DNA of 63,559 bases from a virus (taxonomy: Duplodnaviria > Caudoviricetes). The translations under genes were made by a program, and so were the position numbers. The stretch lies in the IMG/VR virus record IMGVR_UViG_3300036979_000143, positions 1-63,559 of that record. The stretch is one strand, 5' to 3'. Below the pieces are notes generated by a model that saw only the letters and a program-made list of their open reading frames with translations, was not told where the DNA came from and did no database searches. This document shows positions 1-63,559 of the stretch, in pieces (position 1 is the stretch's first letter; each line of letters opens with the position of its first letter).

Positions 1-127
1 AAAGGTTGACTTATTGGGTCGCCACCAACTGAAAAATATCCTAATCCGCCATCGAGATTCGCTTTACTACTAAAGATCCCAACACTTCCGTATCCAGTAG
101 GTAGTAGTGTTCCTGCTAAATAAACAT
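1..127. repeat. 127-bp terminal direct repeat (copy 1), circular assembly overlap
   Basis: Bases 1-127 are identical to 63433-63559, and an ORF reads through the junction. Confidence 0.95.
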
Positions 128-761
128 TAAGATTTTGTAAAGTTGAAGTATTGGTTTGGCGGAATCCCGAAGCGAACACACCGTTGGAGGCTGTAATCCT
201 CATCATAAATGGTCTTGAGGTGCTAACAGTTCCAAATGGTACATTAAATGTCGTTTGACTTATATAACTATTGTTTTTATATGTATACCCCATTCGGAGT
301 CCACTAAACCACAAATCATCTTGACCAGTTGCTGCATTATTTAATTGATCTACTTGTATGTATTTTGTCGTCCCATCACCAATTAATCCTGTAAATTTAT
401 CATAATCGCCAGAAACATAATTAAAATTAACAGCTTGATTCCACGATATAGGGCCAATAACTGAGTAATTAAATCCATTGCCAACAAAAGGCACAAAGAT
501 TCCGTTTGTAAAATTCTCTTGACCCATTAGGAAGTATCCGACTCCAATGTGATCCCATAGTGAAGCCCCATTTCCTATTACTGAAGTAGATTTTAGAGAT
601 AAAAACGCTGTGTTAAAAGCGGTTTTGTTTGCTAGAGTGATTGTTCCACCTGTCGCCTCAACTCTTGCGAACCAATCGGAAGCATCAGGATCATACGAAG
701 GGCCACTTGGCCCACCGATAAACGGATAATTTACACTAGCCTTCAGAGAGAGGCTTGGCAT
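1..761 (-). CDS. Junction-spanning virion-associated protein, 5' part (314 aa in total, MPSLSLKASVNYPF...; continues 63432->63249)
   Basis: Manual translation from ATG at 761 stays open across the junction to TGA at 63249-63251 (945 nt); absent from the ORF track; G/S/T/N-rich. Confidence 0.8.
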   Translation of the reverse strand, partial: MPSLSLKASVNYPFIGGPSGPSYDPDASDWFARVEATGGTITLANKTAFNTAFLSLKSTSVIGNGASLWDHIGVGYFLMGQENFTNGIFVPFVGNGFNYSVIGPISWNQAVNFNYVSGDYDKFTGLIGDGTTKYIQVDQLNNAATGQDDLWFSGLRMGYTYKNNSYISQTTFNVPFGTVSTSRPFMMRITASNGVFASGFRQTNTSTLQNLNVYLAGTLLPTGYGSVGIFSSKANLDGGLGYFSVGGDPISQP

Positions 762-765
762 GGTG

Positions 766-1125
766 CTAGAAAGTGTAAGCAACCACGGAAGTTCCACTTC
801 CTGTAGTGAAGCTAGTAGTGTTGCCGTACAGCACAAACCCGGCAGGGAAAGTAACGCCTGTGACTGTTCCAGTAAGGTTCCCGGCATAAGCTGTGAGCGT
901 TCCGCTAGTTACAAACTGAAGCGCATACCAAGTGCCAGAGCCAGATGCGGTAGAAGCAGGGACAATTTTACCTCCGTTAGTTCCAGAGTTGTGGTCAATT
1001 ACAGAAATAGATGTAGGTGAATCTCCACCGCCACTTCCAGAACCAACAATGCTATAAAGTGCTTGAAGTGCTAGTTGGTAAAAACTGGACGTTGGGATTG
1101 TGGATGGGATTGGGGTAAGAGACAT
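766..1125 (-). CDS. Small beta-rich virion protein (possible capsid decoration)
   Basis: Directly downstream of the capsid gene; G/S/T-rich. Confidence 0.5.
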   Translation of the reverse strand: MSLTPIPSTIPTSSFYQLALQALYSIVGSGSGGGDSPTSISVIDHNSGTNGGKIVPASTASGSGTWYALQFVTSGTLTAYAGNLTGTVTGVTFPAGFVLYGNTTSFTTGSGTSVVAYTF

Positions 1126-1153
1126 AATATTATAAACTGGTTGTGTAATTTTT

Positions 1154-1210
1154 AAGCAGTTGAGGTAGCTGAAGCAAGTATTACCTCACTTCAGCTACCG
1201 ATAACTACTT
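1154..1210 (-). promoter_or_regulatory. Long stem-loop just downstream of the capsid stop (stability/processing element or terminator)
   Basis: Perfect 11-bp arms 1164-1174/1189-1199 plus outer arms 1154-1161/1203-1210; no U-tract. Confidence 0.55.
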
Positions 1211-1215
1211 ACCTA

Positions 1216-2424
1216 TTACAGACCAGTCGAGCTAGTCGAGCAAGGAAGCGGATTGCCGCTGAAGGGGCAACGGCGGAACAGAACAGGAACCACGTTCTGC
1301 GGACGAATCGGCTGAATCGCGCGCTGAATCTGGTAGATGTGCTGACCGTAATCTCCGTAGAGGTTGCAGTCGTTGTCGCGGAAATAAGTCCACTCCAGTT
1401 CGCCCATAGCAAGCTGCGGTGCGAAGCGGAAAGTTCCCTCTCCAACGTAGTTTTCGGGGACGAGACGCTTGAACGAATCGCCAGCGATGACAAAGCCCAC
1501 CTCGTAAGGAGCGGAGACCCAAGCCGGGTTGCGGCGTTGAGCAAATCCGTTCGTCACGGCAGAGCTAACGATTGGGTTGACAAGGATCAGATTGCCGTTG
1601 ACATCGAACCCAGTAGCGCGAAGGGGCTGCTGGTCGATGCCAAATGCGAAACCACGATAACCTTGGAACTGATACCCGGCGATGCTGTCCTCACCGAGCT
1701 TGAAGCTACCAGCGGTCAGATAGAGGAGGTCTTCCTTAACGTCTGCATCGTTGCGGATGTTTTCGATGGCATCTGCACCAAGCATGACTTGGAAGAACTC
1801 GCCATCCTTGCTGGCGAAAGGCTCTGCAAGCATCTCCTCGCGAAGGAAGGTTCCAATGCGATAGAGAGTCTTGAAGTTGAGCGGGGCATCAGGAAGAACC
1901 TGTGCGAACTTCGTGTTGATCTGCTGCATGTCCCCGGTCAGGTTCTGCGTGAAGGAACGGGTCGAATTGACCACATACTTCACGCCGGACTGAATGAGGA
2001 ACTGGTAGCGGATGTCGGCGTTGATGATCTGGAGGATCGTCTTCTCAAGGCTGACTTGAGCCTGAAGATAGCTGCCCTTGAAGGCTGTACGAGCCTGCTT
2101 GACGCAGACGCGAGGGCCAGCACCACGGAGGGTCTGAAGGCTGAACTGATACTCCGTCGAGCCGACCTGATCGGGGGTGGCGCCAACTCCGCAAAGGGAG
2201 AGGTCATCCACGAACGTGGGAGCGGAGAGCGAAGCGGCAGGAACAGCCATTTCCTCAACGACCGAACGTACAACGTCCGAAACGCTAGGGAGGGTTCCGC
2301 CATCAATGGCATTAATATAGGGAGACTTACGGGCCAGCACTTTCGCGATCTGACCAACGATGCGATTAACATCCTTGGAGGCGAAGTTCTGAATCGTAGC
2401 CAATGGGATACAGGATTGAGACAT
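1216..2424 (-). CDS. Major capsid protein
   Basis: 402 aa, downstream of portal and scaffold; long leader and downstream hairpin suggest high expression; no better candidate in the genome. Confidence 0.75.
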   Translation of the reverse strand: MSQSCIPLATIQNFASKDVNRIVGQIAKVLARKSPYINAIDGGTLPSVSDVVRSVVEEMAVPAASLSAPTFVDDLSLCGVGATPDQVGSTEYQFSLQTLRGAGPRVCVKQARTAFKGSYLQAQVSLEKTILQIINADIRYQFLIQSGVKYVVNSTRSFTQNLTGDMQQINTKFAQVLPDAPLNFKTLYRIGTFLREEMLAEPFASKDGEFFQVMLGADAIENIRNDADVKEDLLYLTAGSFKLGEDSIAGYQFQGYRGFAFGIDQQPLRATGFDVNGNLILVNPIVSSAVTNGFAQRRNPAWVSAPYEVGFVIAGDSFKRLVPENYVGEGTFRFAPQLAMGELEWTYFRDNDCNLYGDYGQHIYQIQRAIQPIRPQNVVPVLFRRCPFSGNPLPCSTSSTGL

Positions 2425-2644
2425 AGTGTTTGTTTTGGTTGGTTCCTTGCAGCCATCTCAACCAATTTTGGGAGTGACAACCACAAGGCTGAACGGCAGT
2501 CGCGTGCGACTACGATTCGTAATTTGGTTTTGTGTCACTTCCCGGCACGCTGGAAGTTTTTGTTTGCGGCCTGATTTGATAGGTCTTGCGGTTCCTATCA
2601 GAACCACCGTCATACGGAGACGGCACACCGAGTTGCGTGAACTA
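2425..2644 (-). ncRNA. Candidate structured 5' leader RNA of the capsid gene
   Basis: About 220-nt intergenic region with several hairpins and complementary GCGUGC/GCACGC segments. Confidence 0.45.
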
Positions 2645-3247
2645 TTAAGGATTATTTACACGTTCGTCAATAGTTTTTTTCAAAACAAATTCAATAAATG
2701 CTTCAACGGCATTTGCCCGGTCAAAAGTCTGATCCATTTGCGTTCCGATAGAATAGTTGTAGTTCGTGTCCACAAGCCTGCAAATCTCTGTCTTGTGTTC
2801 GCTAAAGTTGTTCAACAGCCAATCAGGGAAAAGCACATGATTAGGAGCAGGAGACCCTTTTTGCCACATAGAGAAAGTGCTTTTGTGATCTGGGTTATAC
2901 CGGGAAGGCCAAATCATTCCCTCATAAAGTTCCCAAGAGGGGATAGTCACGACTGCGTATCCTCCGGGCTTTAGGATCTTCATCCAAGATTTTAGAGCCT
3001 CCACTGGGTTGTGCATATGCTCTAGGCATTGCGAAGCATGGACATAATCGAAAGAGTTTGCTGGGAAATACTCATGAATCTTGTTGGCATCTCCATCCTG
3101 AACGTCGAACCCAACGACATCAGGAATCTTAATGAGGTCATCCCCGGCTCCAATATCAATGCCCTTCCCGACGAATACTTTTTCCCAAAAAGATTTCTCC
3201 TTCCCGGAAAGCCTGCGCTCCATTGCTTTTGATGATTCTTGGCACAT
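2645..3247 (-). CDS. Class I SAM-dependent methyltransferase (glycan/small-molecule type)
   Basis: GIDIGAG motif I, FDYVHASQCLEHM, LKPGG. Confidence 0.85.
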   Translation of the reverse strand: MCQESSKAMERRLSGKEKSFWEKVFVGKGIDIGAGDDLIKIPDVVGFDVQDGDANKIHEYFPANSFDYVHASQCLEHMHNPVEALKSWMKILKPGGYAVVTIPSWELYEGMIWPSRYNPDHKSTFSMWQKGSPAPNHVLFPDWLLNNFSEHKTEICRLVDTNYNYSIGTQMDQTFDRANAVEAFIEFVLKKTIDERVNNP

Positions 3248-3248
3248 A

Positions 3249-3833
3249 TTATGGTTTGTTGGTGATTAGGTCTTGGTATTTGTCGCGGTGAAAAATAACA
3301 GCTTCAGAACACAGCATGTCGTTGTCGCGTGGGAATTGATGCGGTTCTGCCCTGCCCCATTTGTCGTAGATTCCATAGCTATGCTGGATCAGATTTGTGA
3401 AATGGATTCGGTGTGGTATTTTCAAAAGCATCCACATATCCCATCCTTTGCCATGAAAGTCTCCGTCTATGTCTTTGGGTATGATCTCATTGGTTTTTGG
3501 CCCATAAACACCGATTCCGCCAATCAAATCGTGTGGAGGGGTTGCGTTATGCGATAGCATAAACTCCTTTCCTGAAGCTACATACGCAGATTCAATAGTT
3601 TTTAGCCATCCAGATTTAATAGGAATTGCGTCTGGCTCTAGCCAAAAGAAAGCCTCGTCAGGAAACATATCAGCGGCCTGCCGCAGAGCGTAATTGTTGC
3701 GCTTTGGGTACTCTTTTACAGTTTCATCAGCCGGGATGATTACTACCTCTGTTCCGTCCAGTTGGTTGATATAATCCACAAGGATAGAAACCTCATCCTT
3801 TTGACGTTTTGCTGCGACGATTACAGATTTCAT
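3249..3833 (-). CDS. Putative GT-A fold glycosyltransferase
   Basis: FFWLEPDAIP (ExD variant of DxD); glycan gene context. Confidence 0.55.
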   Translation of the reverse strand: MKSVIVAAKRQKDEVSILVDYINQLDGTEVVIIPADETVKEYPKRNNYALRQAADMFPDEAFFWLEPDAIPIKSGWLKTIESAYVASGKEFMLSHNATPPHDLIGGIGVYGPKTNEIIPKDIDGDFHGKGWDMWMLLKIPHRIHFTNLIQHSYGIYDKWGRAEPHQFPRDNDMLCSEAVIFHRDKYQDLITNKP

Positions 3834-4567
3834 TTTGGCAGAGATGCAAAGTCTATGTTTCCGTCCATGCAGTATACTGCTCCGGGATATGGAATAATAC
3901 TATTGGGGGCAATCTCATAAACCTCCTGAATCAAAGGAACTCGCAGTCCTGCGGCGATCCAGTAGGCACTTGATTGATTTCCAATATACAGCTTGCACCC
4001 TGCTATTGCTCTAGCAACTTCTAGGCAATCCTTGGTCGGATAACGGGTGATTTTGCCGAATGATTGAACAAAATCATCATGCTCCTCGTCTGTTCCGATA
4101 AATACAGCATCTTTTCCATATTTATCCATGATTTTCTCCCAAGGAAATTTTTCGTTCCTGTACCTGTGCGACCGATTGATAATCACCAATCCCTTTAGGT
4201 TGTCGTTAGGTTCTACGCTCAACCAAGGCCCATTTATTTCCATGTGCCCGGTGTTCCTATCCACAACGTGAAGGTATCGTGCCATCGAATCCATGAGAGT
4301 TATGTGATCTTGATAGCACTCGCGCCAGTTTGTCGTGTCGTAATCGACGCTGGGGTTTTCAGGGTTCATGGTAGAAGGAATCCCTTGACTATCCAGCAAT
4401 GGTTTTAATGAATCGTATTTATACCCTGACATTGGCACGCCCCATGAGGCATCTGAAACAATAAGCCGTGTTGCGCCTAGCTTCCGATAGATAGGAATAA
4501 ATGCTATAATGTCACCAATATGTCCTTGGTGAAGAACAGTTATCTCTCTTGTGAAGGGAGACTTCAT
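3830..4567 (-). CDS. GT9 (heptosyltransferase)-like glycosyltransferase
   Basis: HQGHIGDII N-terminal motif and YIGNQSSAYWIAAGLRVP C-terminal motif. Confidence 0.75.
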   Translation of the reverse strand: MKSPFTREITVLHQGHIGDIIAFIPIYRKLGATRLIVSDASWGVPMSGYKYDSLKPLLDSQGIPSTMNPENPSVDYDTTNWRECYQDHITLMDSMARYLHVVDRNTGHMEINGPWLSVEPNDNLKGLVIINRSHRYRNEKFPWEKIMDKYGKDAVFIGTDEEHDDFVQSFGKITRYPTKDCLEVARAIAGCKLYIGNQSSAYWIAAGLRVPLIQEVYEIAPNSIIPYPGAVYCMDGNIDFASLPK

Positions 4568-5148
4568 TTTTTCATCAGATTCGCCATGATTTCAGACCTA
4601 GACGAATCATTTTGCGTCTTCGCGTGAATTACTTGTTTAGCAAATCCTTTAGTTGCAACTCCTATTCCTAGGAGTTTGTGTTCTGGCGCAACTGCATTGT
4701 CTTGAATGATGTCTGATCGCGATAGTTTCGTGATGGCTGCTGCGGCGTGTTCCTTTGTCGCGTAAAACAGGAATGCCGGGTCTCCGACAATCAACAGCGT
4801 ATCCTTTCCTTCTGATTTATCTGCTGTTTCTGGTTTGAATGACTTATTGAACACATCATAGTCACACATCCAGCCACCACCAGCGGCGTGCAAGGCGCAC
4901 CAACGAGCGAACCTAGCAGTAATCCAATGGAATCTTGTAGTTAGTTCTGGCGGCAGTCCCATAGCACAATTCATCATCCTTTGCTGTAGTTTGTTATAGA
5001 GATGACTTCCTTGGGCGTGACTCCTATTCAGCATCACGGGTTCCCATCCATTTTGCTCCCAGCTTGCTTTCCAATGGTTAGCGCAGGCAAATTCCTCTGG
5101 TTGGTTGGAAAGAGCAATAGACTCGTAATATGCGTATATTTTCTTCAT
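4564..5148 (-). CDS. DxD-motif glycosyltransferase (GT32-like)
   Basis: ARWCALHAAGGGWMCDYDV motif; start re-set to MKKIY at 5148. Confidence 0.65.
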   Translation of the reverse strand: MKKIYAYYESIALSNQPEEFACANHWKASWEQNGWEPVMLNRSHAQGSHLYNKLQQRMMNCAMGLPPELTTRFHWITARFARWCALHAAGGGWMCDYDVFNKSFKPETADKSEGKDTLLIVGDPAFLFYATKEHAAAAITKLSRSDIIQDNAVAPEHKLLGIGVATKGFAKQVIHAKTQNDSSRSEIMANLMKK

Positions 5149-5149
5149 T

Positions 5150-6256
5150 CTAGTATGTTTTAGCTCCAACGTGGAAAATAGGGATTCCGAGGTCAATATG
5201 AGGTTGATGCCCGGCTTGTTTTGCCCTGATGCAGAACGATACATCTTCCCCTCTTGCGCTATCGAATGGTCGGAAGTAGTCGTACTCGTAATCAGGAACG
5301 TCGATTTTTAGGCTATCGCCAAACTTTTCGCGAATGCTTTGGAAAACCTTCCTGTGGATAAGGATAAACCCTGTTCCAATCCAATCCACCGGGACTACAG
5401 CATCTTCGTACTGCTTTGCCCGGTTGTATAGAGATGGGTCGCTGCACATCAGCGCACCATCCTCCTGCCTTCCGAAGTAGGCACCGCCAACCAATGTTTT
5501 GTTGGCACCAATCAGCCTGTGAATTCCATGCCTTTGCAACTGGTTATCTTGAAGATTCCTAGCTGCCTGCACCCAATACCTCATCCATGCAGGACGACCG
5601 ATGGACGGGATGATGTCGTCATCAATCATTAGCATCCATTTTGCGTCAGTTTCTAGGAACTTATGGGCGAGCCTGTTCCGAGAATGCTCAATCTTTGCGT
5701 CACCAATTGACATATCGAAACGGATCTTGTCCCTGCCAAAATCAAAAGCAAAAGCTACTTGTGTAGCGGCAGTTACAGGATTAGTTGCCTTGTACCAAGG
5801 CCAAGCAACAAAAATATCCCTGCCGCCGAACTCGCAACGATAGCTTGGCATCCCATCGCTGTTCCTGCTTTCGGTAATCGGATTATAAAAGCTCTCTTCC
5901 GCTTCAGGCAGAGAAATTGATCCTAGGATTTGCGGGTTTGCCTCTTCGCGAAGCAGTTCTGCAACGTCTTCAGGCATTGCTTCTGGTTCTTTTTCGGTTT
6001 TGTCTCGCGTGTCCTTAATTGGTTCTAAATCGCGTGTGGAACGCTGTGGAACATCACTTTTTGCTTCATATGAAGCATTTTCTGGATTTAACAGGGGTTC
6101 CGGGGTCGATTCTGCGACTGGTTCGCGTTCCTTGACGATTGGATTGCCATCCATTCGTTTCGGTTCTGGAATCGGAGTTGCGAAAGGATTTGCCGACTCA
6201 AGGGCACGAGCCGTTCGGTCGGTCATCGGTGTTCTGACCGGGTCTCTTGGTGCCAT
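5150..6256 (-). CDS. GT2-like glycosyltransferase with an acidic, disordered N-terminal extension
   Basis: SRNRLA, LMIDDDI, GTGFILIHRKVF and GEDVSFC motifs. Confidence 0.8.
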   Translation of the reverse strand: MAPRDPVRTPMTDRTARALESANPFATPIPEPKRMDGNPIVKEREPVAESTPEPLLNPENASYEAKSDVPQRSTRDLEPIKDTRDKTEKEPEAMPEDVAELLREEANPQILGSISLPEAEESFYNPITESRNSDGMPSYRCEFGGRDIFVAWPWYKATNPVTAATQVAFAFDFGRDKIRFDMSIGDAKIEHSRNRLAHKFLETDAKWMLMIDDDIIPSIGRPAWMRYWVQAARNLQDNQLQRHGIHRLIGANKTLVGGAYFGRQEDGALMCSDPSLYNRAKQYEDAVVPVDWIGTGFILIHRKVFQSIREKFGDSLKIDVPDYEYDYFRPFDSARGEDVSFCIRAKQAGHQPHIDLGIPIFHVGAKTY

Positions 6257-6258
6257 AA

Positions 6259-7566
6259 TTATGCTCCAGCTTCGTCAAGCCCTAGGTCAATAGCATCAGA
6301 GGCATTCATCTTGATCCTACTATTTACATCTGACTTGGCTGGCGAGGGGGATGTTACGTTGGTTTTTGGAATCTTCCCGGCTCCCTTTAGGCGATTATTT
6401 TCGTCTGTTAGCCGTTTGATTTGTTCCATGACGCTTGTTCGGTGTGTTTGCTCAAGTCGCAGTTGGTCAGCAAGTTTGTGGCTCAATACTGCGGCGGCAG
6501 CTACAGAAGCACGCTCCTGCGCGTTTTGAGGCCACAAGGCAGTGTTGAACTTGTTGTGCAGATCAGAAACCATAGCATTGTGCTGTTGGATCTTTTCGAC
6601 CTGATCTTGCGTAGCGTTTTGAGGTGCTTGCTGATACCTAGCCCAAGGAATCTCTTTTGTGATATCGTCGATATGCTTTTGAATTCCTTCGCTTTCCTGT
6701 TTGTACCAGTTGATGCTTTTATTTTTCCTCTCCTCAAGGATTTGTTCAGCATTTTCAGCAGCGTGAGAAATCTCTTTCTCCTGCTGTTCTTTCAGGTCAG
6801 AAATGTCAAGAAGACCACGCTTTAGCTTTTCAGCATCAGTAAGCTGTAGCTTGTCGATTGCGTTGGTCTTCCACCAATTTTGATCTATCTTTTCCGGGCC
6901 TCCAGCCTTTTCGATGCTTTCAATCAGTTCATCGCTTGCCCCGTTTTTTCGCATAACGGAGTAGATACTCTGCTTTGCGTTTTCAAGCGGTTCCTCGTAC
7001 TTGCTCTTGAAAGACGGGTCATTCTTAATGTCGAAGATTGCCCGGAATTTCTTAAGCTCGTCGTAGTCCTCCGGGGTTGAAGCAGGCTTGGTTTCAGCTT
7101 CGGCTAGTCGTTGGCGGAGGATTTCGGCTTCTTCGGCTTGCTTTTTGTAGTGCGAGGCTGTTTCTTGGAGTTTCCGCCAGTTGTTTTGGTTTTTCTCCGA
7201 GAGGTTCCGGGGTTGCTCAATTTGTGCGATTTCGGGGTCGATTTCTGGTCGCTGGTCGGCAGTTCCCTGACCGTAATTTTGGCCGGGTAGAACCTGATTT
7301 TGAGGATCAGGCTCACCATAGGAATTGCCAGTTTGTCCTGCCACTTCATCGGCAGGAGGTGATACAGGTTCAGCAGAATGTTGGTTATCAGTGTCTTCAT
7401 TGTTTGTTATGGGTTCGGGTTGTGTTTGTTGCTCTGCTTCATCTAGCAGGGAATCTAAATGAGAGTGCAGATCCGAGGTAACAGGATCTGCGTCTAGTCG
7501 CTCTGCTCCCCCATCGGGGTTAGCGGCTGTGATTTCAGGCACTTCGTTGTCGATGTCGTTTTCCAT
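6259..7566 (-). CDS. Capsid scaffolding protein
   Basis: Acidic disordered N-terminus, long coiled-coil region, located between portal and capsid. Confidence 0.7.
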   Translation of the reverse strand: MENDIDNEVPEITAANPDGGAERLDADPVTSDLHSHLDSLLDEAEQQTQPEPITNNEDTDNQHSAEPVSPPADEVAGQTGNSYGEPDPQNQVLPGQNYGQGTADQRPEIDPEIAQIEQPRNLSEKNQNNWRKLQETASHYKKQAEEAEILRQRLAEAETKPASTPEDYDELKKFRAIFDIKNDPSFKSKYEEPLENAKQSIYSVMRKNGASDELIESIEKAGGPEKIDQNWWKTNAIDKLQLTDAEKLKRGLLDISDLKEQQEKEISHAAENAEQILEERKNKSINWYKQESEGIQKHIDDITKEIPWARYQQAPQNATQDQVEKIQQHNAMVSDLHNKFNTALWPQNAQERASVAAAAVLSHKLADQLRLEQTHRTSVMEQIKRLTDENNRLKGAGKIPKTNVTSPSPAKSDVNSRIKMNASDAIDLGLDEAGA

Positions 7567-7574
7567 AACTCTTA

Positions 7575-7814
7575 TTACATTGATGTGAACGATGCCGACG
7601 AAGCATCATCCTCTTTGTTTACGTCTGTGATTATTTCTTCCAACCTTGAAATTATATCTTCAGCCCCTTGTTTGTATGCGGCTGAAAGGGCATACGCTTC
7701 AATATCGTCGCCTTCTGCCCGGTGAATGCAACTGCGTAGGAAAGAGATTAATTTTCCTCCTGTTTGGGTATTGTATTGGCGGAAACGCGAAGAGTCAGAT
7801 TTTTCCCAATTCAT
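7575..7814 (-). CDS. Small head-module hypothetical protein
   Basis: Clean ORF at the position between portal and scaffold. Confidence 0.6.
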   Translation of the reverse strand: MNWEKSDSSRFRQYNTQTGGKLISFLRSCIHRAEGDDIEAYALSAAYKQGAEDIISRLEEIITDVNKEDDASSASFTSM

Positions 7815-7883
7815 AATTTATTTTTTATTTGAATTATTTGTAAGCGGTCATTTTGCCGCTTTTTTGTGTTGTGTCAATTAATA

Positions 7884-8108
7884 TTAAAGACCTTCATCAA
7901 TTGCATTCATTGACCTATCGGTTTCGCGAATCTTCTTGCCGAATGCGTTCTTCAGGTCGTTGTATGTACCAACCATTTCTTTCTTCAGTTCTCCCTGTGA
8001 TACTGCGCCCTGATCGGACATCCCTTGATTTTGGATGCGTTGTGCGTTTTGTTCTTCTGTAAGGTTTTGAGGAATTGAAGCCTGTTGAGGTAGGTTTGTG
8101 CCGCCCAT
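7884..8108 (-). CDS. Hypothetical protein
   Basis: ATG with A-rich leader, in operon order. Confidence 0.55.
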   Translation of the reverse strand: MGGTNLPQQASIPQNLTEEQNAQRIQNQGMSDQGAVSQGELKKEMVGTYNDLKNAFGKKIRETDRSMNAIDEGL

Positions 8109-8150
8109 ATTGGTGTTTTGTTTTTTTTGTTTGTGTTTTTTGGTGAATAC

Positions 8151-10562
8151 TTATGCGGCAGTAGGTGGTTTTGCCGGGTGAGATACGCTTTGAACAACAC
8201 CGCTTTGGCCTCCCATATTCATGAACGAATCGGGCTGTTGTCCGGGAGCAGGAGCAGGCTGACTAGGTGCTTGCCTGCCACCTCCTGAAGGAGATGCTGC
8301 CGCAGGAGCAAGCTCTGGCGGAGGAGGAACATTCTGCCCTGCCGTGATGTGTGTAACTGCCTGCTTATACAGATCCCTAAACTTGGCAACCTCTTCCTTG
8401 TTTGCTCCTTTGGCTTCTGCTTGCGCGATGTGACCAGCGAAATGCTTCATCGCTTCGATTAGCGGTGCAACTCCTTCGGGTGGCAACGATCCGTTGGGGA
8501 TGCTCTGGAAGACAGGCATTAGCTTCTGCGCCATCGTGGACAAGTGAACAACATCATTGTCGCGAGGAGACACAGGAACTTCCTGCCCGGCGATGATTGC
8601 TTGAAGCTCCAGCACCTGTTGCCGGGTAGCCTCAATCGCAATAGCCTCGATCTGATCCTTCGGAAGAATTACAGATTTCGCAATAGTGTCTCCCATCTTC
8701 TTGCTCCAATCCAGACGCATCAGTTCGTCCTGATTGACGTTCGGGTTTCCTGAGTACCGCTGGATCAGCGAATCCAGAATCATTACGTCCTGTTGAGCGG
8801 TGTCTTGGGTGAGTTGAGCAGCCGGGCTGTATGCCATGAGCATGATGTCGGATGGCGGAATATTCTGCTCAATCATAGACAGACAGCATGAGATTGCGTC
8901 CTCGTCCAAGTGAGGAGGAACTTCAAACGGAACTAGGAATGTCGGGAGTTCCATGAAGGATCTATCGAAAGCGCCCACCACTTCACGCTTTGCCCAAACG
9001 GCATCGGGAATCTGTTGGCGTTTGATGTCCAGCAGAGTTTTGAGTTCAGCCGCAGCTTTGACATGTTCCGGGTGACAGATCCCACGTTGCATGCGTTCGA
9101 CTGCTTTAGAAAATTGCCTGCTAAAACGCATCAGCACTCCTTCGCGAAGCTGGTTTTCAATAGCAGCAACACGATTAACTTCTGAAGCGGTTTTCCTAGA
9201 CTGTGTTTCTACGGGAGATCCGGGAAGGAATGTTCCAACCTGAATTTCAGCTAGGTTACTGGCAAACTGGTCTAGGCGAAGAAAATCATCTACGTCTGCC
9301 GGGACATTCTGCGGAACAACCTCGTATCCTTCCGACACGAAAGCCACAGGATGATGGACAGTCAAAGGAGGCACGCCAACCTTGGCATTCGGGCCTTTCT
9401 TCAGCAGGAGAAGTCCTTTCAAATAAGAGTTGTCAATGACCAGATTCCTCGCCTTTTCAATGGCAATGTGGGAGTTGTATAGGTCGCGCCCTGCTCCCCT
9501 GCTGGACATCAGGCTTCCTGATCCCACCTCTACCGCAAACAGGGCAATGCACTCGCTCATGTTGTTGTAGCGATCCAGTTGCGTGCAGATTTCTTTTCCA
9601 GATTTGTCGTCGAACAAGAATCGGCTGATTTTGCCATGAGGCTCCTTGATAAGAAGCTCTCCTAGCTCAACATATTTCGCATCGTTCTCGTAGCTGGCAC
9701 CATAGCTTCCTTCGCGAGTCCAATCCTCGTACCTTCTTGCGTCTTCGTCCGCATCAAGCGTCCTCCCGGCAGGAATCGCGTTGTTGATTGATTCCACAAG
9801 ATTGTTGATATGCCAGCCTGCGGCGGCAGAAATCTCCGGGTCTTCAAGAACAGGAAGGAGATCAGCAATCTGGTATCTGCGCTTCCTCGCCCAAATTGGT
9901 GTCTGATCTGCCACTTGAGGTGTTTCGATGCTGAAAAAAGTGTAGTCTTGCCTCAAGAACTCTGGTTTCCAATCGCGCATATCGTCCCAGCATAGAGCGC
10001 AATAACCAAAGGTAGTGTTTTCATGGACAACTTGAGCAAGAAGGTCATCAAACCCACTCCACCCACGAACGCATTTTGTAACCGCATCACGAAATACTTT
10101 TGTCTTTTGCTCTGCGTCAACGGACTCAATCGGATACTTGGCAAACGTGATCGTTGTGGCCTGCTCGACCACTTGACGGAAAGGAGGCTGAATACGGCTT
10201 ACCATCGTAGAAAGAAACCCGGTTGGGCGATTGCTGCGCCAGTTTTGCCCCATGCTTTCCAGCTTCTTATTCTGATAGGGTGGCTCCAGATTCAGCTTTT
10301 TTTGAATAAGCTGATTCTTTTTGTTGCGCTCTACGTTCTGCTGTTTGAGCCTGCGGTATGCGCTGTGCGCCTGTTCTGTGTCTCTGAATGTTCGCCTGAC
10401 TTGAAGAGTTTTCGGATTGACTGTTTCTGAATTGCCTGTGCTTGGATCAACTACCTCAAGATCCAGAATCCTTGGTTTGTCGTGCGAATCAGAAATCCTT
10501 GCAGACCTATTTGCAAACTCGTCTGTAATGATCGGGTCTAGCGGTTTTAGTATTGTAGCCAT
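8151..10562 (-). CDS. Portal protein
   Basis: 803 aa, KTASEV motif typical of podovirus portals, Pro/Gln-rich C-tail, position between terminase and scaffold. Confidence 0.8.
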   Translation of the reverse strand: MATILKPLDPIITDEFANRSARISDSHDKPRILDLEVVDPSTGNSETVNPKTLQVRRTFRDTEQAHSAYRRLKQQNVERNKKNQLIQKKLNLEPPYQNKKLESMGQNWRSNRPTGFLSTMVSRIQPPFRQVVEQATTITFAKYPIESVDAEQKTKVFRDAVTKCVRGWSGFDDLLAQVVHENTTFGYCALCWDDMRDWKPEFLRQDYTFFSIETPQVADQTPIWARKRRYQIADLLPVLEDPEISAAAGWHINNLVESINNAIPAGRTLDADEDARRYEDWTREGSYGASYENDAKYVELGELLIKEPHGKISRFLFDDKSGKEICTQLDRYNNMSECIALFAVEVGSGSLMSSRGAGRDLYNSHIAIEKARNLVIDNSYLKGLLLLKKGPNAKVGVPPLTVHHPVAFVSEGYEVVPQNVPADVDDFLRLDQFASNLAEIQVGTFLPGSPVETQSRKTASEVNRVAAIENQLREGVLMRFSRQFSKAVERMQRGICHPEHVKAAAELKTLLDIKRQQIPDAVWAKREVVGAFDRSFMELPTFLVPFEVPPHLDEDAISCCLSMIEQNIPPSDIMLMAYSPAAQLTQDTAQQDVMILDSLIQRYSGNPNVNQDELMRLDWSKKMGDTIAKSVILPKDQIEAIAIEATRQQVLELQAIIAGQEVPVSPRDNDVVHLSTMAQKLMPVFQSIPNGSLPPEGVAPLIEAMKHFAGHIAQAEAKGANKEEVAKFRDLYKQAVTHITAGQNVPPPPELAPAAASPSGGGRQAPSQPAPAPGQQPDSFMNMGGQSGVVQSVSHPAKPPTAA

Positions 10563-10565
10563 ATA

Positions 10566-11144
10566 TTAGATATTCATCCAGCAGTTGTCGGGAAGAGAAG
10601 AAGACTTGTGAATGTGCTCTTTGTCAAAGAAAATAGCTGTCCTGTTGTCGTGACGCATCAAAGAGCAACCACCAAGTACCTGACTTGATGGCGTGTCTCT
10701 GCCCTGCCTGACACTCGCACAAATCCTGTCAGTCGCGTTGACACAGCTATTGCAACCAGACCTCCAGTTTACATTATTAGAGCATCCACGGCACGTTTTT
10801 GCGCGTTCTTCGGCAAGTTCATCGTTAACCAAAACGTGTTTCTGGTTGCTGTGCAGAATGTTCTTCGCCCACATCTGAATATCATTCAGCAATTCAGAAG
10901 AAGCTGTAGGAGCATTGATAGAAGTGATGGCAACCATGTCAACGCCATGGCAGAAAGTAGGCCAATTCGTGCAAATGAAAGAATTGACATCTCCTTCGAT
11001 GTCGCCTGCCGGGAGATTGTTTTCTGCGCGATAGGATTCAACTGCTTTGATTAGAGAATCATAGCTATGTCCAGTTATTTTTGCATCACCATCAATGTAA
11101 TGCCATCCACCGGGGGGAATCATTCCGATAATAGGTTTAGCCAT
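10566..11144 (-). CDS. Cys-rich hypothetical protein (9 Cys, two CxxC)
   Basis: CRGC and CNSC motifs; abuts the portal gene. Confidence 0.7.
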   Translation of the reverse strand: MAKPIIGMIPPGGWHYIDGDAKITGHSYDSLIKAVESYRAENNLPAGDIEGDVNSFICTNWPTFCHGVDMVAITSINAPTASSELLNDIQMWAKNILHSNQKHVLVNDELAEERAKTCRGCSNNVNWRSGCNSCVNATDRICASVRQGRDTPSSQVLGGCSLMRHDNRTAIFFDKEHIHKSSSLPDNCWMNI

Positions 11145-11186
11145 ATTTGGTAGGTATGTTATTTAGAATGTTGAAGCAAGTCGATT

Positions 11187-12152
11187 TTAACAGATTACGG
11201 AGCAAATCGTTTGCGAAACGCTCTTTGGCTCGTGATGTTTGAGGCATTCCCGTCCATTTTCTATCAATTTGGGATCTGGATCAGATTTCAAAACTTGAGC
11301 TAATTCAAACGAATCGAACACGGAAATGCAGTTAAATCCGTGTTTCATTTCTCCTTGATCGCCAAGTGTCCACTTCCTATTGAGAACCAAAGTTGCCCCA
11401 GCGTCCCATGCCTCAAGGAAAGTGTATTGCGATCCAGACCCGTCTTGTTTAATGGCCGACATATCTACTGCAAACTTCGCAGTAGCCGCTAGCTTTGCGC
11501 CAGCACCAGATTCTTTAGGGAATTTGCCAAAATATAGCTCTTTCCATCTCGGGAACTGATTGTCTAGTTTGTGGAAAGCATACATTCGGTTCTCTGCGCC
11601 GAAGACATGGCAACGCAAATCACTATCAAGCAATAGGTTAGCTCCACAAATCAGGTTAGTGTGCTTATCCCAATCAATTCTTGAGTACGCTACAGCATTC
11701 CTGATCTTTTTGGCAACAGGACGAACAGAGCAGTACGGATGAGGGAGATAATGCGCTTTCAGTCCTTTGCTTTCGATTACGGGAATCATGTTCCAGCGAA
11801 TTCCGAAAATATGTTTAGCCTTCTGGTAGAACGGCATACGTTCTGCTGTCAGTTCCGTGGGATCATGGATTACATATGTGAGTTTGTTGGGAATGCGCTT
11901 GAAAAGCTGGCTCGTCTTCTTATCAAGAGCCGTGATTACTTTTGCGCCGGGAAGTTCAGCTACGGCATCGGCGGTGATCTTCTGTGCATAGACATTGCCA
12001 GAATACAACTCCTTGATATTACCGAACTTATTACCTACGACGAATAGATGAACATTATTACCCTGCTGTGATAAGCAGTTGAAAAGATGCTCGGTGAAGC
12101 TGACCCATCCGCCAAACTTTGGTTCGGCAGCGTAGATGAGATTGATCCTCAC
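11187..12152 (-). CDS. GT-B fold glycosyltransferase, TET/JBP-associated
   Basis: KFGGWVSF, IHDPTE, SRIDWDKH and GSQYTFLEAWDAG motifs; start overlaps the TET stop. Confidence 0.75.
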   Translation of the reverse strand: MRINLIYAAEPKFGGWVSFTEHLFNCLSQQGNNVHLFVVGNKFGNIKELYSGNVYAQKITADAVAELPGAKVITALDKKTSQLFKRIPNKLTYVIHDPTELTAERMPFYQKAKHIFGIRWNMIPVIESKGLKAHYLPHPYCSVRPVAKKIRNAVAYSRIDWDKHTNLICGANLLLDSDLRCHVFGAENRMYAFHKLDNQFPRWKELYFGKFPKESGAGAKLAATAKFAVDMSAIKQDGSGSQYTFLEAWDAGATLVLNRKWTLGDQGEMKHGFNCISVFDSFELAQVLKSDPDPKLIENGRECLKHHEPKSVSQTICSVIC

Positions 12153-12991
12153 GCTGTTGTCTCTGATTTGAGTTTTTCTTTAGCTTGGTCGGAACGCTTT
12201 CGCTCGTATTCCGTCCTGCGGTTGCGAAGAATCTCCAGTTCAGTTCCCGGAGTCTCGCAATTCCACATCTGCTGAAGGCTGTAATAGACAATCGTGTATC
12301 GCTTTGCGTCCGGGTGAGTCTTCCTGATTGGGGTAACGCCATGAAGAATGCCCTGTCCGTCGAAAAGAGATAGGGATTTGTCGCTGATCTTTAGATGAAT
12401 GTCGATCTCTGGCATGGCAAGGTATCCACCTTCGATGCCTTTCTTGAACCCGAACATGGCAGAATATACGCCTCGGTAGTTGCCTGCGTCAAAATGGTAT
12501 AACAGGGGATTGTTATCGTTGATGATGCCGCTAGTGAACATCGTGTCTCCCATGCGGTAGTTGCCGAGAACCTTTTCATCAGTCAGTTGTTGGTGCATAG
12601 CTGCCAACTCTGGATTGCCTGTGCGGTAGTATTTAGCCGCAACGGAAGCAGCTTTCATAATTGCTTTATGGTGTTCAGGTGCGTCGCCGGCAAGCGAGGT
12701 TGCCCGGCAAGGCGCATTACGAAGAACATTACGGGGAGCGTACCCGAAGATCCTTGAAGTCGTTACAAGACCACTGGTGCGCGTTGACTTGTCATAGCGG
12801 ATCTTGGTCAAAGCGTCATAGAACGCTGTCAAATCCTCTGGAACCCGGTCGATGTAAATGATCGCCAACTTCCCGTCGATGTAAATGAGCGCATCCTCGG
12901 CAACAATTTGAGAGCAATCCTTCTCGTCTGCCCTGCGGAAGCGGTATTGTTTTACGTCAATATCACGCCTTGTTGCGTGTATGATCTTCAT
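12149..12991 (-). CDS. TET/JBP-family 2OG-Fe(II) dioxygenase
   Basis: HFD (HxD), GGYLAMPE, HGVTPI (distal His) and RYTIVYY (2OG-binding Arg). Confidence 0.88.
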   Translation of the reverse strand: MKIIHATRRDIDVKQYRFRRADEKDCSQIVAEDALIYIDGKLAIIYIDRVPEDLTAFYDALTKIRYDKSTRTSGLVTTSRIFGYAPRNVLRNAPCRATSLAGDAPEHHKAIMKAASVAAKYYRTGNPELAAMHQQLTDEKVLGNYRMGDTMFTSGIINDNNPLLYHFDAGNYRGVYSAMFGFKKGIEGGYLAMPEIDIHLKISDKSLSLFDGQGILHGVTPIRKTHPDAKRYTIVYYSLQQMWNCETPGTELEILRNRRTEYERKRSDQAKEKLKSETTA

Positions 12992-12993
12992 GG

Positions 12994-13647
12994 TTATTCC
13001 TGCTTGGAATTGATGTCGTATCCGTTCGACTCAAGAATATGGCTGATTACCTCCGTATTATTGGAGAGGCCAAACTTCTCGGCATAGTCACCCATAGCGT
13101 CAACTACCTTGGCATACTCCTCAAGAGGGTAAACTAGGATAATCTGGCGAACGCTTGCGTCCTCAAGATTCCCGGCTTCGTCCTTGGGGGTGCGAGCATT
13201 GTCCTCATTGGTGATGGTTTCCATCTCTTGACCAATTTGCGTGAACATCTCTAGCTCTGCGGTGGAGAACCCAAGAATCTCTAGGTCGATCTCCGTCTCC
13301 TTCAGGTCAGCCAACTCTAGCTTCAACATCTCCTCGTCCCACCCGGCGTTGAGCGCGATGCGGTTGTCAGCAATGACGTAGGCTCGCTTCTGCGTGTCGG
13401 TAAGATGTTCAAGGCGAATGCAAGGAACTTTCTCAAGCTGAAGTTTCTGTGCGGCGAGAACTCTGCCGTGGCCGGCAATAATGTCATTGTCGAACCCGAC
13501 AAGGACAGGGTTATTGAAACCAAACTCACGGATACTTGCGGCGATCTGCGCAACTTGAGCCTCGTTGTGAGTGCGACTGTTCCTAGCGTAAGGGATCAGT
13601 TTATTCAGTTCAATTTGTTCGATTTGAGGAGATTGATTTTTCTTCAT
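12994..13647 (-). CDS. ParB/Srx N-terminal domain protein
   Basis: PYARNSRTH, SIREFGF, IIAGHGR and IADNR motifs; no methyltransferase domain attached. Confidence 0.9.
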   Translation of the reverse strand: MKKNQSPQIEQIELNKLIPYARNSRTHNEAQVAQIAASIREFGFNNPVLVGFDNDIIAGHGRVLAAQKLQLEKVPCIRLEHLTDTQKRAYVIADNRIALNAGWDEEMLKLELADLKETEIDLEILGFSTAELEMFTQIGQEMETITNEDNARTPKDEAGNLEDASVRQIILVYPLEEYAKVVDAMGDYAEKFGLSNNTEVISHILESNGYDINSKQE

Positions 13648-13773
13648 ATTGATTAGTGCTGGATTTTTAATTCACCTATGAGGGGAATGGCAAGGATTAT
13701 TTCAAACGCACAGAATGTATTCATGATTCATTTGATGCAGTCAAGATAAACCATGTTGTTGGCGTCAACAAAA

Positions 13774-13849
13774 TGGTGGCAGAGGTTGGAATTGAATCAA
13801 CTATCTCTCACGTTATGAGCGTGGCGACTTACCGTTTGTCCTCTCTGCT
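13774..13849 (-). tRNA. tRNA with CAT anticodon (Met/Ile2), partly degenerate
   Basis: Cloverleaf, loop CTCATAA, encoded CCA; mismatches in acceptor, anticodon and T stems. Confidence 0.75.
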
Positions 13850-13856
13850 ATGAAAT

Positions 13857-13932
13857 TGGCACAGCCCCTCCGAATTGAACGGAGCCAGCAAGATTTGGAG
13901 TCTCGCTCGCCAACCTTGGAACATTGGACTGC
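13857..13932 (-). tRNA. tRNA-Trp(CCA)
   Basis: CGAGA-CTCCAAA-TCTTG anticodon arm, GTTCAATTC T-loop, G discriminator plus CCA. Confidence 0.85.
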
Positions 13933-13984
13933 GTTACAAACCCTACACATCTTTGCAAATATGGCAAGGTTTTGTATAGAAATT

Positions 13985-14058
13985 TGGCTACCCCTCATGG
14001 ATTCGAACCATGAATCTCTCCTCCAAAGGGAGATGTGTTACCGTTACACCAAAGGGTA
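13985..14058 (-). tRNA. tRNA-Gln(TTG)
   Basis: TCTCC-CTTTGGA-GGAGA arm, GGTTCGAATCC, GCCA end. Confidence 0.92.
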
Positions 14059-14063
14059 TTGCG

Positions 14064-15944
14064 CTAGTCAGAGAAGTCCACGAATTCCATTCCGTCAACC
14101 ACGCTCTTAAGTTTCATGTCTGAATTATCCACCTGACGTTTTGTTTCAGTCATGGAGGCTGTTGATCCTGACCTTTGACGCATTAAATATACGAGAATAG
14201 ACAGGGAATCAAGAGCATCCGGGCTACTGGATCTGGTTCGTTTGCAGTATTCTCCTTTGCTTTCCACCCTGACCATGCCCTTGCCTTTTTGTTTGTAGCG
14301 ACGAGCAGTTGCTTGCCTGACAAGATCCTCGTTGCGGAAGCCGGGAGAAATCTTCAGGTATTCAAACTCTAGATATTTTGCTAGCCCGAATAGCAGTTCC
14401 GTAACTACTCCGTTGTATAGCTCGTTAGCCTTTTGGCTGTCTTCACCTAGGATGTGGGTATCGGAAGCTGCCCATGAATAGTTGATTCCCATGACTTCCG
14501 TGCCAAATAAAGTGCAAAGGCTATCGTGAATGCCTGACCCATTGCCTGTGCGGTCAACGGCTAGCCAGTTCGGTGCTATTCTCATCTGCTTGCAGAAGCG
14601 TATAATTGCTTGCGTTTGCTCTAGCGTGGCTCGCTTCGGGAATGGCATCTGCGAATCCAGTTGCAGAGCAATCCTAGGTTGCTTGAATTCGTGAAACGTC
14701 CCGGCTTGATCAGTCCATCCATCGCATAGGCCAAAGCGTCCGTAGCTACAAAGAACCTGATCGTTGCCTTCAAGAGCCAAATCGAATGCGGCAAGAGGAA
14801 CAACCGGGCCTACGAAACGAAGCATACCCATAGCGTTATTCATCATGGCCGGGGTGATGATCGACATGGCTTGCCCTTCCTCGGGGAACCAACCTCTCGC
14901 CATCGTCATTGCTTCTGCCGTGCGACCACGGGACATATATCCCATGAATCCTTGGTATGTCTGCAATCCTTGGTATACGATCTTGCGCTCAACTACGTTC
15001 TCGCACCGGGCAGCGTCTAGGCGAAGAACATGAAAGCCTTCCTTGGATTCCCACTCGAAATCCTCCTCGCAGTCGATTGATGACCAACCATCCCTTGGCT
15101 CACAGCGTTGACCGAAATCGCTAGTGCGATCCTTCGGGTTGCTGGCTCCGAAGATTTTGATATGTCCGGGAGAGCCTTCAATATCTGCCGTAGAGATAAT
15201 GTTGTTGATACCTTCCCACACGCCAGCCGGGACTTCCTCGGCTTCGTCTAGGATTACATGAGTACGGGATAAACGACCCCATCGTTTATGAGCAGAACCG
15301 AAACGTGGGGTGGGATGGAACCCGCGTAGTGTTCCGTGACCAGACTCGCCTTTCGGGATTGCGACCAGATGAATACCCTGTTTGGCATCGTCGCTGGCTT
15401 GGATCGAAGTAACTAGGTCTTCAGTCTTGTGGAACTCTGGACGAACAAGTGCCGTGCGATGGAAGTTCTTGATGCTGGCAAAGATATTGCGTTCGGCGTG
15501 TTCACGGGTCAAAGAGATGGTCTTGATATTGGTGTAGAAAGGGTCTCGGAACCAGTCGAGATAGAACCACGCGGCAGCACCGAAAGATTTGCCCATAGCT
15601 CCTGCGCCTTGGATTAGGAGAAGATCGTGATCGAACAGGCAACGCCAAGAGTCGCGAGAGGATTTAGGCCTCCAATCATAGACTTCCTGACCCCACAGGA
15701 TGGTTGCCCCGGCTTCGAAATGATCCTTGTCTAGTAGGTGCTGAACGAATTGAAGAGTGATTTGCTTTGCTAGTTTTATGTCTATCTCAAGTTCTTTGGG
15801 AGGATTTGCCGACCCCTCGCCTAGGATGATCTCTGCGGCGTGCAGGATGCCTCTCTCCTCGTCGGAATCGACAGCGGCACGGATCTTCTCGGCTATTTTG
15901 ATTGCAGACTCTACGGAACGAGTCGGTGCTTTTATTTGATTCAT
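14064..15944 (-). CDS. terL: Terminase large subunit
   Basis: Walker A GAGAMGKS, Walker B VILDEAEE, ASNP motif, RNase H-like acidic residues FDLA, VDRTG and PDALDS. Confidence 0.92.
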   Translation of the reverse strand: MNQIKAPTRSVESAIKIAEKIRAAVDSDEERGILHAAEIILGEGSANPPKELEIDIKLAKQITLQFVQHLLDKDHFEAGATILWGQEVYDWRPKSSRDSWRCLFDHDLLLIQGAGAMGKSFGAAAWFYLDWFRDPFYTNIKTISLTREHAERNIFASIKNFHRTALVRPEFHKTEDLVTSIQASDDAKQGIHLVAIPKGESGHGTLRGFHPTPRFGSAHKRWGRLSRTHVILDEAEEVPAGVWEGINNIISTADIEGSPGHIKIFGASNPKDRTSDFGQRCEPRDGWSSIDCEEDFEWESKEGFHVLRLDAARCENVVERKIVYQGLQTYQGFMGYMSRGRTAEAMTMARGWFPEEGQAMSIITPAMMNNAMGMLRFVGPVVPLAAFDLALEGNDQVLCSYGRFGLCDGWTDQAGTFHEFKQPRIALQLDSQMPFPKRATLEQTQAIIRFCKQMRIAPNWLAVDRTGNGSGIHDSLCTLFGTEVMGINYSWAASDTHILGEDSQKANELYNGVVTELLFGLAKYLEFEYLKISPGFRNEDLVRQATARRYKQKGKGMVRVESKGEYCKRTRSSSPDALDSLSILVYLMRQRSGSTASMTETKRQVDNSDMKLKSVVDGMEFVDFSD

Positions 15945-15974
15945 TTGTTGCTTTTTTAAGCTATGCGTTAATTA

Positions 15975-16223
15975 TTGGCAATCGACATAACTGGAATGAT
16001 GAACCAATACGAGCAGAATCAGAAGTTCATTTTCACGGAGGCTTGCAAACTGGCGTCTGGAGGCGAGGAGTTTTCCCATCTGCTGAAGATTATGACTCCT
16101 GAATTCGCTTTGAGGTTGAAGATATACGTTCAGGGATTGCCATTGGAGACTGCTAGGAAAACGATTTATGGTTCAGTAGTGACTGCTGGGATGCAGGAGA
16201 AGAAGAAAAGAAAGAGAGCCTAG
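15975..16223 (+). CDS. Hypothetical protein with basic C-terminus; only credible plus-strand gene (start possibly 15996)
   Basis: Fills an otherwise empty gap between terL and tRNA-Thr. Confidence 0.55.
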   Translation: MAIDITGMMNQYEQNQKFIFTEACKLASGGEEFSHLLKIMTPEFALRLKIYVQGLPLETARKTIYGSVVTAGMQEKKKRKRA

Positions 16224-16287
16224 CCGCAGAATCGAACTGCGAACTGGAGATTACAAATCACCCGTTTTGCCATTAAACTAGCTAGGC
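16217..16287 (-). tRNA. tRNA-Thr(TGT), no encoded CCA
   Basis: GCCTAGC/GCTAGGC acceptor stem, loop TTTGTAA, GTTCGATTC. Confidence 0.85.
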
Positions 16288-16313
16288 TTATCAATAATGA
16301 TAAATACAGATTG

Positions 16314-16520
16314 TCAGTCTAGGTTGAGACCTATGTCCTGCATAATCTCGTTAAACTCCTCCATGATTTGCGGCATAATTTCGGGATGGTCGCCATCGTG
16401 ATTCAGCTTCCACAGATATTGATGCATTCTCCAAGCGAAAAGATACCAATCCGTTGCCCTGACAGCATGAAGATGCTCTTGGCTTTCTTCTGGCAGTTTG
16501 AATTCAAGAGTCGCTTTCAT
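16314..16520 (-). CDS. Small phage hypothetical protein
   Basis: MKATLEFKLPE N-terminus, common in small phage proteins. Confidence 0.65.
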   Translation of the reverse strand: MKATLEFKLPEESQEHLHAVRATDWYLFAWRMHQYLWKLNHDGDHPEIMPQIMEEFNEIMQDIGLNLD

Positions 16521-16689
16521 TGGAGTAGATAATTGCGTCTGCGAAATCGTGGATTTCTTTGGTTTTGCCTAGACTGTTGAGTCTTTGTATCAGTCTCAGG
16601 CAGGATACCAATTGGCTGTTTGGTTGTCGCATGGCACCTGCCAAGTCGATCATTTCTTTGGTCATGTATTTTTTCTCGTGTTTTCTCAT
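16504..16689 (-). CDS. Hypothetical protein
   Basis: Overlaps both neighbours in operon fashion. Confidence 0.5.
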   Translation of the reverse strand: MRKHEKKYMTKEMIDLAGAMRQPNSQLVSCLRLIQRLNSLGKTKEIHDFADAIIYSNESDS

Positions 16690-17255
16690 ATTGTGTTGAT
16701 TTGGTCTTGGTCTAAATCCATTGGTGCGTCCTCAAACTGCGTGAAGTCAACTTCAGGCGCAGCCGGGTCGGGTTGTGGCAAAGCGTGTTGTGGAGCATCG
16801 TCGATAATATCTGCTTCTATGACATCGCCATTTTCAGGCCGGGTGTTTCTTCCCTGAATCTTGAAGGTTAGCTTCAGGCTACTGGCAACTATCTCATGGC
16901 GTTCGGGAGCGAACTCCCCGGCTAGCTTGGCATCCATCTGCATAGCGGCAAGACGATCGAAGATTGCAACGATGCCTCCTGCCTTGTTGCGGATAACCTT
17001 GGTAGGGAATTGCCCTTCGACCATTTGGCGCAGGATTTCCCGTTTCCTGCTAATCGTCATTACCGACCGGGTGGCTACTTCCTCGCGTATTTCAGCGATT
17101 CGGCTTTTGACTTCCGGGCGATGGTAAACCTTGTGACCTAGAACGTGCGGAGCATTAACATGAGGCATGAGCTTCTTGTATGCTTCAGTTTGCGTCTCTC
17201 CTTCAGCGATCAACCAAGCGAATCTTTCATGCAATTTATTTTGTAGCGGCGGCAT
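16686..17255 (-). CDS. Terminase small subunit
   Basis: HERFAWLIAEGETQTEAYK...PEVKSRIAEIR HTH-type TerS pattern; start re-set to 17255. Confidence 0.75.
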   Translation of the reverse strand: MPPLQNKLHERFAWLIAEGETQTEAYKKLMPHVNAPHVLGHKVYHRPEVKSRIAEIREEVATRSVMTISRKREILRQMVEGQFPTKVIRNKAGGIVAIFDRLAAMQMDAKLAGEFAPERHEIVASSLKLTFKIQGRNTRPENGDVIEADIIDDAPQHALPQPDPAAPEVDFTQFEDAPMDLDQDQINTI

Positions 17256-17407
17256 GGCGTGGTTTTTAACTAGAGTAGTATTTAACCGCAAGCGGAATGT
17301 TGTTCATAAGAGAAGTGATGTCCGTTTTACTCTGTTCAAACAGAATCTTCTTGACGCTTAACCGTATTACCCCCCTTATGATCCCCCTTATTGAGTAACT
17401 TTTCATA

Positions 17408-17611
17408 TTATCGGTCGAGTTTATTCAAAAGATTGGCTTCTCGTTTTTCATCGACCCACTCAAACACCCGTTTCCGGCATTCTTCGAGCGTATCTGCCCG
17501 AGCGATCAGTTCTCCTCCCTCCTCACTAGGTTCCAGAGAGTTCACGCGGTAGGCCCAGTAACTTCCATTCCACGGTCTATAATTGATGAATGTTGCTGAT
17601 GTTTTTTTCAT
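17408..17611 (-). CDS. Hypothetical protein
   Basis: Coupled ORF. Confidence 0.55.
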   Translation of the reverse strand: MKKTSATFINYRPWNGSYWAYRVNSLEPSEEGGELIARADTLEECRKRVFEWVDEKREANLLNKLDR

Positions 17612-17868
17612 TTTTCGATTCTATACAGGTGGAACCTGAGTGCTTTGGGCTCGTCGGGTTTTTCCATGAAGTAGACTTGGGCATTCTCCAACCCGAGTCC
17701 GGCATCCATCAAAAAGGTCTCTAGCTGACGAGCCAGCTCCATTCCTTCGTCGATCTTGATGTCGTTCCCGGTTAGCAGGTCTCGTGCGAATTTTCGTAGT
17801 TTGGGGTTGATGTTCATTCTAAGAAAAGTCCGCGATCTTTTATGTGGCGCTGATGGCTTGGTATTCAT
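17608..17868 (-). CDS. Hypothetical protein
   Basis: Coupled ORF. Confidence 0.55.
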   Translation of the reverse strand: MNTKPSAPHKRSRTFLRMNINPKLRKFARDLLTGNDIKIDEGMELARQLETFLMDAGLGLENAQVYFMEKPDEPKALRFHLYRIEK

Positions 17869-18041
17869 AAGTATCTTAAAATGAACATGATGCTATTTAA
17901 CAAGAAAAAGTCCGCGATCGGCGATGATTTCGTTCGCGGGGTGTCGGTTTCGTGTGTCATTTGTCGGTAGGGTTTATTTGAATGTGAAGTGGAAGGTTAT
18001 AGCTCCAATCAGAACCCAAACTACAAACCAGTCTAGGAGGC

Positions 18042-18482
18042 TCAGTTATCTGATTGTTTAAGTGCTTTGCTTGCCAGCTTTTCACAAGCCTCTCTGCATC
18101 GGTTGTAAGTGCCGTCTGGTCGTTTAGGTGCGGCTATGAGTTTAAGGGCGGATCGAAGCCGCTCTACTTCAGCCTCTGCTTTCTTCCTTGCTTCCTGCTC
18201 TCGTTTGGCGCGGGTTCCGTAGTCCCAATCGGCAAGCTCCTTCTTAAGCCTCTCTACCTCGGCCTCTGATGCGGCGAGTTCTCGCTCTAGTTTTCGGCTC
18301 AAAGCACGAAGCATTTCACTTTCAATGGTAAGGCTGATGGGGCGTGGTTGAAATTGCACGGCATCGGTGCGCGGTGTGTCGGTGGTAGTTGTCATTTTGT
18401 TTGTTACCATTGGGCCACTGCCGTGCATCTCATAGCATTTCTGGCATCGGCATTTAGGGCCGCACATTGTTTTCGTGGTCAT
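18042..18482 (-). CDS. TDTPRTDA-motif coiled-coil protein (paralog 1)
   Basis: Motif and LERELAAS block shared with neighbours. Confidence 0.7.
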   Translation of the reverse strand: MTTKTMCGPKCRCQKCYEMHGSGPMVTNKMTTTTDTPRTDAVQFQPRPISLTIESEMLRALSRKLERELAASEAEVERLKKELADWDYGTRAKREQEARKKAEAEVERLRSALKLIAAPKRPDGTYNRCREACEKLASKALKQSDN

Positions 18483-19012
18483 TTGTTGTCTTGGTTGATG
18501 GTTGCTTTGAGTTGGTTGAATTTATCGTTTGCGCTTTTGATAATTCTGCGCGGATCATTTTGCGGCTCAAATGCCCACCTTCCTGAAGCGGTAATAGCTT
18601 CAAGGGCAAAAACTCCTCCAAGAGAAAATTCCTCCGCGATCTCGATGGCGCGGCGGAGATTGGCCCGAAGCCTCTCGACCTCGGCCTTTGCTTTCTGACG
18701 GGCCTTGCGTTCGCGGCGAAGGTTGGCCTCTAGTTTTGCAAACTCATTATCCACCCCTTTGAAGGCTTCTTTGAGAATTGCGGCATCGGCTTGCATCTTT
18801 CGCATCAACCCTTCCTGACCGTCTATGATTTTCCAGAGCTTCATATTCTCGTCGATGTATTCGTTGAGTTCGCGTTCGATTTCAGCGCAAACCTCTGCGT
18901 GGACGTAGTTTTCATAAACTGGGCAATCTTTCTCGGAAAGATCGTGGTTTTTCTTGAGCGACATAGCGGCATCCGTTCTCGGTGTGTCGGTGCGTGGTGT
19001 GTCGGTTGTCAT
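18479..19012 (-). CDS. TDTPRTDA-motif coiled-coil protein (paralog 2)
   Basis: Tandem TDTPR-TDTPRTDA, AEVERLR. Confidence 0.7.
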   Translation of the reverse strand: MTTDTPRTDTPRTDAAMSLKKNHDLSEKDCPVYENYVHAEVCAEIERELNEYIDENMKLWKIIDGQEGLMRKMQADAAILKEAFKGVDNEFAKLEANLRRERKARQKAKAEVERLRANLRRAIEIAEEFSLGGVFALEAITASGRWAFEPQNDPRRIIKSANDKFNQLKATINQDNK

Positions 19013-19121
19013 TTTTAGTGTTTAAGCAGGTGCGCAATTAAACTACCGATGCCGAAGCAAACGCAGAATAGTAAGTAAGTGCATAACGCAATCCAGATTC
19101 GTTTTTTTATTTCAGTTTTTT

Positions 19122-19514
19122 TCATTTGTTTAATAGGTCGTAGTAGCGATTCATAATCTCTCTGACTTCCTGCTCGGTTGGGAAGTCGCGGCGCGACCAT
19201 TCATAAAACTCTTGGATGAGTTCTTGGAGGCAGACATTTTCAGTATGGAGTTTATCAATTTCAGCTTGAGCGTTTTTACAGGTTTCTAGGTGAGCCGTTC
19301 TTGCCTTCTTCCAGCCATCGTGAAGCCCTTTAATAAGGTCTTCTGCTTCTTTCATGCGTTGTGTAAGCCTCACGACCTCGGCCTTTGATGCGGCGAGTTC
19401 TCGCTCTAGTCCTTCGGCAAACTCTACTGGAACTGCTGACACCATAAATGGACGATCTCCGTAGAGTTCAATGGCGGCATCCGTTCGTGGTGTGTCGGTG
19501 TTTTCTTTATTCAT
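19122..19514 (-). CDS. TDTPRTDA-motif coiled-coil protein (paralog 3)
   Basis: Motif plus LERELAASKAEV. Confidence 0.7.
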   Translation of the reverse strand: MNKENTDTPRTDAAIELYGDRPFMVSAVPVEFAEGLERELAASKAEVVRLTQRMKEAEDLIKGLHDGWKKARTAHLETCKNAQAEIDKLHTENVCLQELIQEFYEWSRRDFPTEQEVREIMNRYYDLLNK

Positions 19515-20194
19515 ATTGATATAATTTTAGTGAATTCTCCTAGTCTCCTCATGATTGCGTCTCCCCGGTCGCGAGACATCATATCGTGAAGTTGTTCTGC
19601 GGTGGCATTAGCAGTCCATATGACAGGCAATTGCCTTTCACTCCTTTTGTCCAGTATATCGTACAACATCTCCTCTGCTGTCGGAGATAGCCGACCTTTC
19701 CCGATGTCGTCGATTAGCAAGACTTGGGCAGTATGTGCGGATCGGATACCCCGGAGCGCATCATTTTGCACTTCCTTATCGTTGCTGAACTGTTGGGTTG
19801 CAAACCGGGATATGTCCGTTGCTTTGAGGAAATACACGGATTTGCCGAGCATTTTCATCCTATGCAACAGGGAAACTGCCGTTCTAGTTTTTTGTGAACC
19901 GCTCACTCCTCGGATGCCAAGACCCTGCGGAGAGTATTCCCACGTTAGTACCTGACGTGCAAGGATGGGGTTTAAACGGCTTATATCGGTTTCTCGGTAC
20001 AACGGGGGAACCGAAGACCAAAAATCCCTTTCAAGGGCATCCTTGCGCGTTTGTTCGGCAAGCTGTTGGGCCTCCCGGTTGCGCTTTTCGATGCAAGGTT
20101 CGCAAATGTCTGCGAAACAAAGATTCCGGCCATTGAAGACGATTTCCTCGACTTCAAACTTTTCCTGACAAGAAATGCAATTTTTGTATTTCAT
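19511..20194 (-). CDS. DnaC/IstB-like helicase-loader ATPase
   Basis: N-terminal CxxC pair, GVSGSQKT Walker A variant, VLLIDDIGK, WTAN; follows the initiator. Confidence 0.85.
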   Translation of the reverse strand: MKYKNCISCQEKFEVEEIVFNGRNLCFADICEPCIEKRNREAQQLAEQTRKDALERDFWSSVPPLYRETDISRLNPILARQVLTWEYSPQGLGIRGVSGSQKTRTAVSLLHRMKMLGKSVYFLKATDISRFATQQFSNDKEVQNDALRGIRSAHTAQVLLIDDIGKGRLSPTAEEMLYDILDKRSERQLPVIWTANATAEQLHDMMSRDRGDAIMRRLGEFTKIISI

Positions 20195-20859
20195 TAGAAA
20201 ATGTTCCTGTATTTTGATTCTTGCTCTGTTTTTTGCTTTTTAGCCTCCTGCTGATCGACAGGGAAGATTCCCTGCCAGCCATTGGCGATAGCGTTATTGA
20301 TTGCGTTTATAGCGTTCAAGGTACCCCATGCTTCCATCTGTTTCCACTTGGCAAGGAAGGATGTTGGGTATAGTGGTTTTTTCCGTTCTTTTCGATATTG
20401 GATGAATTTTATCCATGAATCCTTGAATTCAGGAGTATTCAGCGATTCGGGAAGTTCAGAAAAATCGACTTCGCTTTCTTTATTGGTAATTGGTAATTGG
20501 GTATTGGTAATTGGGAGGGTTGGCGGTGGGTAAGCGTTGGGTAAGCGGTGGGTTTGTTTGCCTCCTTTTCTTCCGTTTTGTTTCTGTTTGTGTATGAATT
20601 CCTGATGATTTTGAACCTCCTCAAAAACTCGCTTATTTATCCAGCCTTCTTCCGTAAGCGTGAAAAACTCGTTCAGCATCGATTCGATCAACGATTCCGT
20701 AGAGCGCAGTCGTCGTGCCATGAGAGCCGGGTCATTTGGAATTGGGCATTCTTTATCGTACTGATAATCTATCAATCTCTTGTAGGTTGCATCTTCTTCA
20801 AGCGTTAGGTGCGCTGTTGCGGTGCGGTAGTCTCCAATATGGTAGTTATAGTAGTTCAC
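20194..20859 (-). CDS. YdaU/DUF1376-family replication initiator
   Basis: MNYYNYHIGDY...HLTLEEDATYKRLID N-terminus; C-terminal AIANGWQGIF. Confidence 0.85.
   Translation of the reverse strand: MNYYNYHIGDYRTATAHLTLEEDATYKRLIDYQYDKECPIPNDPALMARRLRSTESLIESMLNEFFTLTEEGWINKRVFEEVQNHQEFIHKQKQNGRKGGKQTHRLPNAYPPPTLPITNTQLPITNKESEVDFSELPESLNTPEFKDSWIKFIQYRKERKKPLYPTSFLAKWKQMEAWGTLNAINAINNAIANGWQGIFPVDQQEAKKQKTEQESKYRNIF
20481..20555. repeat. Iteron-like repeats within the initiator gene (candidate origin)
   Basis: Three 11-bp gcg(g/t)tgggtaa-type units at 20523-20555 plus ttggtaa repeats. Confidence 0.5.
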
Positions 20860-21103
20860 TATCCTTTGTTTTATTTATTAACCCTTGGGTTTCAAGATCG
20901 TCGTTGGTCGAATTAAAGCGGTTATACAGCGAAAGGAAAGCGTTTTGTAAAATTAAATTATATCGGCGTTCCAACTCTAACTGATCCCGGAGAAGGGCTA
21001 TTTCCTCCTCCGGGCTTTTGTTGTCATTTTCAGAACTCACGAGCCTCTTTTTTTCGCAATAGAGCAACGTTTTGATAAGACGAATCGTTAAATGAAGGAA
21101 CAT
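20846..21103 (-). CDS. Hypothetical protein
   Basis: ORF in operon order; start uncertain. Confidence 0.4.
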   Translation of the reverse strand: MFLHLTIRLIKTLLYCEKKRLVSSENDNKSPEEEIALLRDQLELERRYNLILQNAFLSLYNRFNSTNDDLETQGLINKTKDSELL

Positions 21104-21368
21104 TATATGTTCCCATCAACTGGTTTTCTTTGATGATAACTTCGGCTTTGTAAACGCATATTGCTTGAACTACGGCGAATCCACGGGGATGCGTGGGGTG
21201 TTTTGAAGCTAGCCTTTTTGCTTCCTGAGATGCTTCTAAAACGCAGTCGTATCGCCTCGTTGGAGAAGCGTCCATTTGTTGCAACCCATCGCTACCTAGG
21301 CGCACAACCATGTAGAAAGGATTAACGCCTACGTCTTCCGAAATGTCTTTTTGTGAATTATTTTTCAT
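21030..21368 (-). CDS. Hypothetical protein
   Basis: PTRRY...ASQEAKRLA...P...FAV pattern of small phage proteins. Confidence 0.6.
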   Translation of the reverse strand: MKNNSQKDISEDVGVNPFYMVVRLGSDGLQQMDASPTRRYDCVLEASQEAKRLASKHPTHPRGFAVVQAICVYKAEVIIKENQLMGTYNVPSFNDSSYQNVALLRKKEAREF

Positions 21369-21597
21369 TGTTTTGATTGTTGATGTTTTTAAGTGTTTCT
21401 ATGATTTCTGATAACGCTTTGTCGTGTTTTTTTAGCAATTCCTCATATCCTTTAATCAGATCTGAACCTAAGACTGCTTTCACTCCACCTACAAAGGCAA
21501 GCCATTGATAGTGTTCGTGCCAATGGTCTCCTTTCGGGACAATTCCCCTAATTCCTTCTGTTGAATACCAATTTTTGAACTCTTGTTGAATGTTCAT
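21358..21597 (-). CDS. Hypothetical protein
   Basis: Start re-set to MNIQQ. Confidence 0.55.
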   Translation of the reverse strand: MNIQQEFKNWYSTEGIRGIVPKGDHWHEHYQWLAFVGGVKAVLGSDLIKGYEELLKKHDKALSEIIETLKNINNQNNEK

Positions 21598-21748
21598 TAG
21601 TTTTTTACCTCTCTTGCGTCCACTGTCATTTCTCCCCACTCCTTGCTGTGGACAAGCAATTTGTGGTTTCCTGCCTTGCCAATGATGTGCGCTTTGAAAC
21701 AGCGACCATCCTTGAGCTTGACACTACATTTTTTCTTTATGTTTGTTT

Positions 21749-22093
21749 TCATGATTCTGCGTCAAACGTGCTTTTGTTGAGTTTGAAAATCCCGTCTAGA
21801 TCGCGTTCCTGCTTCATGATGAGCCGGGCATAGCCAGCAGCGAAAGCATTGGGGAATTTGTATTCCTCTTCACTTTCTACACTCATAAAATAGTTCCAGC
21901 GAAGTACCTCAAACAGCATCTGGATTCCGATCACCCTTCCCGGCCTGTTCCTTCGGCAATCCCTAGCAAGTTTGACTAGGTTGCGATAAACTGATGGGTT
22001 GTTTTCATGGAACTTTTCAAACCTTTCTGCCAAGGAGTACTTGTCTGGCTCCGGGCAAATTGGATCAAAACACAACTCTAGAGTTTCGTTCAT
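21749..22093 (-). CDS. Conserved phage hypothetical protein
   Basis: FHENNPSVY...LFEVLRW...N..AAGYARLIM pattern. Confidence 0.65.
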   Translation of the reverse strand: MNETLELCFDPICPEPDKYSLAERFEKFHENNPSVYRNLVKLARDCRRNRPGRVIGIQMLFEVLRWNYFMSVESEEEYKFPNAFAAGYARLIMKQERDLDGIFKLNKSTFDAES

Positions 22094-22434
22094 ATTCTTT
22101 GGATTGCGGTGGATTCGGGATAGCCCATAGCCAAAAGGACATGGAAAATCTCATTTCCATCTGGCTCTTTGACCAGTTCAGGATTTGCCCTTTCCCACAT
22201 CAACTGCGAATAGGGAACATTCAAAAACTCATCCAAGTGAGGCCACCTATCGGGAACTGGTCGATTTGCGAACCAATCCCACCAAATCAGCCTTGCTACA
22301 TACGCTCGGATGTCTCCGGGAACTTGAAGTACCAATTTGCGCCATTCTTCAGGGGATCTCTGGCGAAGCTGATCCGACATTTTCTTGTTGTTGTTTAGTC
22401 TTTCTCTCTCTTCTAGTGATTTATTCTTTTTCAT
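22090..22434 (-). CDS. Hypothetical protein
   Basis: Coupled ORF. Confidence 0.6.
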   Translation of the reverse strand: MKKNKSLEERERLNNNKKMSDQLRQRSPEEWRKLVLQVPGDIRAYVARLIWWDWFANRPVPDRWPHLDEFLNVPYSQLMWERANPELVKEPDGNEIFHVLLAMGYPESTAIQRI

Positions 22435-22867
22435 TATTATTATTTGGCAATTTATTCATTTGAACATCTATCCAAGGATGTGAGCCAGCCGGGGCATAGA
22501 ATTTACGAAGCGTAAGCGCAACAATCTGCGAGTCGTTCAACCAAAATCCTCTGAAAGCATCTTGCGTTCCTTTCTGAAGATTATCTAGGTCAGGACGTTT
22601 CGGGTGGTATTGCGCGCACGACCCATATTTTTTAGCGTTTAGTCGGGCAGGACGCTCAAGATAATAGTCAACTTTCAAGTGTATCGGGCATTCCCAAGGA
22701 GTATTCGGGCGATACTTGCTTGCGTATAGACGGATTATTTTTTGATAGTCGCTGGCTTTCTGCGTTTTAAAAAATATGGGCCTTCCGTGGCGGATTATCA
22801 ACTGTTTGCCCGACACTTGCAAAGATATCGGGCAAACAGGGATGATGAATTTAATCAAATCAGTCAT
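22421..22867 (-). CDS. rusA: RusA-family Holliday junction resolvase
   Basis: KRPDLDNLQKGTQDA...NDSQIV...K catalytic motif. Confidence 0.9.
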   Translation of the reverse strand: MTDLIKFIIPVCPISLQVSGKQLIIRHGRPIFFKTQKASDYQKIIRLYASKYRPNTPWECPIHLKVDYYLERPARLNAKKYGSCAQYHPKRPDLDNLQKGTQDAFRGFWLNDSQIVALTLRKFYAPAGSHPWIDVQMNKLPNNNNEKE

Positions 22868-23129
22868 TTATTCCGTCCGCAAAAGCGTCGATCCTTTCCT
22901 CTTGGCAGAGGTGGCAACGAAATACGGAGTTGTGAGGATTGCTTTTATCTGCTCTCACGATGAACAGATCAATATCTCTATTGATGATTTCTGCTCCCGA
23001 GTAATCAGTATCGCAGTCCGGGCAATGAAACACTTGATCGGGTTTTACCCCTTTACTAGATAGAATCGCTGCCATCTTCGTTAAACATATCTGGTTGAGC
23101 CGGGTTTTTGACGAAACATTCGGCCTCAT
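22860..23129 (-). CDS. Small Zn-finger protein
   Basis: CPDC...CHLC; start uncertain. Confidence 0.55.
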   Translation of the reverse strand: MRPNVSSKTRLNQICLTKMAAILSSKGVKPDQVFHCPDCDTDYSGAEIINRDIDLFIVRADKSNPHNSVFRCHLCQEERIDAFADGIND

Positions 23130-23421
23130 CCGTGTTTTTGACGGAGTATCCTAGCTTCGCTTTTACCGACCGGGCATCAGGCGACAGATGCTTCAACGTA
23201 ATGTTGATGGAAACAGATGCTTTGCCTTCTGCGCTATCGTAGATGGTTTTTTGGATTCCGTGCCAGTTTGCTTCAAGCAAACCGACGATTAGGTTTCCAG
23301 TTCTATCTAGTTCCAGCTTGCCGAACTCAAGGGGATCGTAATCGCCAGAGAATACTTGCGTAACATCCGGGGTGAGGACGATTGACCCGTCATTGTTGGG
23401 GATTTCCTTTAGGGATTTCAT
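23056..23421 (-). CDS. Hypothetical protein
   Basis: Start re-set to MKSLK; C-terminal QPDMF resembles a beta-clamp-binding motif. Confidence 0.55.
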   Translation of the reverse strand: MKSLKEIPNNDGSIVLTPDVTQVFSGDYDPLEFGKLELDRTGNLIVGLLEANWHGIQKTIYDSAEGKASVSINITLKHLSPDARSVKAKLGYSVKNTDEAECFVKNPAQPDMFNEDGSDSI

Positions 23422-23422
23422 G

Positions 23423-23956
23423 TTAGAATGGGATGTCATCGTCAGCTTCAGGCTTGGACTTCTCGGAAGGGGTTGGTGCCCAAACTCCCTCGTCGGAGTC
23501 TTCAAGAGCAGTTTTAGCAACTGATTTTGCTTTTTTGGTTAGCTGGGCAATTGCCTTCAGCTTGTTTTTGTCCAGAGCTGGGCCAGAAGGTTGAGCCGAG
23601 TTGAGCCAACGCACTTTAATGATCGTTTTCCCATCGTATTCTTCTTCCTCGCACACAACCTGACACTCTTTCCCGGTGAAAGGGTCAACTTTCCCCTCCG
23701 TGACCGCTTCGATGTCTCCGTCCCATCCGAATGCTTTGGTGAGCGTCTTGATGGTGTTGTCAAATGCACCGGGGGTTAGGTATCCGCGCCAAACGATCTC
23801 GCGACCAGTTTGCTCGCCTCCCTGCTTGATTTTGACAGGTATTCTGATGAAGGGGGAAGCCTTGGCTCCTGCCTCACCGAACCATCCGTTTCCGGGTGAC
23901 TTGACTACGGCAAGATACTTTCCTGCCTCTGTTACATATCTATTTTCTTCTGACAT
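23423..23956 (-). CDS. Single-stranded DNA-binding protein (DUF669-like)
   Basis: Acidic DDDIPF C-terminus; recombination module context. Confidence 0.7.
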   Translation of the reverse strand: MSEENRYVTEAGKYLAVVKSPGNGWFGEAGAKASPFIRIPVKIKQGGEQTGREIVWRGYLTPGAFDNTIKTLTKAFGWDGDIEAVTEGKVDPFTGKECQVVCEEEEYDGKTIIKVRWLNSAQPSGPALDKNKLKAIAQLTKKAKSVAKTALEDSDEGVWAPTPSEKSKPEADDDIPF

Positions 23957-23975
23957 GGTGTTGTTTTGTTTTGGT

Positions 23976-25031
23976 TTACTTTTTGCGAGACATGACAGGC
24001 TCGCCCTGTTTGTTTGCAAGAACATTGCCGAGCAATTCTGCCAGCTTGTCCTTGCCTTCTTTTGCTTTCAGTTGCAATTTAGCGACAACAGCTTTTTCAA
24101 GCTGGGATACGCTGACTTTGCAACATTGGGCAAATTCTGATGGGTCTAAAACTGAAGACAAAGCACCATAGGCTTCATCCGCATTTTCAACTGAACGGGT
24201 CGTGCGTCCCGGCTTCAGTTCCCACCCCCTAATTAGCGATCCTGCATTAAGGCGACGCCTCGTTTCAGATCGAATTGCTTCAATAACGGATTCGGCAACA
24301 TCTGCCGCATCGTTATACTCTGCTAGTTGGGCATCTCCAAGCTCAAGGATGCTCAAGGGGGAAGTTTTAGCAACCTCGTGAACCTTTGCCCCGGCTTCAG
24401 GACAGATGCTCTTTGCCTTGCAATATTTGCAGGCATTGGGCGAAGGAATCCTATTCGCATTGGGAGCGTAAGCCCTAGTCACTAAAACAGATATTTCGCT
24501 TCTAGCCTCTAGCAAAGAATCCTCATCATATTCTGCAATCGTGTAAGGCGTATCCGTCATCGGCTGAATGATAGAAACGTATATCTTTTTCAGTTTAGGA
24601 AGATTCGCTTTTACCAACACCGCATAGGCGCGAAGTTGGAAATTAGATTCTGCCGCACCTTGGGACATTCTCCCTGTTTTGTAATCGCTCACGATGGCAA
24701 TTTCATCGCCAATGTGGTCGATTCTATCTATCTGACCAGAGAACAAATCGCTGAACCATAGGCGTTTCTCCGTAGTTACATAAGTAACTTCGCCTGCTTT
24801 GATGGTTTCAACCACCTCCTTATGGTAGTGGATGCACCATTCAGCGATGTTTTTCTCTTCCGAGGTCAGGTCTCCTTTCCCGGTGGCAATCCATTCGTGG
24901 ATTCTTGTTCCTTTCTCTGCGGCTTCACTCGTCTCGCGAGGCATGGTTGCCTCCAAGGAGAATGATCCGGGACAGAGCGCAATGCGGTTCATTCCGCTTG
25001 CGCTGATCTTTCCTTCGCGTTCGTCGCTCAT
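23976..25031 (-). CDS. PD-(D/E)XK (DUF2800/Cas4-like) exonuclease
   Basis: CPGS, GTRIH, GQIDRI, DYKTG, QLRAY and CKYCKAKSIC motifs. Confidence 0.85.
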   Translation of the reverse strand: MSDEREGKISASGMNRIALCPGSFSLEATMPRETSEAAEKGTRIHEWIATGKGDLTSEEKNIAEWCIHYHKEVVETIKAGEVTYVTTEKRLWFSDLFSGQIDRIDHIGDEIAIVSDYKTGRMSQGAAESNFQLRAYAVLVKANLPKLKKIYVSIIQPMTDTPYTIAEYDEDSLLEARSEISVLVTRAYAPNANRIPSPNACKYCKAKSICPEAGAKVHEVAKTSPLSILELGDAQLAEYNDAADVAESVIEAIRSETRRRLNAGSLIRGWELKPGRTTRSVENADEAYGALSSVLDPSEFAQCCKVSVSQLEKAVVAKLQLKAKEGKDKLAELLGNVLANKQGEPVMSRKK

Positions 25032-25819
25032 CAGTTTTTCAGGGAGAAAGCGATGATTTCGCTGAACACATTCACGAGGCGTTCCTTGAGCTTGTCGCTG
25101 AAGTCAGCAACAAACTCTGGAACATCCTTCATTCCTTTGGACAGGCAGAAAGAACGAACGTCTTCCTCGGAAACCTTGTTCTCGTCCATAAGGCGGAAAA
25201 GGTCATCGTGAGGATTAACTTGAGACTTCACCTCGTCCTTGAGGATTTGCGCCTCAATGACTTCAGGATCTTCAACAGGCACAGGCTTGGAGAATACAGG
25301 CTTGGCTATTGCTGGCTTGGCAGAGGATTCAGCCGGGGTAAAGTCTTGGACTTCCTCCGGGGTATAAAGACCGCTGACAACGCTTGGGTAAACTGCCCTA
25401 ACCCCTTCGCTAATGACGCGAGCAGAAAGCATTTGGCGAGGATATTTCTTCCAGTTGTCGCCATTGGCTAACCCTGCTCTCTTTGCGTCTTCGATAGTCC
25501 AAGTGATAGGAACCTTTCCTCCTTGGGGATGCGAGAACGTGGCCGAAACCTTAACATCCGTGCGCTCGTCCCAAGTGATTGAGCCTCCTGCCTGTTGGAA
25601 ACGTGCCAGCATTGCATCAGCCTTCAAACTAGGCCGTCCTTTGATGATATGGTATTCCTTTGCGGCAGACGCAGGATGGCGTCCTTCGCTTTGGGCTACG
25701 AGCATCAACGCAAGAGCCTGATCGGGGGTATTAACCCCGAAAAGGCCACTCTTGGCAACTGCTACGGCCATCCTCTCAACATCGCTGACGGGAATGAGCA
25801 CTGCAAGTTGGTTTGACAT
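25031..25819 (-). CDS. RecT/Redbeta-like ssDNA annealing protein
   Basis: YHIIKGRPSLKADAM, NWKKYPRQMLSAR and GLYTPEEV motifs; start re-set to MSNQL. Confidence 0.8.
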   Translation of the reverse strand: MSNQLAVLIPVSDVERMAVAVAKSGLFGVNTPDQALALMLVAQSEGRHPASAAKEYHIIKGRPSLKADAMLARFQQAGGSITWDERTDVKVSATFSHPQGGKVPITWTIEDAKRAGLANGDNWKKYPRQMLSARVISEGVRAVYPSVVSGLYTPEEVQDFTPAESSAKPAIAKPVFSKPVPVEDPEVIEAQILKDEVKSQVNPHDDLFRLMDENKVSEEDVRSFCLSKGMKDVPEFVADFSDKLKERLVNVFSEIIAFSLKN

Positions 25820-25823
25820 CGTA

Positions 25824-26018
25824 TTAGGCGGTAGCGGTTTCGGCTTCGATGGGTTGGGCCATCTGTTCCTTGGCGGAAGCCATTCGGGACTGCATTGCGC
25901 CGACGAGAAACTTGCGGAGAGTTTCCCGGTTCTTCTTGCCTCCGATTGCGGAGACTGCTGCTTGGATCTCGTCATCACCATAAGGGATGCGTAGGGTCAG
26001 GGATTTATTCTGATTCAT
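25824..26018 (-). CDS. Small hypothetical protein (possible ribbon-helix-helix)
   Basis: SLTLRIP strand followed by two predicted helices. Confidence 0.4.
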   Translation of the reverse strand: MNQNKSLTLRIPYGDDEIQAAVSAIGGKKNRETLRKFLVGAMQSRMASAKEQMAQPIEAETATA

Positions 26019-26159
26019 TTTTGTTGTTGTTGTTTGTTTGGTTATTCCCACGATTTTCGAGGGAAAGTTTCAGCCTATTGTATGCGCGGATCTGTTTATC
26101 GCGTTTGTTGCGGATTTCACGGACATCACGGCTGGTAAAAGAATATGGAGGTCGATAGC

Positions 26160-26381
26160 TCATTTTCGGACAAAGGCTAGGTATTGGCTGTTGCTTGCTT
26201 TTTGAACCTTATACCCTGCGCTCTTGAAGAGTTTCTTGGATTCATCTTGGTCATTGAAAAACGCGAGGCAATCGCGACCGAAGGAAACTGCTCCGTTGTC
26301 GTGGAGGACTAGGGATCGGTTAGGGTATTGCTCGCGATAGTTTTCCCATAAGGCGAGGTCGGTATTGTATAGCGGTGTCAT
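26160..26381 (-). CDS. Hypothetical early protein
   Basis: ATG behind AATAAATAAA leader and promoter motif. Confidence 0.6.
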   Translation of the reverse strand: MTPLYNTDLALWENYREQYPNRSLVLHDNGAVSFGRDCLAFFNDQDESKKLFKSAGYKVQKASNSQYLAFVRK

Positions 26382-26435
26382 TTTATTTATTGGGTTTAGG
26401 TTATTTATTGGATTTAACTAACAACATCATCATGG

Positions 26436-26458
26436 CTCCGATGATTGCGAATGGAAAG
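26436..26458 (-). promoter_or_regulatory. Repeated early promoter motif (degenerate copy)
   Basis: ctccgat-N10-ggaaag with the same spacing as the copies at 32675 and 34655. Confidence 0.55.
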
Positions 26459-26475
26459 CAAAAAAGTAGGCTATT

Positions 26476-26931
26476 TTACTCTTTTGGGATACTTTTTTCG
26501 GAATAGATGGCGAGTTTTGAAGGCCAAATATAAGGCAAATCGTCAGGAATCTCATCACCGAAAATGGGCCTGTAATGCTCTGGCATTTTGCGCAAGAGGT
26601 TGCTCTGGTGAGACAAACAAAGTTCCGTCTCGCTGATCCATAGAGGCTCAAGGCAATAGGGCAAAGTAGCTTGTGCTTCGCGCATATTCTCAAGCATCGT
26701 GTCTTTGTATCCCCGGCCTAGCCATTCTTCGCAACAAGCCATGCCGTATTGGAGCAGTTGCCACTCATATCCAGCCCACATTTTTGCGGCAGGGTGGTTG
26801 CGCCAACCCTTCGTGATGCCAGCTAATGCGCGATATATTTGCCAAACTTCGACTCGCTGTTTCCCTAGGCGTCTATTATCAAGACAAGCGGCAGATGTTT
26901 TGTAGGATTCGTATGGTAGGAATGTTTGCAT
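26476..26931 (-). CDS. Pyrimidine-dimer DNA glycosylase (DenV-like) family protein
   Basis: MQTFLPY, LDNRRLGKQRVE, HPAAKMW, SHQSNLLRK and YIWP motifs. Confidence 0.85.
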   Translation of the reverse strand: MQTFLPYESYKTSAACLDNRRLGKQRVEVWQIYRALAGITKGWRNHPAAKMWAGYEWQLLQYGMACCEEWLGRGYKDTMLENMREAQATLPYCLEPLWISETELCLSHQSNLLRKMPEHYRPIFGDEIPDDLPYIWPSKLAIYSEKSIPKE

Positions 26932-27104
26932 ATTTATTTATTGATTGGATTTGAATCAAACCCGTTTTTTGGATTTAGGCAAAGGCTTTTTTTTGCTAAA
27001 AATAGCATCCCAATTTTCCCGGTATTTTGCCCGATCTACAGGACGCTCGGCGTCACCTTTCCCGGCTCCTGTTCCAAACTGATTTTTAGGAATTGGTTGG
27101 CTCA

Positions 27105-28553
27105 TTATAGAAGGGGGATTACTGAAGCCTGCACGTCACTCTTGGTCAAGGTAGAACGGGTAGAGATTGCGACATCCAGATTGTCTAGATTGGATGCCCT
27201 TGTTGTCGTTAGCCCCTGCGATGTGAGAGCAGTCTGCACGTTTGCGGAAGTTAAAACGGCAGTTCCAGTAGTTGCATCAACTGGCACACCAAGGGCAACT
27301 GATCCAACTGGAGGAACAGCAAGTGTCCCCGTCAAGTTTCCAAAATTGTATGTTGTTCCGCTACGGACGTTTGATGTGGCTGGAAAGTCTGCAACAGCCG
27401 CATCATCAATCAATGTCTTCGTTCCGCCAGTAGATGTGTAAAAAATGGCTACATTCGATAATGATGGAAGAAGGCGGATAGGGACTGCTCCGATAGGACT
27501 CATCCCTAACGGCCCAAACTCAAGCTCACGAACAATATTGATAGAACCAATGTTGCTGGATGACAATCCAGTGGCGGCAAGGATGCCTACTGATCCTAAT
27601 CCGAAACCATTCCCTTTTGCTCTAGTAACAGACAATGTTCCAGTAGACTGATTAAAAGCTGCAATTCCGCCATTTGAACCTCCTGTAGCGGTTCCGTTAA
27701 TATTTACTGTTCCAGTAGAATTGTTTTGGACGGCAAACGAACCACTTGCGCCACCCGTGCAATTGCCAGTTATATTAACTATTGCCGTAGAGTTATGATT
27801 TATACAAGGAGTGCTTGCAATACTAGTGTTTGCTTGGACTGTTCCGACAAAATTAACTATTCCCGTGGTAGAGTTGACTGTTGCCATAGTTTGATTAATC
27901 GCTGCTGGAGCAATCAAATCGGCATTGATAGTTGTCGTTCCTGTGTTGGATATAATTATTGGTGCATTTGTTGCACCTGTGACAAAATTAACAGTTCCAG
28001 TAAATGTTATTGTTCCTGTTCCTCCAAATGATAATGCAGAGCTATTTCTTCCATATACATTTCCTGTTATTGTCACATTGCTTGTTGCATTGGTAGTTGT
28101 TCCAATTCCAGAACCAGAAAGGGTTGCAACTGTTCCACTATTTATGTTTACGGCATTTATTAAACACGTTCCAATTCCATTATAGTTTATACCAACTTGT
28201 CCTACTACGACAGAACTACCATTTATGTTTCCTGTAGATGTAATATTTAATGCAAGGTTTGTGTTTAATACAGATAAACAAGATGTAGTCCCTGCGGTGA
28301 TATCAACAACAGTTATATTAGCCACCAAGTTTCCAGCAGTAAATGTTCCTCCAGCATTTGAGCTAGTGCTTCCGCCGTTAAATGGAATTCCTGTTACTGC
28401 CGTTGTATTAAGTGAAGTTACATTGATGTCTTGATTTATCGTGACATTGAAATTATTAGCCCAAACAGAATCTCCAGCAACAGGAACAACTCCACCAGCC
28501 CAAGTAGCCGTGGCACTCCAGTTTCCGTTAGCCTGTGCTTTAATGTTTGGCAT
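27105..28553 (-). CDS. G/T/N-rich beta-helix adhesin/fibre-like protein
   Basis: NGNWSATATWAGGVVP N-terminus, repeated VNITG strands, NVRSGTTY...GTLAVP...VALGV motif. Confidence 0.7.
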   Translation of the reverse strand: MPNIKAQANGNWSATATWAGGVVPVAGDSVWANNFNVTINQDINVTSLNTTAVTGIPFNGGSTSSNAGGTFTAGNLVANITVVDITAGTTSCLSVLNTNLALNITSTGNINGSSVVVGQVGINYNGIGTCLINAVNINSGTVATLSGSGIGTTTNATSNVTITGNVYGRNSSALSFGGTGTITFTGTVNFVTGATNAPIIISNTGTTTINADLIAPAAINQTMATVNSTTGIVNFVGTVQANTSIASTPCINHNSTAIVNITGNCTGGASGSFAVQNNSTGTVNINGTATGGSNGGIAAFNQSTGTLSVTRAKGNGFGLGSVGILAATGLSSSNIGSINIVRELEFGPLGMSPIGAVPIRLLPSLSNVAIFYTSTGGTKTLIDDAAVADFPATSNVRSGTTYNFGNLTGTLAVPPVGSVALGVPVDATTGTAVLTSANVQTALTSQGLTTTRASNLDNLDVAISTRSTLTKSDVQASVIPLL

Positions 28554-28771
28554 TATATTCCCTTAATTTCGCGAAACTTGGCAACAGCTTCGTTAATTGC
28601 GTTCACAAACTCCGATTCCGCAATTCCATCAACATTGTGATTGCCAACCATAGCACTTTTCATTTGATCTAGTGCAAACTGACCATCTATGAATGGCATA
28701 ACGCTTAAACATGCGGTTTTGCTCCCATCGGGAAGGTTTGTGAATGACAATGATACTTGCTCTTGGTTCAT
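28553..28771 (-). CDS. Hypothetical protein
   Basis: Coupled to 27105-28553. Confidence 0.55.
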   Translation of the reverse strand: MNQEQVSLSFTNLPDGSKTACLSVMPFIDGQFALDQMKSAMVGNHNVDGIAESEFVNAINEAVAKFREIKGI

Positions 28772-28775
28772 AGTG

Positions 28776-29087
28776 TTAAGGAATTGTAAGTGTGTCCGTA
28801 GCGATTGATCCTGCGCTATATGTCAGATCCCTGTGAGCAACCTGTGTCGCGCCATTGAAGTAGTTGATTTGCGTAATGTTCCCGTCAGTAGAAACAAATG
28901 TCCTTCGCGTGAATACAGGCAAAGAATAAGATGAAGACCTTTGCTCTGGGAAATTTGTTACAGAAACAGATCCAGACACAGGCAACGTGCCGTCAATCGT
29001 TACAGAAAACGGCTTTAGAAGCCTCTCGTAGATACACGAAAGCCATCTAGGTGTTGTCCAATGTCTGCAATCTTCAGATAGACTCAT
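28776..29087 (-). CDS. Hypothetical beta-rich protein
   Basis: VSGSVSVTNFP motif seen in fibre-like proteins. Confidence 0.55.
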   Translation of the reverse strand: MSLSEDCRHWTTPRWLSCIYERLLKPFSVTIDGTLPVSGSVSVTNFPEQRSSSYSLPVFTRRTFVSTDGNITQINYFNGATQVAHRDLTYSAGSIATDTLTIP

Positions 29088-29313
29088 TTGTGTTAATTCT
29101 TTGAATTTCGCGACGAATATAAAAGATAGCTTTTTCTAGGTCTTCCGTAGGGTCTTTCGATTTTAGCCCTGCCCTCCAAATATATTTGATGGCATTGCCA
29201 AGGCAGAAATTAAAATGCTCCGTAACCTGAATACACTCCACGCCAGACGGGTGTGCTGTGTAGTGGGAAGGGTGATTAACTGCGTCAGGAAAATTGATGT
29301 CTGTATTATTCAT
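29074..29313 (-). CDS. DUF3310 (T7 gp1.7-like) protein
   Basis: DAVNHPSHY...ECI...FCLGNAIKYIWRAG.K...EDLEKA. Confidence 0.9.
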   Translation of the reverse strand: MNNTDINFPDAVNHPSHYTAHPSGVECIQVTEHFNFCLGNAIKYIWRAGLKSKDPTEDLEKAIFYIRREIQRINTNESI

Positions 29314-29478
29314 TGTTATTCCTGCTACTTAATTCATATCTTCGCATGATGTCCATGCGTTGAGGGTTGTTTGCCTTGGTGGCCGGGGTAGCCTTTTTCA
29401 TGGCGTGCATTCGGGCTTTTACAGCAACTTCAGCCCCAGCGATTGGGCTTGCTACACGTTTGAATTGGCTTGTCTTTT

Positions 29479-29664
29479 TCACGGCACAAGGAACGCGATA
29501 ATAGCGCAGATTAGCATTATGACAGCTAGGATCGCCAACGGAATCCACAACGGAGACAAAACCCACCACCATGACCATGCGATAACACCGCACAACTTGA
29601 GTGTGATGAAGACCATAAGCAGGACAGTTCCTGCGGACATTCCAGATGTATTTGAATTGCTCAT
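29479..29664 (-). CDS. Small membrane protein
   Basis: FITLKLCGVIAWSWWWVLSPLWIP two-TM motif. Confidence 0.8.
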   Translation of the reverse strand: MSNSNTSGMSAGTVLLMVFITLKLCGVIAWSWWWVLSPLWIPLAILAVIMLICAIIAFLVP

Positions 29665-29707
29665 TTTATTTTTGGTTTGGATTTATTGTTTGCTGGTGAT
29701 TTCAAAA

Positions 29708-29759
29708 CCTCGCTGGCTGGACGAACACCCTGCTTTCGCAAGGTGTCGTCAGCCGGGGG
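29708..29759 (-). promoter_or_regulatory. Long intergenic hairpin with GAAA tetraloop
   Basis: GGCUGACGACACCUUGC-GAAA-GCAGGGUGUUCGUCCAGCC. Confidence 0.55.
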
Positions 29760-29788
29760 AAAGCTCTTTGTGATCGGCTTTTTAGGCA

Positions 29789-30124
29789 TTAGCTTACAGC
29801 CTGATCCTCTGGTGCCGCTTCAGTAGCCTCTTCGCTGCGGTCTTTGATAATCAGTTTCTCAAGCAGGGCTGCTGCGATAAGAAGATTAAAGGCGAACAGC
29901 TTGCTCTTGTTGATAAGGTCAACAAAGATGTCGTCTTTGGTGATCGTGTTCAGGTCAACATTCTCAATTACCTTTTGAATGTGATCGGCCTCCCCGGTTG
30001 TCTCTTCAGCGGTTGGTTCGGCAGCAGGGGTCTCGGAAACATCCGATGCAGGCGGTTGGTTTTCCTGCGTAGGAAGCTGGACGATATTTGATTTGCTCTC
30101 TTCTGTTGTTGTATTCTGTTCCAT
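29789..30124 (-). CDS. Acidic hypothetical protein
   Basis: Clean ORF with A-rich leader. Confidence 0.65.
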   Translation of the reverse strand: MEQNTTTEESKSNIVQLPTQENQPPASDVSETPAAEPTAEETTGEADHIQKVIENVDLNTITKDDIFVDLINKSKLFAFNLLIAAALLEKLIIKDRSEEATEAAPEDQAVS

Positions 30125-30314
30125 TGTTTTTATTTGGTTGGTTGTTTTCTGCTACATTTTTGCACGTTTCGGCATCTTGATTAGACGTTTCTTGTCTTTC
30201 GGCATCTCCGACTTTTTCGACTTCGATTCCATCGGAATGTTTTTTTTAGCCGCTGTCAACCCGACTCGGATTTCCGGGGTTCCAACTTTGAGGTATGTAG
30301 AATTGTTGTTCATA

Positions 30315-30545
30315 TTATTCCGTGACATATTGCATCATTGCGTCAGCAAGGTCAAAAGCCAACTTTGCTGCTTTTTCTGGTTCAGTCCCGTCTTCCGTGG
30401 TGGCAATCCCGGCTAGGGCAGAACTGGCAAAGTATGCCCTCATGCTCATTCCTGTATTACTCTTAATGGGTGGATTGTTTCTGTCTCCTTGGTATGGGGC
30501 AACCGGGAAGGCTGGAAAATTGAACTTTTTATTAATTCGATTCAT
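30315..30545 (-). CDS. Conserved small phage protein
   Basis: PAFP...GMSMRAYFA...AFDLADAMM family motif. Confidence 0.75.
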   Translation of the reverse strand: MNRINKKFNFPAFPVAPYQGDRNNPPIKSNTGMSMRAYFASSALAGIATTEDGTEPEKAAKLAFDLADAMMQYVTE

Positions 30546-30697
30546 TTGGTGTTTTGATTAGTTTTTTTGCCCGTTGCGGGCAAGTGAGGCGATACTTTTT
30601 TTCTAATTTGCCAAGCCTGTCAAGAAATATCCACACAAAAGGAATGCACGGATTATACATCGTGGCTTGTTTGTATTCGTTTAATGACATCATGGAT

Positions 30698-31066
30698 TTA
30701 TTTGGTTGGGGGGTGGCAACATCCGTCGCACCCGTGGATTGCTTCGTATGGATTTTTTGTTTTCGGGTCATCCGGGTCAGGGTGTCCGATGCCATGAGGA
30801 CAGATACGCTCCATGATTCCCCGGTCGCCTCGCCAGTTTTGCGGCCAATCGCGCATATGGTGTTCGCTGGGATTGTGGATACAGCAATATTCGCCTTGGC
30901 ATTTTGACCTACTATGGACGAGTAGAACCCGATCAGACCCTACTAGCTTGTATCGCTCTTGCCCGACATAGGCGACATGGGAGGCCAATTCCTGTTTCTT
31001 TTGTAGCCTTTCTTTTTGTGCTTTCCAGTTAAAAAGTGCTTTTATCAGATTTGTGTATTTATTCAT
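30698..31066 (-). CDS. Cys/His-rich metal-binding phage protein
   Basis: CCIHNPSEHHM...ERICPHGIGHPDPD...HGCDGCC. Confidence 0.75.
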   Translation of the reverse strand: MNKYTNLIKALFNWKAQKERLQKKQELASHVAYVGQERYKLVGSDRVLLVHSRSKCQGEYCCIHNPSEHHMRDWPQNWRGDRGIMERICPHGIGHPDPDDPKTKNPYEAIHGCDGCCHPPTK

Positions 31067-31277
31067 CTTGAGAAGGCTCTTTATTTTTTTCCATTTCGTT
31101 TGCCTGATCCTCTCGGATGTCGAGAATCATATTTTTTATCAGTATCGTTACGTCTGATTCTTTCCCCCACCACTTGCGTAGGTAACAATAGTATTGTTCG
31201 TAAATGAAGGAGATGATTTCCTCCCGTGCGATATGCTTTCCTTCGGCATATCCTTTATTGTATTCATTGGTGTTCAT
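31059..31277 (-). CDS. Hypothetical protein
   Basis: Coupled ORF. Confidence 0.55.
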   Translation of the reverse strand: MNTNEYNKGYAEGKHIAREEIISFIYEQYYCYLRKWWGKESDVTILIKNMILDIREDQANEMEKNKEPSQDE

Positions 31278-31298
31278 GACATTGCCCGTATGAGCTAG

Positions 31299-31724
31299 TT
31301 ATTCCTTTTCGTCAAGAGGATTTTTCATTTTTTCTGCATCTTCTTTCTCTTCTTTATAGGTATCGAAAATATCCTCTGCGTTATTGCTGTACCACTCGCA
31401 AACCTCTTGATGAATGTAGTAGTAAATAGCGGCCATCCCGTCATTCTCGCGTGGATTATCACCAACGCCAGCATTGAAGTAAGCTCGCTCAAGCTCCCGG
31501 CTGTGTAGATACCAAGCAGTTTCTATTTCATGGGTATAGATTGGAACTGATGAATCTACGATTTCGTGGATTGCTCCAGAGTAGTCTAGGTCATTGCTCA
31601 AGCAAGGAACCTCGTCAGGCTCGTTCTCGTTTAGATACTTGATGAGTTCTTCTTTGACTTCATCAATGGCTACCTCAACCCGGTCGGGAAGAGAATCTTC
31701 GATTTCTATATTTATTTTAGACAT
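31299..31724 (-). CDS. ocr: Ocr (T7 gp0.3)-like DNA-mimic antirestriction protein
   Basis: GAIHEIVDSSVPIY resembles T7 DAIHMAADNAVPHY; AEDIFDTYKEE resembles AEDLLNEYLEE; strongly acidic; early region. Confidence 0.72.
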   Translation of the reverse strand: MSKINIEIEDSLPDRVEVAIDEVKEELIKYLNENEPDEVPCLSNDLDYSGAIHEIVDSSVPIYTHEIETAWYLHSRELERAYFNAGVGDNPRENDGMAAIYYYIHQEVCEWYSNNAEDIFDTYKEEKEDAEKMKNPLDEKE

Positions 31725-31739
31725 AAGTTTTTTGTTGTT

Positions 31740-31943
31740 TTACGAGTGAGCGTGTCCGTCTATCTCAATACCGATGAAGATATTGCGAAACTTTACGCCG
31801 ATTGCGCCATCTCCGCACAGGATATACGAGACGCTTTCTGGTTGCTCGTTGTATCGCTCGCATAGGCGGTCAAAACTACGCTTCTGTTCTGATGACACAG
31901 CGAAAGTATCGCTGCCTAGGGTTATGATTTCTGATCTATTCAT
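31740..31943 (-). CDS. Hypothetical early protein
   Basis: C-terminal IGIEIDGHAHS. Confidence 0.6.
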   Translation of the reverse strand: MNRSEIITLGSDTFAVSSEQKRSFDRLCERYNEQPESVSYILCGDGAIGVKFRNIFIGIEIDGHAHS

Positions 31944-32283
31944 TTATTATGTTTATTAGTGTTTCGTCTTGTTCTTGCACCATCGTTTCGATGGCTTTGG
32001 TGAGTTCCCACGCCAAATTCTCGCTAATATCTGCGTCCGTAAACGAGACATCAATATCGTAGGGAATTTCCCCGTAAATTTCTTCAGTAGCGTGAGATGA
32101 CCATTCAGAATTAGGAGCGTAGTCGCGGAATCCGACTGAACCTTGTTCTGTTGAAATATCAAGATCAACTTCAAGATCGCCTAGGTTCTCTATTTGATGT
32201 TTCGCCTCAAGATGAGTGAGGAACTTTTTGCTGAAAAGGCGGGATAGTTGTATTGTGATTTCCATATTATTTAACAAGTTCAA
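31936..32283 (-). CDS. Acidic early protein
   Basis: D/E-rich ORF; start probably at MEIT. Confidence 0.55.
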   Translation of the reverse strand: MNLLNNMEITIQLSRLFSKKFLTHLEAKHQIENLGDLEVDLDISTEQGSVGFRDYAPNSEWSSHATEEIYGEIPYDIDVSFTDADISENLAWELTKAIETMVQEQDETLINIINE

Positions 32284-32441
32284 TCATGTCGGCACTCACG
32301 AGTTCAGTAGGACGGATTCCTCCGTGTTCCCAAACCAAAGGTTCGATAAAGCCTCGGTAGCCATTCCACTCGACTACTAGGTATTCTTCATCTCCACCTT
32401 CCCATTCGGGACGGATTTTAACGATACATCCTGCGTGCATA

Positions 32442-32624
32442 TTATTTAAGGAAAGCAGGGATTTCTTTTTTGGCGTTACGAGCGACAGCCTTGTGGAAGC
32501 CAGCCACTAGGTCTAAAGCGTACTGAAGGGAGTCGCAGTTGATATTATCTTCAACGTCATTGTTGAAGAAATGAACGAGGTACTTTCCGTTTGGTTTAGC
32601 GGAGATTGTCGTTTGAGGATTCAT
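32442..32624 (-). CDS. Hypothetical early protein
   Basis: First ORF behind a promoter motif. Confidence 0.6.
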   Translation of the reverse strand: MNPQTTISAKPNGKYLVHFFNNDVEDNINCDSLQYALDLVAGFHKAVARNAKKEIPAFLK

Positions 32625-32674
32625 TTTATTTATTAGGATTTATTTATTGGATTCAACTAACACAATCAGTTTCG

Positions 32675-32697
32675 CTCCGATTGTCCTACATGGAAAG
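32675..32697 (-). promoter_or_regulatory. Repeated early promoter motif
   Basis: ctccgattgtcctacatggaaag, 22/23 identical to 34655-34677. Confidence 0.65.
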
Positions 32698-32785
32698 CAA
32701 AATCGTACTTAAAAAATACTTTTTTTCTCATCTAGGGATCAGTTTAAAATGCTTTCGATTTCTGGTGAGGACAACGTCTAGGCGG

Positions 32786-33088
32786 TCAAATAAAAACTCC
32801 GAATGCAGGATTCTTGGACTCTAAAACAGGGTCATTGAACCGCTTTAGTAGCTTTTGGCGGTCTTGTTCGGTAATCTGAACGGAAAACCAATATAGTGCT
32901 TTTTTAGCCCTGCGGCATCCCGGCTCTGCTCGGAGAATCGCGATTCGCAAAAGGTTGGGAAAATCGGGGTGATCGCCATCGACGAAAAATTTGTCCTTGG
33001 TGCTATGCACTCCTGATTGCGGAGGTATCGGATGCCCGGTTGCCTCTGCGTCTTGGTAGAAATCAACATTCAGTAGTATTGCGTTCAT
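32786..33088 (-). CDS. Hypothetical protein
   Basis: Coupled ORF. Confidence 0.5.
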   Translation of the reverse strand: MNAILLNVDFYQDAEATGHPIPPQSGVHSTKDKFFVDGDHPDFPNLLRIAILRAEPGCRRAKKALYWFSVQITEQDRQKLLKRFNDPVLESKNPAFGVFI

Positions 33089-33090
33089 GT

Positions 33091-33285
33091 TTATTCGTCG
33101 TATCCACAGCAGTTGTAACCTTCATAACCATAATCTTCATCGGTTCCGAACCCGGCTGAAGCTAGTGCCTCGGCATCGTCGGAATAGTCGTCAGGCATCC
33201 TTCCTGTTGCTTGCGTTTCAGGATCATCTAGAACTGCTTTTTCTGATGCGTCCTCGGGGATTGGTTCGTTGTATATATTAGTCAT
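33091..33285 (-). CDS. Very acidic small protein
   Basis: DAEALASAGFGTDEDYG motif. Confidence 0.65.
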   Translation of the reverse strand: MTNIYNEPIPEDASEKAVLDDPETQATGRMPDDYSDDAEALASAGFGTDEDYGYEGYNCCGYDE

Positions 33286-33387
33286 TTTTTTATTTATTTA
33301 TGTTTACCGACAACGTCAATGAAAGCGTGGATTGTTAAAAAAACAAAGCCATTTTTTTAACTGTTTTACTCTTTCAAATCATGTTTT

Positions 33388-33609
33388 TCAAATAGCTGAA
33401 TATATATGAACATGGAAGCACGTTCCTGTTTCTCCTGCGTTCGTTGCTTCCAGTTCGGCGCAATATGGGTAGCAAACGTAGGTTGCCTTGCTGATTTTGT
33501 GTTTCTTTAATCTCGGAAAATCAGAAATCACAAAATCTCTGAAATCTGTAACAGATACTATTTCAGGGACATCCGGTGGGTCAGAGTCTTTGTCGCAAAT
33601 AATTATCAT
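33388..33609 (-). CDS. Hypothetical protein
   Basis: ATGA-coupled ORF. Confidence 0.45.
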   Translation of the reverse strand: MIIICDKDSDPPDVPEIVSVTDFRDFVISDFPRLKKHKISKATYVCYPYCAELEATNAGETGTCFHVHIYSAI

Positions 33610-34061
33610 AATTCTTTGATTATTTTGATTGCGGACTGGAGTTCAAGGATAACGCGATTCCTTTCTCCGTTGATGGAGTGCATGATGCATTCTTTCTGAT
33701 TCCGCAATGCTACAATTTCGTCCTGTAGGCGTTTTTTAATTATCTCGTCGGGGTTTTCCTCAAGAATCTCCATAAGCATCCACACGGACTGTTTAGAGAA
33801 TCCTCCAACGTGCCAATCGGTGATGTTTTGAACATCTTCCCCTTCGTTTCCGCAGTAGTTCTTTCCGTTCTTCCAGTTGTAGATGGTAGCAATAGTGCCG
33901 TCTTCAAATTTAATGATCCATTCTGCGTCGATTTTGTAAGCGTCTCCCTCGCAAGGCTCACCAAACAAGGAGACTAATTTATCGTAGTCACATTTTATGT
34001 AACCCTGAAGGCAAGATCCGTTGATATTAATTTTCCTGTCGTTGTGTGTTTTGTATTTCAT
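33606..34061 (-). CDS. Conserved phage hypothetical protein
   Basis: LQGYI...LFGEP...K..AEW...ATIYNWK...WHVGG. Confidence 0.7.
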   Translation of the reverse strand: MKYKTHNDRKININGSCLQGYIKCDYDKLVSLFGEPCEGDAYKIDAEWIIKFEDGTIATIYNWKNGKNYCGNEGEDVQNITDWHVGGFSKQSVWMLMEILEENPDEIIKKRLQDEIVALRNQKECIMHSINGERNRVILELQSAIKIIKEL

Positions 34062-34065
34062 AGGT

Positions 34066-34257
34066 TTACTCGCGATAGTCTTGAATCGTAGTAACTAGGC
34101 CGTCGAAATCTTCTTCAGGGCCAAACAAGTCAGCCGCAGCATAAACGATTTCCAGCGGCACTCCGTAATCTTCAGCAAGGCTATCTAGGTAGTCTTTGCG
34201 GTTTTTGTATCCGTTTTCAGTATATACACTCATTTTATTTATTTTTGTTTGGCCCAT
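34066..34257 (-). CDS. Conserved small acidic phage protein (probable start MSVY)
   Basis: GYKNRKDYLDSLAEDYG...GPEEDFDGLV. Confidence 0.7.
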   Translation of the reverse strand: MGQTKINKMSVYTENGYKNRKDYLDSLAEDYGVPLEIVYAAADLFGPEEDFDGLVTTIQDYRE

Positions 34258-34654
34258 GCTTTCTGATAAATGGCAAACACACGCTTGCCATATTCAGAGT
34301 GTTTACTAGCAGGGATTCTATGCTGTTTGCACCACGCAACAAAATCTTTGCGGCACATCATTTGTTGAACCATATTCATTAGTTCCAGATTATGCAGAGG
34401 ATGATGAAGGAGATGAACGCTTCAACTAACAGGATCTGAAGCACGTTTGCAAAAAGGTCTTTCATTTTATTTATTTGTGGCAGGGACGCTTGGTGCCAAG
34501 ATAGACATGGATAACGCCACGAACCCTTTCACCGATAATTTGCCCTTTGGAATTAACCAGAGTTTTGAATTTTTTGGAGGCAAGGAATTCGTCACGATTT
34601 GCAGTTGTCATTTTATTTATTTTTGTTTGGGTTTCTTAACGCAGTCAATCAAAC

Positions 34655-34677
34655 CTCCGATTGTCCTACAAGGAAAG
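34655..34677 (-). promoter_or_regulatory. Repeated early promoter motif (first of the early region)
   Basis: ctccgattgtcctacaaggaaag flanked by A/T tracts. Confidence 0.65.
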
Positions 34678-34717
34678 AAAAAAAATGCACTTTTTTCATT
34701 CTAAAGAGTAAAAAACT

Positions 34718-35410
34718 TTAAAAAGAACGCTTTTCCCATGCCTCGCGAGCGTGTTCCACGGAAATCGTCGGCTTCCCGATGCGATCGTTCACATCGTTAT
34801 GGAGATGAACGCTCCACGCAAACAAATCTTGCCAAACCGGGGGATTCTCCGAAACGTATTTTCGGAAATGTTCAGCGCATGGGCAGTCTCCAAAATTGAG
34901 TGCAGAAGCCCATTGCTCAAACCATATCGTATCATCTGTTCCTTTGTGGCGTAGTGCAAATAGATGCAACTCTGCCCAATAGCGAGAAATATTCAAGGGA
35001 GTGATTTGATCGGATGGTTTTGTTGCGTGAGCGCGATCAACTTCATTGGCTGAGTTTTCCACCCAACGCTGATGCCTATCCCAATCTATTCCCAAGTGCT
35101 TGCATACTTCCATTTCAATCCTCATCGCGAGAGCGTGTTCCCGGCGATATGGTGCGTTCTTATTGTCTCCCGGCTCGTCTAGTTCTGGGTTGGCAATATC
35201 CCAAGCAGAAACTTCTTCCTCGGTGATCCCTGCTTTTTTGCAGGCCCACGCCTCCACCATTTCGTGCAATGCTACTAGGAAGGCACTATCGTCCTGACCG
35301 CCATATTCAGGCACAAAGACTTGAAGTGTCCCGTCAGGAAGGAACCTCCAGTCTCCGCAAGTGCTGTATCGAATGGCGAACGGATCAACCGATTTAATCT
35401 CAATCTTCAT
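34718..35410 (-). CDS. Fusion: HExxE zincin-like domain + Erv1/Alr-type sulfhydryl oxidase domain
   Basis: N-terminal ALHEMVE...EH; C-terminal WAELH...CPCAEHFRKYVSENPP...WSVHLHNDVNDRIGKP matches the Erv/Alr signature. Confidence 0.8.
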   Translation of the reverse strand: MKIEIKSVDPFAIRYSTCGDWRFLPDGTLQVFVPEYGGQDDSAFLVALHEMVEAWACKKAGITEEEVSAWDIANPELDEPGDNKNAPYRREHALAMRIEMEVCKHLGIDWDRHQRWVENSANEVDRAHATKPSDQITPLNISRYWAELHLFALRHKGTDDTIWFEQWASALNFGDCPCAEHFRKYVSENPPVWQDLFAWSVHLHNDVNDRIGKPTISVEHAREAWEKRSF

Positions 35411-36716
35411 CTGAAGGGGATTCTTCGTACATATTCAACCCTAGTTCTTCCAGTTTGCTGATCTGCTCTTTGATGTTTTCGATCGCGCCAAGTTTCGCCT
35501 CCAGATAATACCCGGTCACTTGCTCGGCATTGTCAACGGCATTATCTAACGCCTCTTCCATGGTATTCCCAAGCCCAATGACAGCACCGCATTCAGGAAG
35601 CCCAACGGCTTGAGGAATAGCATAATATGTATCATTGATCTTGGTTGCGTTGCGCAGCTTCACCATATCGCGGATTTCGTCCGGGAACTCAATCGGTTGC
35701 CACCCCTTATCTGCCCATGAGCTATGCAACATGATCTCGGCACCGAATTTAGCAGTAGCTTCAGGCTCAACCACGATGCCATTTGCTCCGTACCAAATGC
35801 AGTCAGCAAGGTTAGCGTATTGCTCTTGATAAAGCTCGTTGGGAGGCGAGGGAGCGCGAGCGCAAAGGTCGATCATGTAAGGCTCCATGTCCTTGCCAAC
35901 GCGAACCTCCGTACTGACGAATCCACGCCAGTTGTAGGCCGCAAAAACGGGTTTCATTCGCTCGTTGAAGCGAGTCACGACCTCGGGAAGCTCGTCGTAG
36001 CGTTTGAAAATGGAGGCAAACCCTACGTCTTTGATTTCGATGCCGCTGATAAGGTGTTCAGGATATTTGCACTCGCCTTCTGGAGTAGTGATTGCCCAGC
36101 AGTCAGTTCCTACCTCGACGCGATCGGGCAGCGCAGCTTCTACGCAAAATTCAATGATATGTTTGAATGCCCCTAGTTGGCTTTCAACCTCATCCAGCTT
36201 CGGCTCAACAGACTTATAGTTAGGGCTGTGGAACGTCTCAAAAGTGCCACGATACTTGTCAATCTTGACATAGACGTTCTCGTTTTCTTTCAAAAATGCA
36301 CGTAGGTTAGCCATGCCTTTGATGTGCCAGTATTTCCCTACTGGCATATCTAAAGCCTTCAAAATATCTTTCATTCCCTCGCGTTGAAGCTCAAGGCACT
36401 CTCCAACCCGGCTTCCCCATACAACTTTGCCCATTTTCTCAAGCATGGTTTGTTCCCATCCCATGTAGATGTCAGGAAAGCAGAAAAGGTCAACCTCATC
36501 GAAATGAGGCCCATAAATACTATCTACTACGAATAGGTTCTGATCCTCAAAACCATGCCCGATGTAGGCTAGGTTCATTTTGGCGAACGCCGACTCCCAA
36601 GGAACGTAGTAGTAAACTTTCTTGTATGTTTTGGCGAGTTTTAGGGCAAGTTCGATAAACAATCCGTTATCGACTACTAGCGCGACTACATCTTTTGGGT
36701 CTTTTGGTTCAGGCAT
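35400..36716 (-). CDS. ATP-grasp ligase (PurD-like fold)
   Basis: VWGS..LELQR..MKDIL..LDMP, VYVK, EVG and GFVSTEV...YMIDLCAR motifs. Confidence 0.7.
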   Translation of the reverse strand: MPEPKDPKDVVALVVDNGLFIELALKLAKTYKKVYYYVPWESAFAKMNLAYIGHGFEDQNLFVVDSIYGPHFDEVDLFCFPDIYMGWEQTMLEKMGKVVWGSRVGECLELQREGMKDILKALDMPVGKYWHIKGMANLRAFLKENENVYVKIDKYRGTFETFHSPNYKSVEPKLDEVESQLGAFKHIIEFCVEAALPDRVEVGTDCWAITTPEGECKYPEHLISGIEIKDVGFASIFKRYDELPEVVTRFNERMKPVFAAYNWRGFVSTEVRVGKDMEPYMIDLCARAPSPPNELYQEQYANLADCIWYGANGIVVEPEATAKFGAEIMLHSSWADKGWQPIEFPDEIRDMVKLRNATKINDTYYAIPQAVGLPECGAVIGLGNTMEEALDNAVDNAEQVTGYYLEAKLGAIENIKEQISKLEELGLNMYEESPSDED

Positions 36717-36760
36717 AACAAATGTACAGTTATTGAGTGAAATTATTTTTGCAAGTCAGT

Positions 36761-39700
36761 TTAGGCTGTTTGAGTGTTTTGTTGCTGCGTTGTCATCGCT
36801 TGAGGTTGTCCTTTTTCAAGGATTGTTTTGCGCATTTCAGGAGTGATCTTAACTTTCCAGATTTTGCTTTGCTTCCCTGCTTCGCCACCAGAATTGATAT
36901 GATCCCAAGCAAGATCAGTTGCAAGCTCCTGAACCCTATTGAAGAATTCCATTTCATTTGCATCCTCATCTAACCCTTCTTGTTTAGCTTTTTCTTCGGC
37001 TTGCTCCATGAATAAATCCTGCAAGTGTTGAGGAAGATCAACTGGTTCCATGTGTTTGTGTGTTGAGGCAGAAGTAGTTTTTGATTGTTCGACTTTTCCT
37101 CCCCATTTTTTCACATACTTTTCAACTTCTTTTGGCAATATTTGGTCGTAGAATCCTTTCATTCCCTCGCCTCCTACCTTGATGTCTTGTCCCTCAAGAA
37201 CCTTGTCGGAAACTCCTTTTGGTGTTGGTTTTCCCCAATCCTGTTCAAGAAGTTTTTTTGCAGTCTCTTTACCGATGTAATCTTCTATTTCAGATTCATC
37301 TTTAATGTCTTTGTCCATTACTCTTCCGCCAGATTTACCCCAAGCAGAAAGTTGCAAAGATCCGTCTCCTTTCTTCAGCAAAACAATCTGTTCAACTTCT
37401 TTGCTCAAATCATAGCGTTCAGCTTGAACTTCTCCGCTTGTCCAACCGATCCAATCTTTTCCTTGGTCAACTGCATCACGCAAGGCTCTTTTGAAAAGCT
37501 GAATATTCCAATCCTTTCGGAAGGGTGCATCGGGAACGCTATTTGGCTTATCTTTATGTAGCTGGACAACTCTTTGAATTGCTTCTTCTGCTGATTTTGA
37601 TTTTGTATCGCCTGTCAAAAGAGCAACATTGTTTGCATCTCTTACTTGCCACGCTTGTCCGTCAATACCGGACGGACGCAATGTTGCAGTCCATCCTGTT
37701 GTGTCGATTGGTTTTTCCTCTCCTTTATACCCTTGTTTCCTTCCTGCTTGATGCCTGTCAGACTGAAGTTCCTCAATGAAAAGACCATTCCCATCTGCAT
37801 CAGAACGCTCATTCAGCCTCATGTGGGCTACATAGTTCGGGATGTCGGTAAAATGAGGGGACTTATATTTCGGTTTTGCACCTCCTGATGAAACTGAGTT
37901 GTTGGCGTGTCTTGCGTGGCCCTCTGCTATTTCTTGCGATCCATATGCTCCAACAATATCGCCATTAGAACCAATAACTTGCCACCCTTCACCTACGGGA
38001 TAAACAGCGTATTTCACGTTTGATAAATCAACATTATCGCTAGGCATCGTCATAACTACCTCGCGATAGTTTTTCCCTTCTGGCATCGTGTATTTTTGGA
38101 ATTTTGGATCTAGGTACAAGTTTCTACTTTCCTCTTTAAGTTTTAGGATTTCATCAGAACGATCAAAAAGCCTTTTATATTCTTCCTCATATTTTTTGGC
38201 GGCATCATAATTTCCGTCTTTACTTGCTTGTGATGATTTTTCTGACAATTCAGTTCTTTTCTTCATGTTTTCGATGCCTTCCAATCTCAAAGCCTCATAC
38301 TCATCCCTAGCTTTTCTCGCAGAAGCCTCGCCTCGCTCAACATCCTTGAACTGAATCTGGCCTTCACTCTTCAAATAATCAAGAACCTCTTGTTTCGTGA
38401 CATTTTTCTTGCCTTCTAGGAATCCTTCAAGATTAGACCATTTTATCTCATCCGGCTTCACTCCTGATCCTTTAGCGGGATCAACAATAGCCATGATTTG
38501 CTGAACTGATGCTTTATTAGGCATCTTTTCGTCTATGGTTTTTTGCAACTGCGAGTAGAATCCAGCTTCCGAAGTAGGATATTTTTGAGCAAATTCAGGA
38601 GAGAAATTTGCCCTCATCGGTTGTAATTCACCAATAGGAGGGAATGGGGAACTGATGCTTGTATCTGAAACTAACTGTTTCCATTTTCCATTTTTGTCTT
38701 TATATTCCAACAAATTAGGAGGGATGTTCCCTCTTCCTTGAAGTAAAACTTCCCCTGTTCCTTCATCAAACTGAATTCCTTGTTCATTTTCAGGATATTT
38801 TCCAAACAAATCTATAAGTTTTTGCTTATTTATTCTAAAAAGATTTCCAGAGTCTAGTGAAGAATAGTATTCTGTATTTTCAGGAGTATTTCCCATATAA
38901 ACCCCTTCTCCAGAATAACCTTCTTCAGAAGGTCTAATTCCTTCCTTTATGAAATCTTTTGGATTTGCGTCTGTTAAATGATAAACATAAGGGTCCGTTG
39001 TCCCAAATGTTTGTTTTTCTCCTGTTTTTAACACTTCTATCTGATTAGTATCAAAAACCAAATAAGAATCATTTCCTTCATTTTCAATTTGGTTTTTGTA
39101 AATTAAACCATCGTACCCTTCTTTTTTGGCTTTTGAAATTTCTTCTTTCCAATCGTTGATTACATCACGAACACGTTTGAAGTTTCCTACAAGATTCGCT
39201 TTTGTATAATTGCCTATACTTTCAATTTTTTCAGTAGAATCAATTCCGTATTGTTTGTTTATTGTTTGATTTGCGTTTAGTTCTGCCTGTTTTTTTGTCC
39301 GAAACCCGGAATCTGTAAAATCTCTGCTTTCTTGGGTTTCTGTTGCCCAATGCCAATTTCCTGAATCATCTTTATATGTTTCATACTCTGTTTTTGCTTT
39401 TTTTCTTTCTTCTGCGGATGTTTTTGTTCCAAAATGAATTCCTCCTTCAGTGTTTGCCGGTTTTTGAACATTTGCATCATACGAACCATAATGCCAAACT
39501 GGTCCTATTTTCAGTTTGTTGCCATCAACAATCTCAACTGATACAGGAGCTTCAGGGGTGAATTGCGCTCCAAATGACTGTTTTTCTCCGCTGGGAGCGA
39601 AAGACGACCCCATCTGACCGGAATCCTTGCCTTGAATGGCATTTATTCCTCTCAGGATAGGGCTAGAAATCGTCGGAGCGGTTTCCCTTGAAGGTTTTGC

Positions 39701-42700
39701 TGGTTTCATCTCCAAAGCAGCCTCCGGGTCGATTTGGGCCTCTGGCATGGCATTGAAAATGGATTTGCCGTATTCAAAAGGATACTTTGTTCCGTTGCTT
39801 TGCTCGTAATGAGAATATGCGTCAAGCCTCCTACTGCGGATCAAAGACATCGGATCACTACTACGGAAATCGGCTTTCTCGTCCTTTGTCATCTGCGAAC
39901 GCTTGATTTTAGGAAGCGTTATGACAACCGGGTTGAAGTTCATCGGCCTAGCCTCGTCTTTCGGTGGCTTTACGTTCAAAAATGCGTCATAAACATAACG
40001 CATCTGCATCGCCTTGTTGAAATCCTCATCAAGATTGCGATGGCGAGTCTGCGCGGCTTGCTCGGAAAGAGGGTCCATCTCGGCAGGATCATTCTTCCAG
40101 TTCTCCATGTATTTGCTTAAACCTTTAAGGAACTCATTCGGATCGTAGCTCCATGGTTTCAACACTTCTGGCTGATACTTAAGAATCAGGTTAGCTTTGT
40201 CCCTTGCTCCGGTTACGTTGAACTCATTAACCAAGAAATGACCATCTTTGCTGAATGACAAAGAGATAGGTTTGCTTTGAACGATCTTCGGTGAGAACGG
40301 CTTATATTTTCCAGTAGAAGAAAGCCTGCTTGCGTACATTCCGATCGTTGGCGTTCCATCTCCACGATCTATAATGTCGCGAGCCATAGCGATTTTCTCT
40401 TTAATAGAAAGGGGAACGATGCTTTCTGGCAGATTTAGAATCTCTGTTATCTGATTTTGCGTAAGTTTCCCTCGGAGGCTTAAATTGTCCGCAGAGAATG
40501 GCCGCATCGCTTCAGGATTGTCCTGATCGTGCTTCAGGATGGCATCACGAATCATCTGCGACCTAGCCTGAATCAACGCTTTGTATGCGTTTTTATCCCT
40601 TTCTACTGGCTTGCCTTTCTCGTCATAAACGATTTGTGAAACAACCCTCATCGACCCGCCTTCAGGGATCATTTGAGTCGTTAGCTCCTCTGGCATCTGG
40701 CCGTAGCCTTTAACGCGAACAGGCTTGCGCTCTGCATCGTCACTAGATTTCCATTCGCCTTCAGCGGCTTCCGGGTTGGTAATCAGGTGGCGATAGACAA
40801 CATTTCCGTCTGCATCAACCACTTCACCGATCTTGGTTGTTTTGAACTTCCCGTCATCTTTGGCAAACTCTTCAGCCAATGCCCGGTTGTTTTTGATGTC
40901 GTTCGGCTTGATTTCAGGAGCAATGTCAGATCCGTCATGCGGCGTCAGAACTCCGTTGAACTCGTTTAGGGCGATGTTGTTCCTGCGAACATGAGCAAGC
41001 ATTTCTGGCGTAAATGTCGCGCCAGTAAGAGCAGAAGTGATAAATGGATCTTTGACTCCCAAGAACGATCCTTTTTTGATTACTTTTGCGAGTCGGTTGT
41101 TTTCATTGCTGACCAATGCCCAATCAATGATGTTTTGCAATGGGCTATTGAGCCTAGCCATACCTTTGCCTCCAACTTGATTCGCGCCAAGCCCAGCGGC
41201 ATTTGCCTCGGCAAGAATTTCTTCCTGCATATACGAAGCTATTTTCAAGGGATCGTAATCTTGTTTCTGGTAGTCCCAAAGATTGTTGTTTTTCGCGAAC
41301 TCCTCTTTTTCTGGTGCGGTAATTCTAGTTTTAAGATAGTTTTTTAGGAACATCTCGTTAAGCATCTCCGTGGAGTACGCTCCTTCACTTCCGGGAACAA
41401 CGCTTCCATCTGGAAGATAAACCTTTTTACCGAAAAGTTTCTCTCTCAATGGTTGGGTAACATCTCTGTATTCTTTGAAGCCTTGTGCAACATGATCTAT
41501 TTCATGGGTGAGAACCCATGCCAAAGGCCTGCCAGTAACGGACTGCTTATTGCGGATTTTGTCCATGTTGATGACGGCTGTATCGCGCATCGGGTCAAAT
41601 ATGACTCCTTGCGCTTTCGGGCCTGCCATTTCTCCGCTTGGGAGTTTAACCTGACCGCTTGCGGAGTATCTGGCTCCTGCATTGTTGGCAAAGAACTGAG
41701 CAGTTGCCTTATCCATACCGGGATTCACATCCATTAGTTTTTGAGTAATCTCATCTTTACTCATCAAGCGAATGTTAAAATTCCTGCCGGGAGAAATAGG
41801 CCCATTGATGCGCCGATCAGCACTGGAAAGCACACCAATCACCTGACGGGTGTATTCCTGACGAGTGGCAACGGATGCCCTCTGGTTCATTTCGTAAATG
41901 CCTTTGTTTTTGGTAACTTCGTCTGCCGCTTTCAGGGTTTCTGGCGATTCGGGATTCTTGCTGTGCAATTCAGCGTAATTTTGCGTTGATTCGTCTAATT
42001 TTGCTTTTGAATCAGCAATTACTTCATCCCAACTTGCGGCAGATTCTAGTTTTGCCCTGTCTCCTTCAGGCAAACGGCTCATTAGCTTGTAATTCTCGTA
42101 ATCCTTCTGTTTGCGGTAACGCTGTGCCTCATATGGGCTTTTGCCAGTAGCTTTAGTGATTGCTCCGTGCGAGTAAGCAAAAATTGCTCCGTTTGCCAAA
42201 GTTTCGCCAACTCCTTCTGCGTCTTGATCGTTATACACTCCCAAAGCGATTCCAAGTGGAACTGTTTCAGCACCAGTCCTTATGAAATCTTTGATGTTAT
42301 TAGCAGTCCAGTTGATTACTGACTCATTCAGGAATGGCAACTTGCGAGACGGGAAATAGCTTATTGCTTTCGTGGCAAGCGAAGATTCAGGAGTTGCCAT
42401 CGCAACCGAGAACATGTCCCCCGGTGCGCCAGCCAGCGTTCTCCTAGCCTTTGCCAGATCAGCAACTACACGAGGAGCATACAGCGTAGATGCAAGCCCA
42501 ATTCCTTTGAGAATGCCACCAACCCTGTCCTCTGGTTCGGCAAGAGCACCAACACCAGCACCTCCTAGCTCCAAACTGGCAAGCGGAAGGTATGCTTTTA
42601 CCATCGGCCTGTAAAACTCTGGAACAGATTCAAGAGCCTGTTCTAGTTTTTGACCACCTTTGCTGATAGAATCAGCAACAATTTGCGCGTATTTTTCAAC

Positions 42701-43891
42701 AGGGCCAATGTCTCCTTTCTTTTTGGCTCTATCTGCGAATGCTAGTGCTTCCTTTGATTGTGTTGCCGCATTGGCAGCGGACTCCTCTGCGGCTGTTGGT
42801 GCCTTGAACCCTTTGCCTGCAAATTTAATAACTTTTCCTGCTCCCTCAAATGCTTTAATCGCCATCGAGAACTCATTACCAGCAGGCACGACCAACCCTG
42901 TCGCGAACAATTCCTCTTCAGTAGGAGCAGTTTTATTCTGATAAGCTATAGCTCGGTTGATGTAGTCTTGAGAAAGATGTTCGTCTTGCTGGTTTTTATA
43001 TTGAACAGCCTGCTCCCTATTCCAATCCGGGTGTTTGGCTAGGATTTGATCTACGCTTGCAGACAAATTACTCACTATGGCTCGTAAAGCGTTCTGCGTC
43101 ACAGGCCTGCTTGCGTCTATAGCCCTAGCGGCAACATCTGGATTCTCCTCGTCGTATTGAGCGTTGTGTGTGTTGAAATACTCGCGATCACGAAAGTTCT
43201 TCTTCGCCTCCTCCTCCGTTTTTAGTCCCATAGACACAAGGGCTTGGTCAGCGGAAGTCAACCCTCGCTCTGCGATGTTTTTGCCTTGCCTCCACAAATG
43301 TTCAAACGTATTGGCAACTGATTCAGGGAATGCTTTGATTGCCCTGATAGCTTTCTCTTCGCCACCCGGTGCCGCAGTCATTCTGGCAGGATTTACGGAC
43401 GCAACATCGGAAATTATTTGACCAAATCCAGTGGCGATAGATCCGACCATCGCTGGCGCACCTCCAACGGCAGACTCTATTGCTTTGCTGGCAGCTTCGT
43501 TTAATGATTGATTTTTTCTGTGAGCATAAAGGTAATCAATTTGCTCTGGCGTTTTCTCAAACCATTGGGGAAATTTCTTGATCTCTTCAGGGTCAGTTTC
43601 TGATTTAGCAACATTCGCTAGTTCTTCGGAAACATTTTGAAACCCTGACTGCTGAAGCGTCTCGCCAATAGAAGGTGGTTTCTTTTCGGCTACCTCTGGA
43701 GTGCCTTTTTGTGCAGATTGAATGAGTTGATCCATCGCCTGCAAATCAGGGTCATTCACTTGGCTTAATTCTGAAGCTGGTTTTACAATCGGTTCTTTTT
43801 TTGTTCCAGTTGCAGAAGATGCAGACGACAAAAGTTGATCCATGAAAGCAAGATCATCTTCCTTTTGTGGGTTATTAATTCCTAGAGCCAT
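36761..43891 (-). CDS. Giant polyvalent virion/ejection protein (HExxH domain, two ART-like domains, conserved C-terminal domain)
   Basis: THEIDH...EEILAE; HYGS..GIHFGT..GYDGLIY..YLVF; YHLT..GVYM..GEV; IEELQSD..PDAPF..GMKGFYD. Confidence 0.75.
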   Translation of the reverse strand: MALGINNPQKEDDLAFMDQLLSSASSATGTKKEPIVKPASELSQVNDPDLQAMDQLIQSAQKGTPEVAEKKPPSIGETLQQSGFQNVSEELANVAKSETDPEEIKKFPQWFEKTPEQIDYLYAHRKNQSLNEAASKAIESAVGGAPAMVGSIATGFGQIISDVASVNPARMTAAPGGEEKAIRAIKAFPESVANTFEHLWRQGKNIAERGLTSADQALVSMGLKTEEEAKKNFRDREYFNTHNAQYDEENPDVAARAIDASRPVTQNALRAIVSNLSASVDQILAKHPDWNREQAVQYKNQQDEHLSQDYINRAIAYQNKTAPTEEELFATGLVVPAGNEFSMAIKAFEGAGKVIKFAGKGFKAPTAAEESAANAATQSKEALAFADRAKKKGDIGPVEKYAQIVADSISKGGQKLEQALESVPEFYRPMVKAYLPLASLELGGAGVGALAEPEDRVGGILKGIGLASTLYAPRVVADLAKARRTLAGAPGDMFSVAMATPESSLATKAISYFPSRKLPFLNESVINWTANNIKDFIRTGAETVPLGIALGVYNDQDAEGVGETLANGAIFAYSHGAITKATGKSPYEAQRYRKQKDYENYKLMSRLPEGDRAKLESAASWDEVIADSKAKLDESTQNYAELHSKNPESPETLKAADEVTKNKGIYEMNQRASVATRQEYTRQVIGVLSSADRRINGPISPGRNFNIRLMSKDEITQKLMDVNPGMDKATAQFFANNAGARYSASGQVKLPSGEMAGPKAQGVIFDPMRDTAVINMDKIRNKQSVTGRPLAWVLTHEIDHVAQGFKEYRDVTQPLREKLFGKKVYLPDGSVVPGSEGAYSTEMLNEMFLKNYLKTRITAPEKEEFAKNNNLWDYQKQDYDPLKIASYMQEEILAEANAAGLGANQVGGKGMARLNSPLQNIIDWALVSNENNRLAKVIKKGSFLGVKDPFITSALTGATFTPEMLAHVRRNNIALNEFNGVLTPHDGSDIAPEIKPNDIKNNRALAEEFAKDDGKFKTTKIGEVVDADGNVVYRHLITNPEAAEGEWKSSDDAERKPVRVKGYGQMPEELTTQMIPEGGSMRVVSQIVYDEKGKPVERDKNAYKALIQARSQMIRDAILKHDQDNPEAMRPFSADNLSLRGKLTQNQITEILNLPESIVPLSIKEKIAMARDIIDRGDGTPTIGMYASRLSSTGKYKPFSPKIVQSKPISLSFSKDGHFLVNEFNVTGARDKANLILKYQPEVLKPWSYDPNEFLKGLSKYMENWKNDPAEMDPLSEQAAQTRHRNLDEDFNKAMQMRYVYDAFLNVKPPKDEARPMNFNPVVITLPKIKRSQMTKDEKADFRSSDPMSLIRSRRLDAYSHYEQSNGTKYPFEYGKSIFNAMPEAQIDPEAALEMKPAKPSRETAPTISSPILRGINAIQGKDSGQMGSSFAPSGEKQSFGAQFTPEAPVSVEIVDGNKLKIGPVWHYGSYDANVQKPANTEGGIHFGTKTSAEERKKAKTEYETYKDDSGNWHWATETQESRDFTDSGFRTKKQAELNANQTINKQYGIDSTEKIESIGNYTKANLVGNFKRVRDVINDWKEEISKAKKEGYDGLIYKNQIENEGNDSYLVFDTNQIEVLKTGEKQTFGTTDPYVYHLTDANPKDFIKEGIRPSEEGYSGEGVYMGNTPENTEYYSSLDSGNLFRINKQKLIDLFGKYPENEQGIQFDEGTGEVLLQGRGNIPPNLLEYKDKNGKWKQLVSDTSISSPFPPIGELQPMRANFSPEFAQKYPTSEAGFYSQLQKTIDEKMPNKASVQQIMAIVDPAKGSGVKPDEIKWSNLEGFLEGKKNVTKQEVLDYLKSEGQIQFKDVERGEASARKARDEYEALRLEGIENMKKRTELSEKSSQASKDGNYDAAKKYEEEYKRLFDRSDEILKLKEESRNLYLDPKFQKYTMPEGKNYREVVMTMPSDNVDLSNVKYAVYPVGEGWQVIGSNGDIVGAYGSQEIAEGHARHANNSVSSGGAKPKYKSPHFTDIPNYVAHMRLNERSDADGNGLFIEELQSDRHQAGRKQGYKGEEKPIDTTGWTATLRPSGIDGQAWQVRDANNVALLTGDTKSKSAEEAIQRVVQLHKDKPNSVPDAPFRKDWNIQLFKRALRDAVDQGKDWIGWTSGEVQAERYDLSKEVEQIVLLKKGDGSLQLSAWGKSGGRVMDKDIKDESEIEDYIGKETAKKLLEQDWGKPTPKGVSDKVLEGQDIKVGGEGMKGFYDQILPKEVEKYVKKWGGKVEQSKTTSASTHKHMEPVDLPQHLQDLFMEQAEEKAKQEGLDEDANEMEFFNRVQELATDLAWDHINSGGEAGKQSKIWKVKITPEMRKTILEKGQPQAMTTQQQNTQTA

Positions 43892-43896
43892 GCTAA

Positions 43897-45768
43897 TTAT
43901 CTCGGAACCAATTCAAATTGCGCGGAATCTCCTCCACCAAATCCCTCTGGAATGTTGATGTCGCGAATTTTTTTCATTCCAAGTAACGAACTATCTACAT
44001 CAGCCTCGTCCAAAAGTCTATCATGATATATTTTAGCTCTTTCTTTCAACGCCTGAATTTTTTTGTCTATAATATCAATTTCTTCAGGGCTGGATTGTGA
44101 TTTTTGAGCAATTAAAGCTGCCATTTCTTCCCTGCTTGATTTGATCCTTTCAAGAGCATCAGATTTTAGCATTACTTCAGTTTCTGGCGCGTGCCCTCCT
44201 GTGAAGTAATAAACTCCTGCTTTCTCCTCTGGAATTCCGGAAGACTTGAGGCGTTGTTTCGTAGCGGTTACTACCTTGTTCGCTGAATCAGCACCAATGT
44301 TGTAGTTTTCCGTCAACTCGCGAAGCATTTGATCGCGAACTGATTGCGGCAAGAATCCTCCACCCTCAATTTTTCCTCTGGTTTTTGTAAGGTACTTGTC
44401 TTTCAGGCTCATTGCATTCTCAATAAGATGAGCCTGTGAAACTGTGATTCTGCCACCGCTTTCGGCGCGACCGAAAGAGTCCAACATACTGACATCTGCG
44501 GCTCCTGACGCCTCGGGATGCAGTTTTGCGCTCTCGTAAGCAGAAAGGAACGGGGGAAGAAGGTCTTTCACTCCTCCCTTGCTCAAGAAATTGGCAACTG
44601 GTTTTTGCAACCCAAAAGCCCTAGCCTCCCTTAAAATAGCATTCTCAGTTCTGCTTTCAGCTTGTGATTTGGCGGTCATTTCCCTTGTTTTCTGCGCCTC
44701 CTCTCTCGTTTTTTGGGCTTCTTCCTTTGCGGCGCGCGCGGCAGGGTCGCTTTGCTTCCAAGGAATGATAAAAAGGCCAGATTTGTCAGGCTTCGGAGTG
44801 CCTTCCGCATACCAAATAGGATTACCCGACTGAGACTCAATATATTTCCTAGCTTCCTCGTATGAACGGAAAGCAGCTTTAGGAACACCGAATTTTGTTG
44901 GTTCGGCAGCAGGAGCAGAAACTGGAGGAATAGACTTCAAGGGCATCTCTGCCAATTGCTGTTGGATTTGAGTCATTTGCTCATTTGAAACGCCACCCAA
45001 CGTAGAAAGTGAAGCCGGGGGCTTTGCTTTTGCGAAACTTGGAATCGTTGCAGGAATGTCAATCGGTGAGGCTCCAGCAGATGTGCTTGATCCTAGATTT
45101 GCACGAACGCTCGACCAATCGACATTTGCCAGAGCATTTACAGCATTCTGGCCTAGCGGAGTTGGCGCAGTTTCCAAAGGAACAGGATAATTCAGATCCC
45201 CAAGAATCCTGTCTGTCTGGATCAGGTTGCTATCATTATTCAAATCTTCTGGAAGATTGATAGTTTCAAACGTATTTCCACCAACAGGAGCGTGACGCTC
45301 GTACCTATCTTGTGTTGGAAGCGTAGAGCTTGGTGTTTTAAGCGGTTGCGTAGCGGACAATGGCTGCTCCGTGTCCGTTGTTTCAGATGAGTCTCCACCC
45401 CAATTGGCAGGGATGACATTCTTTATCCTCTCCTGCGACAACCTTTCCAACTCCTTGTGGTGGCGCATCGTTTCAACCAATGTAGCATTCTTCTCCTCTT
45501 TAGCGGCTTTTAGTTTAATTACCTCTTTGGCAAGATCCCTCTGATCTTTCAGGTCTTGAAGTTTCTGCTCCCTAGCGGCTTTTACGCCAGTAAGAATGCC
45601 AGAAGCAATGTCTTTTGTTCCTGAAGCAATCCCTTGAGCCACATATTCCGGGTGCGTGTTCGCAACCACAAAAGGCGAGATCGGCCTAATTTGCGAAACA
45701 TCCAGCCCGCCAAGGGAAATTGGCTGAACACTAGCAAGCGGAGAAAATGGTTGGAATGAGAATGCCAT
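43897..45768 (-). CDS. Internal virion/ejection protein
   Basis: Helical and low-complexity; lies in the core-protein block. Confidence 0.6.
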   Translation of the reverse strand: MAFSFQPFSPLASVQPISLGGLDVSQIRPISPFVVANTHPEYVAQGIASGTKDIASGILTGVKAAREQKLQDLKDQRDLAKEVIKLKAAKEEKNATLVETMRHHKELERLSQERIKNVIPANWGGDSSETTDTEQPLSATQPLKTPSSTLPTQDRYERHAPVGGNTFETINLPEDLNNDSNLIQTDRILGDLNYPVPLETAPTPLGQNAVNALANVDWSSVRANLGSSTSAGASPIDIPATIPSFAKAKPPASLSTLGGVSNEQMTQIQQQLAEMPLKSIPPVSAPAAEPTKFGVPKAAFRSYEEARKYIESQSGNPIWYAEGTPKPDKSGLFIIPWKQSDPAARAAKEEAQKTREEAQKTREMTAKSQAESRTENAILREARAFGLQKPVANFLSKGGVKDLLPPFLSAYESAKLHPEASGAADVSMLDSFGRAESGGRITVSQAHLIENAMSLKDKYLTKTRGKIEGGGFLPQSVRDQMLRELTENYNIGADSANKVVTATKQRLKSSGIPEEKAGVYYFTGGHAPETEVMLKSDALERIKSSREEMAALIAQKSQSSPEEIDIIDKKIQALKERAKIYHDRLLDEADVDSSLLGMKKIRDINIPEGFGGGDSAQFELVPR

Positions 45769-45771
45769 GTG

Positions 45772-47619
45772 TTAGTTGCCGCCAAATTGTAATCCATCTA
45801 CCTTTGGAGGCAAGAAAGAAGAAGTTACCTTGTTTGCTGGTTCAATTGGTTCAGGAGTCTGCGGTTTCGCCATCGCTGGAGCCTTAATTGCGGCAGGAGC
45901 AGCAGGAGTTTTTTGAATCGCTTTTTCTGCAAATCCGCCAGCATACCCAGTAGGATTTCCTCTTTTTGCCCTCATTTGAGCCAACCTTTCAGCATCCATT
46001 GTTTTCTGCCTGCTTTCGTGGGCAGCAAATTGCCTCCTAGCCAAAGAGTTATTCCCTGAAGCAGCTTTCAATGCAGCTTCGATAGCCGCATCATATTCAA
46101 ATTGCTGTGAAGCGCGAAGTCTTGCTTCTGCGGCAGCTTTTGCATCTGCTATTCTTTTGGCTTCTATTTCAGCATTGGTTTTCGTTTGCTTATCTAGTTG
46201 CCATTGGTTTTGTTTTCTTTGTTTTTCTAGTTCCTCTTCGGCATTTTTATTTTGAACTTCCAAAGCTAGATCACCTTGTCTTTCTGCTTCTTTTAGTACC
46301 TTTGTGTATGCGTATTTTTGCCGTTCTAAATCCTGTGTTACTTTTTTGTCTATGTTCTCTTGAGTAATTGGAACCAATGGGGTGATCTCTTTAATATCAT
46401 TCTGATATACACGCAAATCAGGCCCAATTTGATTATCAATAGTATACTCTGGTCTTGTTGTTTGAGATGCCATCCCAGAATAGATGTTTCTCACCAGCGA
46501 CCCAGTAATTAACTCCTGAACTTGTTTTGCTTGATCTGCAAGATTTTGATTTATTATTGATGAATTAGTAATAAAAGATGGGGATGTATTATAATTTACA
46601 ATCGGAGTAATATTCGTCGCGTTGTCTGAAGTCCTAGTTCCTCCTGTTTGTGTTGCGACAGAAATCTTTGGGCCTTGTTGGGTGCTTTCAACGAAATATG
46701 ATCCAACATCATTAGTGATAACTGTTTTTGTTCCGCCTACATCTTGCCCCGGAGCAAGAGCTTTGATTATTGTAGGCTTGCTATATGCAGCATCAGGGTC
46801 TGTGATTCCATATTTTTCTTTAACGTATGAATTGGCTGCTATTGCATGCTGTGTTTCTGCTTTTCTGGTAGCTTCCGCATCTGCTGGCGCATAATATGCT
46901 GATGATTGAGATTTTATCTCATCAGCTAACTTTTGTTGATAATTTCTGTCTGAATCTTTTACGCTGACTAATGCGGATTGCCTTCTTTCTGGTGTTGACA
47001 GTGCGTAAGATACTGCATTTTGAACTTGTGTTTGTTGTGTTGGTTTTAGCGAAAAATACGCTTGCGCCGACTCATACTGCAACTTGGGCAATCCAGATTG
47101 ACTTCGATATGTTTTTCCAGTTTCTACGTCACGATAATATTTTTCAGCAGCTTTTTGCTGATCTGGTGTCATCATTGCAAAATTCAATGCCTCCTGCGGC
47201 ACTGGTACTGCTTTTGTTAAATTTCCCTGTGAATCTCTCTCCATACGCAGAGTCGGCATCACCTCATCTGGGATCGAAATTGAAGAATAGGTAAAGGGAT
47301 TGCTGGTATTGCGAGTGTCTCTTATTTTTAAGAATAGGTCATTGCGTAATCTTTCTTGCTCCCAATCCTGAAATGCGTTTGACCCTAGAATTTTTCCTGA
47401 ATTTTGGTTTTGTTGTTGTCGTTGGGCTTTGCGTGCAGCAGCTTCAGCATCAAGTTTTTGTTGTTCCTGTTGTTGCCTCTGTTCAATTTCTTCAGGAGAT
47501 GCATTAGCATAGAAAGCCTGTTCTTCTTCAAACTGCTTTTCTAGCAATGCGTTTTCTTCATTCAAAAGTCGTTCAAGTTCCGCCTCTTGTTCAGCAGATA
47601 TTTTAGATGAGTTAATCAT
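45772..47619 (-). CDS. Q/A-rich internal virion protein
   Basis: Coiled-coil character; C-terminal PKVDGLQFGGN. Confidence 0.55.
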   Translation of the reverse strand: MINSSKISAEQEAELERLLNEENALLEKQFEEEQAFYANASPEEIEQRQQQEQQKLDAEAAARKAQRQQQNQNSGKILGSNAFQDWEQERLRNDLFLKIRDTRNTSNPFTYSSISIPDEVMPTLRMERDSQGNLTKAVPVPQEALNFAMMTPDQQKAAEKYYRDVETGKTYRSQSGLPKLQYESAQAYFSLKPTQQTQVQNAVSYALSTPERRQSALVSVKDSDRNYQQKLADEIKSQSSAYYAPADAEATRKAETQHAIAANSYVKEKYGITDPDAAYSKPTIIKALAPGQDVGGTKTVITNDVGSYFVESTQQGPKISVATQTGGTRTSDNATNITPIVNYNTSPSFITNSSIINQNLADQAKQVQELITGSLVRNIYSGMASQTTRPEYTIDNQIGPDLRVYQNDIKEITPLVPITQENIDKKVTQDLERQKYAYTKVLKEAERQGDLALEVQNKNAEEELEKQRKQNQWQLDKQTKTNAEIEAKRIADAKAAAEARLRASQQFEYDAAIEAALKAASGNNSLARRQFAAHESRQKTMDAERLAQMRAKRGNPTGYAGGFAEKAIQKTPAAPAAIKAPAMAKPQTPEPIEPANKVTSSFLPPKVDGLQFGGN

Positions 47620-47639
47620 ATGATGAATTCGACAATCTT

Positions 47640-48380
47640 TTAAAGACCACCAAACTTCAAATCATCAACTTTCGGTGAAGTGAATTGTTGTTGCGTGTTT
47701 CCCAACTGGTTCAACAGGGCTTGTTGCGCTGACGCAGATTTCATGGCAGGGTTTTGCTGTTGCATCGCCTGATTGTAAGCAGATGGAGACATACCTGAAG
47801 ATGCCGCACGAAGATTTTGATTTTTCTGCTGCTCTGCTTGTCCGATGTCAAACGTAGGCCCAGTGTAACTCTTCCCTGCCGCTGCTGACTCTTTAGCATA
47901 TTGGTTTGCAGAAGCGGCATCCATCGCTTTTTGCATTGCATCGGAAGAATACATTTGCTGTTGAGCAGCTTGCTCGCTTTGCGTTGCGGCTTGCCCGGCT
48001 TGTTTTACCGCAGATTGATACGCTGCTTGATCTTGAGCAAGTTTTGTTGCCGCAGCACGATCAGCCGCAGCTTGAATTTCGCGTTCTTGCTGTTTTGTTG
48101 AATAATCTTGCGACAGTTTTAATTGCTTGGTTGTAAATTCGTCTTGGAATTTCCTTTGCAATTCAGCTTGGGCTGCTTGAAAAGCCTGTTGCTGTTCAGC
48201 GGCACGCTGATTGTATGCAAGTTGAGCAGCAGCTTGTTCTTTGCCGTATGCAAGTGCCCTGTCTTGATATGATGATTGCGCCTGCATCATCGCTGCGTTT
48301 TGAGCGTTAATTGCGGCGATCAGTTGAGAAGAGTTATCCCTAGGTGCAGGGGAACTCATGATAGTCGGGCTTCCTCCCAT
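47640..48380 (-). CDS. Q/A-rich internal virion protein
   Basis: MGGSPT N-terminus; C-terminal PKVDDLKFGGL. Confidence 0.6.
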   Translation of the reverse strand: MGGSPTIMSSPAPRDNSSQLIAAINAQNAAMMQAQSSYQDRALAYGKEQAAAQLAYNQRAAEQQQAFQAAQAELQRKFQDEFTTKQLKLSQDYSTKQQEREIQAAADRAAATKLAQDQAAYQSAVKQAGQAATQSEQAAQQQMYSSDAMQKAMDAASANQYAKESAAAGKSYTGPTFDIGQAEQQKNQNLRAASSGMSPSAYNQAMQQQNPAMKSASAQQALLNQLGNTQQQFTSPKVDDLKFGGL

Positions 48381-48422
48381 AATAATAGTGTGTTAGTTGT
48401 TTGTGTTGTTGTTGTTTAATTT

Positions 48423-49784
48423 TTAACCGCCAAATAAGCCTCGTAATGCTCCGGGTTTAGATGCACCGCCAGCTAATCCTCCGCCAGCGGCTGCTCCTGC
48501 TGCGGTTCCAACTCCGGGCATAAGCATACTTCCAAGTGCAGCACCTCCAATTGTTCCTGCCGCGCCGAGCAACGCTCCTGTGGTCGCATTTTGGTTGGCA
48601 GCGTTTTGTGCGGAGATTTGCGAGAGCGCATTTTGGTAGTCTCTCCATTCTTGCCTGTTTGCCTGATTCAGTGAAAGTGCGCCACTCATAGAGCGGTTCA
48701 GGAAATCAGACATTGATTGAAAGTTTCCTGTTTGCTGGCCTGAAAGCGAATTGATATTACCCATTTGCGTTTGACCAAGTGCGTTCAGAGAACCAAGAAC
48801 ATCTTCCCTCATCCTATTGGCTCCTGCAAATTGCAGATTTCCGAAATTAGACATATTTTGGGCCTGTTGAGCAGAAAGGCCAGCAAGGTTCTGATTTTGC
48901 ATTTGCGAGAGTTCCCCAACATTAGCCAACCCAACTCTGCCTACATTTTCACCAAGACCTCTTGCGGCTTGCAGGATTCCCTGTTGCCATTGATTCATTC
49001 TGTTTAGGTTCTGCTGTTCAACTTGCTGTTGCTGTGCAATTAGGGCTTGAGGATCTAGCGTTGTGATCTGCGGAGTGAGTTTCAGGTACTGCTCCCGGAG
49101 AGACAGATTCTCTAGGTCTCTTTTGCGTTTTTGCTCCAAAGACTGATCCGCGAACGAGGCTTCAGACAAAGTGCCTGAACCAAGGCCAGATTGAAGATTG
49201 CGGACGATTCCAGACTTAATAAGTTGGTTCATCCATTCCTTGTCATAATCTGCGCTAGTGTATTTATCTACATCGGAAGCCAATTCCCTCCTCATTTTAG
49301 CGGCTTCCGGGTTCAGAATTTCTTCAGCCTCGCGTTGCCTTTGAACATTCCCGATGGAGAACTTTTTTGCTTCCTCTGCGGCTTTATTCGCGTCGAAACG
49401 CTCCATAGTTGGAGCAAATTGAGCCTCTCGGAGTAGTTGCTGATTTTGTAGGTCTAGCAGGCTAGATTGAACAGCGTCCCTAGTTTTAAGTTGACCTGAT
49501 TGGATTGCCCCCTGTGTATCTAAAAATCCCAACTGGCCTTTAGCTAGGCTTTGCAAATACCCCGTCTCAATGTCCGACTGAGTTTTTTGAAGCCCTGTTA
49601 GGGCATCACTATATGCTTTAAATAGGTCTGTTTCTATGGCTCCTCTGCCCTGTTGAAACGCAAGATCACTCTTTAGTTTTTGTTGGTAAAGATTACCTTG
49701 AGCTAAAATATTAGCTGCTTGGGCATCGTAGGCTGCTTGGTTCCCATCAGGGGCAGAAGGGACATATGTAGGTGAACTTCCCAT
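48423..49784 (-). CDS. Internal virion/DNA-pilot-like protein
   Basis: Q/N-rich helices, C-terminal Gly-zipper hydrophobic segment. Confidence 0.65.
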   Translation of the reverse strand: MGSSPTYVPSAPDGNQAAYDAQAANILAQGNLYQQKLKSDLAFQQGRGAIETDLFKAYSDALTGLQKTQSDIETGYLQSLAKGQLGFLDTQGAIQSGQLKTRDAVQSSLLDLQNQQLLREAQFAPTMERFDANKAAEEAKKFSIGNVQRQREAEEILNPEAAKMRRELASDVDKYTSADYDKEWMNQLIKSGIVRNLQSGLGSGTLSEASFADQSLEQKRKRDLENLSLREQYLKLTPQITTLDPQALIAQQQQVEQQNLNRMNQWQQGILQAARGLGENVGRVGLANVGELSQMQNQNLAGLSAQQAQNMSNFGNLQFAGANRMREDVLGSLNALGQTQMGNINSLSGQQTGNFQSMSDFLNRSMSGALSLNQANRQEWRDYQNALSQISAQNAANQNATTGALLGAAGTIGGAALGSMLMPGVGTAAGAAAGGGLAGGASKPGALRGLFGG

Positions 49785-49787
49785 AAA

Positions 49788-50165
49788 TTACGAAGGATAA
49801 TATAATTCTCTGTTTAGTTTTACAAGTCCAAGTTTTTCCATCGTTGATTCTGGAAAATTAGGACGAAGATTCGTTGTCGGAACACCAATATATCCAAGTG
49901 TTCCATTAATTTGTGAGTAATGACTCCAATCAGTCATTACCTGAATCACATCCCTTGGTTTGGTAAATTCCGGGTGAAATGCCGGGTAAACAACAGGGAA
50001 AGAACAATGGTCACTGTATCCGAACAACTGTTCATTCCTGTAATGAGCAAAAACATTGATCGAAGGGTGTTCTACGATTGTGTGGTCGAATGATTTAGCA
50101 AATTCTTGCATCTGCTTAAATTCTACTGTGTTTTTTGGGATGTATTTGTATTGGTATTTGTTCAT
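49788..50165 (-). CDS. Hypothetical protein (position of T7 gp13-like genes)
   Basis: Between nozzle and ejection genes. Confidence 0.55.
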   Translation of the reverse strand: MNKYQYKYIPKNTVEFKQMQEFAKSFDHTIVEHPSINVFAHYRNEQLFGYSDHCSFPVVYPAFHPEFTKPRDVIQVMTDWSHYSQINGTLGYIGVPTTNLRPNFPESTMEKLGLVKLNRELYYPS

Positions 50166-50169
50166 TTTA

Positions 50170-50415
50170 TTAGGTTAGGGTCGTAACAACCCCGGTTTGT
50201 TGATTAGTTCTGTATCCAATTGCTTGTTCAGAATTGATTTCTGCCCTAGTTGAGGATGTTCCACAAACTACACACGGCAGGCAAGTAGAGTTTGAAGGAA
50301 TATTGTAAATAGGGATGCTTGAATACAATGGGATCACGCCATCGTTCCCGTAGGGGCTGATGTATTTATTTGGGAATTCTGTGACAGGAGTTGCCGCTGT
50401 TAGAATAGAAGGCAT
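50170..50415 (-). CDS. Small Cys-containing protein
   Basis: TCLPCVVC; tail module. Confidence 0.55.
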   Translation of the reverse strand: MPSILTAATPVTEFPNKYISPYGNDGVIPLYSSIPIYNIPSNSTCLPCVVCGTSSTRAEINSEQAIGYRTNQQTGVVTTLT

Positions 50416-50417
50416 AT

Positions 50418-52556
50418 TTAGCAGGGGTTTGTTTTCCTGTAGAGGTTGGCGGCAGTTGTGGCTTCTTGCGTAGCTATCAGTGACGCTTGCGTAACCGCAT
50501 CACTCTCCGAAACGTAACTTATGTAGCTTGCCGTTGCCGTGGAAGAAACAGCAGGGACAGTTGAGCCTGCATTGCAACGAAGCGTGACTGTCCTTGTCTG
50601 CGTGCTTTTCCAAGAGTTTACGCCTTCAGGTGCTTTTTCTACAGGAGCAGTTTGTAGGTTGAATGTTTTAGAATCCCCATTCTCACCAACCGCGCAATAT
50701 ACTGTTTCGTTTTCACTCTTTCTGCCAATAGATTTATCGGGCCAAGGATCTAGATACATCCTTACTGAATCGACTCCCAAAGCACCGCACCACTCAACGA
50801 GAAAACTGAAGCACTTATCTACATCATTTGAGTCATCTGATTCGCATGAGGATATGTCATTTTTACCTCCGATGTTTTCAGTAATAAGCCTGCGAGCCTG
50901 CGTCTGAAGGATGCCTAAATCTTCTATTTCGCCCTGCGCTAAAGTATTTTCATACTGGTACTTTTCTGTAACCGCCAAAATCCTTTTATCCAGTATGCTT
51001 TGGTATTTTCCCTTTGTCCCCCGGAAAGATACTTTTACATCCACTGTGCCAGCAATTTGACTGCAATCGACTTCCCCGTAAACGAGTTGCTTCAAATCCA
51101 TCGTGTCACCTAAAAGGCCAGTCTCAAATTGGCAGTAAATCCTATTTACTCGCTCTGTTGTGCTGCCGTCTTGGTTAATCTCAAAATACTTGTCCTCCCT
51201 TTCTGGAGTGAATGCTTCCCAAAGGTGATTGTAAGATCCATCTGAAGATGGCGAGTAATCGACTGAAAACGCAAATAGCTTTGGTTGATTCTCAATCATT
51301 CCAGTAGCCCACTCTACTGGACGGATGCCAGTCCAAACACCAGACCAAGCTGGTATTTTGTTTTGGTTCCACTCGGATGCTACTGCGTAATCCAAAACCA
51401 TCGTTACGCTGTTCAGTTTTTCAAGATATGGGATTGAATACAGGATGTAGTTCTCAAAAGAAGTAGCGCATATGCCAGTGTAATCAGACGGCATTAGCCT
51501 TTTAGCTTTCGCCATCTCAATGTCCTTGAAAAGGATCTGGCTAGACAAGTATGAGGCAGATGCAACGTCAACGCTTACTAATCCTCCTTGCGAGTACCAC
51601 CACATCTGCCCAGCTTGAAACGCGATGCTTTTCCCGGCAACGCAGCCAATATGAGGGAAAATATTGCTCTGGAAATTTGCAGTATTTGCCCATGCGTTTC
51701 GGTCTAGAATGCCGCTGGCAATAGAATACGTCGATTGATCGGTAAAAACATAAAGGCTAGTCTCGTTGTTTTGACCCACATAATCCTGAAGCGCAGTGAT
51801 TTTTCTAGGAACGCTGAAATCACCCCTTCCGCTTCCTGTTTTTCTTTCCTCCCAGCCAATAGGGTTAGCCAAATCAGATGCAGAAATAATGTTCCCGTTT
51901 GCTACCCAAAGCCTGTTTCCAGAATATGCCATCCAGTAACCGATTGGCATGTTTTCTGCCAAGTTCCCGGTGTCGTTTGACCCGTCCCAATAGCAAGGCG
52001 TGTTAGACCCGTCTTGGATGATAATTAGCCTGTGTGAAGGGGTTACAGCAACTCCTCCGCCAGTGCTGATTGTAGCAGACCTAGTAGCTATAACAAAATT
52101 GATTTTATCTGCGTCCGGGTTCATTTCGATCCCGGTCAACCGATGATCTTCCCATGACGTAGGTTGAACTAATGGGAATGGGAGGAAATATACTTTCCCG
52201 TCCACAGCAAAAACAACATAGGGAAGCTCTGCGGCTTCTACTGCGTTTCCATTGTAATCGTAAATTGTGTTTCGGTAAGTCTCTCCTGAACCACCATACC
52301 CAGTAATTACCAAAGATGATTGCGCTTGCTTATTTGCGTTAAAAACAACTCCACCTTGGAAATTGCCAGAAGGCAAAGACAACTTCATTGTGTACCCCGG
52401 CCTTGTTTGAACCATTCCGCCACGACAAGTTACGTTGACACCCCATTTATATTGATTTTCAGGCAAAGCCCAAGGGTTGCGAACGCTGTTTGCCCCCATG
52501 AACCACGCAGCGGATGTTTTTTCCTGCCTGCCTGAAGTGATGTTTGGGCTTTTCAT
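50418..52556 (-). CDS. Tail nozzle / DNA-stabilisation protein (T7 gp12/P22 gp10-like)
   Basis: NVTCRGGMVQTRPG N-terminus, AYSGNRLWVA, beta-propeller-like pattern; follows the adaptor. Confidence 0.7.
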   Translation of the reverse strand: MKSPNITSGRQEKTSAAWFMGANSVRNPWALPENQYKWGVNVTCRGGMVQTRPGYTMKLSLPSGNFQGGVVFNANKQAQSSLVITGYGGSGETYRNTIYDYNGNAVEAAELPYVVFAVDGKVYFLPFPLVQPTSWEDHRLTGIEMNPDADKINFVIATRSATISTGGGVAVTPSHRLIIIQDGSNTPCYWDGSNDTGNLAENMPIGYWMAYSGNRLWVANGNIISASDLANPIGWEERKTGSGRGDFSVPRKITALQDYVGQNNETSLYVFTDQSTYSIASGILDRNAWANTANFQSNIFPHIGCVAGKSIAFQAGQMWWYSQGGLVSVDVASASYLSSQILFKDIEMAKAKRLMPSDYTGICATSFENYILYSIPYLEKLNSVTMVLDYAVASEWNQNKIPAWSGVWTGIRPVEWATGMIENQPKLFAFSVDYSPSSDGSYNHLWEAFTPEREDKYFEINQDGSTTERVNRIYCQFETGLLGDTMDLKQLVYGEVDCSQIAGTVDVKVSFRGTKGKYQSILDKRILAVTEKYQYENTLAQGEIEDLGILQTQARRLITENIGGKNDISSCESDDSNDVDKCFSFLVEWCGALGVDSVRMYLDPWPDKSIGRKSENETVYCAVGENGDSKTFNLQTAPVEKAPEGVNSWKSTQTRTVTLRCNAGSTVPAVSSTATASYISYVSESDAVTQASLIATQEATTAANLYRKTNPC

Positions 52557-52557
52557 T

Positions 52558-55500
52558 TTAGAACATCACTTCGTCAGTGTGATCACCATAAGTGATATTA
52601 TTGATTTGCGGAGGTTGCATGGCGTGCCCTTCCATGCTGTCGTTCTGATTACGCAGATACCCGTATGCAACAGCCCAATACTTTTGAGACTGGTCAAAAA
52701 AATCTTTGTCTTCCAGATCCACGGCATGTAGAGCAGCTAGGATTGCGCGTTGGTTTTCAACAGGGATATAATCATATTCGCTGGATATTTGAGGTGCTTT
52801 AACCCGGTAAATAACCCTAGCCCAAGAACACTGCTTTCCGATCCTGATCCTGCGGTATTTGGGATTGGTTTCTTTCGGGTGATACTGCCCTATTAGAGCC
52901 ATATCGTTGCTTCTTCCGTTATCGAATGCATACAAACTGACATATCCCAATGTTTCTGGTTTTTCGATGTGGTAAATGCTTTTAATTAAAATGGGTGGCA
53001 AAATTACATCAGTAAAGAACGTACTGCTTACTGAATTGCCAATATCATAAAATTCAATTCTTCCAGTTGTTGAAGAAATATTATTAGCGTTGCTGGCTGT
53101 GTCGTATATTTCAATTAGGTTGTTGCTAACAGACCTAGCGTAATAATAGACAGGAGTTTGCAATGTGCTTTGTTGAAGACCATATGGAAGAGAATCATTT
53201 TGATTGGGCCTGACTGTTAGTTGATCTCCTGTATTAAATAGGCTATTTTCAACTTGTATGGCAGTAGATGGTAAAATTGTGAAATCTCTTTGAATTAAAA
53301 GATTCAATTCTCCGATTTGTAGAGCAGGAATCCCGTTGTTTTCAAAAACAACTGGAGTATCATTTGTGTTTTTGATTGATAGGTATTCTCTTTGCGGACT
53401 AACAAAATAATCCGTATTAGCAGTCAACGGAAAAGGAAGTGTTCCTGTAGTAGAAAACCTAACTTTTGTGTTTGCGTTGATATATTGATTATATTCGACA
53501 AACAAAAGATTGTTGTACGCTTTTGCATAGGCAGGAGTCCTAACAGCGTAATATGTTTGCCCTGTTCCAAGTTGGCTGATAGCAATAAGACCCTGCGTGC
53601 TTGTTGTGGCACTAGCGTTTGCTGCACTATTATACAACTGTGATGACGTATTGTTCAGTTTTCTAATATAATACAGGACATTGCTGCTTACTCCTGTTGG
53701 AAGCAAGTAATCAGAATCCATATAAACACTCTGCCCGGTAGCCATTCCTGAAAAATCTCCGTTCCAGATGTAGTTAAATCCAACAGTAAAAGACCTAGAA
53801 AGTGCTAGGTAAAAATTGCCTGTTGGCGCACTCGTTATGTTGATAGAGTTGCCTTGTGTAGTTTTTACTGTGAAATTACCAGTCGTTGTGTTGAGAGGAG
53901 GCTCCGCAGTATAAGCTACACCAGCTTCCAACGGAGCAGGAAGTGTTCCCGTAGATACAAACTCCACGAACACACCAGAAGACGCAGTTATTGTAACAGT
54001 AGGCACAGAGGTGTAACCAGTTCCTTCCGTAATAATGTTGACTCCTGTAACAGTGTTGCTATTTGGGTCAACAACAGCGGTTGCAGTAGCTCCAGTTCCG
54101 CCACCCCCTGTAATTTTAACAATCGGAGTGTCTGTGTAACCAGATCCACCATTTGTTACTATGAACGTTGATACAAGCGATGTCTGTATGGTCGCAGACG
54201 CAGAAGCATTGCCTGTTGAAAAAGTAATAGTTGGGGGAGATGAGTATCCAGAACCAGCGTTTGTAAGAACGATGCTGCCAACCTTGTTTGTTGTGCTTCC
54301 CGGTGCATCTGGAACCATAATTGCATACCCTGTTGCTGGGCTTGCAACTTGACCAGACCCCTCTGGAGGACTCGGAGGCGAACTAAAAGTGACGCTTGGA
54401 ACAGTGCTTTCGTATCCGCTTCCAGCATTTGTTAGGTTTACTTGAATAACCGATCCTACTGTTACAGCAGTAGCTGCCGCTCCTGAACCAGAAGGAGCAG
54501 AAACAGGGAATCCGGGAGCAGTAATTTGCGACTGTGTTCCGATTGTAGATGTTGCAGGAATTAATTTAACTAGCGCATTAACTCCAGTTCCAGCATCAGT
54601 TAAAACAACCGGGTTTACCAATGAATTTGCTGTAGAAGAGTTTGCATCCGCCAGATTTGTGTGCAAAGAAATGGTAAAAGTATCTATAACATTTACAAAA
54701 TACTTTTGACCGGGGATCAAGGGAGCAGGAAGCGTTCCTCCAGACGTAAATGCTTGCACTTCGTCTCCGTTAGAATAGTAGTGCTTTACATTAAATTTTA
54801 ATGTTGTTTGAGGATTAATAGGTTTTTTGATGTCTACATTAAACTTCCCACTATTTCCAGACATCAAAACTGGATTTGCTTTGTTTTGTGCATCTGCAAA
54901 AGAACTATATATTAGAAGATTGTCTGTGTCTTGAGGGTTAGCGTAGTAAGTAGCTCCTGCAATGAGAGGAGTTGGAAGTCGTGTAGCAAACCCTGATCCT
55001 GTTCCAGTAGTGAATGACACGGAGTTTGGTGCGTCAATCGCAACAGTCGGGCTAGAAACAAAATTAACAGAGGTTAGCAAACTTGATTTCCTGCTGTCTG
55101 TTAGTCGTACTGTTCCAGAATCTATAATGCTCTGTAGATTTATTTTGTTATTTTTATATTGAGCGTCCAGAGAGCTATTATACAGAGAAATTTTATTATC
55201 ATCATCTACGCCAATGTAGTAAGTCTTTCCTGCGACAAGAACTTTCGGAGCATCCCCGGAAACAACAGAAAACACGGCAGATTGGCCTGAAGAAAGCTGA
55301 TGCGCGGAAGCAGAAATGAATTGCGAAATAGCAGAAACAGAAACTTTCCTTGTGTCTATCTGAATGCCGTCTGGAATAATAGTTCCATATGGGAAATCTC
55401 CTTGAGAGTGAACATCCACAAGTACCCCGTCGATAGTTTGACCATCAGGAAGTTGCGTCCGAAGTTCTCTATTGTTAGAATCTGTTCCAAGAAGCCTAAT

Positions 55501-55893
55501 TTGCTTCCCTGCGTCAGAATTGTGTTCTGCGATGGCAAGAATCTGACTTGGTTGCCGTATGTCCATGATTGTGCTGACGAAACCACGATCATCCCACGCC
55601 CAATCGACCGGGTTATACATCCCCCCTTTATTTACATGGTACTGGAAAAGCCTTCCCCTGAAATACGTTGGAGAACCGTCCACATTAACACCAAGAGGGA
55701 CTTCAACTCCCCTTGGAAGAGTTATGGTTTGTCCGTCCCATCCCGTGCAAACATCAACTTCCGCATTTGTATGCAGATAATGACCAGACTCCATAAGAAT
55801 CTGGACTGCCTGCGTTAGCTTCCGAAATACTTTCTCCCGGTCAGTTGTAGCAAGTATTTCGGAAGCCTCGTCGATGATTTGCGAGACGAACAT
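52558..55893 (-). CDS. Head-tail adaptor-like protein with a large repeat-domain insertion
   Basis: Adaptor-like helical N- and C-termini (TITLP; DYIPVENQRAILAAL) flank seven LPxxL..YY repeats and four G(S/T)GY repeats. Confidence 0.6.
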   Translation of the reverse strand: MFVSQIIDEASEILATTDREKVFRKLTQAVQILMESGHYLHTNAEVDVCTGWDGQTITLPRGVEVPLGVNVDGSPTYFRGRLFQYHVNKGGMYNPVDWAWDDRGFVSTIMDIRQPSQILAIAEHNSDAGKQIRLLGTDSNNRELRTQLPDGQTIDGVLVDVHSQGDFPYGTIIPDGIQIDTRKVSVSAISQFISASAHQLSSGQSAVFSVVSGDAPKVLVAGKTYYIGVDDDNKISLYNSSLDAQYKNNKINLQSIIDSGTVRLTDSRKSSLLTSVNFVSSPTVAIDAPNSVSFTTGTGSGFATRLPTPLIAGATYYANPQDTDNLLIYSSFADAQNKANPVLMSGNSGKFNVDIKKPINPQTTLKFNVKHYYSNGDEVQAFTSGGTLPAPLIPGQKYFVNVIDTFTISLHTNLADANSSTANSLVNPVVLTDAGTGVNALVKLIPATSTIGTQSQITAPGFPVSAPSGSGAAATAVTVGSVIQVNLTNAGSGYESTVPSVTFSSPPSPPEGSGQVASPATGYAIMVPDAPGSTTNKVGSIVLTNAGSGYSSPPTITFSTGNASASATIQTSLVSTFIVTNGGSGYTDTPIVKITGGGGTGATATAVVDPNSNTVTGVNIITEGTGYTSVPTVTITASSGVFVEFVSTGTLPAPLEAGVAYTAEPPLNTTTGNFTVKTTQGNSINITSAPTGNFYLALSRSFTVGFNYIWNGDFSGMATGQSVYMDSDYLLPTGVSSNVLYYIRKLNNTSSQLYNSAANASATTSTQGLIAISQLGTGQTYYAVRTPAYAKAYNNLLFVEYNQYINANTKVRFSTTGTLPFPLTANTDYFVSPQREYLSIKNTNDTPVVFENNGIPALQIGELNLLIQRDFTILPSTAIQVENSLFNTGDQLTVRPNQNDSLPYGLQQSTLQTPVYYYARSVSNNLIEIYDTASNANNISSTTGRIEFYDIGNSVSSTFFTDVILPPILIKSIYHIEKPETLGYVSLYAFDNGRSNDMALIGQYHPKETNPKYRRIRIGKQCSWARVIYRVKAPQISSEYDYIPVENQRAILAALHAVDLEDKDFFDQSQKYWAVAYGYLRNQNDSMEGHAMQPPQINNITYGDHTDEVMF

Positions 55894-55901
55894 GTTTTAT
55901 A

Positions 55902-56204
55902 TTATCTTCCAGCACTAGCCTCTTCTGCCATGCTTGCCAGAAATTCTTCGTCCTCTCCGGGAGCCATTGGAGCCGCAGGAGCAGCAACAGGTGGTTGGCC
56001 CTCCGCTGGAGCGGTTTGTTGCTCAACGGATTGAGCAAGTTGGTCAAGGCCCATAGCCAGTTGGGAAACGATTTCGCGCATAGCGTTGAAAGCATCCCGT
56101 GGCATGGAAATCATAACAGAGCCTCCGTCCTGTGGCATGGGGGGGGCAACAGGGGCTTCAGGCATTGGCATTTCAGCAGGGGGCATTTGGTCTTCTTCGG
56201 GCAT
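55902..56204 (-). CDS. Pro/Met-rich acidic protein
   Basis: Low-complexity ORF in late operon. Confidence 0.6.
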   Translation of the reverse strand: MPEEDQMPPAEMPMPEAPVAPPMPQDGGSVMISMPRDAFNAMREIVSQLAMGLDQLAQSVEQQTAPAEGQPPVAAPAAPMAPGEDEEFLASMAEEASAGR

Positions 56205-56221
56205 AGTATTAGTTTTTTTGG

Positions 56222-56719
56222 TTAGCTTTCGTTTTCTTCTTCCGAATCGTCTTCAGATTCATCTTCAGATTCATCTTCCGATTCACCTTCAGTTGAAACT
56301 TGTTTTGACGCTTCTTTAAGTCCTTGCTCAATAGCATCCTCGTCATCAGCTTCTACAGGCTTTGTCTCGTATGTTGCGTCCTCTTCGGACGGCTTGATTC
56401 CGTGAATTTCTAGCTCCACGCAGTAGTTGGAAATGGTTTTCCCGTCCCTTTCTACCTTTTCCTCTCGCTCCATAACTTTTTTGTAATGGATTAAGGCAGT
56501 TCCTTCTTTCTTTAGCTTGCTCATGCCCTCCGGGGCATTGGAAAAATACAGAGAAGGATAGTGAATGTTGTCTTGAGCTTCTTGTTTTTCTGCCGTTTTT
56601 TCTGCGGCTTCAATAAGCGGGTGAGGAATAATTTTTTCCCCAAGGTCAAAGAAACCTTCAGGCAAAGATTGTTTTTGCATGCTCATGTCGTTTTTTGGAA
56701 TTCCTATAGAGATAATCAT
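56222..56719 (-). CDS. Acidic hypothetical protein
   Basis: ESED-repeat tail. Confidence 0.65.
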   Translation of the reverse strand: MIISIGIPKNDMSMQKQSLPEGFFDLGEKIIPHPLIEAAEKTAEKQEAQDNIHYPSLYFSNAPEGMSKLKKEGTALIHYKKVMEREEKVERDGKTISNYCVELEIHGIKPSEEDATYETKPVEADDEDAIEQGLKEASKQVSTEGESEDESEDESEDDSEEENES

Positions 56720-56743
56720 GGTTTTCAGGTTTAGACAATGAAA

Positions 56744-57982
56744 TTATCTCATCCTCCTTGCACATATAGTTCCTTTTCCATTAATTGAGCTTAATCCTCC
56801 GTTTGCAAATCCAACTAGATAAACAGTCGTGGTTGTTGCTAGAGATACACGAACTACTGGCGTAGCGAACGATTGAGTCTGCGAAGCTGTTGACCCAGCA
56901 TGAACCATGAGTTGTGAATATGTGTCCTGCGACCCTAGCGTTGATGCTGTAGTGCTGATTCCCCCTTGCAATGTGAAAGTGGTGCTGTTTGTCGTAGTGT
57001 ATGCTAACATTACACTTCCATGAACATCCCAATCACCAGCAGTTAAAGAGATTGATGTGATATTTGTAACTGTATTTTGAGTAAAAGCAACATTTGTCGT
57101 AATTTGACTGGCTACATATTCCCCAACAAAACCAATGGAAGCGTTGGAAGTTGTTGACGTTCCCCTGTGATCTGTTGACCAAGTTGGTGCGCCATTTGCA
57201 ACAGCAGTAAATATTGCTCCTGTGGTTGCTGTATTTGGCAGCATTGCTGTCGTGCCAGCGGCAGATTGATAAGGAATTGAACCAACTTGACCGCCCTGCA
57301 AATTGGTGGCATTAGAAGCAATTCCAGTTAGATTTGCTGAAATAATGTTGGCCGAGAAATTTCCAGACCCGTCCCGAAGAACAATAGCATTGGCAGCGTT
57401 TGATGAAGTTGGGTTTCCAGCCAGTTTGCTGTTTGCAATACCGGCAGAATTATTAATATCTGCGTTCGTTATTGCTCCGTCAGCAATGACCCCAGCACCA
57501 ATACTATTAAGCGGAAGAACAACATCACCAGTGACCGTCATCCCTGTTGTTGTAAGCATTCCACTGCTATTCCAAGATGGCGCACCAGTCGAAAGAAAAG
57601 AAGGGATTAAAGAACCATTAGGAAATGCAACAGAACCAGTTGCAACTAGGTTGAATACTGAAGGGTTGTTGATTGCTGGCGCAGTAAGTGTTTTATTTGT
57701 TAATGTCTCAACTCCGTTCAAAGTAACAGTAGCCGGGAGGTTGCTGTTAAACGCTCTAATTATATAACACAGCAATCCTTCTCCGGGGTTCCTAGGAAGC
57801 CAACTAATTTGAGCGGTGTTGTTTGGGTCGCAAGGTATATTCCAAATAACCTGACGATTAACAACAGTTTTGGTGACGTTCGTTCCATAAAGAGCGTCAA
57901 CCAAATTGTTAATAAGGCTTGGAACTGATTCACTGCTAACAGAAGGATATGGAATATCTTTTCTACATGTTTCGTTGTTCAT
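56744..57982 (-). CDS. Tail fibre/spike protein A
   Basis: N-terminal domain shared with 59724-60503; ETLTNKTLT, SISLTAGDWDV. Confidence 0.75.
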   Translation of the reverse strand: MNNETCRKDIPYPSVSSESVPSLINNLVDALYGTNVTKTVVNRQVIWNIPCDPNNTAQISWLPRNPGEGLLCYIIRAFNSNLPATVTLNGVETLTNKTLTAPAINNPSVFNLVATGSVAFPNGSLIPSFLSTGAPSWNSSGMLTTTGMTVTGDVVLPLNSIGAGVIADGAITNADINNSAGIANSKLAGNPTSSNAANAIVLRDGSGNFSANIISANLTGIASNATNLQGGQVGSIPYQSAAGTTAMLPNTATTGAIFTAVANGAPTWSTDHRGTSTTSNASIGFVGEYVASQITTNVAFTQNTVTNITSISLTAGDWDVHGSVMLAYTTTNSTTFTLQGGISTTASTLGSQDTYSQLMVHAGSTASQTQSFATPVVRVSLATTTTVYLVGFANGGLSSINGKGTICARRMR

Positions 57983-57990
57983 ATTACTAT

Positions 57991-58104
57991 TTGGAATCCT
58001 TTTAGGGTTGCGATAGCTATTTCGTTTGGAGTTAATGTTAAGAAACTATTACTTGGAATCCTTTTAGGGTTGCGATAGCTATTTCGTTTGGAGTTAATGT
58101 TAAG
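57991..58104. repeat. 52-bp direct repeat (57991-58042 and 58053-58104)
   Basis: ttggaatcc...gttaag occurs twice, separated by 10 bp. Confidence 0.92.
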
Positions 58105-59201
58105 GCACTTGGGCAATTCCGTAGATCTACAGCAGCTCCGGGATTTGCCGTTCCAAGGTTATAAAAAAGTTCAACTAATTGAGATCTACCAATTATAGAA
58201 TTAGGAGAAAAACTTATACTGTTTCGCATCCCTGTTGCTTTTACGGCTCTTATTTGTCTTGCAAATGTCACATTACTAGATTCGCTTAAATCTACAGCAG
58301 GATATATTAGTAGGGATTGACAATTTTGAAGAAAGTTTCCAGAACCAACTCGGCCTTGAATATCGATTGAACGCAAAGAATTGCATGGAGAAAAAGCATT
58401 TATGGTAGTAACACTGTAATCGAAAACTGTTGGAGGAAAATAAACCATAGCATTGCAGTTTTGACACATAGAGGATATATTAGTAGCAAGAGAAAGATCT
58501 AATTCTGGAAAAGCAATCAAAGATCGGCAATTCGAAAACATACTGCTGAAATATTGTAAATTGCTTGTATTAAAAGGAGTTACATATTGCAGTGCCTCAT
58601 TATTGGCTAAGAATTGATTTAGTTCTGATTTAATTGATGCCACATTTTCGTCAAATTCTATATATTTTAACGCATTATTTTGAATATTACCACTAACCCT
58701 GCAAAGAAGTTTTGCCGACTCTAAATTACGATTGTTAAGGATTTCTGAAACAACAAGATATGGGCCACAAGCTATAATATCAAGGAATGAAGTAGCTGAA
58801 ATGCTGCCTATTTGCGTTAAATTGTTTCCTGCTTGAGGAGTCACTTTTATAATTGCTTGCCTGTAACCAAATGGAGTGCCTGTGGAGGATGGTATTTGCC
58901 AGTATGAATAGTTATGTGTAGCGGTATATGACAGCCCTCCCGCCGCACCGAAGTTTTCTACAATCCCGTCTCCCCAATCTACAATAAATGCCCCTTGCAC
59001 GCTGATAGACGCAGTATTATAATTTGTATTAGTTACGGGAAACAAAGCATAAAAAACCTGATCTGAACTAACCACATTAGGAAAATCCAACCAAGATTCT
59101 GGCCTGTCCCAGTTGTATTTGTCAGAAGGTTGTATTTTTTTTATGTATTTATAAACCGCCAAAGAATCAGTATTTCCGCAATTGATTTCTATATTACGCA
59201 T
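58038..59201 (-). CDS. BspA/DUF285-like repeat surface/receptor-binding protein
   Basis: VDWGDG motif, NTSNLQYFSSMFSNCRSL-type repeats; AT-rich; start re-set to MRNIE. Confidence 0.7.
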   Translation of the reverse strand: MRNIEINCGNTDSLAVYKYIKKIQPSDKYNWDRPESWLDFPNVVSSDQVFYALFPVTNTNYNTASISVQGAFIVDWGDGIVENFGAAGGLSYTATHNYSYWQIPSSTGTPFGYRQAIIKVTPQAGNNLTQIGSISATSFLDIIACGPYLVVSEILNNRNLESAKLLCRVSGNIQNNALKYIEFDENVASIKSELNQFLANNEALQYVTPFNTSNLQYFSSMFSNCRSLIAFPELDLSLATNISSMCQNCNAMVYFPPTVFDYSVTTINAFSPCNSLRSIDIQGRVGSGNFLQNCQSLLIYPAVDLSESSNVTFARQIRAVKATGMRNSISFSPNSIIGRSQLVELFYNLGTANPGAAVDLRNCPSALTLTPNEIAIATLKGFQVIVS

Positions 59202-59208
59202 AAATATG

Positions 59209-59724
59209 TTAAGAAATTTCAGTAACATTAAGAAACCCTGCCCCTGTCGTCATCCCTTGAAACGCAAACAAAGCACCAGAGATTGATGCTGTGTCTCCTG
59301 CTTCCAACGCTATAGAATAATTGCTAGCCGAAGCGATTCCTGAACCGAACAGGATGTAATAGGTTGATCCGTCAATACTGTTCGCAAACAATACCGCTTT
59401 TCTATTTTGGTTTGAGGACAAGATTTGCGCGGATGCGTTTACCGAAGAGAAAGTTGTTACAGATGCCGCTGATGCAGAATTCGGCAGTCCATCCTCATAA
59501 TAAATAGTCAGCTTGTCGCTTGCTCCGGGCGCAGTAGCAAGAGTGATAACAGAGTTTGCAGCTTGCGTGTAGGCGGTTGGCGCAGGGCCAGAAATCGAAT
59601 AATGAACAACTCCAGTTGTGGCGTTTGCAACTAGGAGTATTTGACTTAATTGGACGTTCACCCCAGTTAGCGTTACCGCTGCCCCTGCGATGGAAATGTT
59701 GCTAGGTTTGACGAGTTGTTTCAT
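59209..59724 (-). CDS. Tail-associated structural protein
   Basis: Beta-rich; coupled to the fibre gene. Confidence 0.6.
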   Translation of the reverse strand: MKQLVKPSNISIAGAAVTLTGVNVQLSQILLVANATTGVVHYSISGPAPTAYTQAANSVITLATAPGASDKLTIYYEDGLPNSASAASVTTFSSVNASAQILSSNQNRKAVLFANSIDGSTYYILFGSGIASASNYSIALEAGDTASISGALFAFQGMTTGAGFLNVTEIS

Positions 59725-60503
59725 TAGGATAGTGCGATTGCAAATGCGATTGCCTGTTGTGGTGTTGCTGCTCCTAGTGTTGATGCAGTGATTGTTTTCC
59801 AGCTAGGAGCAGACGAGTTGTTGCTTCCTAAAAACTGTCCGCTAGTTCCATTGGGAATGAACCCAGTTGTATTTAGCGCAGTTTGATATGGAATCTGGCT
59901 TGCGGCACCACCAAGAAGATTATTTACAGAAGTTGCTGTAGATGTGTTTGTAATCCAAGACAATCCTCCACTTCCGTTTGGTGAAAGCACCTGACCAACA
60001 GATCCAACAGGCAAAAATGTGGTCACTCCTGATCCAGTCTGATATGGTAGAGATCCAGCAGTCCCTGAAGCTAGGTTGTTTGCTCTGCCTGCAACAATAG
60101 AGGTGAAATTTCCACCAGAAGCTACCGCAGATCCAAAATTGATTGTTCCGCTAAAACTGGTATTGGAAAGTGTTTTATTGGAGATCGTCTGCGGGGTACT
60201 TGAATCAATAAAGTTTGAAAGTGGGAATGATTGAAATACACGCAAGATATAACACAATAACCCCTCGCCTGCATTTCTTGTTACCCCGGAAACCGATGCT
60301 GTATTGTTCGGGTCGCATGGAATAGTCCAAACTATTTTTCCGTTAGAAACATCTTTTTGTATAAGTCCGTAGAGTGAAAAAACAAGATTGTCTATCAGGC
60401 TTGGGACAGACTCATGGGAAATAATTGGATATGGGGTATCGGTGTCGCAAACACCATTATACCCGTCACTTGAGCCGTAATCTGATCCGCATCCACAAGA
60501 CAT
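59724..60503 (-). CDS. Tail fibre protein B
   Basis: N-terminal domain paralogous to fibre A; PYQT repeats; AIAFAIAL C-terminus. Confidence 0.7.
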   Translation of the reverse strand: MSCGCGSDYGSSDGYNGVCDTDTPYPIISHESVPSLIDNLVFSLYGLIQKDVSNGKIVWTIPCDPNNTASVSGVTRNAGEGLLCYILRVFQSFPLSNFIDSSTPQTISNKTLSNTSFSGTINFGSAVASGGNFTSIVAGRANNLASGTAGSLPYQTGSGVTTFLPVGSVGQVLSPNGSGGLSWITNTSTATSVNNLLGGAASQIPYQTALNTTGFIPNGTSGQFLGSNNSSAPSWKTITASTLGAATPQQAIAFAIALS

Positions 60504-60545
60504 AATAGGCAGTTTTGTTTAGAGGTTGATTTTTGTAAAGGGAAA

Positions 60546-60806
60546 TCAGCTTTTTGTGTAGTGCCAGACAGGTCGGACTCCACCACCTTTTGTGTCTATC
60601 CTGAATTTCTTCTTTTTCATTATTTTCAGAGTTGTTGCTCTTGACACAAGTGACTCGGCTTCTCCTAGGGACAAACCAAGTTCTTCCATCATTTGCTTCA
60701 TCGTCAAATACCCTTCAGGAACTACGTCAATTTTGCACCCAACTTCGTTCGCTATATCCTTTAGCCATTGATTTGCGCTTTTTTTTACCAGTTTGGTTGA
60801 TGCCAT
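60546..60806 (-). CDS. Small HTH-like protein
   Basis: VPEGYLTMKQMMEELGLS; basic wing. Confidence 0.55.
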   Translation of the reverse strand: MASTKLVKKSANQWLKDIANEVGCKIDVVPEGYLTMKQMMEELGLSLGEAESLVSRATTLKIMKKKKFRIDTKGGGVRPVWHYTKS

Positions 60807-61543
60807 ATTTCGTCATGGTTGCGTTGCGTAATATACACAACGGATTGGTTGAGTTTTTCGTTGTAGTAGCCCCAAGCCCATGCCTGAGTCCACGCTAGGG
60901 TTGCTCTACGCCCCTTGGCGTAGTCCAAGGCTCCGCGCCGGGACAACGTGCCTATATTGTACCCGACTGCGCTGGTGAGGTTCCTTGCGCTCTGGATGGC
61001 CGTTTTATGGGTATGCACGAAGATGGCTTTTCGCCTAGTTCCGTTGGTACACAGATATTCTGCTGTATCCCTAGCGGCCATCTCATTATAAAGTACTCCG
61101 TGCTGGAAAACGATGTCGGCAAGATCGTAAGTTTGAAACACTCCTGAATACGGAATAGTGCGACATTTGATCTTTTGACACGTTTGGTCAATCTGTTGGC
61201 AGATTTTCTCCGCAGCATAGCCAATCGTAGGGCTTTTGCTGTTTCTCAATTTGAATGCTCTGTCTTCGTGATTCCCCATTACGAAAACGGATGGTCGCAG
61301 TTCCCTTAAATGCACTAGACCAGTATCAACATCAGGTTCAAGGTCGTCCCCGGTTGAACCAGATCCAATCCCGTTCCCCATTAGCCCGGTCATGTCGATT
61401 GCATCTCCTAGATGAGCTAGGAAATTAGGCTTAAATGCCTCCCGGAAGGTCATAAAAGCGTTCCACGCTTCTTTGTCCACGAACCGGGCGTGCGTGCAGC
61501 CCAAAGCAGCGAACCTCTTCCATTTGTTTACGATATTTGCCAT
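60785..61543 (-). CDS. Calcineurin-like metallophosphoesterase
   Basis: CTH, GDAID, GNHE, HG and HTH motifs. Confidence 0.85.
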   Translation of the reverse strand: MANIVNKWKRFAALGCTHARFVDKEAWNAFMTFREAFKPNFLAHLGDAIDMTGLMGNGIGSGSTGDDLEPDVDTGLVHLRELRPSVFVMGNHEDRAFKLRNSKSPTIGYAAEKICQQIDQTCQKIKCRTIPYSGVFQTYDLADIVFQHGVLYNEMAARDTAEYLCTNGTRRKAIFVHTHKTAIQSARNLTSAVGYNIGTLSRRGALDYAKGRRATLAWTQAWAWGYYNEKLNQSVVYITQRNHDEIWHQPNW

Positions 61544-62163
61544 TAGGGTTGTTGTAGGCAGCTTTCAACAGCCGCAGCTTCTGCTTCTCTGCGGCGAACA
61601 AGACCATCCAGACCCTTGTTTTGCCACAATCTTTTCATTTTCCTGATTTGTTCAGCAATTCCTGCGTAGTCTTTATCTGGTATCAAATCTTTGATTTTCC
61701 TCATCTCTTCCCTAGATTCACCTTTTAGGCTAGATCCCCGGTTAAAAACTAGGCTAACGATTGCTCCGTATGCGTCACCGCAAAGATCCTCGAGTTCCGG
61801 GAAAGTAGATTCCGCTAGATTTGCAAATTTCTTCCAAGTGGTGAACATGAATATCTTTTCTGCAAGGTTCCAAGGCATCTCTATTTTTGCCGCAGACAAG
61901 GTTTTTGTGTATTCTTCGCCACCCTTGCCTTTCTTGCCGCTGGCGTTTTCTACAAGCTGCCTCTGCTTTACTGGGAGGTAAGAAAATATCTCTCCCAGTT
62001 CTTCTTTTGGGTAATAGGCAGTGTCAATCCCTATTCCTATGGTCGGGCCTGATGCGCCTCCCGGCCAAGTAAAACGCTTTAAATATTTGTTGTAGTAACT
62101 TTCACCGCCTCCGACTTCATACGCATAGATCAGTTTTAGTGTGTTTTTAGATGGAGGTTTCAT
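61543..62163 (-). CDS. Endolysin (lysozyme/pesticin-like muramidase)
   Basis: YEVGG..WPGGASGPTIGIGID, SLVFNRG, GLVRRREAEA. Confidence 0.85.
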   Translation of the reverse strand: MKPPSKNTLKLIYAYEVGGGESYYNKYLKRFTWPGGASGPTIGIGIDTAYYPKEELGEIFSYLPVKQRQLVENASGKKGKGGEEYTKTLSAAKIEMPWNLAEKIFMFTTWKKFANLAESTFPELEDLCGDAYGAIVSLVFNRGSSLKGESREEMRKIKDLIPDKDYAGIAEQIRKMKRLWQNKGLDGLVRRREAEAAAVESCLQQP

Positions 62164-62461
62164 AGTCGTCCTCCTTTGCATTTTGAGTCAAAACTTGAGT
62201 GATTTTTTCCACGCGAGATGCGACTTCCTGAACCTGATTTGTTCCCATCTTCCACTCGTAGATTAATTTTCCTGTAACCATGAAGATCACTATTGCACCG
62301 ATGACATAAAACGAGTTGGTCGTGATTGTCACAAATCCAGCCAACGCTTCTGAAGGCAACGTATATAGATGGCAAACAGCCCAACGCCAGCTAATCTGAA
62401 TCAGGATAATTCCCAAAACAGAAAGTGACAACCTTTGCCAAGTTGCTGGGAGATTTGTCAT
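62147..62461 (-). CDS. Holin-like two-TM protein
   Basis: Two hydrophobic helices, adjacent to the endolysin; start MTNLP. Confidence 0.6.
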   Translation of the reverse strand: MTNLPATWQRLSLSVLGIILIQISWRWAVCHLYTLPSEALAGFVTITTNSFYVIGAIVIFMVTGKLIYEWKMGTNQVQEVASRVEKITQVLTQNAKEDDYETSI

Positions 62462-62817
62462 TAGAATTTCATCTTGATAGCCAACCAAGTTGCTACAGCA
62501 AGAAGTTGCAATCCGAAAAAAACTCTCCAAGACCACAATTCTTTTAGGCTCTTGCGTTGTTTATCTTTCCAATAAACTGCATCATTCTGCGCTTTGGCTA
62601 AATCTTTTGATTGCTGATTAACTTGAGCCTCGTATGTATCGACTGCTGCAACAAGATCCTTGATAACGGCATTGCCTTCCGAACTGGAAATGTGTGGCTT
62701 TAGCCTTTCGATCCCAGTTTTTACAGCTACAACAGATGGAGCGGTGTACGGGGAAGGCTCTTTTGAAGCACAACCAATAAGAAACAAAGAAGCGCAAACA
62801 AGAATAATATTTTTCAT
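62461..62817 (-). CDS. Unimolecular-spanin-like lipoprotein
   Basis: Lipobox LIG-C, helical middle region, C-terminal TM segment. Confidence 0.65.
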   Translation of the reverse strand: MKNIILVCASLFLIGCASKEPSPYTAPSVVAVKTGIERLKPHISSSEGNAVIKDLVAAVDTYEAQVNQQSKDLAKAQNDAVYWKDKQRKSLKELWSWRVFFGLQLLAVATWLAIKMKF

Positions 62818-63017
62818 TATTGAAATTGTTTTTTAGTCCAAACAATCAGTTTAATTATTGCTGCAATGATTGCTATTGTTCCTGCCAGCAGGGAAACAAT
62901 AAGAGTTAGATTTTGAAGCCAAATGTGTGTGGAACCAAAAAATGATACAATCAAAGAGAACAAAGAAACAATTGCACTCGTTGGGCCAATTTCAGTTATC
63001 GTTGTGTTTTCACTCAT
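62817..63017 (-). CDS. Small holin-like membrane protein
   Basis: Two TM segments and a basic C-terminus in the lysis cassette. Confidence 0.55.
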   Translation of the reverse strand: MSENTTITEIGPTSAIVSLFSLIVSFFGSTHIWLQNLTLIVSLLAGTIAIIAAIIKLIVWTKKQFQ

Positions 63018-63252
63018 TTTCGTTTATGTCAATTCCTTCCTCTTCTACAGGCCAGACAGGAGTTCCATTAAATGGAATAAGAGATTTTAGCCAATTATGC
63101 CAATCTGCCCAATAAGCGTCCGTTAGTTTATCGGAAGATGTTACCAAGATTCCATCTACTGTTTCAACTGGTTCGCACTTTTGAGTTGGGTGAGCAGCGT
63201 TAATAGAATCCAACTCTGCTTTCTGATCTATTGATATTGTCAGCCATTTCAT
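63010..63252 (-). CDS. Hypothetical protein
   Basis: ATGA-coupled to the junction-spanning gene. Confidence 0.6.
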   Translation of the reverse strand: MKWLTISIDQKAELDSINAAHPTQKCEPVETVDGILVTSSDKLTDAYWADWHNWLKSLIPFNGTPVWPVEEEGIDINENE

Positions 63253-63432
63253 ATCAGTGAAGTTCGCAGAGTTTCCATAATTATGTTTAGGCTTTTGAAA
63301 TCATTATTTTGTGCGTCTTGATTCTCCCCAAATCCTTTGCCGAAAATGGCGCAGGCTGTTCTTTGCTGGTCGTAGAAAGTTGCATTTCTCCCAATTAACA
63401 TAGGGCCAGATGCGCCAGTTCCCGGTAAAGCT
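63249..63432 (-). CDS. Junction-spanning protein, 3' part (...IMETLRTSLI*)
   Basis: In frame with 1-761 after circularisation; the stop overlaps the next ATG (ATGA). Confidence 0.8.
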
Positions 63433-63559
63433 AAAGGTTGACTTATTGGGTCGCCACCAACTGAAAAATATCCTAATCCGCCATCGAGATTCGCTTTACT
63501 ACTAAAGATCCCAACACTTCCGTATCCAGTAGGTAGTAGTGTTCCTGCTAAATAAACAT
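63433..63559. repeat. 127-bp terminal direct repeat (copy 2)
   Basis: Identical to 1-127. Confidence 0.95.

Follow-up and report, generated by a model that had tools for sequence, protein, structure and literature searches.

A CxC-type Erv/ALR-like protein, probably an accessory flavin thiol oxidase, in a tailed phage

The window analysed here, the whole 63,559-nt stretch of IMG/VR record IMGVR_UViG_3300036979_000143, is the genome of a tailed phage, as had been proposed from its sequence; in fact, a terminase (phrog_2), RecT, a Cas4-like nuclease and a DnaC-like protein were found in it. Erv/ALR sulfhydryl oxidases are well known from eukaryotes and from their large DNA viruses, and a gene with an Erv/ALR-like domain is the final gene of the long run of packaging and structural genes of this phage (Table 1). 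An earlier, sequence-only reading had put it at the end of a late structural block: the terminal position stands, and lateness is suggested by gene order, the gene being probably late because it is the last of the structural run. Its first 11 nt coincide with the last 11 of the upstream ORF. In the gap downstream of its stop, the minus strand has two sigma-70-like matches, which are weak in that the sites of the consensus scan were no more numerous than in shuffles; this gap is likely to be a transcription-unit boundary.

Table 1. Features of the Erv locus and of the candidate client genes.
Feature	Position	Strand	Description
Whole ORF	34718..35410	-	230 aa: N-terminal domain, flexible linker, C-terminal Erv/ALR-like domain
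N-terminal domain	35021..35410	-	aa 1-130; uncharacterised phage family, phrog_7302 (E 4.9e-6)
Erv/ALR-like, putative FAD-binding helical domain	34736..34981	-	aa 144-225; PF04777, Foldseek, BFVD
Cys176-Pro177-Cys178	34877..34885	-	stands where the family has its redox-active CxxC, just ahead of helix 178-188
H204-N-D-V-N208	34787..34801	-	part of the flavin-binding signature, with W145, H149, W199, R210 and G212
Gap downstream of the Erv stop	34380..34717		about 340 nt without a long minus-strand ORF
ATP-grasp enzyme, PurD/GAR-synthetase-like architecture	35400..36716	-	438 aa; upstream neighbour, optional
Giant ORF	36761..43891	-	2376 aa, no Cys; upstream of the Erv module throughout the lineage
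Four more Cys-free ORFs	43897..49784	-	623, 615, 246 and 453 aa
Major-capsid candidate	1216..2424	-	402 aa; 6 Cys at 5, 78, 107, 353, 386 and 395; possible client
Tail protein (50418..52556) and adjacent CxxCxxC protein (50170..50415)	50170..52556	-	712 aa with 12 Cys, and 81 aa; possible clients

The AF2 model of the ATP-grasp neighbour (pLDDT 84.6, pTM 0.87) matches 3mjf (E 3.5e-20) and 2yw2 (TM 0.70) in Foldseek; its sequence matched nothing in Pfam or the PDB. In the related loci of IMG/VR (L001-L053) the position of the Erv gene after the giant ORF is conserved; the ATP-grasp neighbour is present in 28 of these 53, and in 11 the Erv gene directly follows the giant gene. The homologues of the giant protein contain 19 Cys in 77,267 aa (31 proteins), and in seven whole relatives it carries 0-1 Cys in 2241-4142 aa. 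PDB sequence relatives were found neither for the giant ORF nor for the capsid candidate, which also has no Pfam or PHROG match and whose Atlas score of 0.97 to Phage_capsid_3/4 and 'N4-gp56 family' clusters is a lead only; from this lead comes the mere thought that the giant ORF might be an N4-like virion RNA polymerase. Pfam and PHROGs searches left most structural ORFs unnamed. The genome also encodes a Tet/JBP oxygenase (Tet_JBP), a methyltransferase and ParB_N; the oxygenase is O2-dependent and fits an oxic host. A 127-bp terminal repeat was not retained as a biological DTR, since in our interpretation its length fits the assembly overlap of a circular assembly.

The protein contains ...RYWAELHLFALRH...DCPCAEHFRKYVSENPPVWQDLFAWSVHLHNDVNDRIGKPTISVEHAREAWEKRSF, exactly as quoted in the sequence-only reading, whose interval 34718-34993 corresponds to residues ~140-230. 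That reading had recognised an Erv/Alr-type domain there, and profile and structure searches both support it. Evr1_Alr (PF04777) matches residues 144-225 over profile positions 3-92 of 93 (E 6.8e-9, 36.4 bits, with a curated cut-off of 27.6 bits), and 39.1 bits were reached in a six-frame scan of the record, so that at the level of sequence the match is far above chance. The 230-aa protein has 84 homologues at E<=1e-3, and all 14 phmmer matches among PDB sequences are Erv/ALR-type oxidases, the best being ASFV pB119L (3gwl, 2.9e-5). The AF2 model (mean pLDDT 86.9, residues 131-139 below 50) places helices of the Erv domain at 138-154, 161-170, 178-188, 193-211 and 218-226. Searched against the PDB with Foldseek, it finds 3gwl at the top (TM 0.73 on the target, 23% identity), then Erv1, ALR and Erv2; ranks 1-23 are all of the Erv family, with 3gwl, 2hj3, 3o55, 4e0h, 1oqc and 1jra as top structures, and the top BFVD matches are giant-virus sulfhydryl oxidases. 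The predicted fold is thus the helical bundle that binds FAD in this family, and, judged by sequence and model together, the C-terminal domain is truly homologous to the Erv/ALR enzymes.

A homodimer was also predicted, with ipSAE 0.79 against 0.00 for the best control, three runs sharing at least 69% of contacts and a partner pLDDT of at least 85. In the calibration set, 20 of 30 same-chain pairs of solved structures come up to the ipSAE mark that it passes, as does 1 of 23 single chains, and, Erv dimers having already been solved, the Erv part of this result may stem from likeness to known structures. The predicted interface includes parts of both domains: in the N-domain residues 1-7, 40-59 and 90-107, and in the Erv domain residues 142-170.

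Two details of the active site given in the sequence-only reading, the FAD-binding signature and the replacement of CxxC by CxC, are borne out by the homologues. The signature of flavin contacts (W-x3-H; W ... H-N-x-V-N-x-K/R-x-G) is present, and W145, H149, C176, P177, C178, H181, W199, H204, N205, V207, N208, R210 and G212 do not vary among the 26 aligned sequences, which go down to 40% identity; the signature residues among them, which we take to be FAD contacts, include H, N, V, N, G and both W that are invariant also across phage groups A and B. The redox-active CxxC that lies next to the flavin in Erv/ALR enzymes is absent and CPC stands instead, one residue being deleted relative to the CEEC of ALR in the phmmer alignment; the protein is therefore filed as a divergent CxC-type homologue and not as a canonical Erv oxidase. 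CPC is invariant in the same 26 homologues, in all 53 related IMG/VR loci and in 43/43 distinct full-length sequences. Moreover, CxC is found in 125 of the top 150 cluster representatives obtained with a CxC-type Erv profile; the CxC type of this phage is not a one-off, and the many different middle residues suggest that the spacing itself is under selection. On a poorly resolved FastTree phylogeny built from 78 columns of 171 Erv domains, the distribution of CxC and CxxC calls for 15 changes, of which well-supported branches force no fewer than 3; shuffling gave a mean of 27.8. No assayed CxC Erv enzyme was found in our literature search.

The N-domain carries the conserved residues H49-E50-x2-E53-x3-C57 ... 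H92 ... E99, of which H49 is absent from 8 of 43 two-domain sequences, and it is found also alone, as a protein of 126-137 aa; one such protein (P0058), used as a query, gave no IMG/VR locus. It matches no Pfam family and its nearest Atlas clusters are unnamed viral ones. Its only fold matches are weak and zincin-like (abylysin, SprT and IrrE-N; Foldseek E 0.3-2, probability <=0.8). A zincin-like metallopeptidase fold is not supported: the motif is HExxE and not HExxH, the fold matches are weak and Pfam gives no match.

The Erv domain is an accessory of this lineage. It is present in one of the seven relatives that are at least 90% complete; another, G027, with 97% identity in the tail protein, has the N-domain without it, and the five remaining complete or near-complete relatives have neither domain. 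At least three gains or losses of Erv are needed on the tree of the 712-aa protein among 13 scored records. The domain is dispensable within the lineage. In relatives without it, unrelated small genes fill the slot after the giant gene, a situation typical of accessory host-interaction genes; among ten ORFs of these relatives, no replacement oxidoreductase was found in the slot, the only matches being DUF932, ERF and a weak HSDR_N. Other genes vary as well: G027 keeps the ATP-grasp gene without Tet/JBP, and G029 has Erv and Tet/JBP without the ATP-grasp gene.

The Cys counts on which the idea of a cross-linked virion was built are correct: six in the capsid candidate, twelve in ORF 50418..52556, a CxxCxxC motif (C45-x2-C48-x2-C51) in the protein encoded from 50170 and MSCGC at the N-terminus of ORF 59724..60503. 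The claim that virion proteins carry many Cys is nevertheless based on a selective count, because Cys makes up 0.80% of the putative structural ORFs versus 1.60% of the remaining ones, and a run of five large ORFs lacks it throughout its 4313 aa (P about 1.7e-27 at 1.42% Cys, the frequency of the other ORFs). The 712-aa tail protein has a weak phrog_511 match and 197 IMG/VR relatives. Conservation does not depend on the oxidase: 6/6 Cys of the capsid candidate, 7/12 of the 712-aa protein and 3/3 of the 81-aa protein are kept in 8/8 genomes, Erv-less ones included, and G027 and the five relatives that lack both domains retain the same Cys in these three and in a 192-aa protein. That Erv-less relatives are equally Cys-rich is one half of what the sequence-only reading had itself named as evidence against it; the causal link drawn there from Erv to a cross-linked virion is not supported by these genomes.

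CxC Erv domains are not confined to this lineage. In a second, siphovirus-like phage group, which bears a tape-measure gene, the gene also lies at the end of the tail genes. Canonical CxxC matches sit on giant-virus fragments: stand-alone CxxC genes of IMG/VR were rejected as phage genes since NCLDV capsid genes occur in 9 of 26 records searched, all 9 being CxxC loci, and in 0 of 12 CxC records. The phage CxC clade and a giant-virus Erv group share 43% identity over 86 aa. When two phage Erv queries were compared by tblastn with 50,697 deposited phage records, no phage match was obtained, either with the whole protein or with the Erv domain alone; the portal-like 803-aa ORF likewise gave none and the terminase just two weak ones, so that the phage has no cultured relative and no host is assigned. 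A word-based search for shorter Erv-only proteins gave no candidate. Two peptide patterns retrieved four weak Erv-domain matches from GTDB species genomes, three of Pirellula with CGC and one of Bacteroidetes with CxxC, all on MAG contigs and none in a prophage. No report of an Erv/ALR oxidase in a tailed phage was found in full-text searches of the articles themselves.

Among characterised proteins, the best PDB match in both sequence and fold is the virus-encoded ASFV pB119L (3GWL), which shares the W..LH and HN.VN..G(K) signature; it differs in having CxxC (CTRC), about 119 aa and no extra domain and in belonging to a giant virus of animals, whereas the phage protein has CPC, an added N-domain of 130 aa and a bacterial-virus setting. 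ALR and Erv1 (3O55, 3MBG, 1OQC, 4E0H, 2HJ3) have a homologous FAD domain, and their dimers are paralleled by the predicted phage homodimer; they combine the active-site CxxC with a distal shuttle disulfide, which in Erv2 is a C-terminal CGC, and ALR/Erv1 have a structural CX16C disulfide, whereas the only Cys of the phage C-domain are the two of CPC. QSOX also has an Erv domain fused to a second domain, which there is thioredoxin-like. The concept of a viral flavin oxidase that forms disulfides in a reducing cytoplasm is that of the poxvirus E10R-A2.5L-G4L pathway, which has dedicated relay proteins. A disulfide-formation pathway had been proposed for this phage too; a multi-component one is not supported, since no member of the two families searched, Thioredoxin (PF00085, 0/8 records) and Glutaredoxin (PF00462, 0/8), is encoded by it or by seven relatives. 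The relay oxidoreductase of poxvirus/ASFV-type cytoplasmic pathways thus has no counterpart here within these families, and the oxidase does not accompany the Cys-bearing virion proteins in every genome that conserves them.

Passages of PMC10598087 give E10R a role in morphogenesis and place it in another Pfam family, PF04805. Mimivirus R596 (3TD7; PMC3509050) is likewise a two-domain protein with a non-Erv domain tethered to the Erv domain; this extra domain is C-terminal and unrelated to the phage N-domain. The active site of Mia40, the partner of Erv1, is CPC according to an excerpt of PMC4019985, the same tripeptide, which lies within the oxidase itself in the phage protein and in the partner in the Erv1 system. 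Cys-x-Cys disulfides are redox-active and oxidising (-130 to -200 mV; -167 mV for a CGC peptide, -139 mV for CsgC and -130 mV for YphP, in extracts of PMC3173608), but in these examples they are not flavin-proximal sites of an Erv fold.

Taken together, the protein is probably an accessory, late, homodimeric flavin thiol oxidase of the CxC type, and we lean, by a little, towards its helping to oxidise the conserved-Cys virion proteins of the phage itself. By homology, FAD would be held in the helical bundle, with Cys176-Pro-Cys178 placed where the CxxC of the family faces the flavin. The CPC pair would alternate between the dithiol form and a CxC disulfide that is under strain and strongly oxidising, and electrons would pass from substrate thiols to the CPC pair, then to FAD and O2. 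The working form would be the homodimer, to whose interface both domains contribute; the N-domain, with its cluster of conserved His, Glu and Cys and its flexible linker, would probably serve dimerisation and the binding of clients or metal. The protein would probably be made late and form disulfides in the infected, otherwise reducing cytoplasm, its most likely clients being the capsid candidate, the 712-aa tail protein and the CxxCxxC protein of 81 aa. Since Erv is missing from most relatives, it could at most help client oxidation to proceed faster or more reliably and could not be an essential step of assembly.

A stronger version of the sequence-only reading, in which the phage depends on Erv for capsid and tail disulfides as do ASFV, poxviruses and baculoviruses, agrees with the late-block position, the invariant Cys of the capsid candidate and tail proteins and the analogy with viral Erv enzymes (parts of PMC10598087 and PMC3509050). 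We give it the least credit of all the readings, since the relatives without the domain and the one with the N-domain only have unchanged Cys, structural ORFs are Cys-poor overall and no partner proteins were found. Another reading is that of a weapon against the host, by which host thiols would be oxidised and H2O2 made in aid of takeover, counter-defence or lysis timing and not of virion hardening; its targets might be glutathione or another low-molecular-weight thiol, thioredoxin, and Cys-dependent host or defence proteins. The patchy presence with repeated gain or loss, the variable slot at a gene-block boundary, client Cys that are unaffected by the absence of Erv and the lack of a dedicated partner (Thioredoxin or Glutaredoxin) all agree with it, and CyDisCo offers a precedent, since Erv1p expressed in the cytoplasm is enough to oxidise proteins in E. 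coli. Still, a virion-linked role would account equally well or better for a gene placed at the end of the tail or structural block in two unrelated phage groups, and we regard the weapon as improbable, if the most serious competitor.

It is also conceivable, although we would be surprised by it, that the protein is no protein-disulfide oxidase and acts on a small molecule or in nucleic-acid modification, or that the CxC binds metal. The canonical CxxC is absent, the N-domain has a cluster resembling metal ligands and also exists alone, G027 keeps the ATP-grasp gene beside an N-domain without Erv, and that gene overlaps the start of the Erv gene; Tet_JBP, methyltransferase and ParB_N genes in the genome point the same way. 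Cooperation with the ATP-grasp neighbour and the Tet/JBP-methyltransferase set can be imagined. Yet the ATP-grasp gene is absent beside Erv in at least 11 loci, the differing contents of G029 and G027 indicate that there is no fixed gene set, and the flavin-signature residues of a thiol oxidase are all retained.

Near-identical phages with and without Erv, such as those compared here, offer a natural comparison for finding clients of the helper oxidase that we prefer. If the enzyme is active, CxC could be a flavin-proximal redox centre of the Erv fold, a point relevant to the tuning of disulfide chemistry by Cys spacing, and compact oxidases of 90-230 aa might serve the production of disulfide-bonded proteins in bacteria. 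More tentatively, and with rather less than even confidence, we suggest that CxC-type Ervs form a large undescribed class of tailed-phage flavin thiol oxidases that make disulfides in the reducing bacterial cytoplasm, a counterpart of the oxidative virion maturation of giant viruses. If so, the strained disulfide of the CxC pair would be adapted to oxidising clients directly, with no relay protein, and the closeness to the giant-virus Erv group would suggest that phages and giant viruses have exchanged genes. An active enzyme would mean that phages could by themselves make disulfides in the cytoplasm of bacteria.

The C-terminal sequence singled out in the sequence-only reading is exactly that of the last 90 residues of the 230-aa Erv protein, and its assignment to the Erv/ALR oxidases is borne out by Pfam, by sequence matches in the PDB, and by an AlphaFold2 model searched with Foldseek. 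Residues 144-225 score 36.4 bits against Pfam Evr1_Alr (cut-off 27.6; E 6.8e-9), and all 14 PDB sequence matches are Erv/ALR oxidases, with pB119L of ASFV at the top. The model, built with 26 homologues (mean pLDDT 86.9), consists of two domains separated by a low-confidence linker (residues 131-139); Foldseek places pB119L first for the C-domain (TM 0.73 on target), followed by Erv1, ALR and Erv2, and the BFVD matches are giant-virus sulfhydryl oxidases. We consider it somewhat probable that the protein is a flavin-dependent thiol oxidase. By homology, the domain would bind FAD, and the CPC pair adjoining the flavin would pass electrons from substrate thiols to O2.

The unusual CxC in place of CxxC, also pointed out from the sequence, proved correct: C176 and C178 align with the cysteines of the ALR CxxC, one residue being deleted. 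Both are invariant across 26 homologues with identities as low as 40%, together with W145, E147, L148, H149, P177, H181, W199, H204, N205, V207, N208, R210 and G212. Lacking the canonical CxxC, the protein is better kept apart from ordinary Erv oxidases, and its activity is a predicted one. CxC disulfides are known to take part in redox reactions, as stronger oxidants than the usual CxxC pairs; a passage of PMC3173608 gives -130 to -200 mV, and the abstract of PMC4019985 has Mia40 working with a CPC motif.

The window is a complete IMG/VR virus record (63,559 bp, GC 45%) with 74 of its 86 greedy ORFs on the minus strand. An exact 127-bp direct repeat at both ends looks like the overlap of a circular assembly, so that the ends of the record are arbitrary, and the ORFs left open at them are then probably a single gene. 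By the gene order around the circle, the structural run ends with Erv, from which late expression may be inferred. A Tet/JBP 2OG-Fe(II) oxygenase, a ParB_N protein and a SAM methyltransferase form a possible DNA-modification set; Tet/JBP is lacking in G027, a 60.5-kb relative whose 712-aa tail protein is 97% identical.

Features of the window; the first eleven rows follow the gene order on the minus strand, read around the circle
Feature	Coordinates	Strand	Remarks
Terminase	14064..15944	(-)	phrog_2
tRNA genes Trp-CCA, Gln-TTG, Thr-TGT	13857-13932, 13985-14058, 16216-16287	(-)	three genes flanking terminase
ParB_N; Tet/JBP	12994-13647; 12149-12991	(-)	
Portal-like ORF			803 aa
Capsid candidate	1216..2424	(-)	402 aa
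Tail and fibre ORFs			
Cys-free block with giant ORF	36761..49784	(-)	five consecutive ORFs
ATP-grasp gene	35400..36716	(-)	438 aa
Erv gene	34718..35410	(-)	230 aa
Gap			about 340 nt, after Erv gene
Small ORFs, then RecT, Cas4-like nuclease, DnaC-like protein			
N-domain of Erv protein	35021-35410	(-)	aa 1-130
SAM methyltransferase	2645-3247	(-)	
192-aa ORF	10566-11144	(-)	between portal-like ORF and 321-aa ORF
321-aa ORF	11187-12152		precedes Tet/JBP
75-aa ORF	62618-62845	(-)	8 Cys (10.7%); 59-aa homologue in G027 has 10 Cys
Direct repeat	1-127 and 63433-63559		127 bp
Open ORFs at window ends	3..887 and 63249..63557		

No Pfam family was found for the N-domain, whose sole match is phrog_7302, of unknown function; its fold matches are weak and zincin-like, and its nearest Atlas neighbours are unnamed viral clusters. 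It also occurs alone, as proteins of 126-137 aa, and is a small phage protein family in its own right (P0058, P0063 and P0075-P0084). The conserved pattern, H-E-x2-E-x3-C ... EPGD ... APY-x2-(Q/E)-H ... E, comprises a His/Glu/Cys cluster: H49 is present in 35/43 two-domain and 8/8 stand-alone proteins, E53 in 41/43 and 8/8, C57 in 41/43 and 7/8, H92 in 29/43 and 8/8, and E99 in 40/43 and 8/8. Some two-domain proteins have the EPGD segment deleted and H49 lost. A two-copy model with FAD reached an ipSAE of 0.79 (best control 0.00); in calibration, 20 of 30 solved same-chain pairs passed the mark, as did 1 of 23 single chains. Contact agreement between runs was at least 69%, pLDDT at least 85, and the interface is drawn from both domains. 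The modelling supports a homodimer, the Erv part of which may pass through its likeness to solved Erv dimers.

The sequence-only reading had the predicted virion proteins carrying many cysteines. The individual counts are correct; there is no enrichment, as cysteine makes up 0.80% of the putative structural ORFs (95 of 11,825 aa) and 1.60% of the others (105 of 6,576 aa). The five ORFs upstream of the ATP-grasp gene (2376, 623, 615, 246 and 453 aa; 4313 aa in total) contain none, which would happen with a probability of about 1.7e-27 if Cys were as frequent there as in the remaining ORFs. The giant ORF, 2376 aa here, is a constant landmark upstream of Erv (2033-3231 aa in full-length locus homologues, 2241-4142 aa in whole relatives), and its homologues from 31 related loci total 19 Cys across 77,267 aa; cysteine avoidance holds lineage-wide. 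These proteins may be ejected or need to stay unfolded. The avoidance does not depend on the presence of Erv.

With the 712-aa tail protein as lineage marker, 197 IMG/VR relatives were found, and PF04777 was searched in the 25 longer records among 80 fetched. It is present in six, and in one of the seven that are at least 90% complete. G027 has the N-domain alone (137-aa ORF), and neither domain was found in G032, G034, G036, G039 and G040. On a tail-protein tree of 13 scored records, presence and absence require at least three changes, two of them forced by well-supported branches. Because this distribution is accessory, assembly in this lineage cannot depend on Erv.

Cysteines were compared in the window and seven whole relatives. 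Those of the window are kept in all eight genomes at 6/6 positions in the capsid candidate, 3/3 in the 81-aa CxxCxxC protein, 8/9 in the 192-aa ORF and 7/12 in the tail protein; the variable ones track clade rather than Erv status, since G027 keeps them all. The nine Cys of the 192-aa ORF, among them C118-x2-C121 and C131-x2-C134, suggest that its product binds zinc. It had been proposed that the phage oxidises and cross-links its own virion in the bacterial cytoplasm, equally Cys-rich relatives lacking the gene being named as counter-evidence; as far as sequence can tell such relatives exist, the same cysteines being kept in them.

What the enzyme would act on can be weighed against these data. 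The reading we rate highest, a tentative one, is that it acts as a helper for the conserved-Cys virion proteins of the phage itself. No thioredoxin or glutaredoxin family gene was found in any of the eight genomes, nor any oxidoreductase family among the ten ORFs in the Erv slot of Erv-less relatives; a strained proximal CxC disulfide could oxidise clients directly, with no relay, which fits the absence of relay proteins. A redox role directed at the host is unlikely. Chemistry on something other than protein thiols, involving the N-domain or the neighbouring ATP-grasp enzyme, seems more doubtful still. That neighbour, whose gene shares 11 nt with the start of the Erv gene, has no sequence match in Pfam, PHROGs or the PDB; its modelled fold predicts an ATP-grasp ligase resembling PurD/GAR synthetase (Foldseek E 3.5e-20). 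It is optional, being present in 28 of 53 loci, while in 11 the Erv gene directly follows the giant ORF, and G027 keeps it beside the N-domain-only gene.

The CxC form extends well beyond this phage. Among the best 80 of 220 related IMG/VR stretches, CPC is found in 53/53 two-domain loci (43 distinct full-length sequences), 12 loci encode shorter CxC proteins (129-188 aa; CDC, CGC, CQC or CNC), and 14 encode proteins of 92-126 aa with canonical CxxC. In the Erv-like protein of L058 (9611-10288; 225 aa), from a 38.6-kb record flagged as a provirus, the cysteines are spaced C-x6-C (CKAELGAC), neither CxC nor CxxC. NCLDV capsid genes occur in nine of 26 records searched (L077 not among the 26), all nine CxxC loci, and in 0/12 CxC records; the CxxC loci are giant-virus fragments. 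In a second phage group (L067-L080, e.g. L075:9878-10282), whose records measure about 30-41 kb and include a tape-measure gene, one of these shorter CxC Erv genes closes the tail genes and is followed by a metallophosphoesterase or exonuclease. One of its CxC records is complete (41,328 bp) and is a siphovirus-like phage, where the tape-measure gene is followed by three ORFs, Erv and the metallophosphoesterase gene, so that Erv is again last of the tail genes. CGC proteins resembling these are also encoded on contigs assigned to Pirellula MAGs (L082-L084). When 1.84 billion cluster representatives were searched with a profile built from the two phage groups, 4967 proteins matched at E<=1e-3 (981 at <=1e-10); the best 150, a ranking that favours CxC because the query profile is of that type, comprise 125 CxC proteins, in which 13 residues occur at the middle position, 22 CxxC and three with neither. 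The ten clusters whose entries were consulted are all metagenomic, the sole informative name being 'ERV1/ALR-related protein' from a Pirellula MAG. A tree of Erv domains had too little resolution to demonstrate that CxC arose once. From the IMG/VR loci and these counts, CxC-type Erv domains form a broad natural group and are no local oddity.

In full-text literature, supplements aside, we found no report of an Erv-type oxidase in a bacteriophage, the matching passages concerning or citing giant viruses, and a search of deposited phage genomes gave no phage match, the sole match being a Mollivirus-like giant-virus record. Judged by its sequence, the protein would represent a new, phage-borne branch of the Erv/ALR fold, of CxC type.
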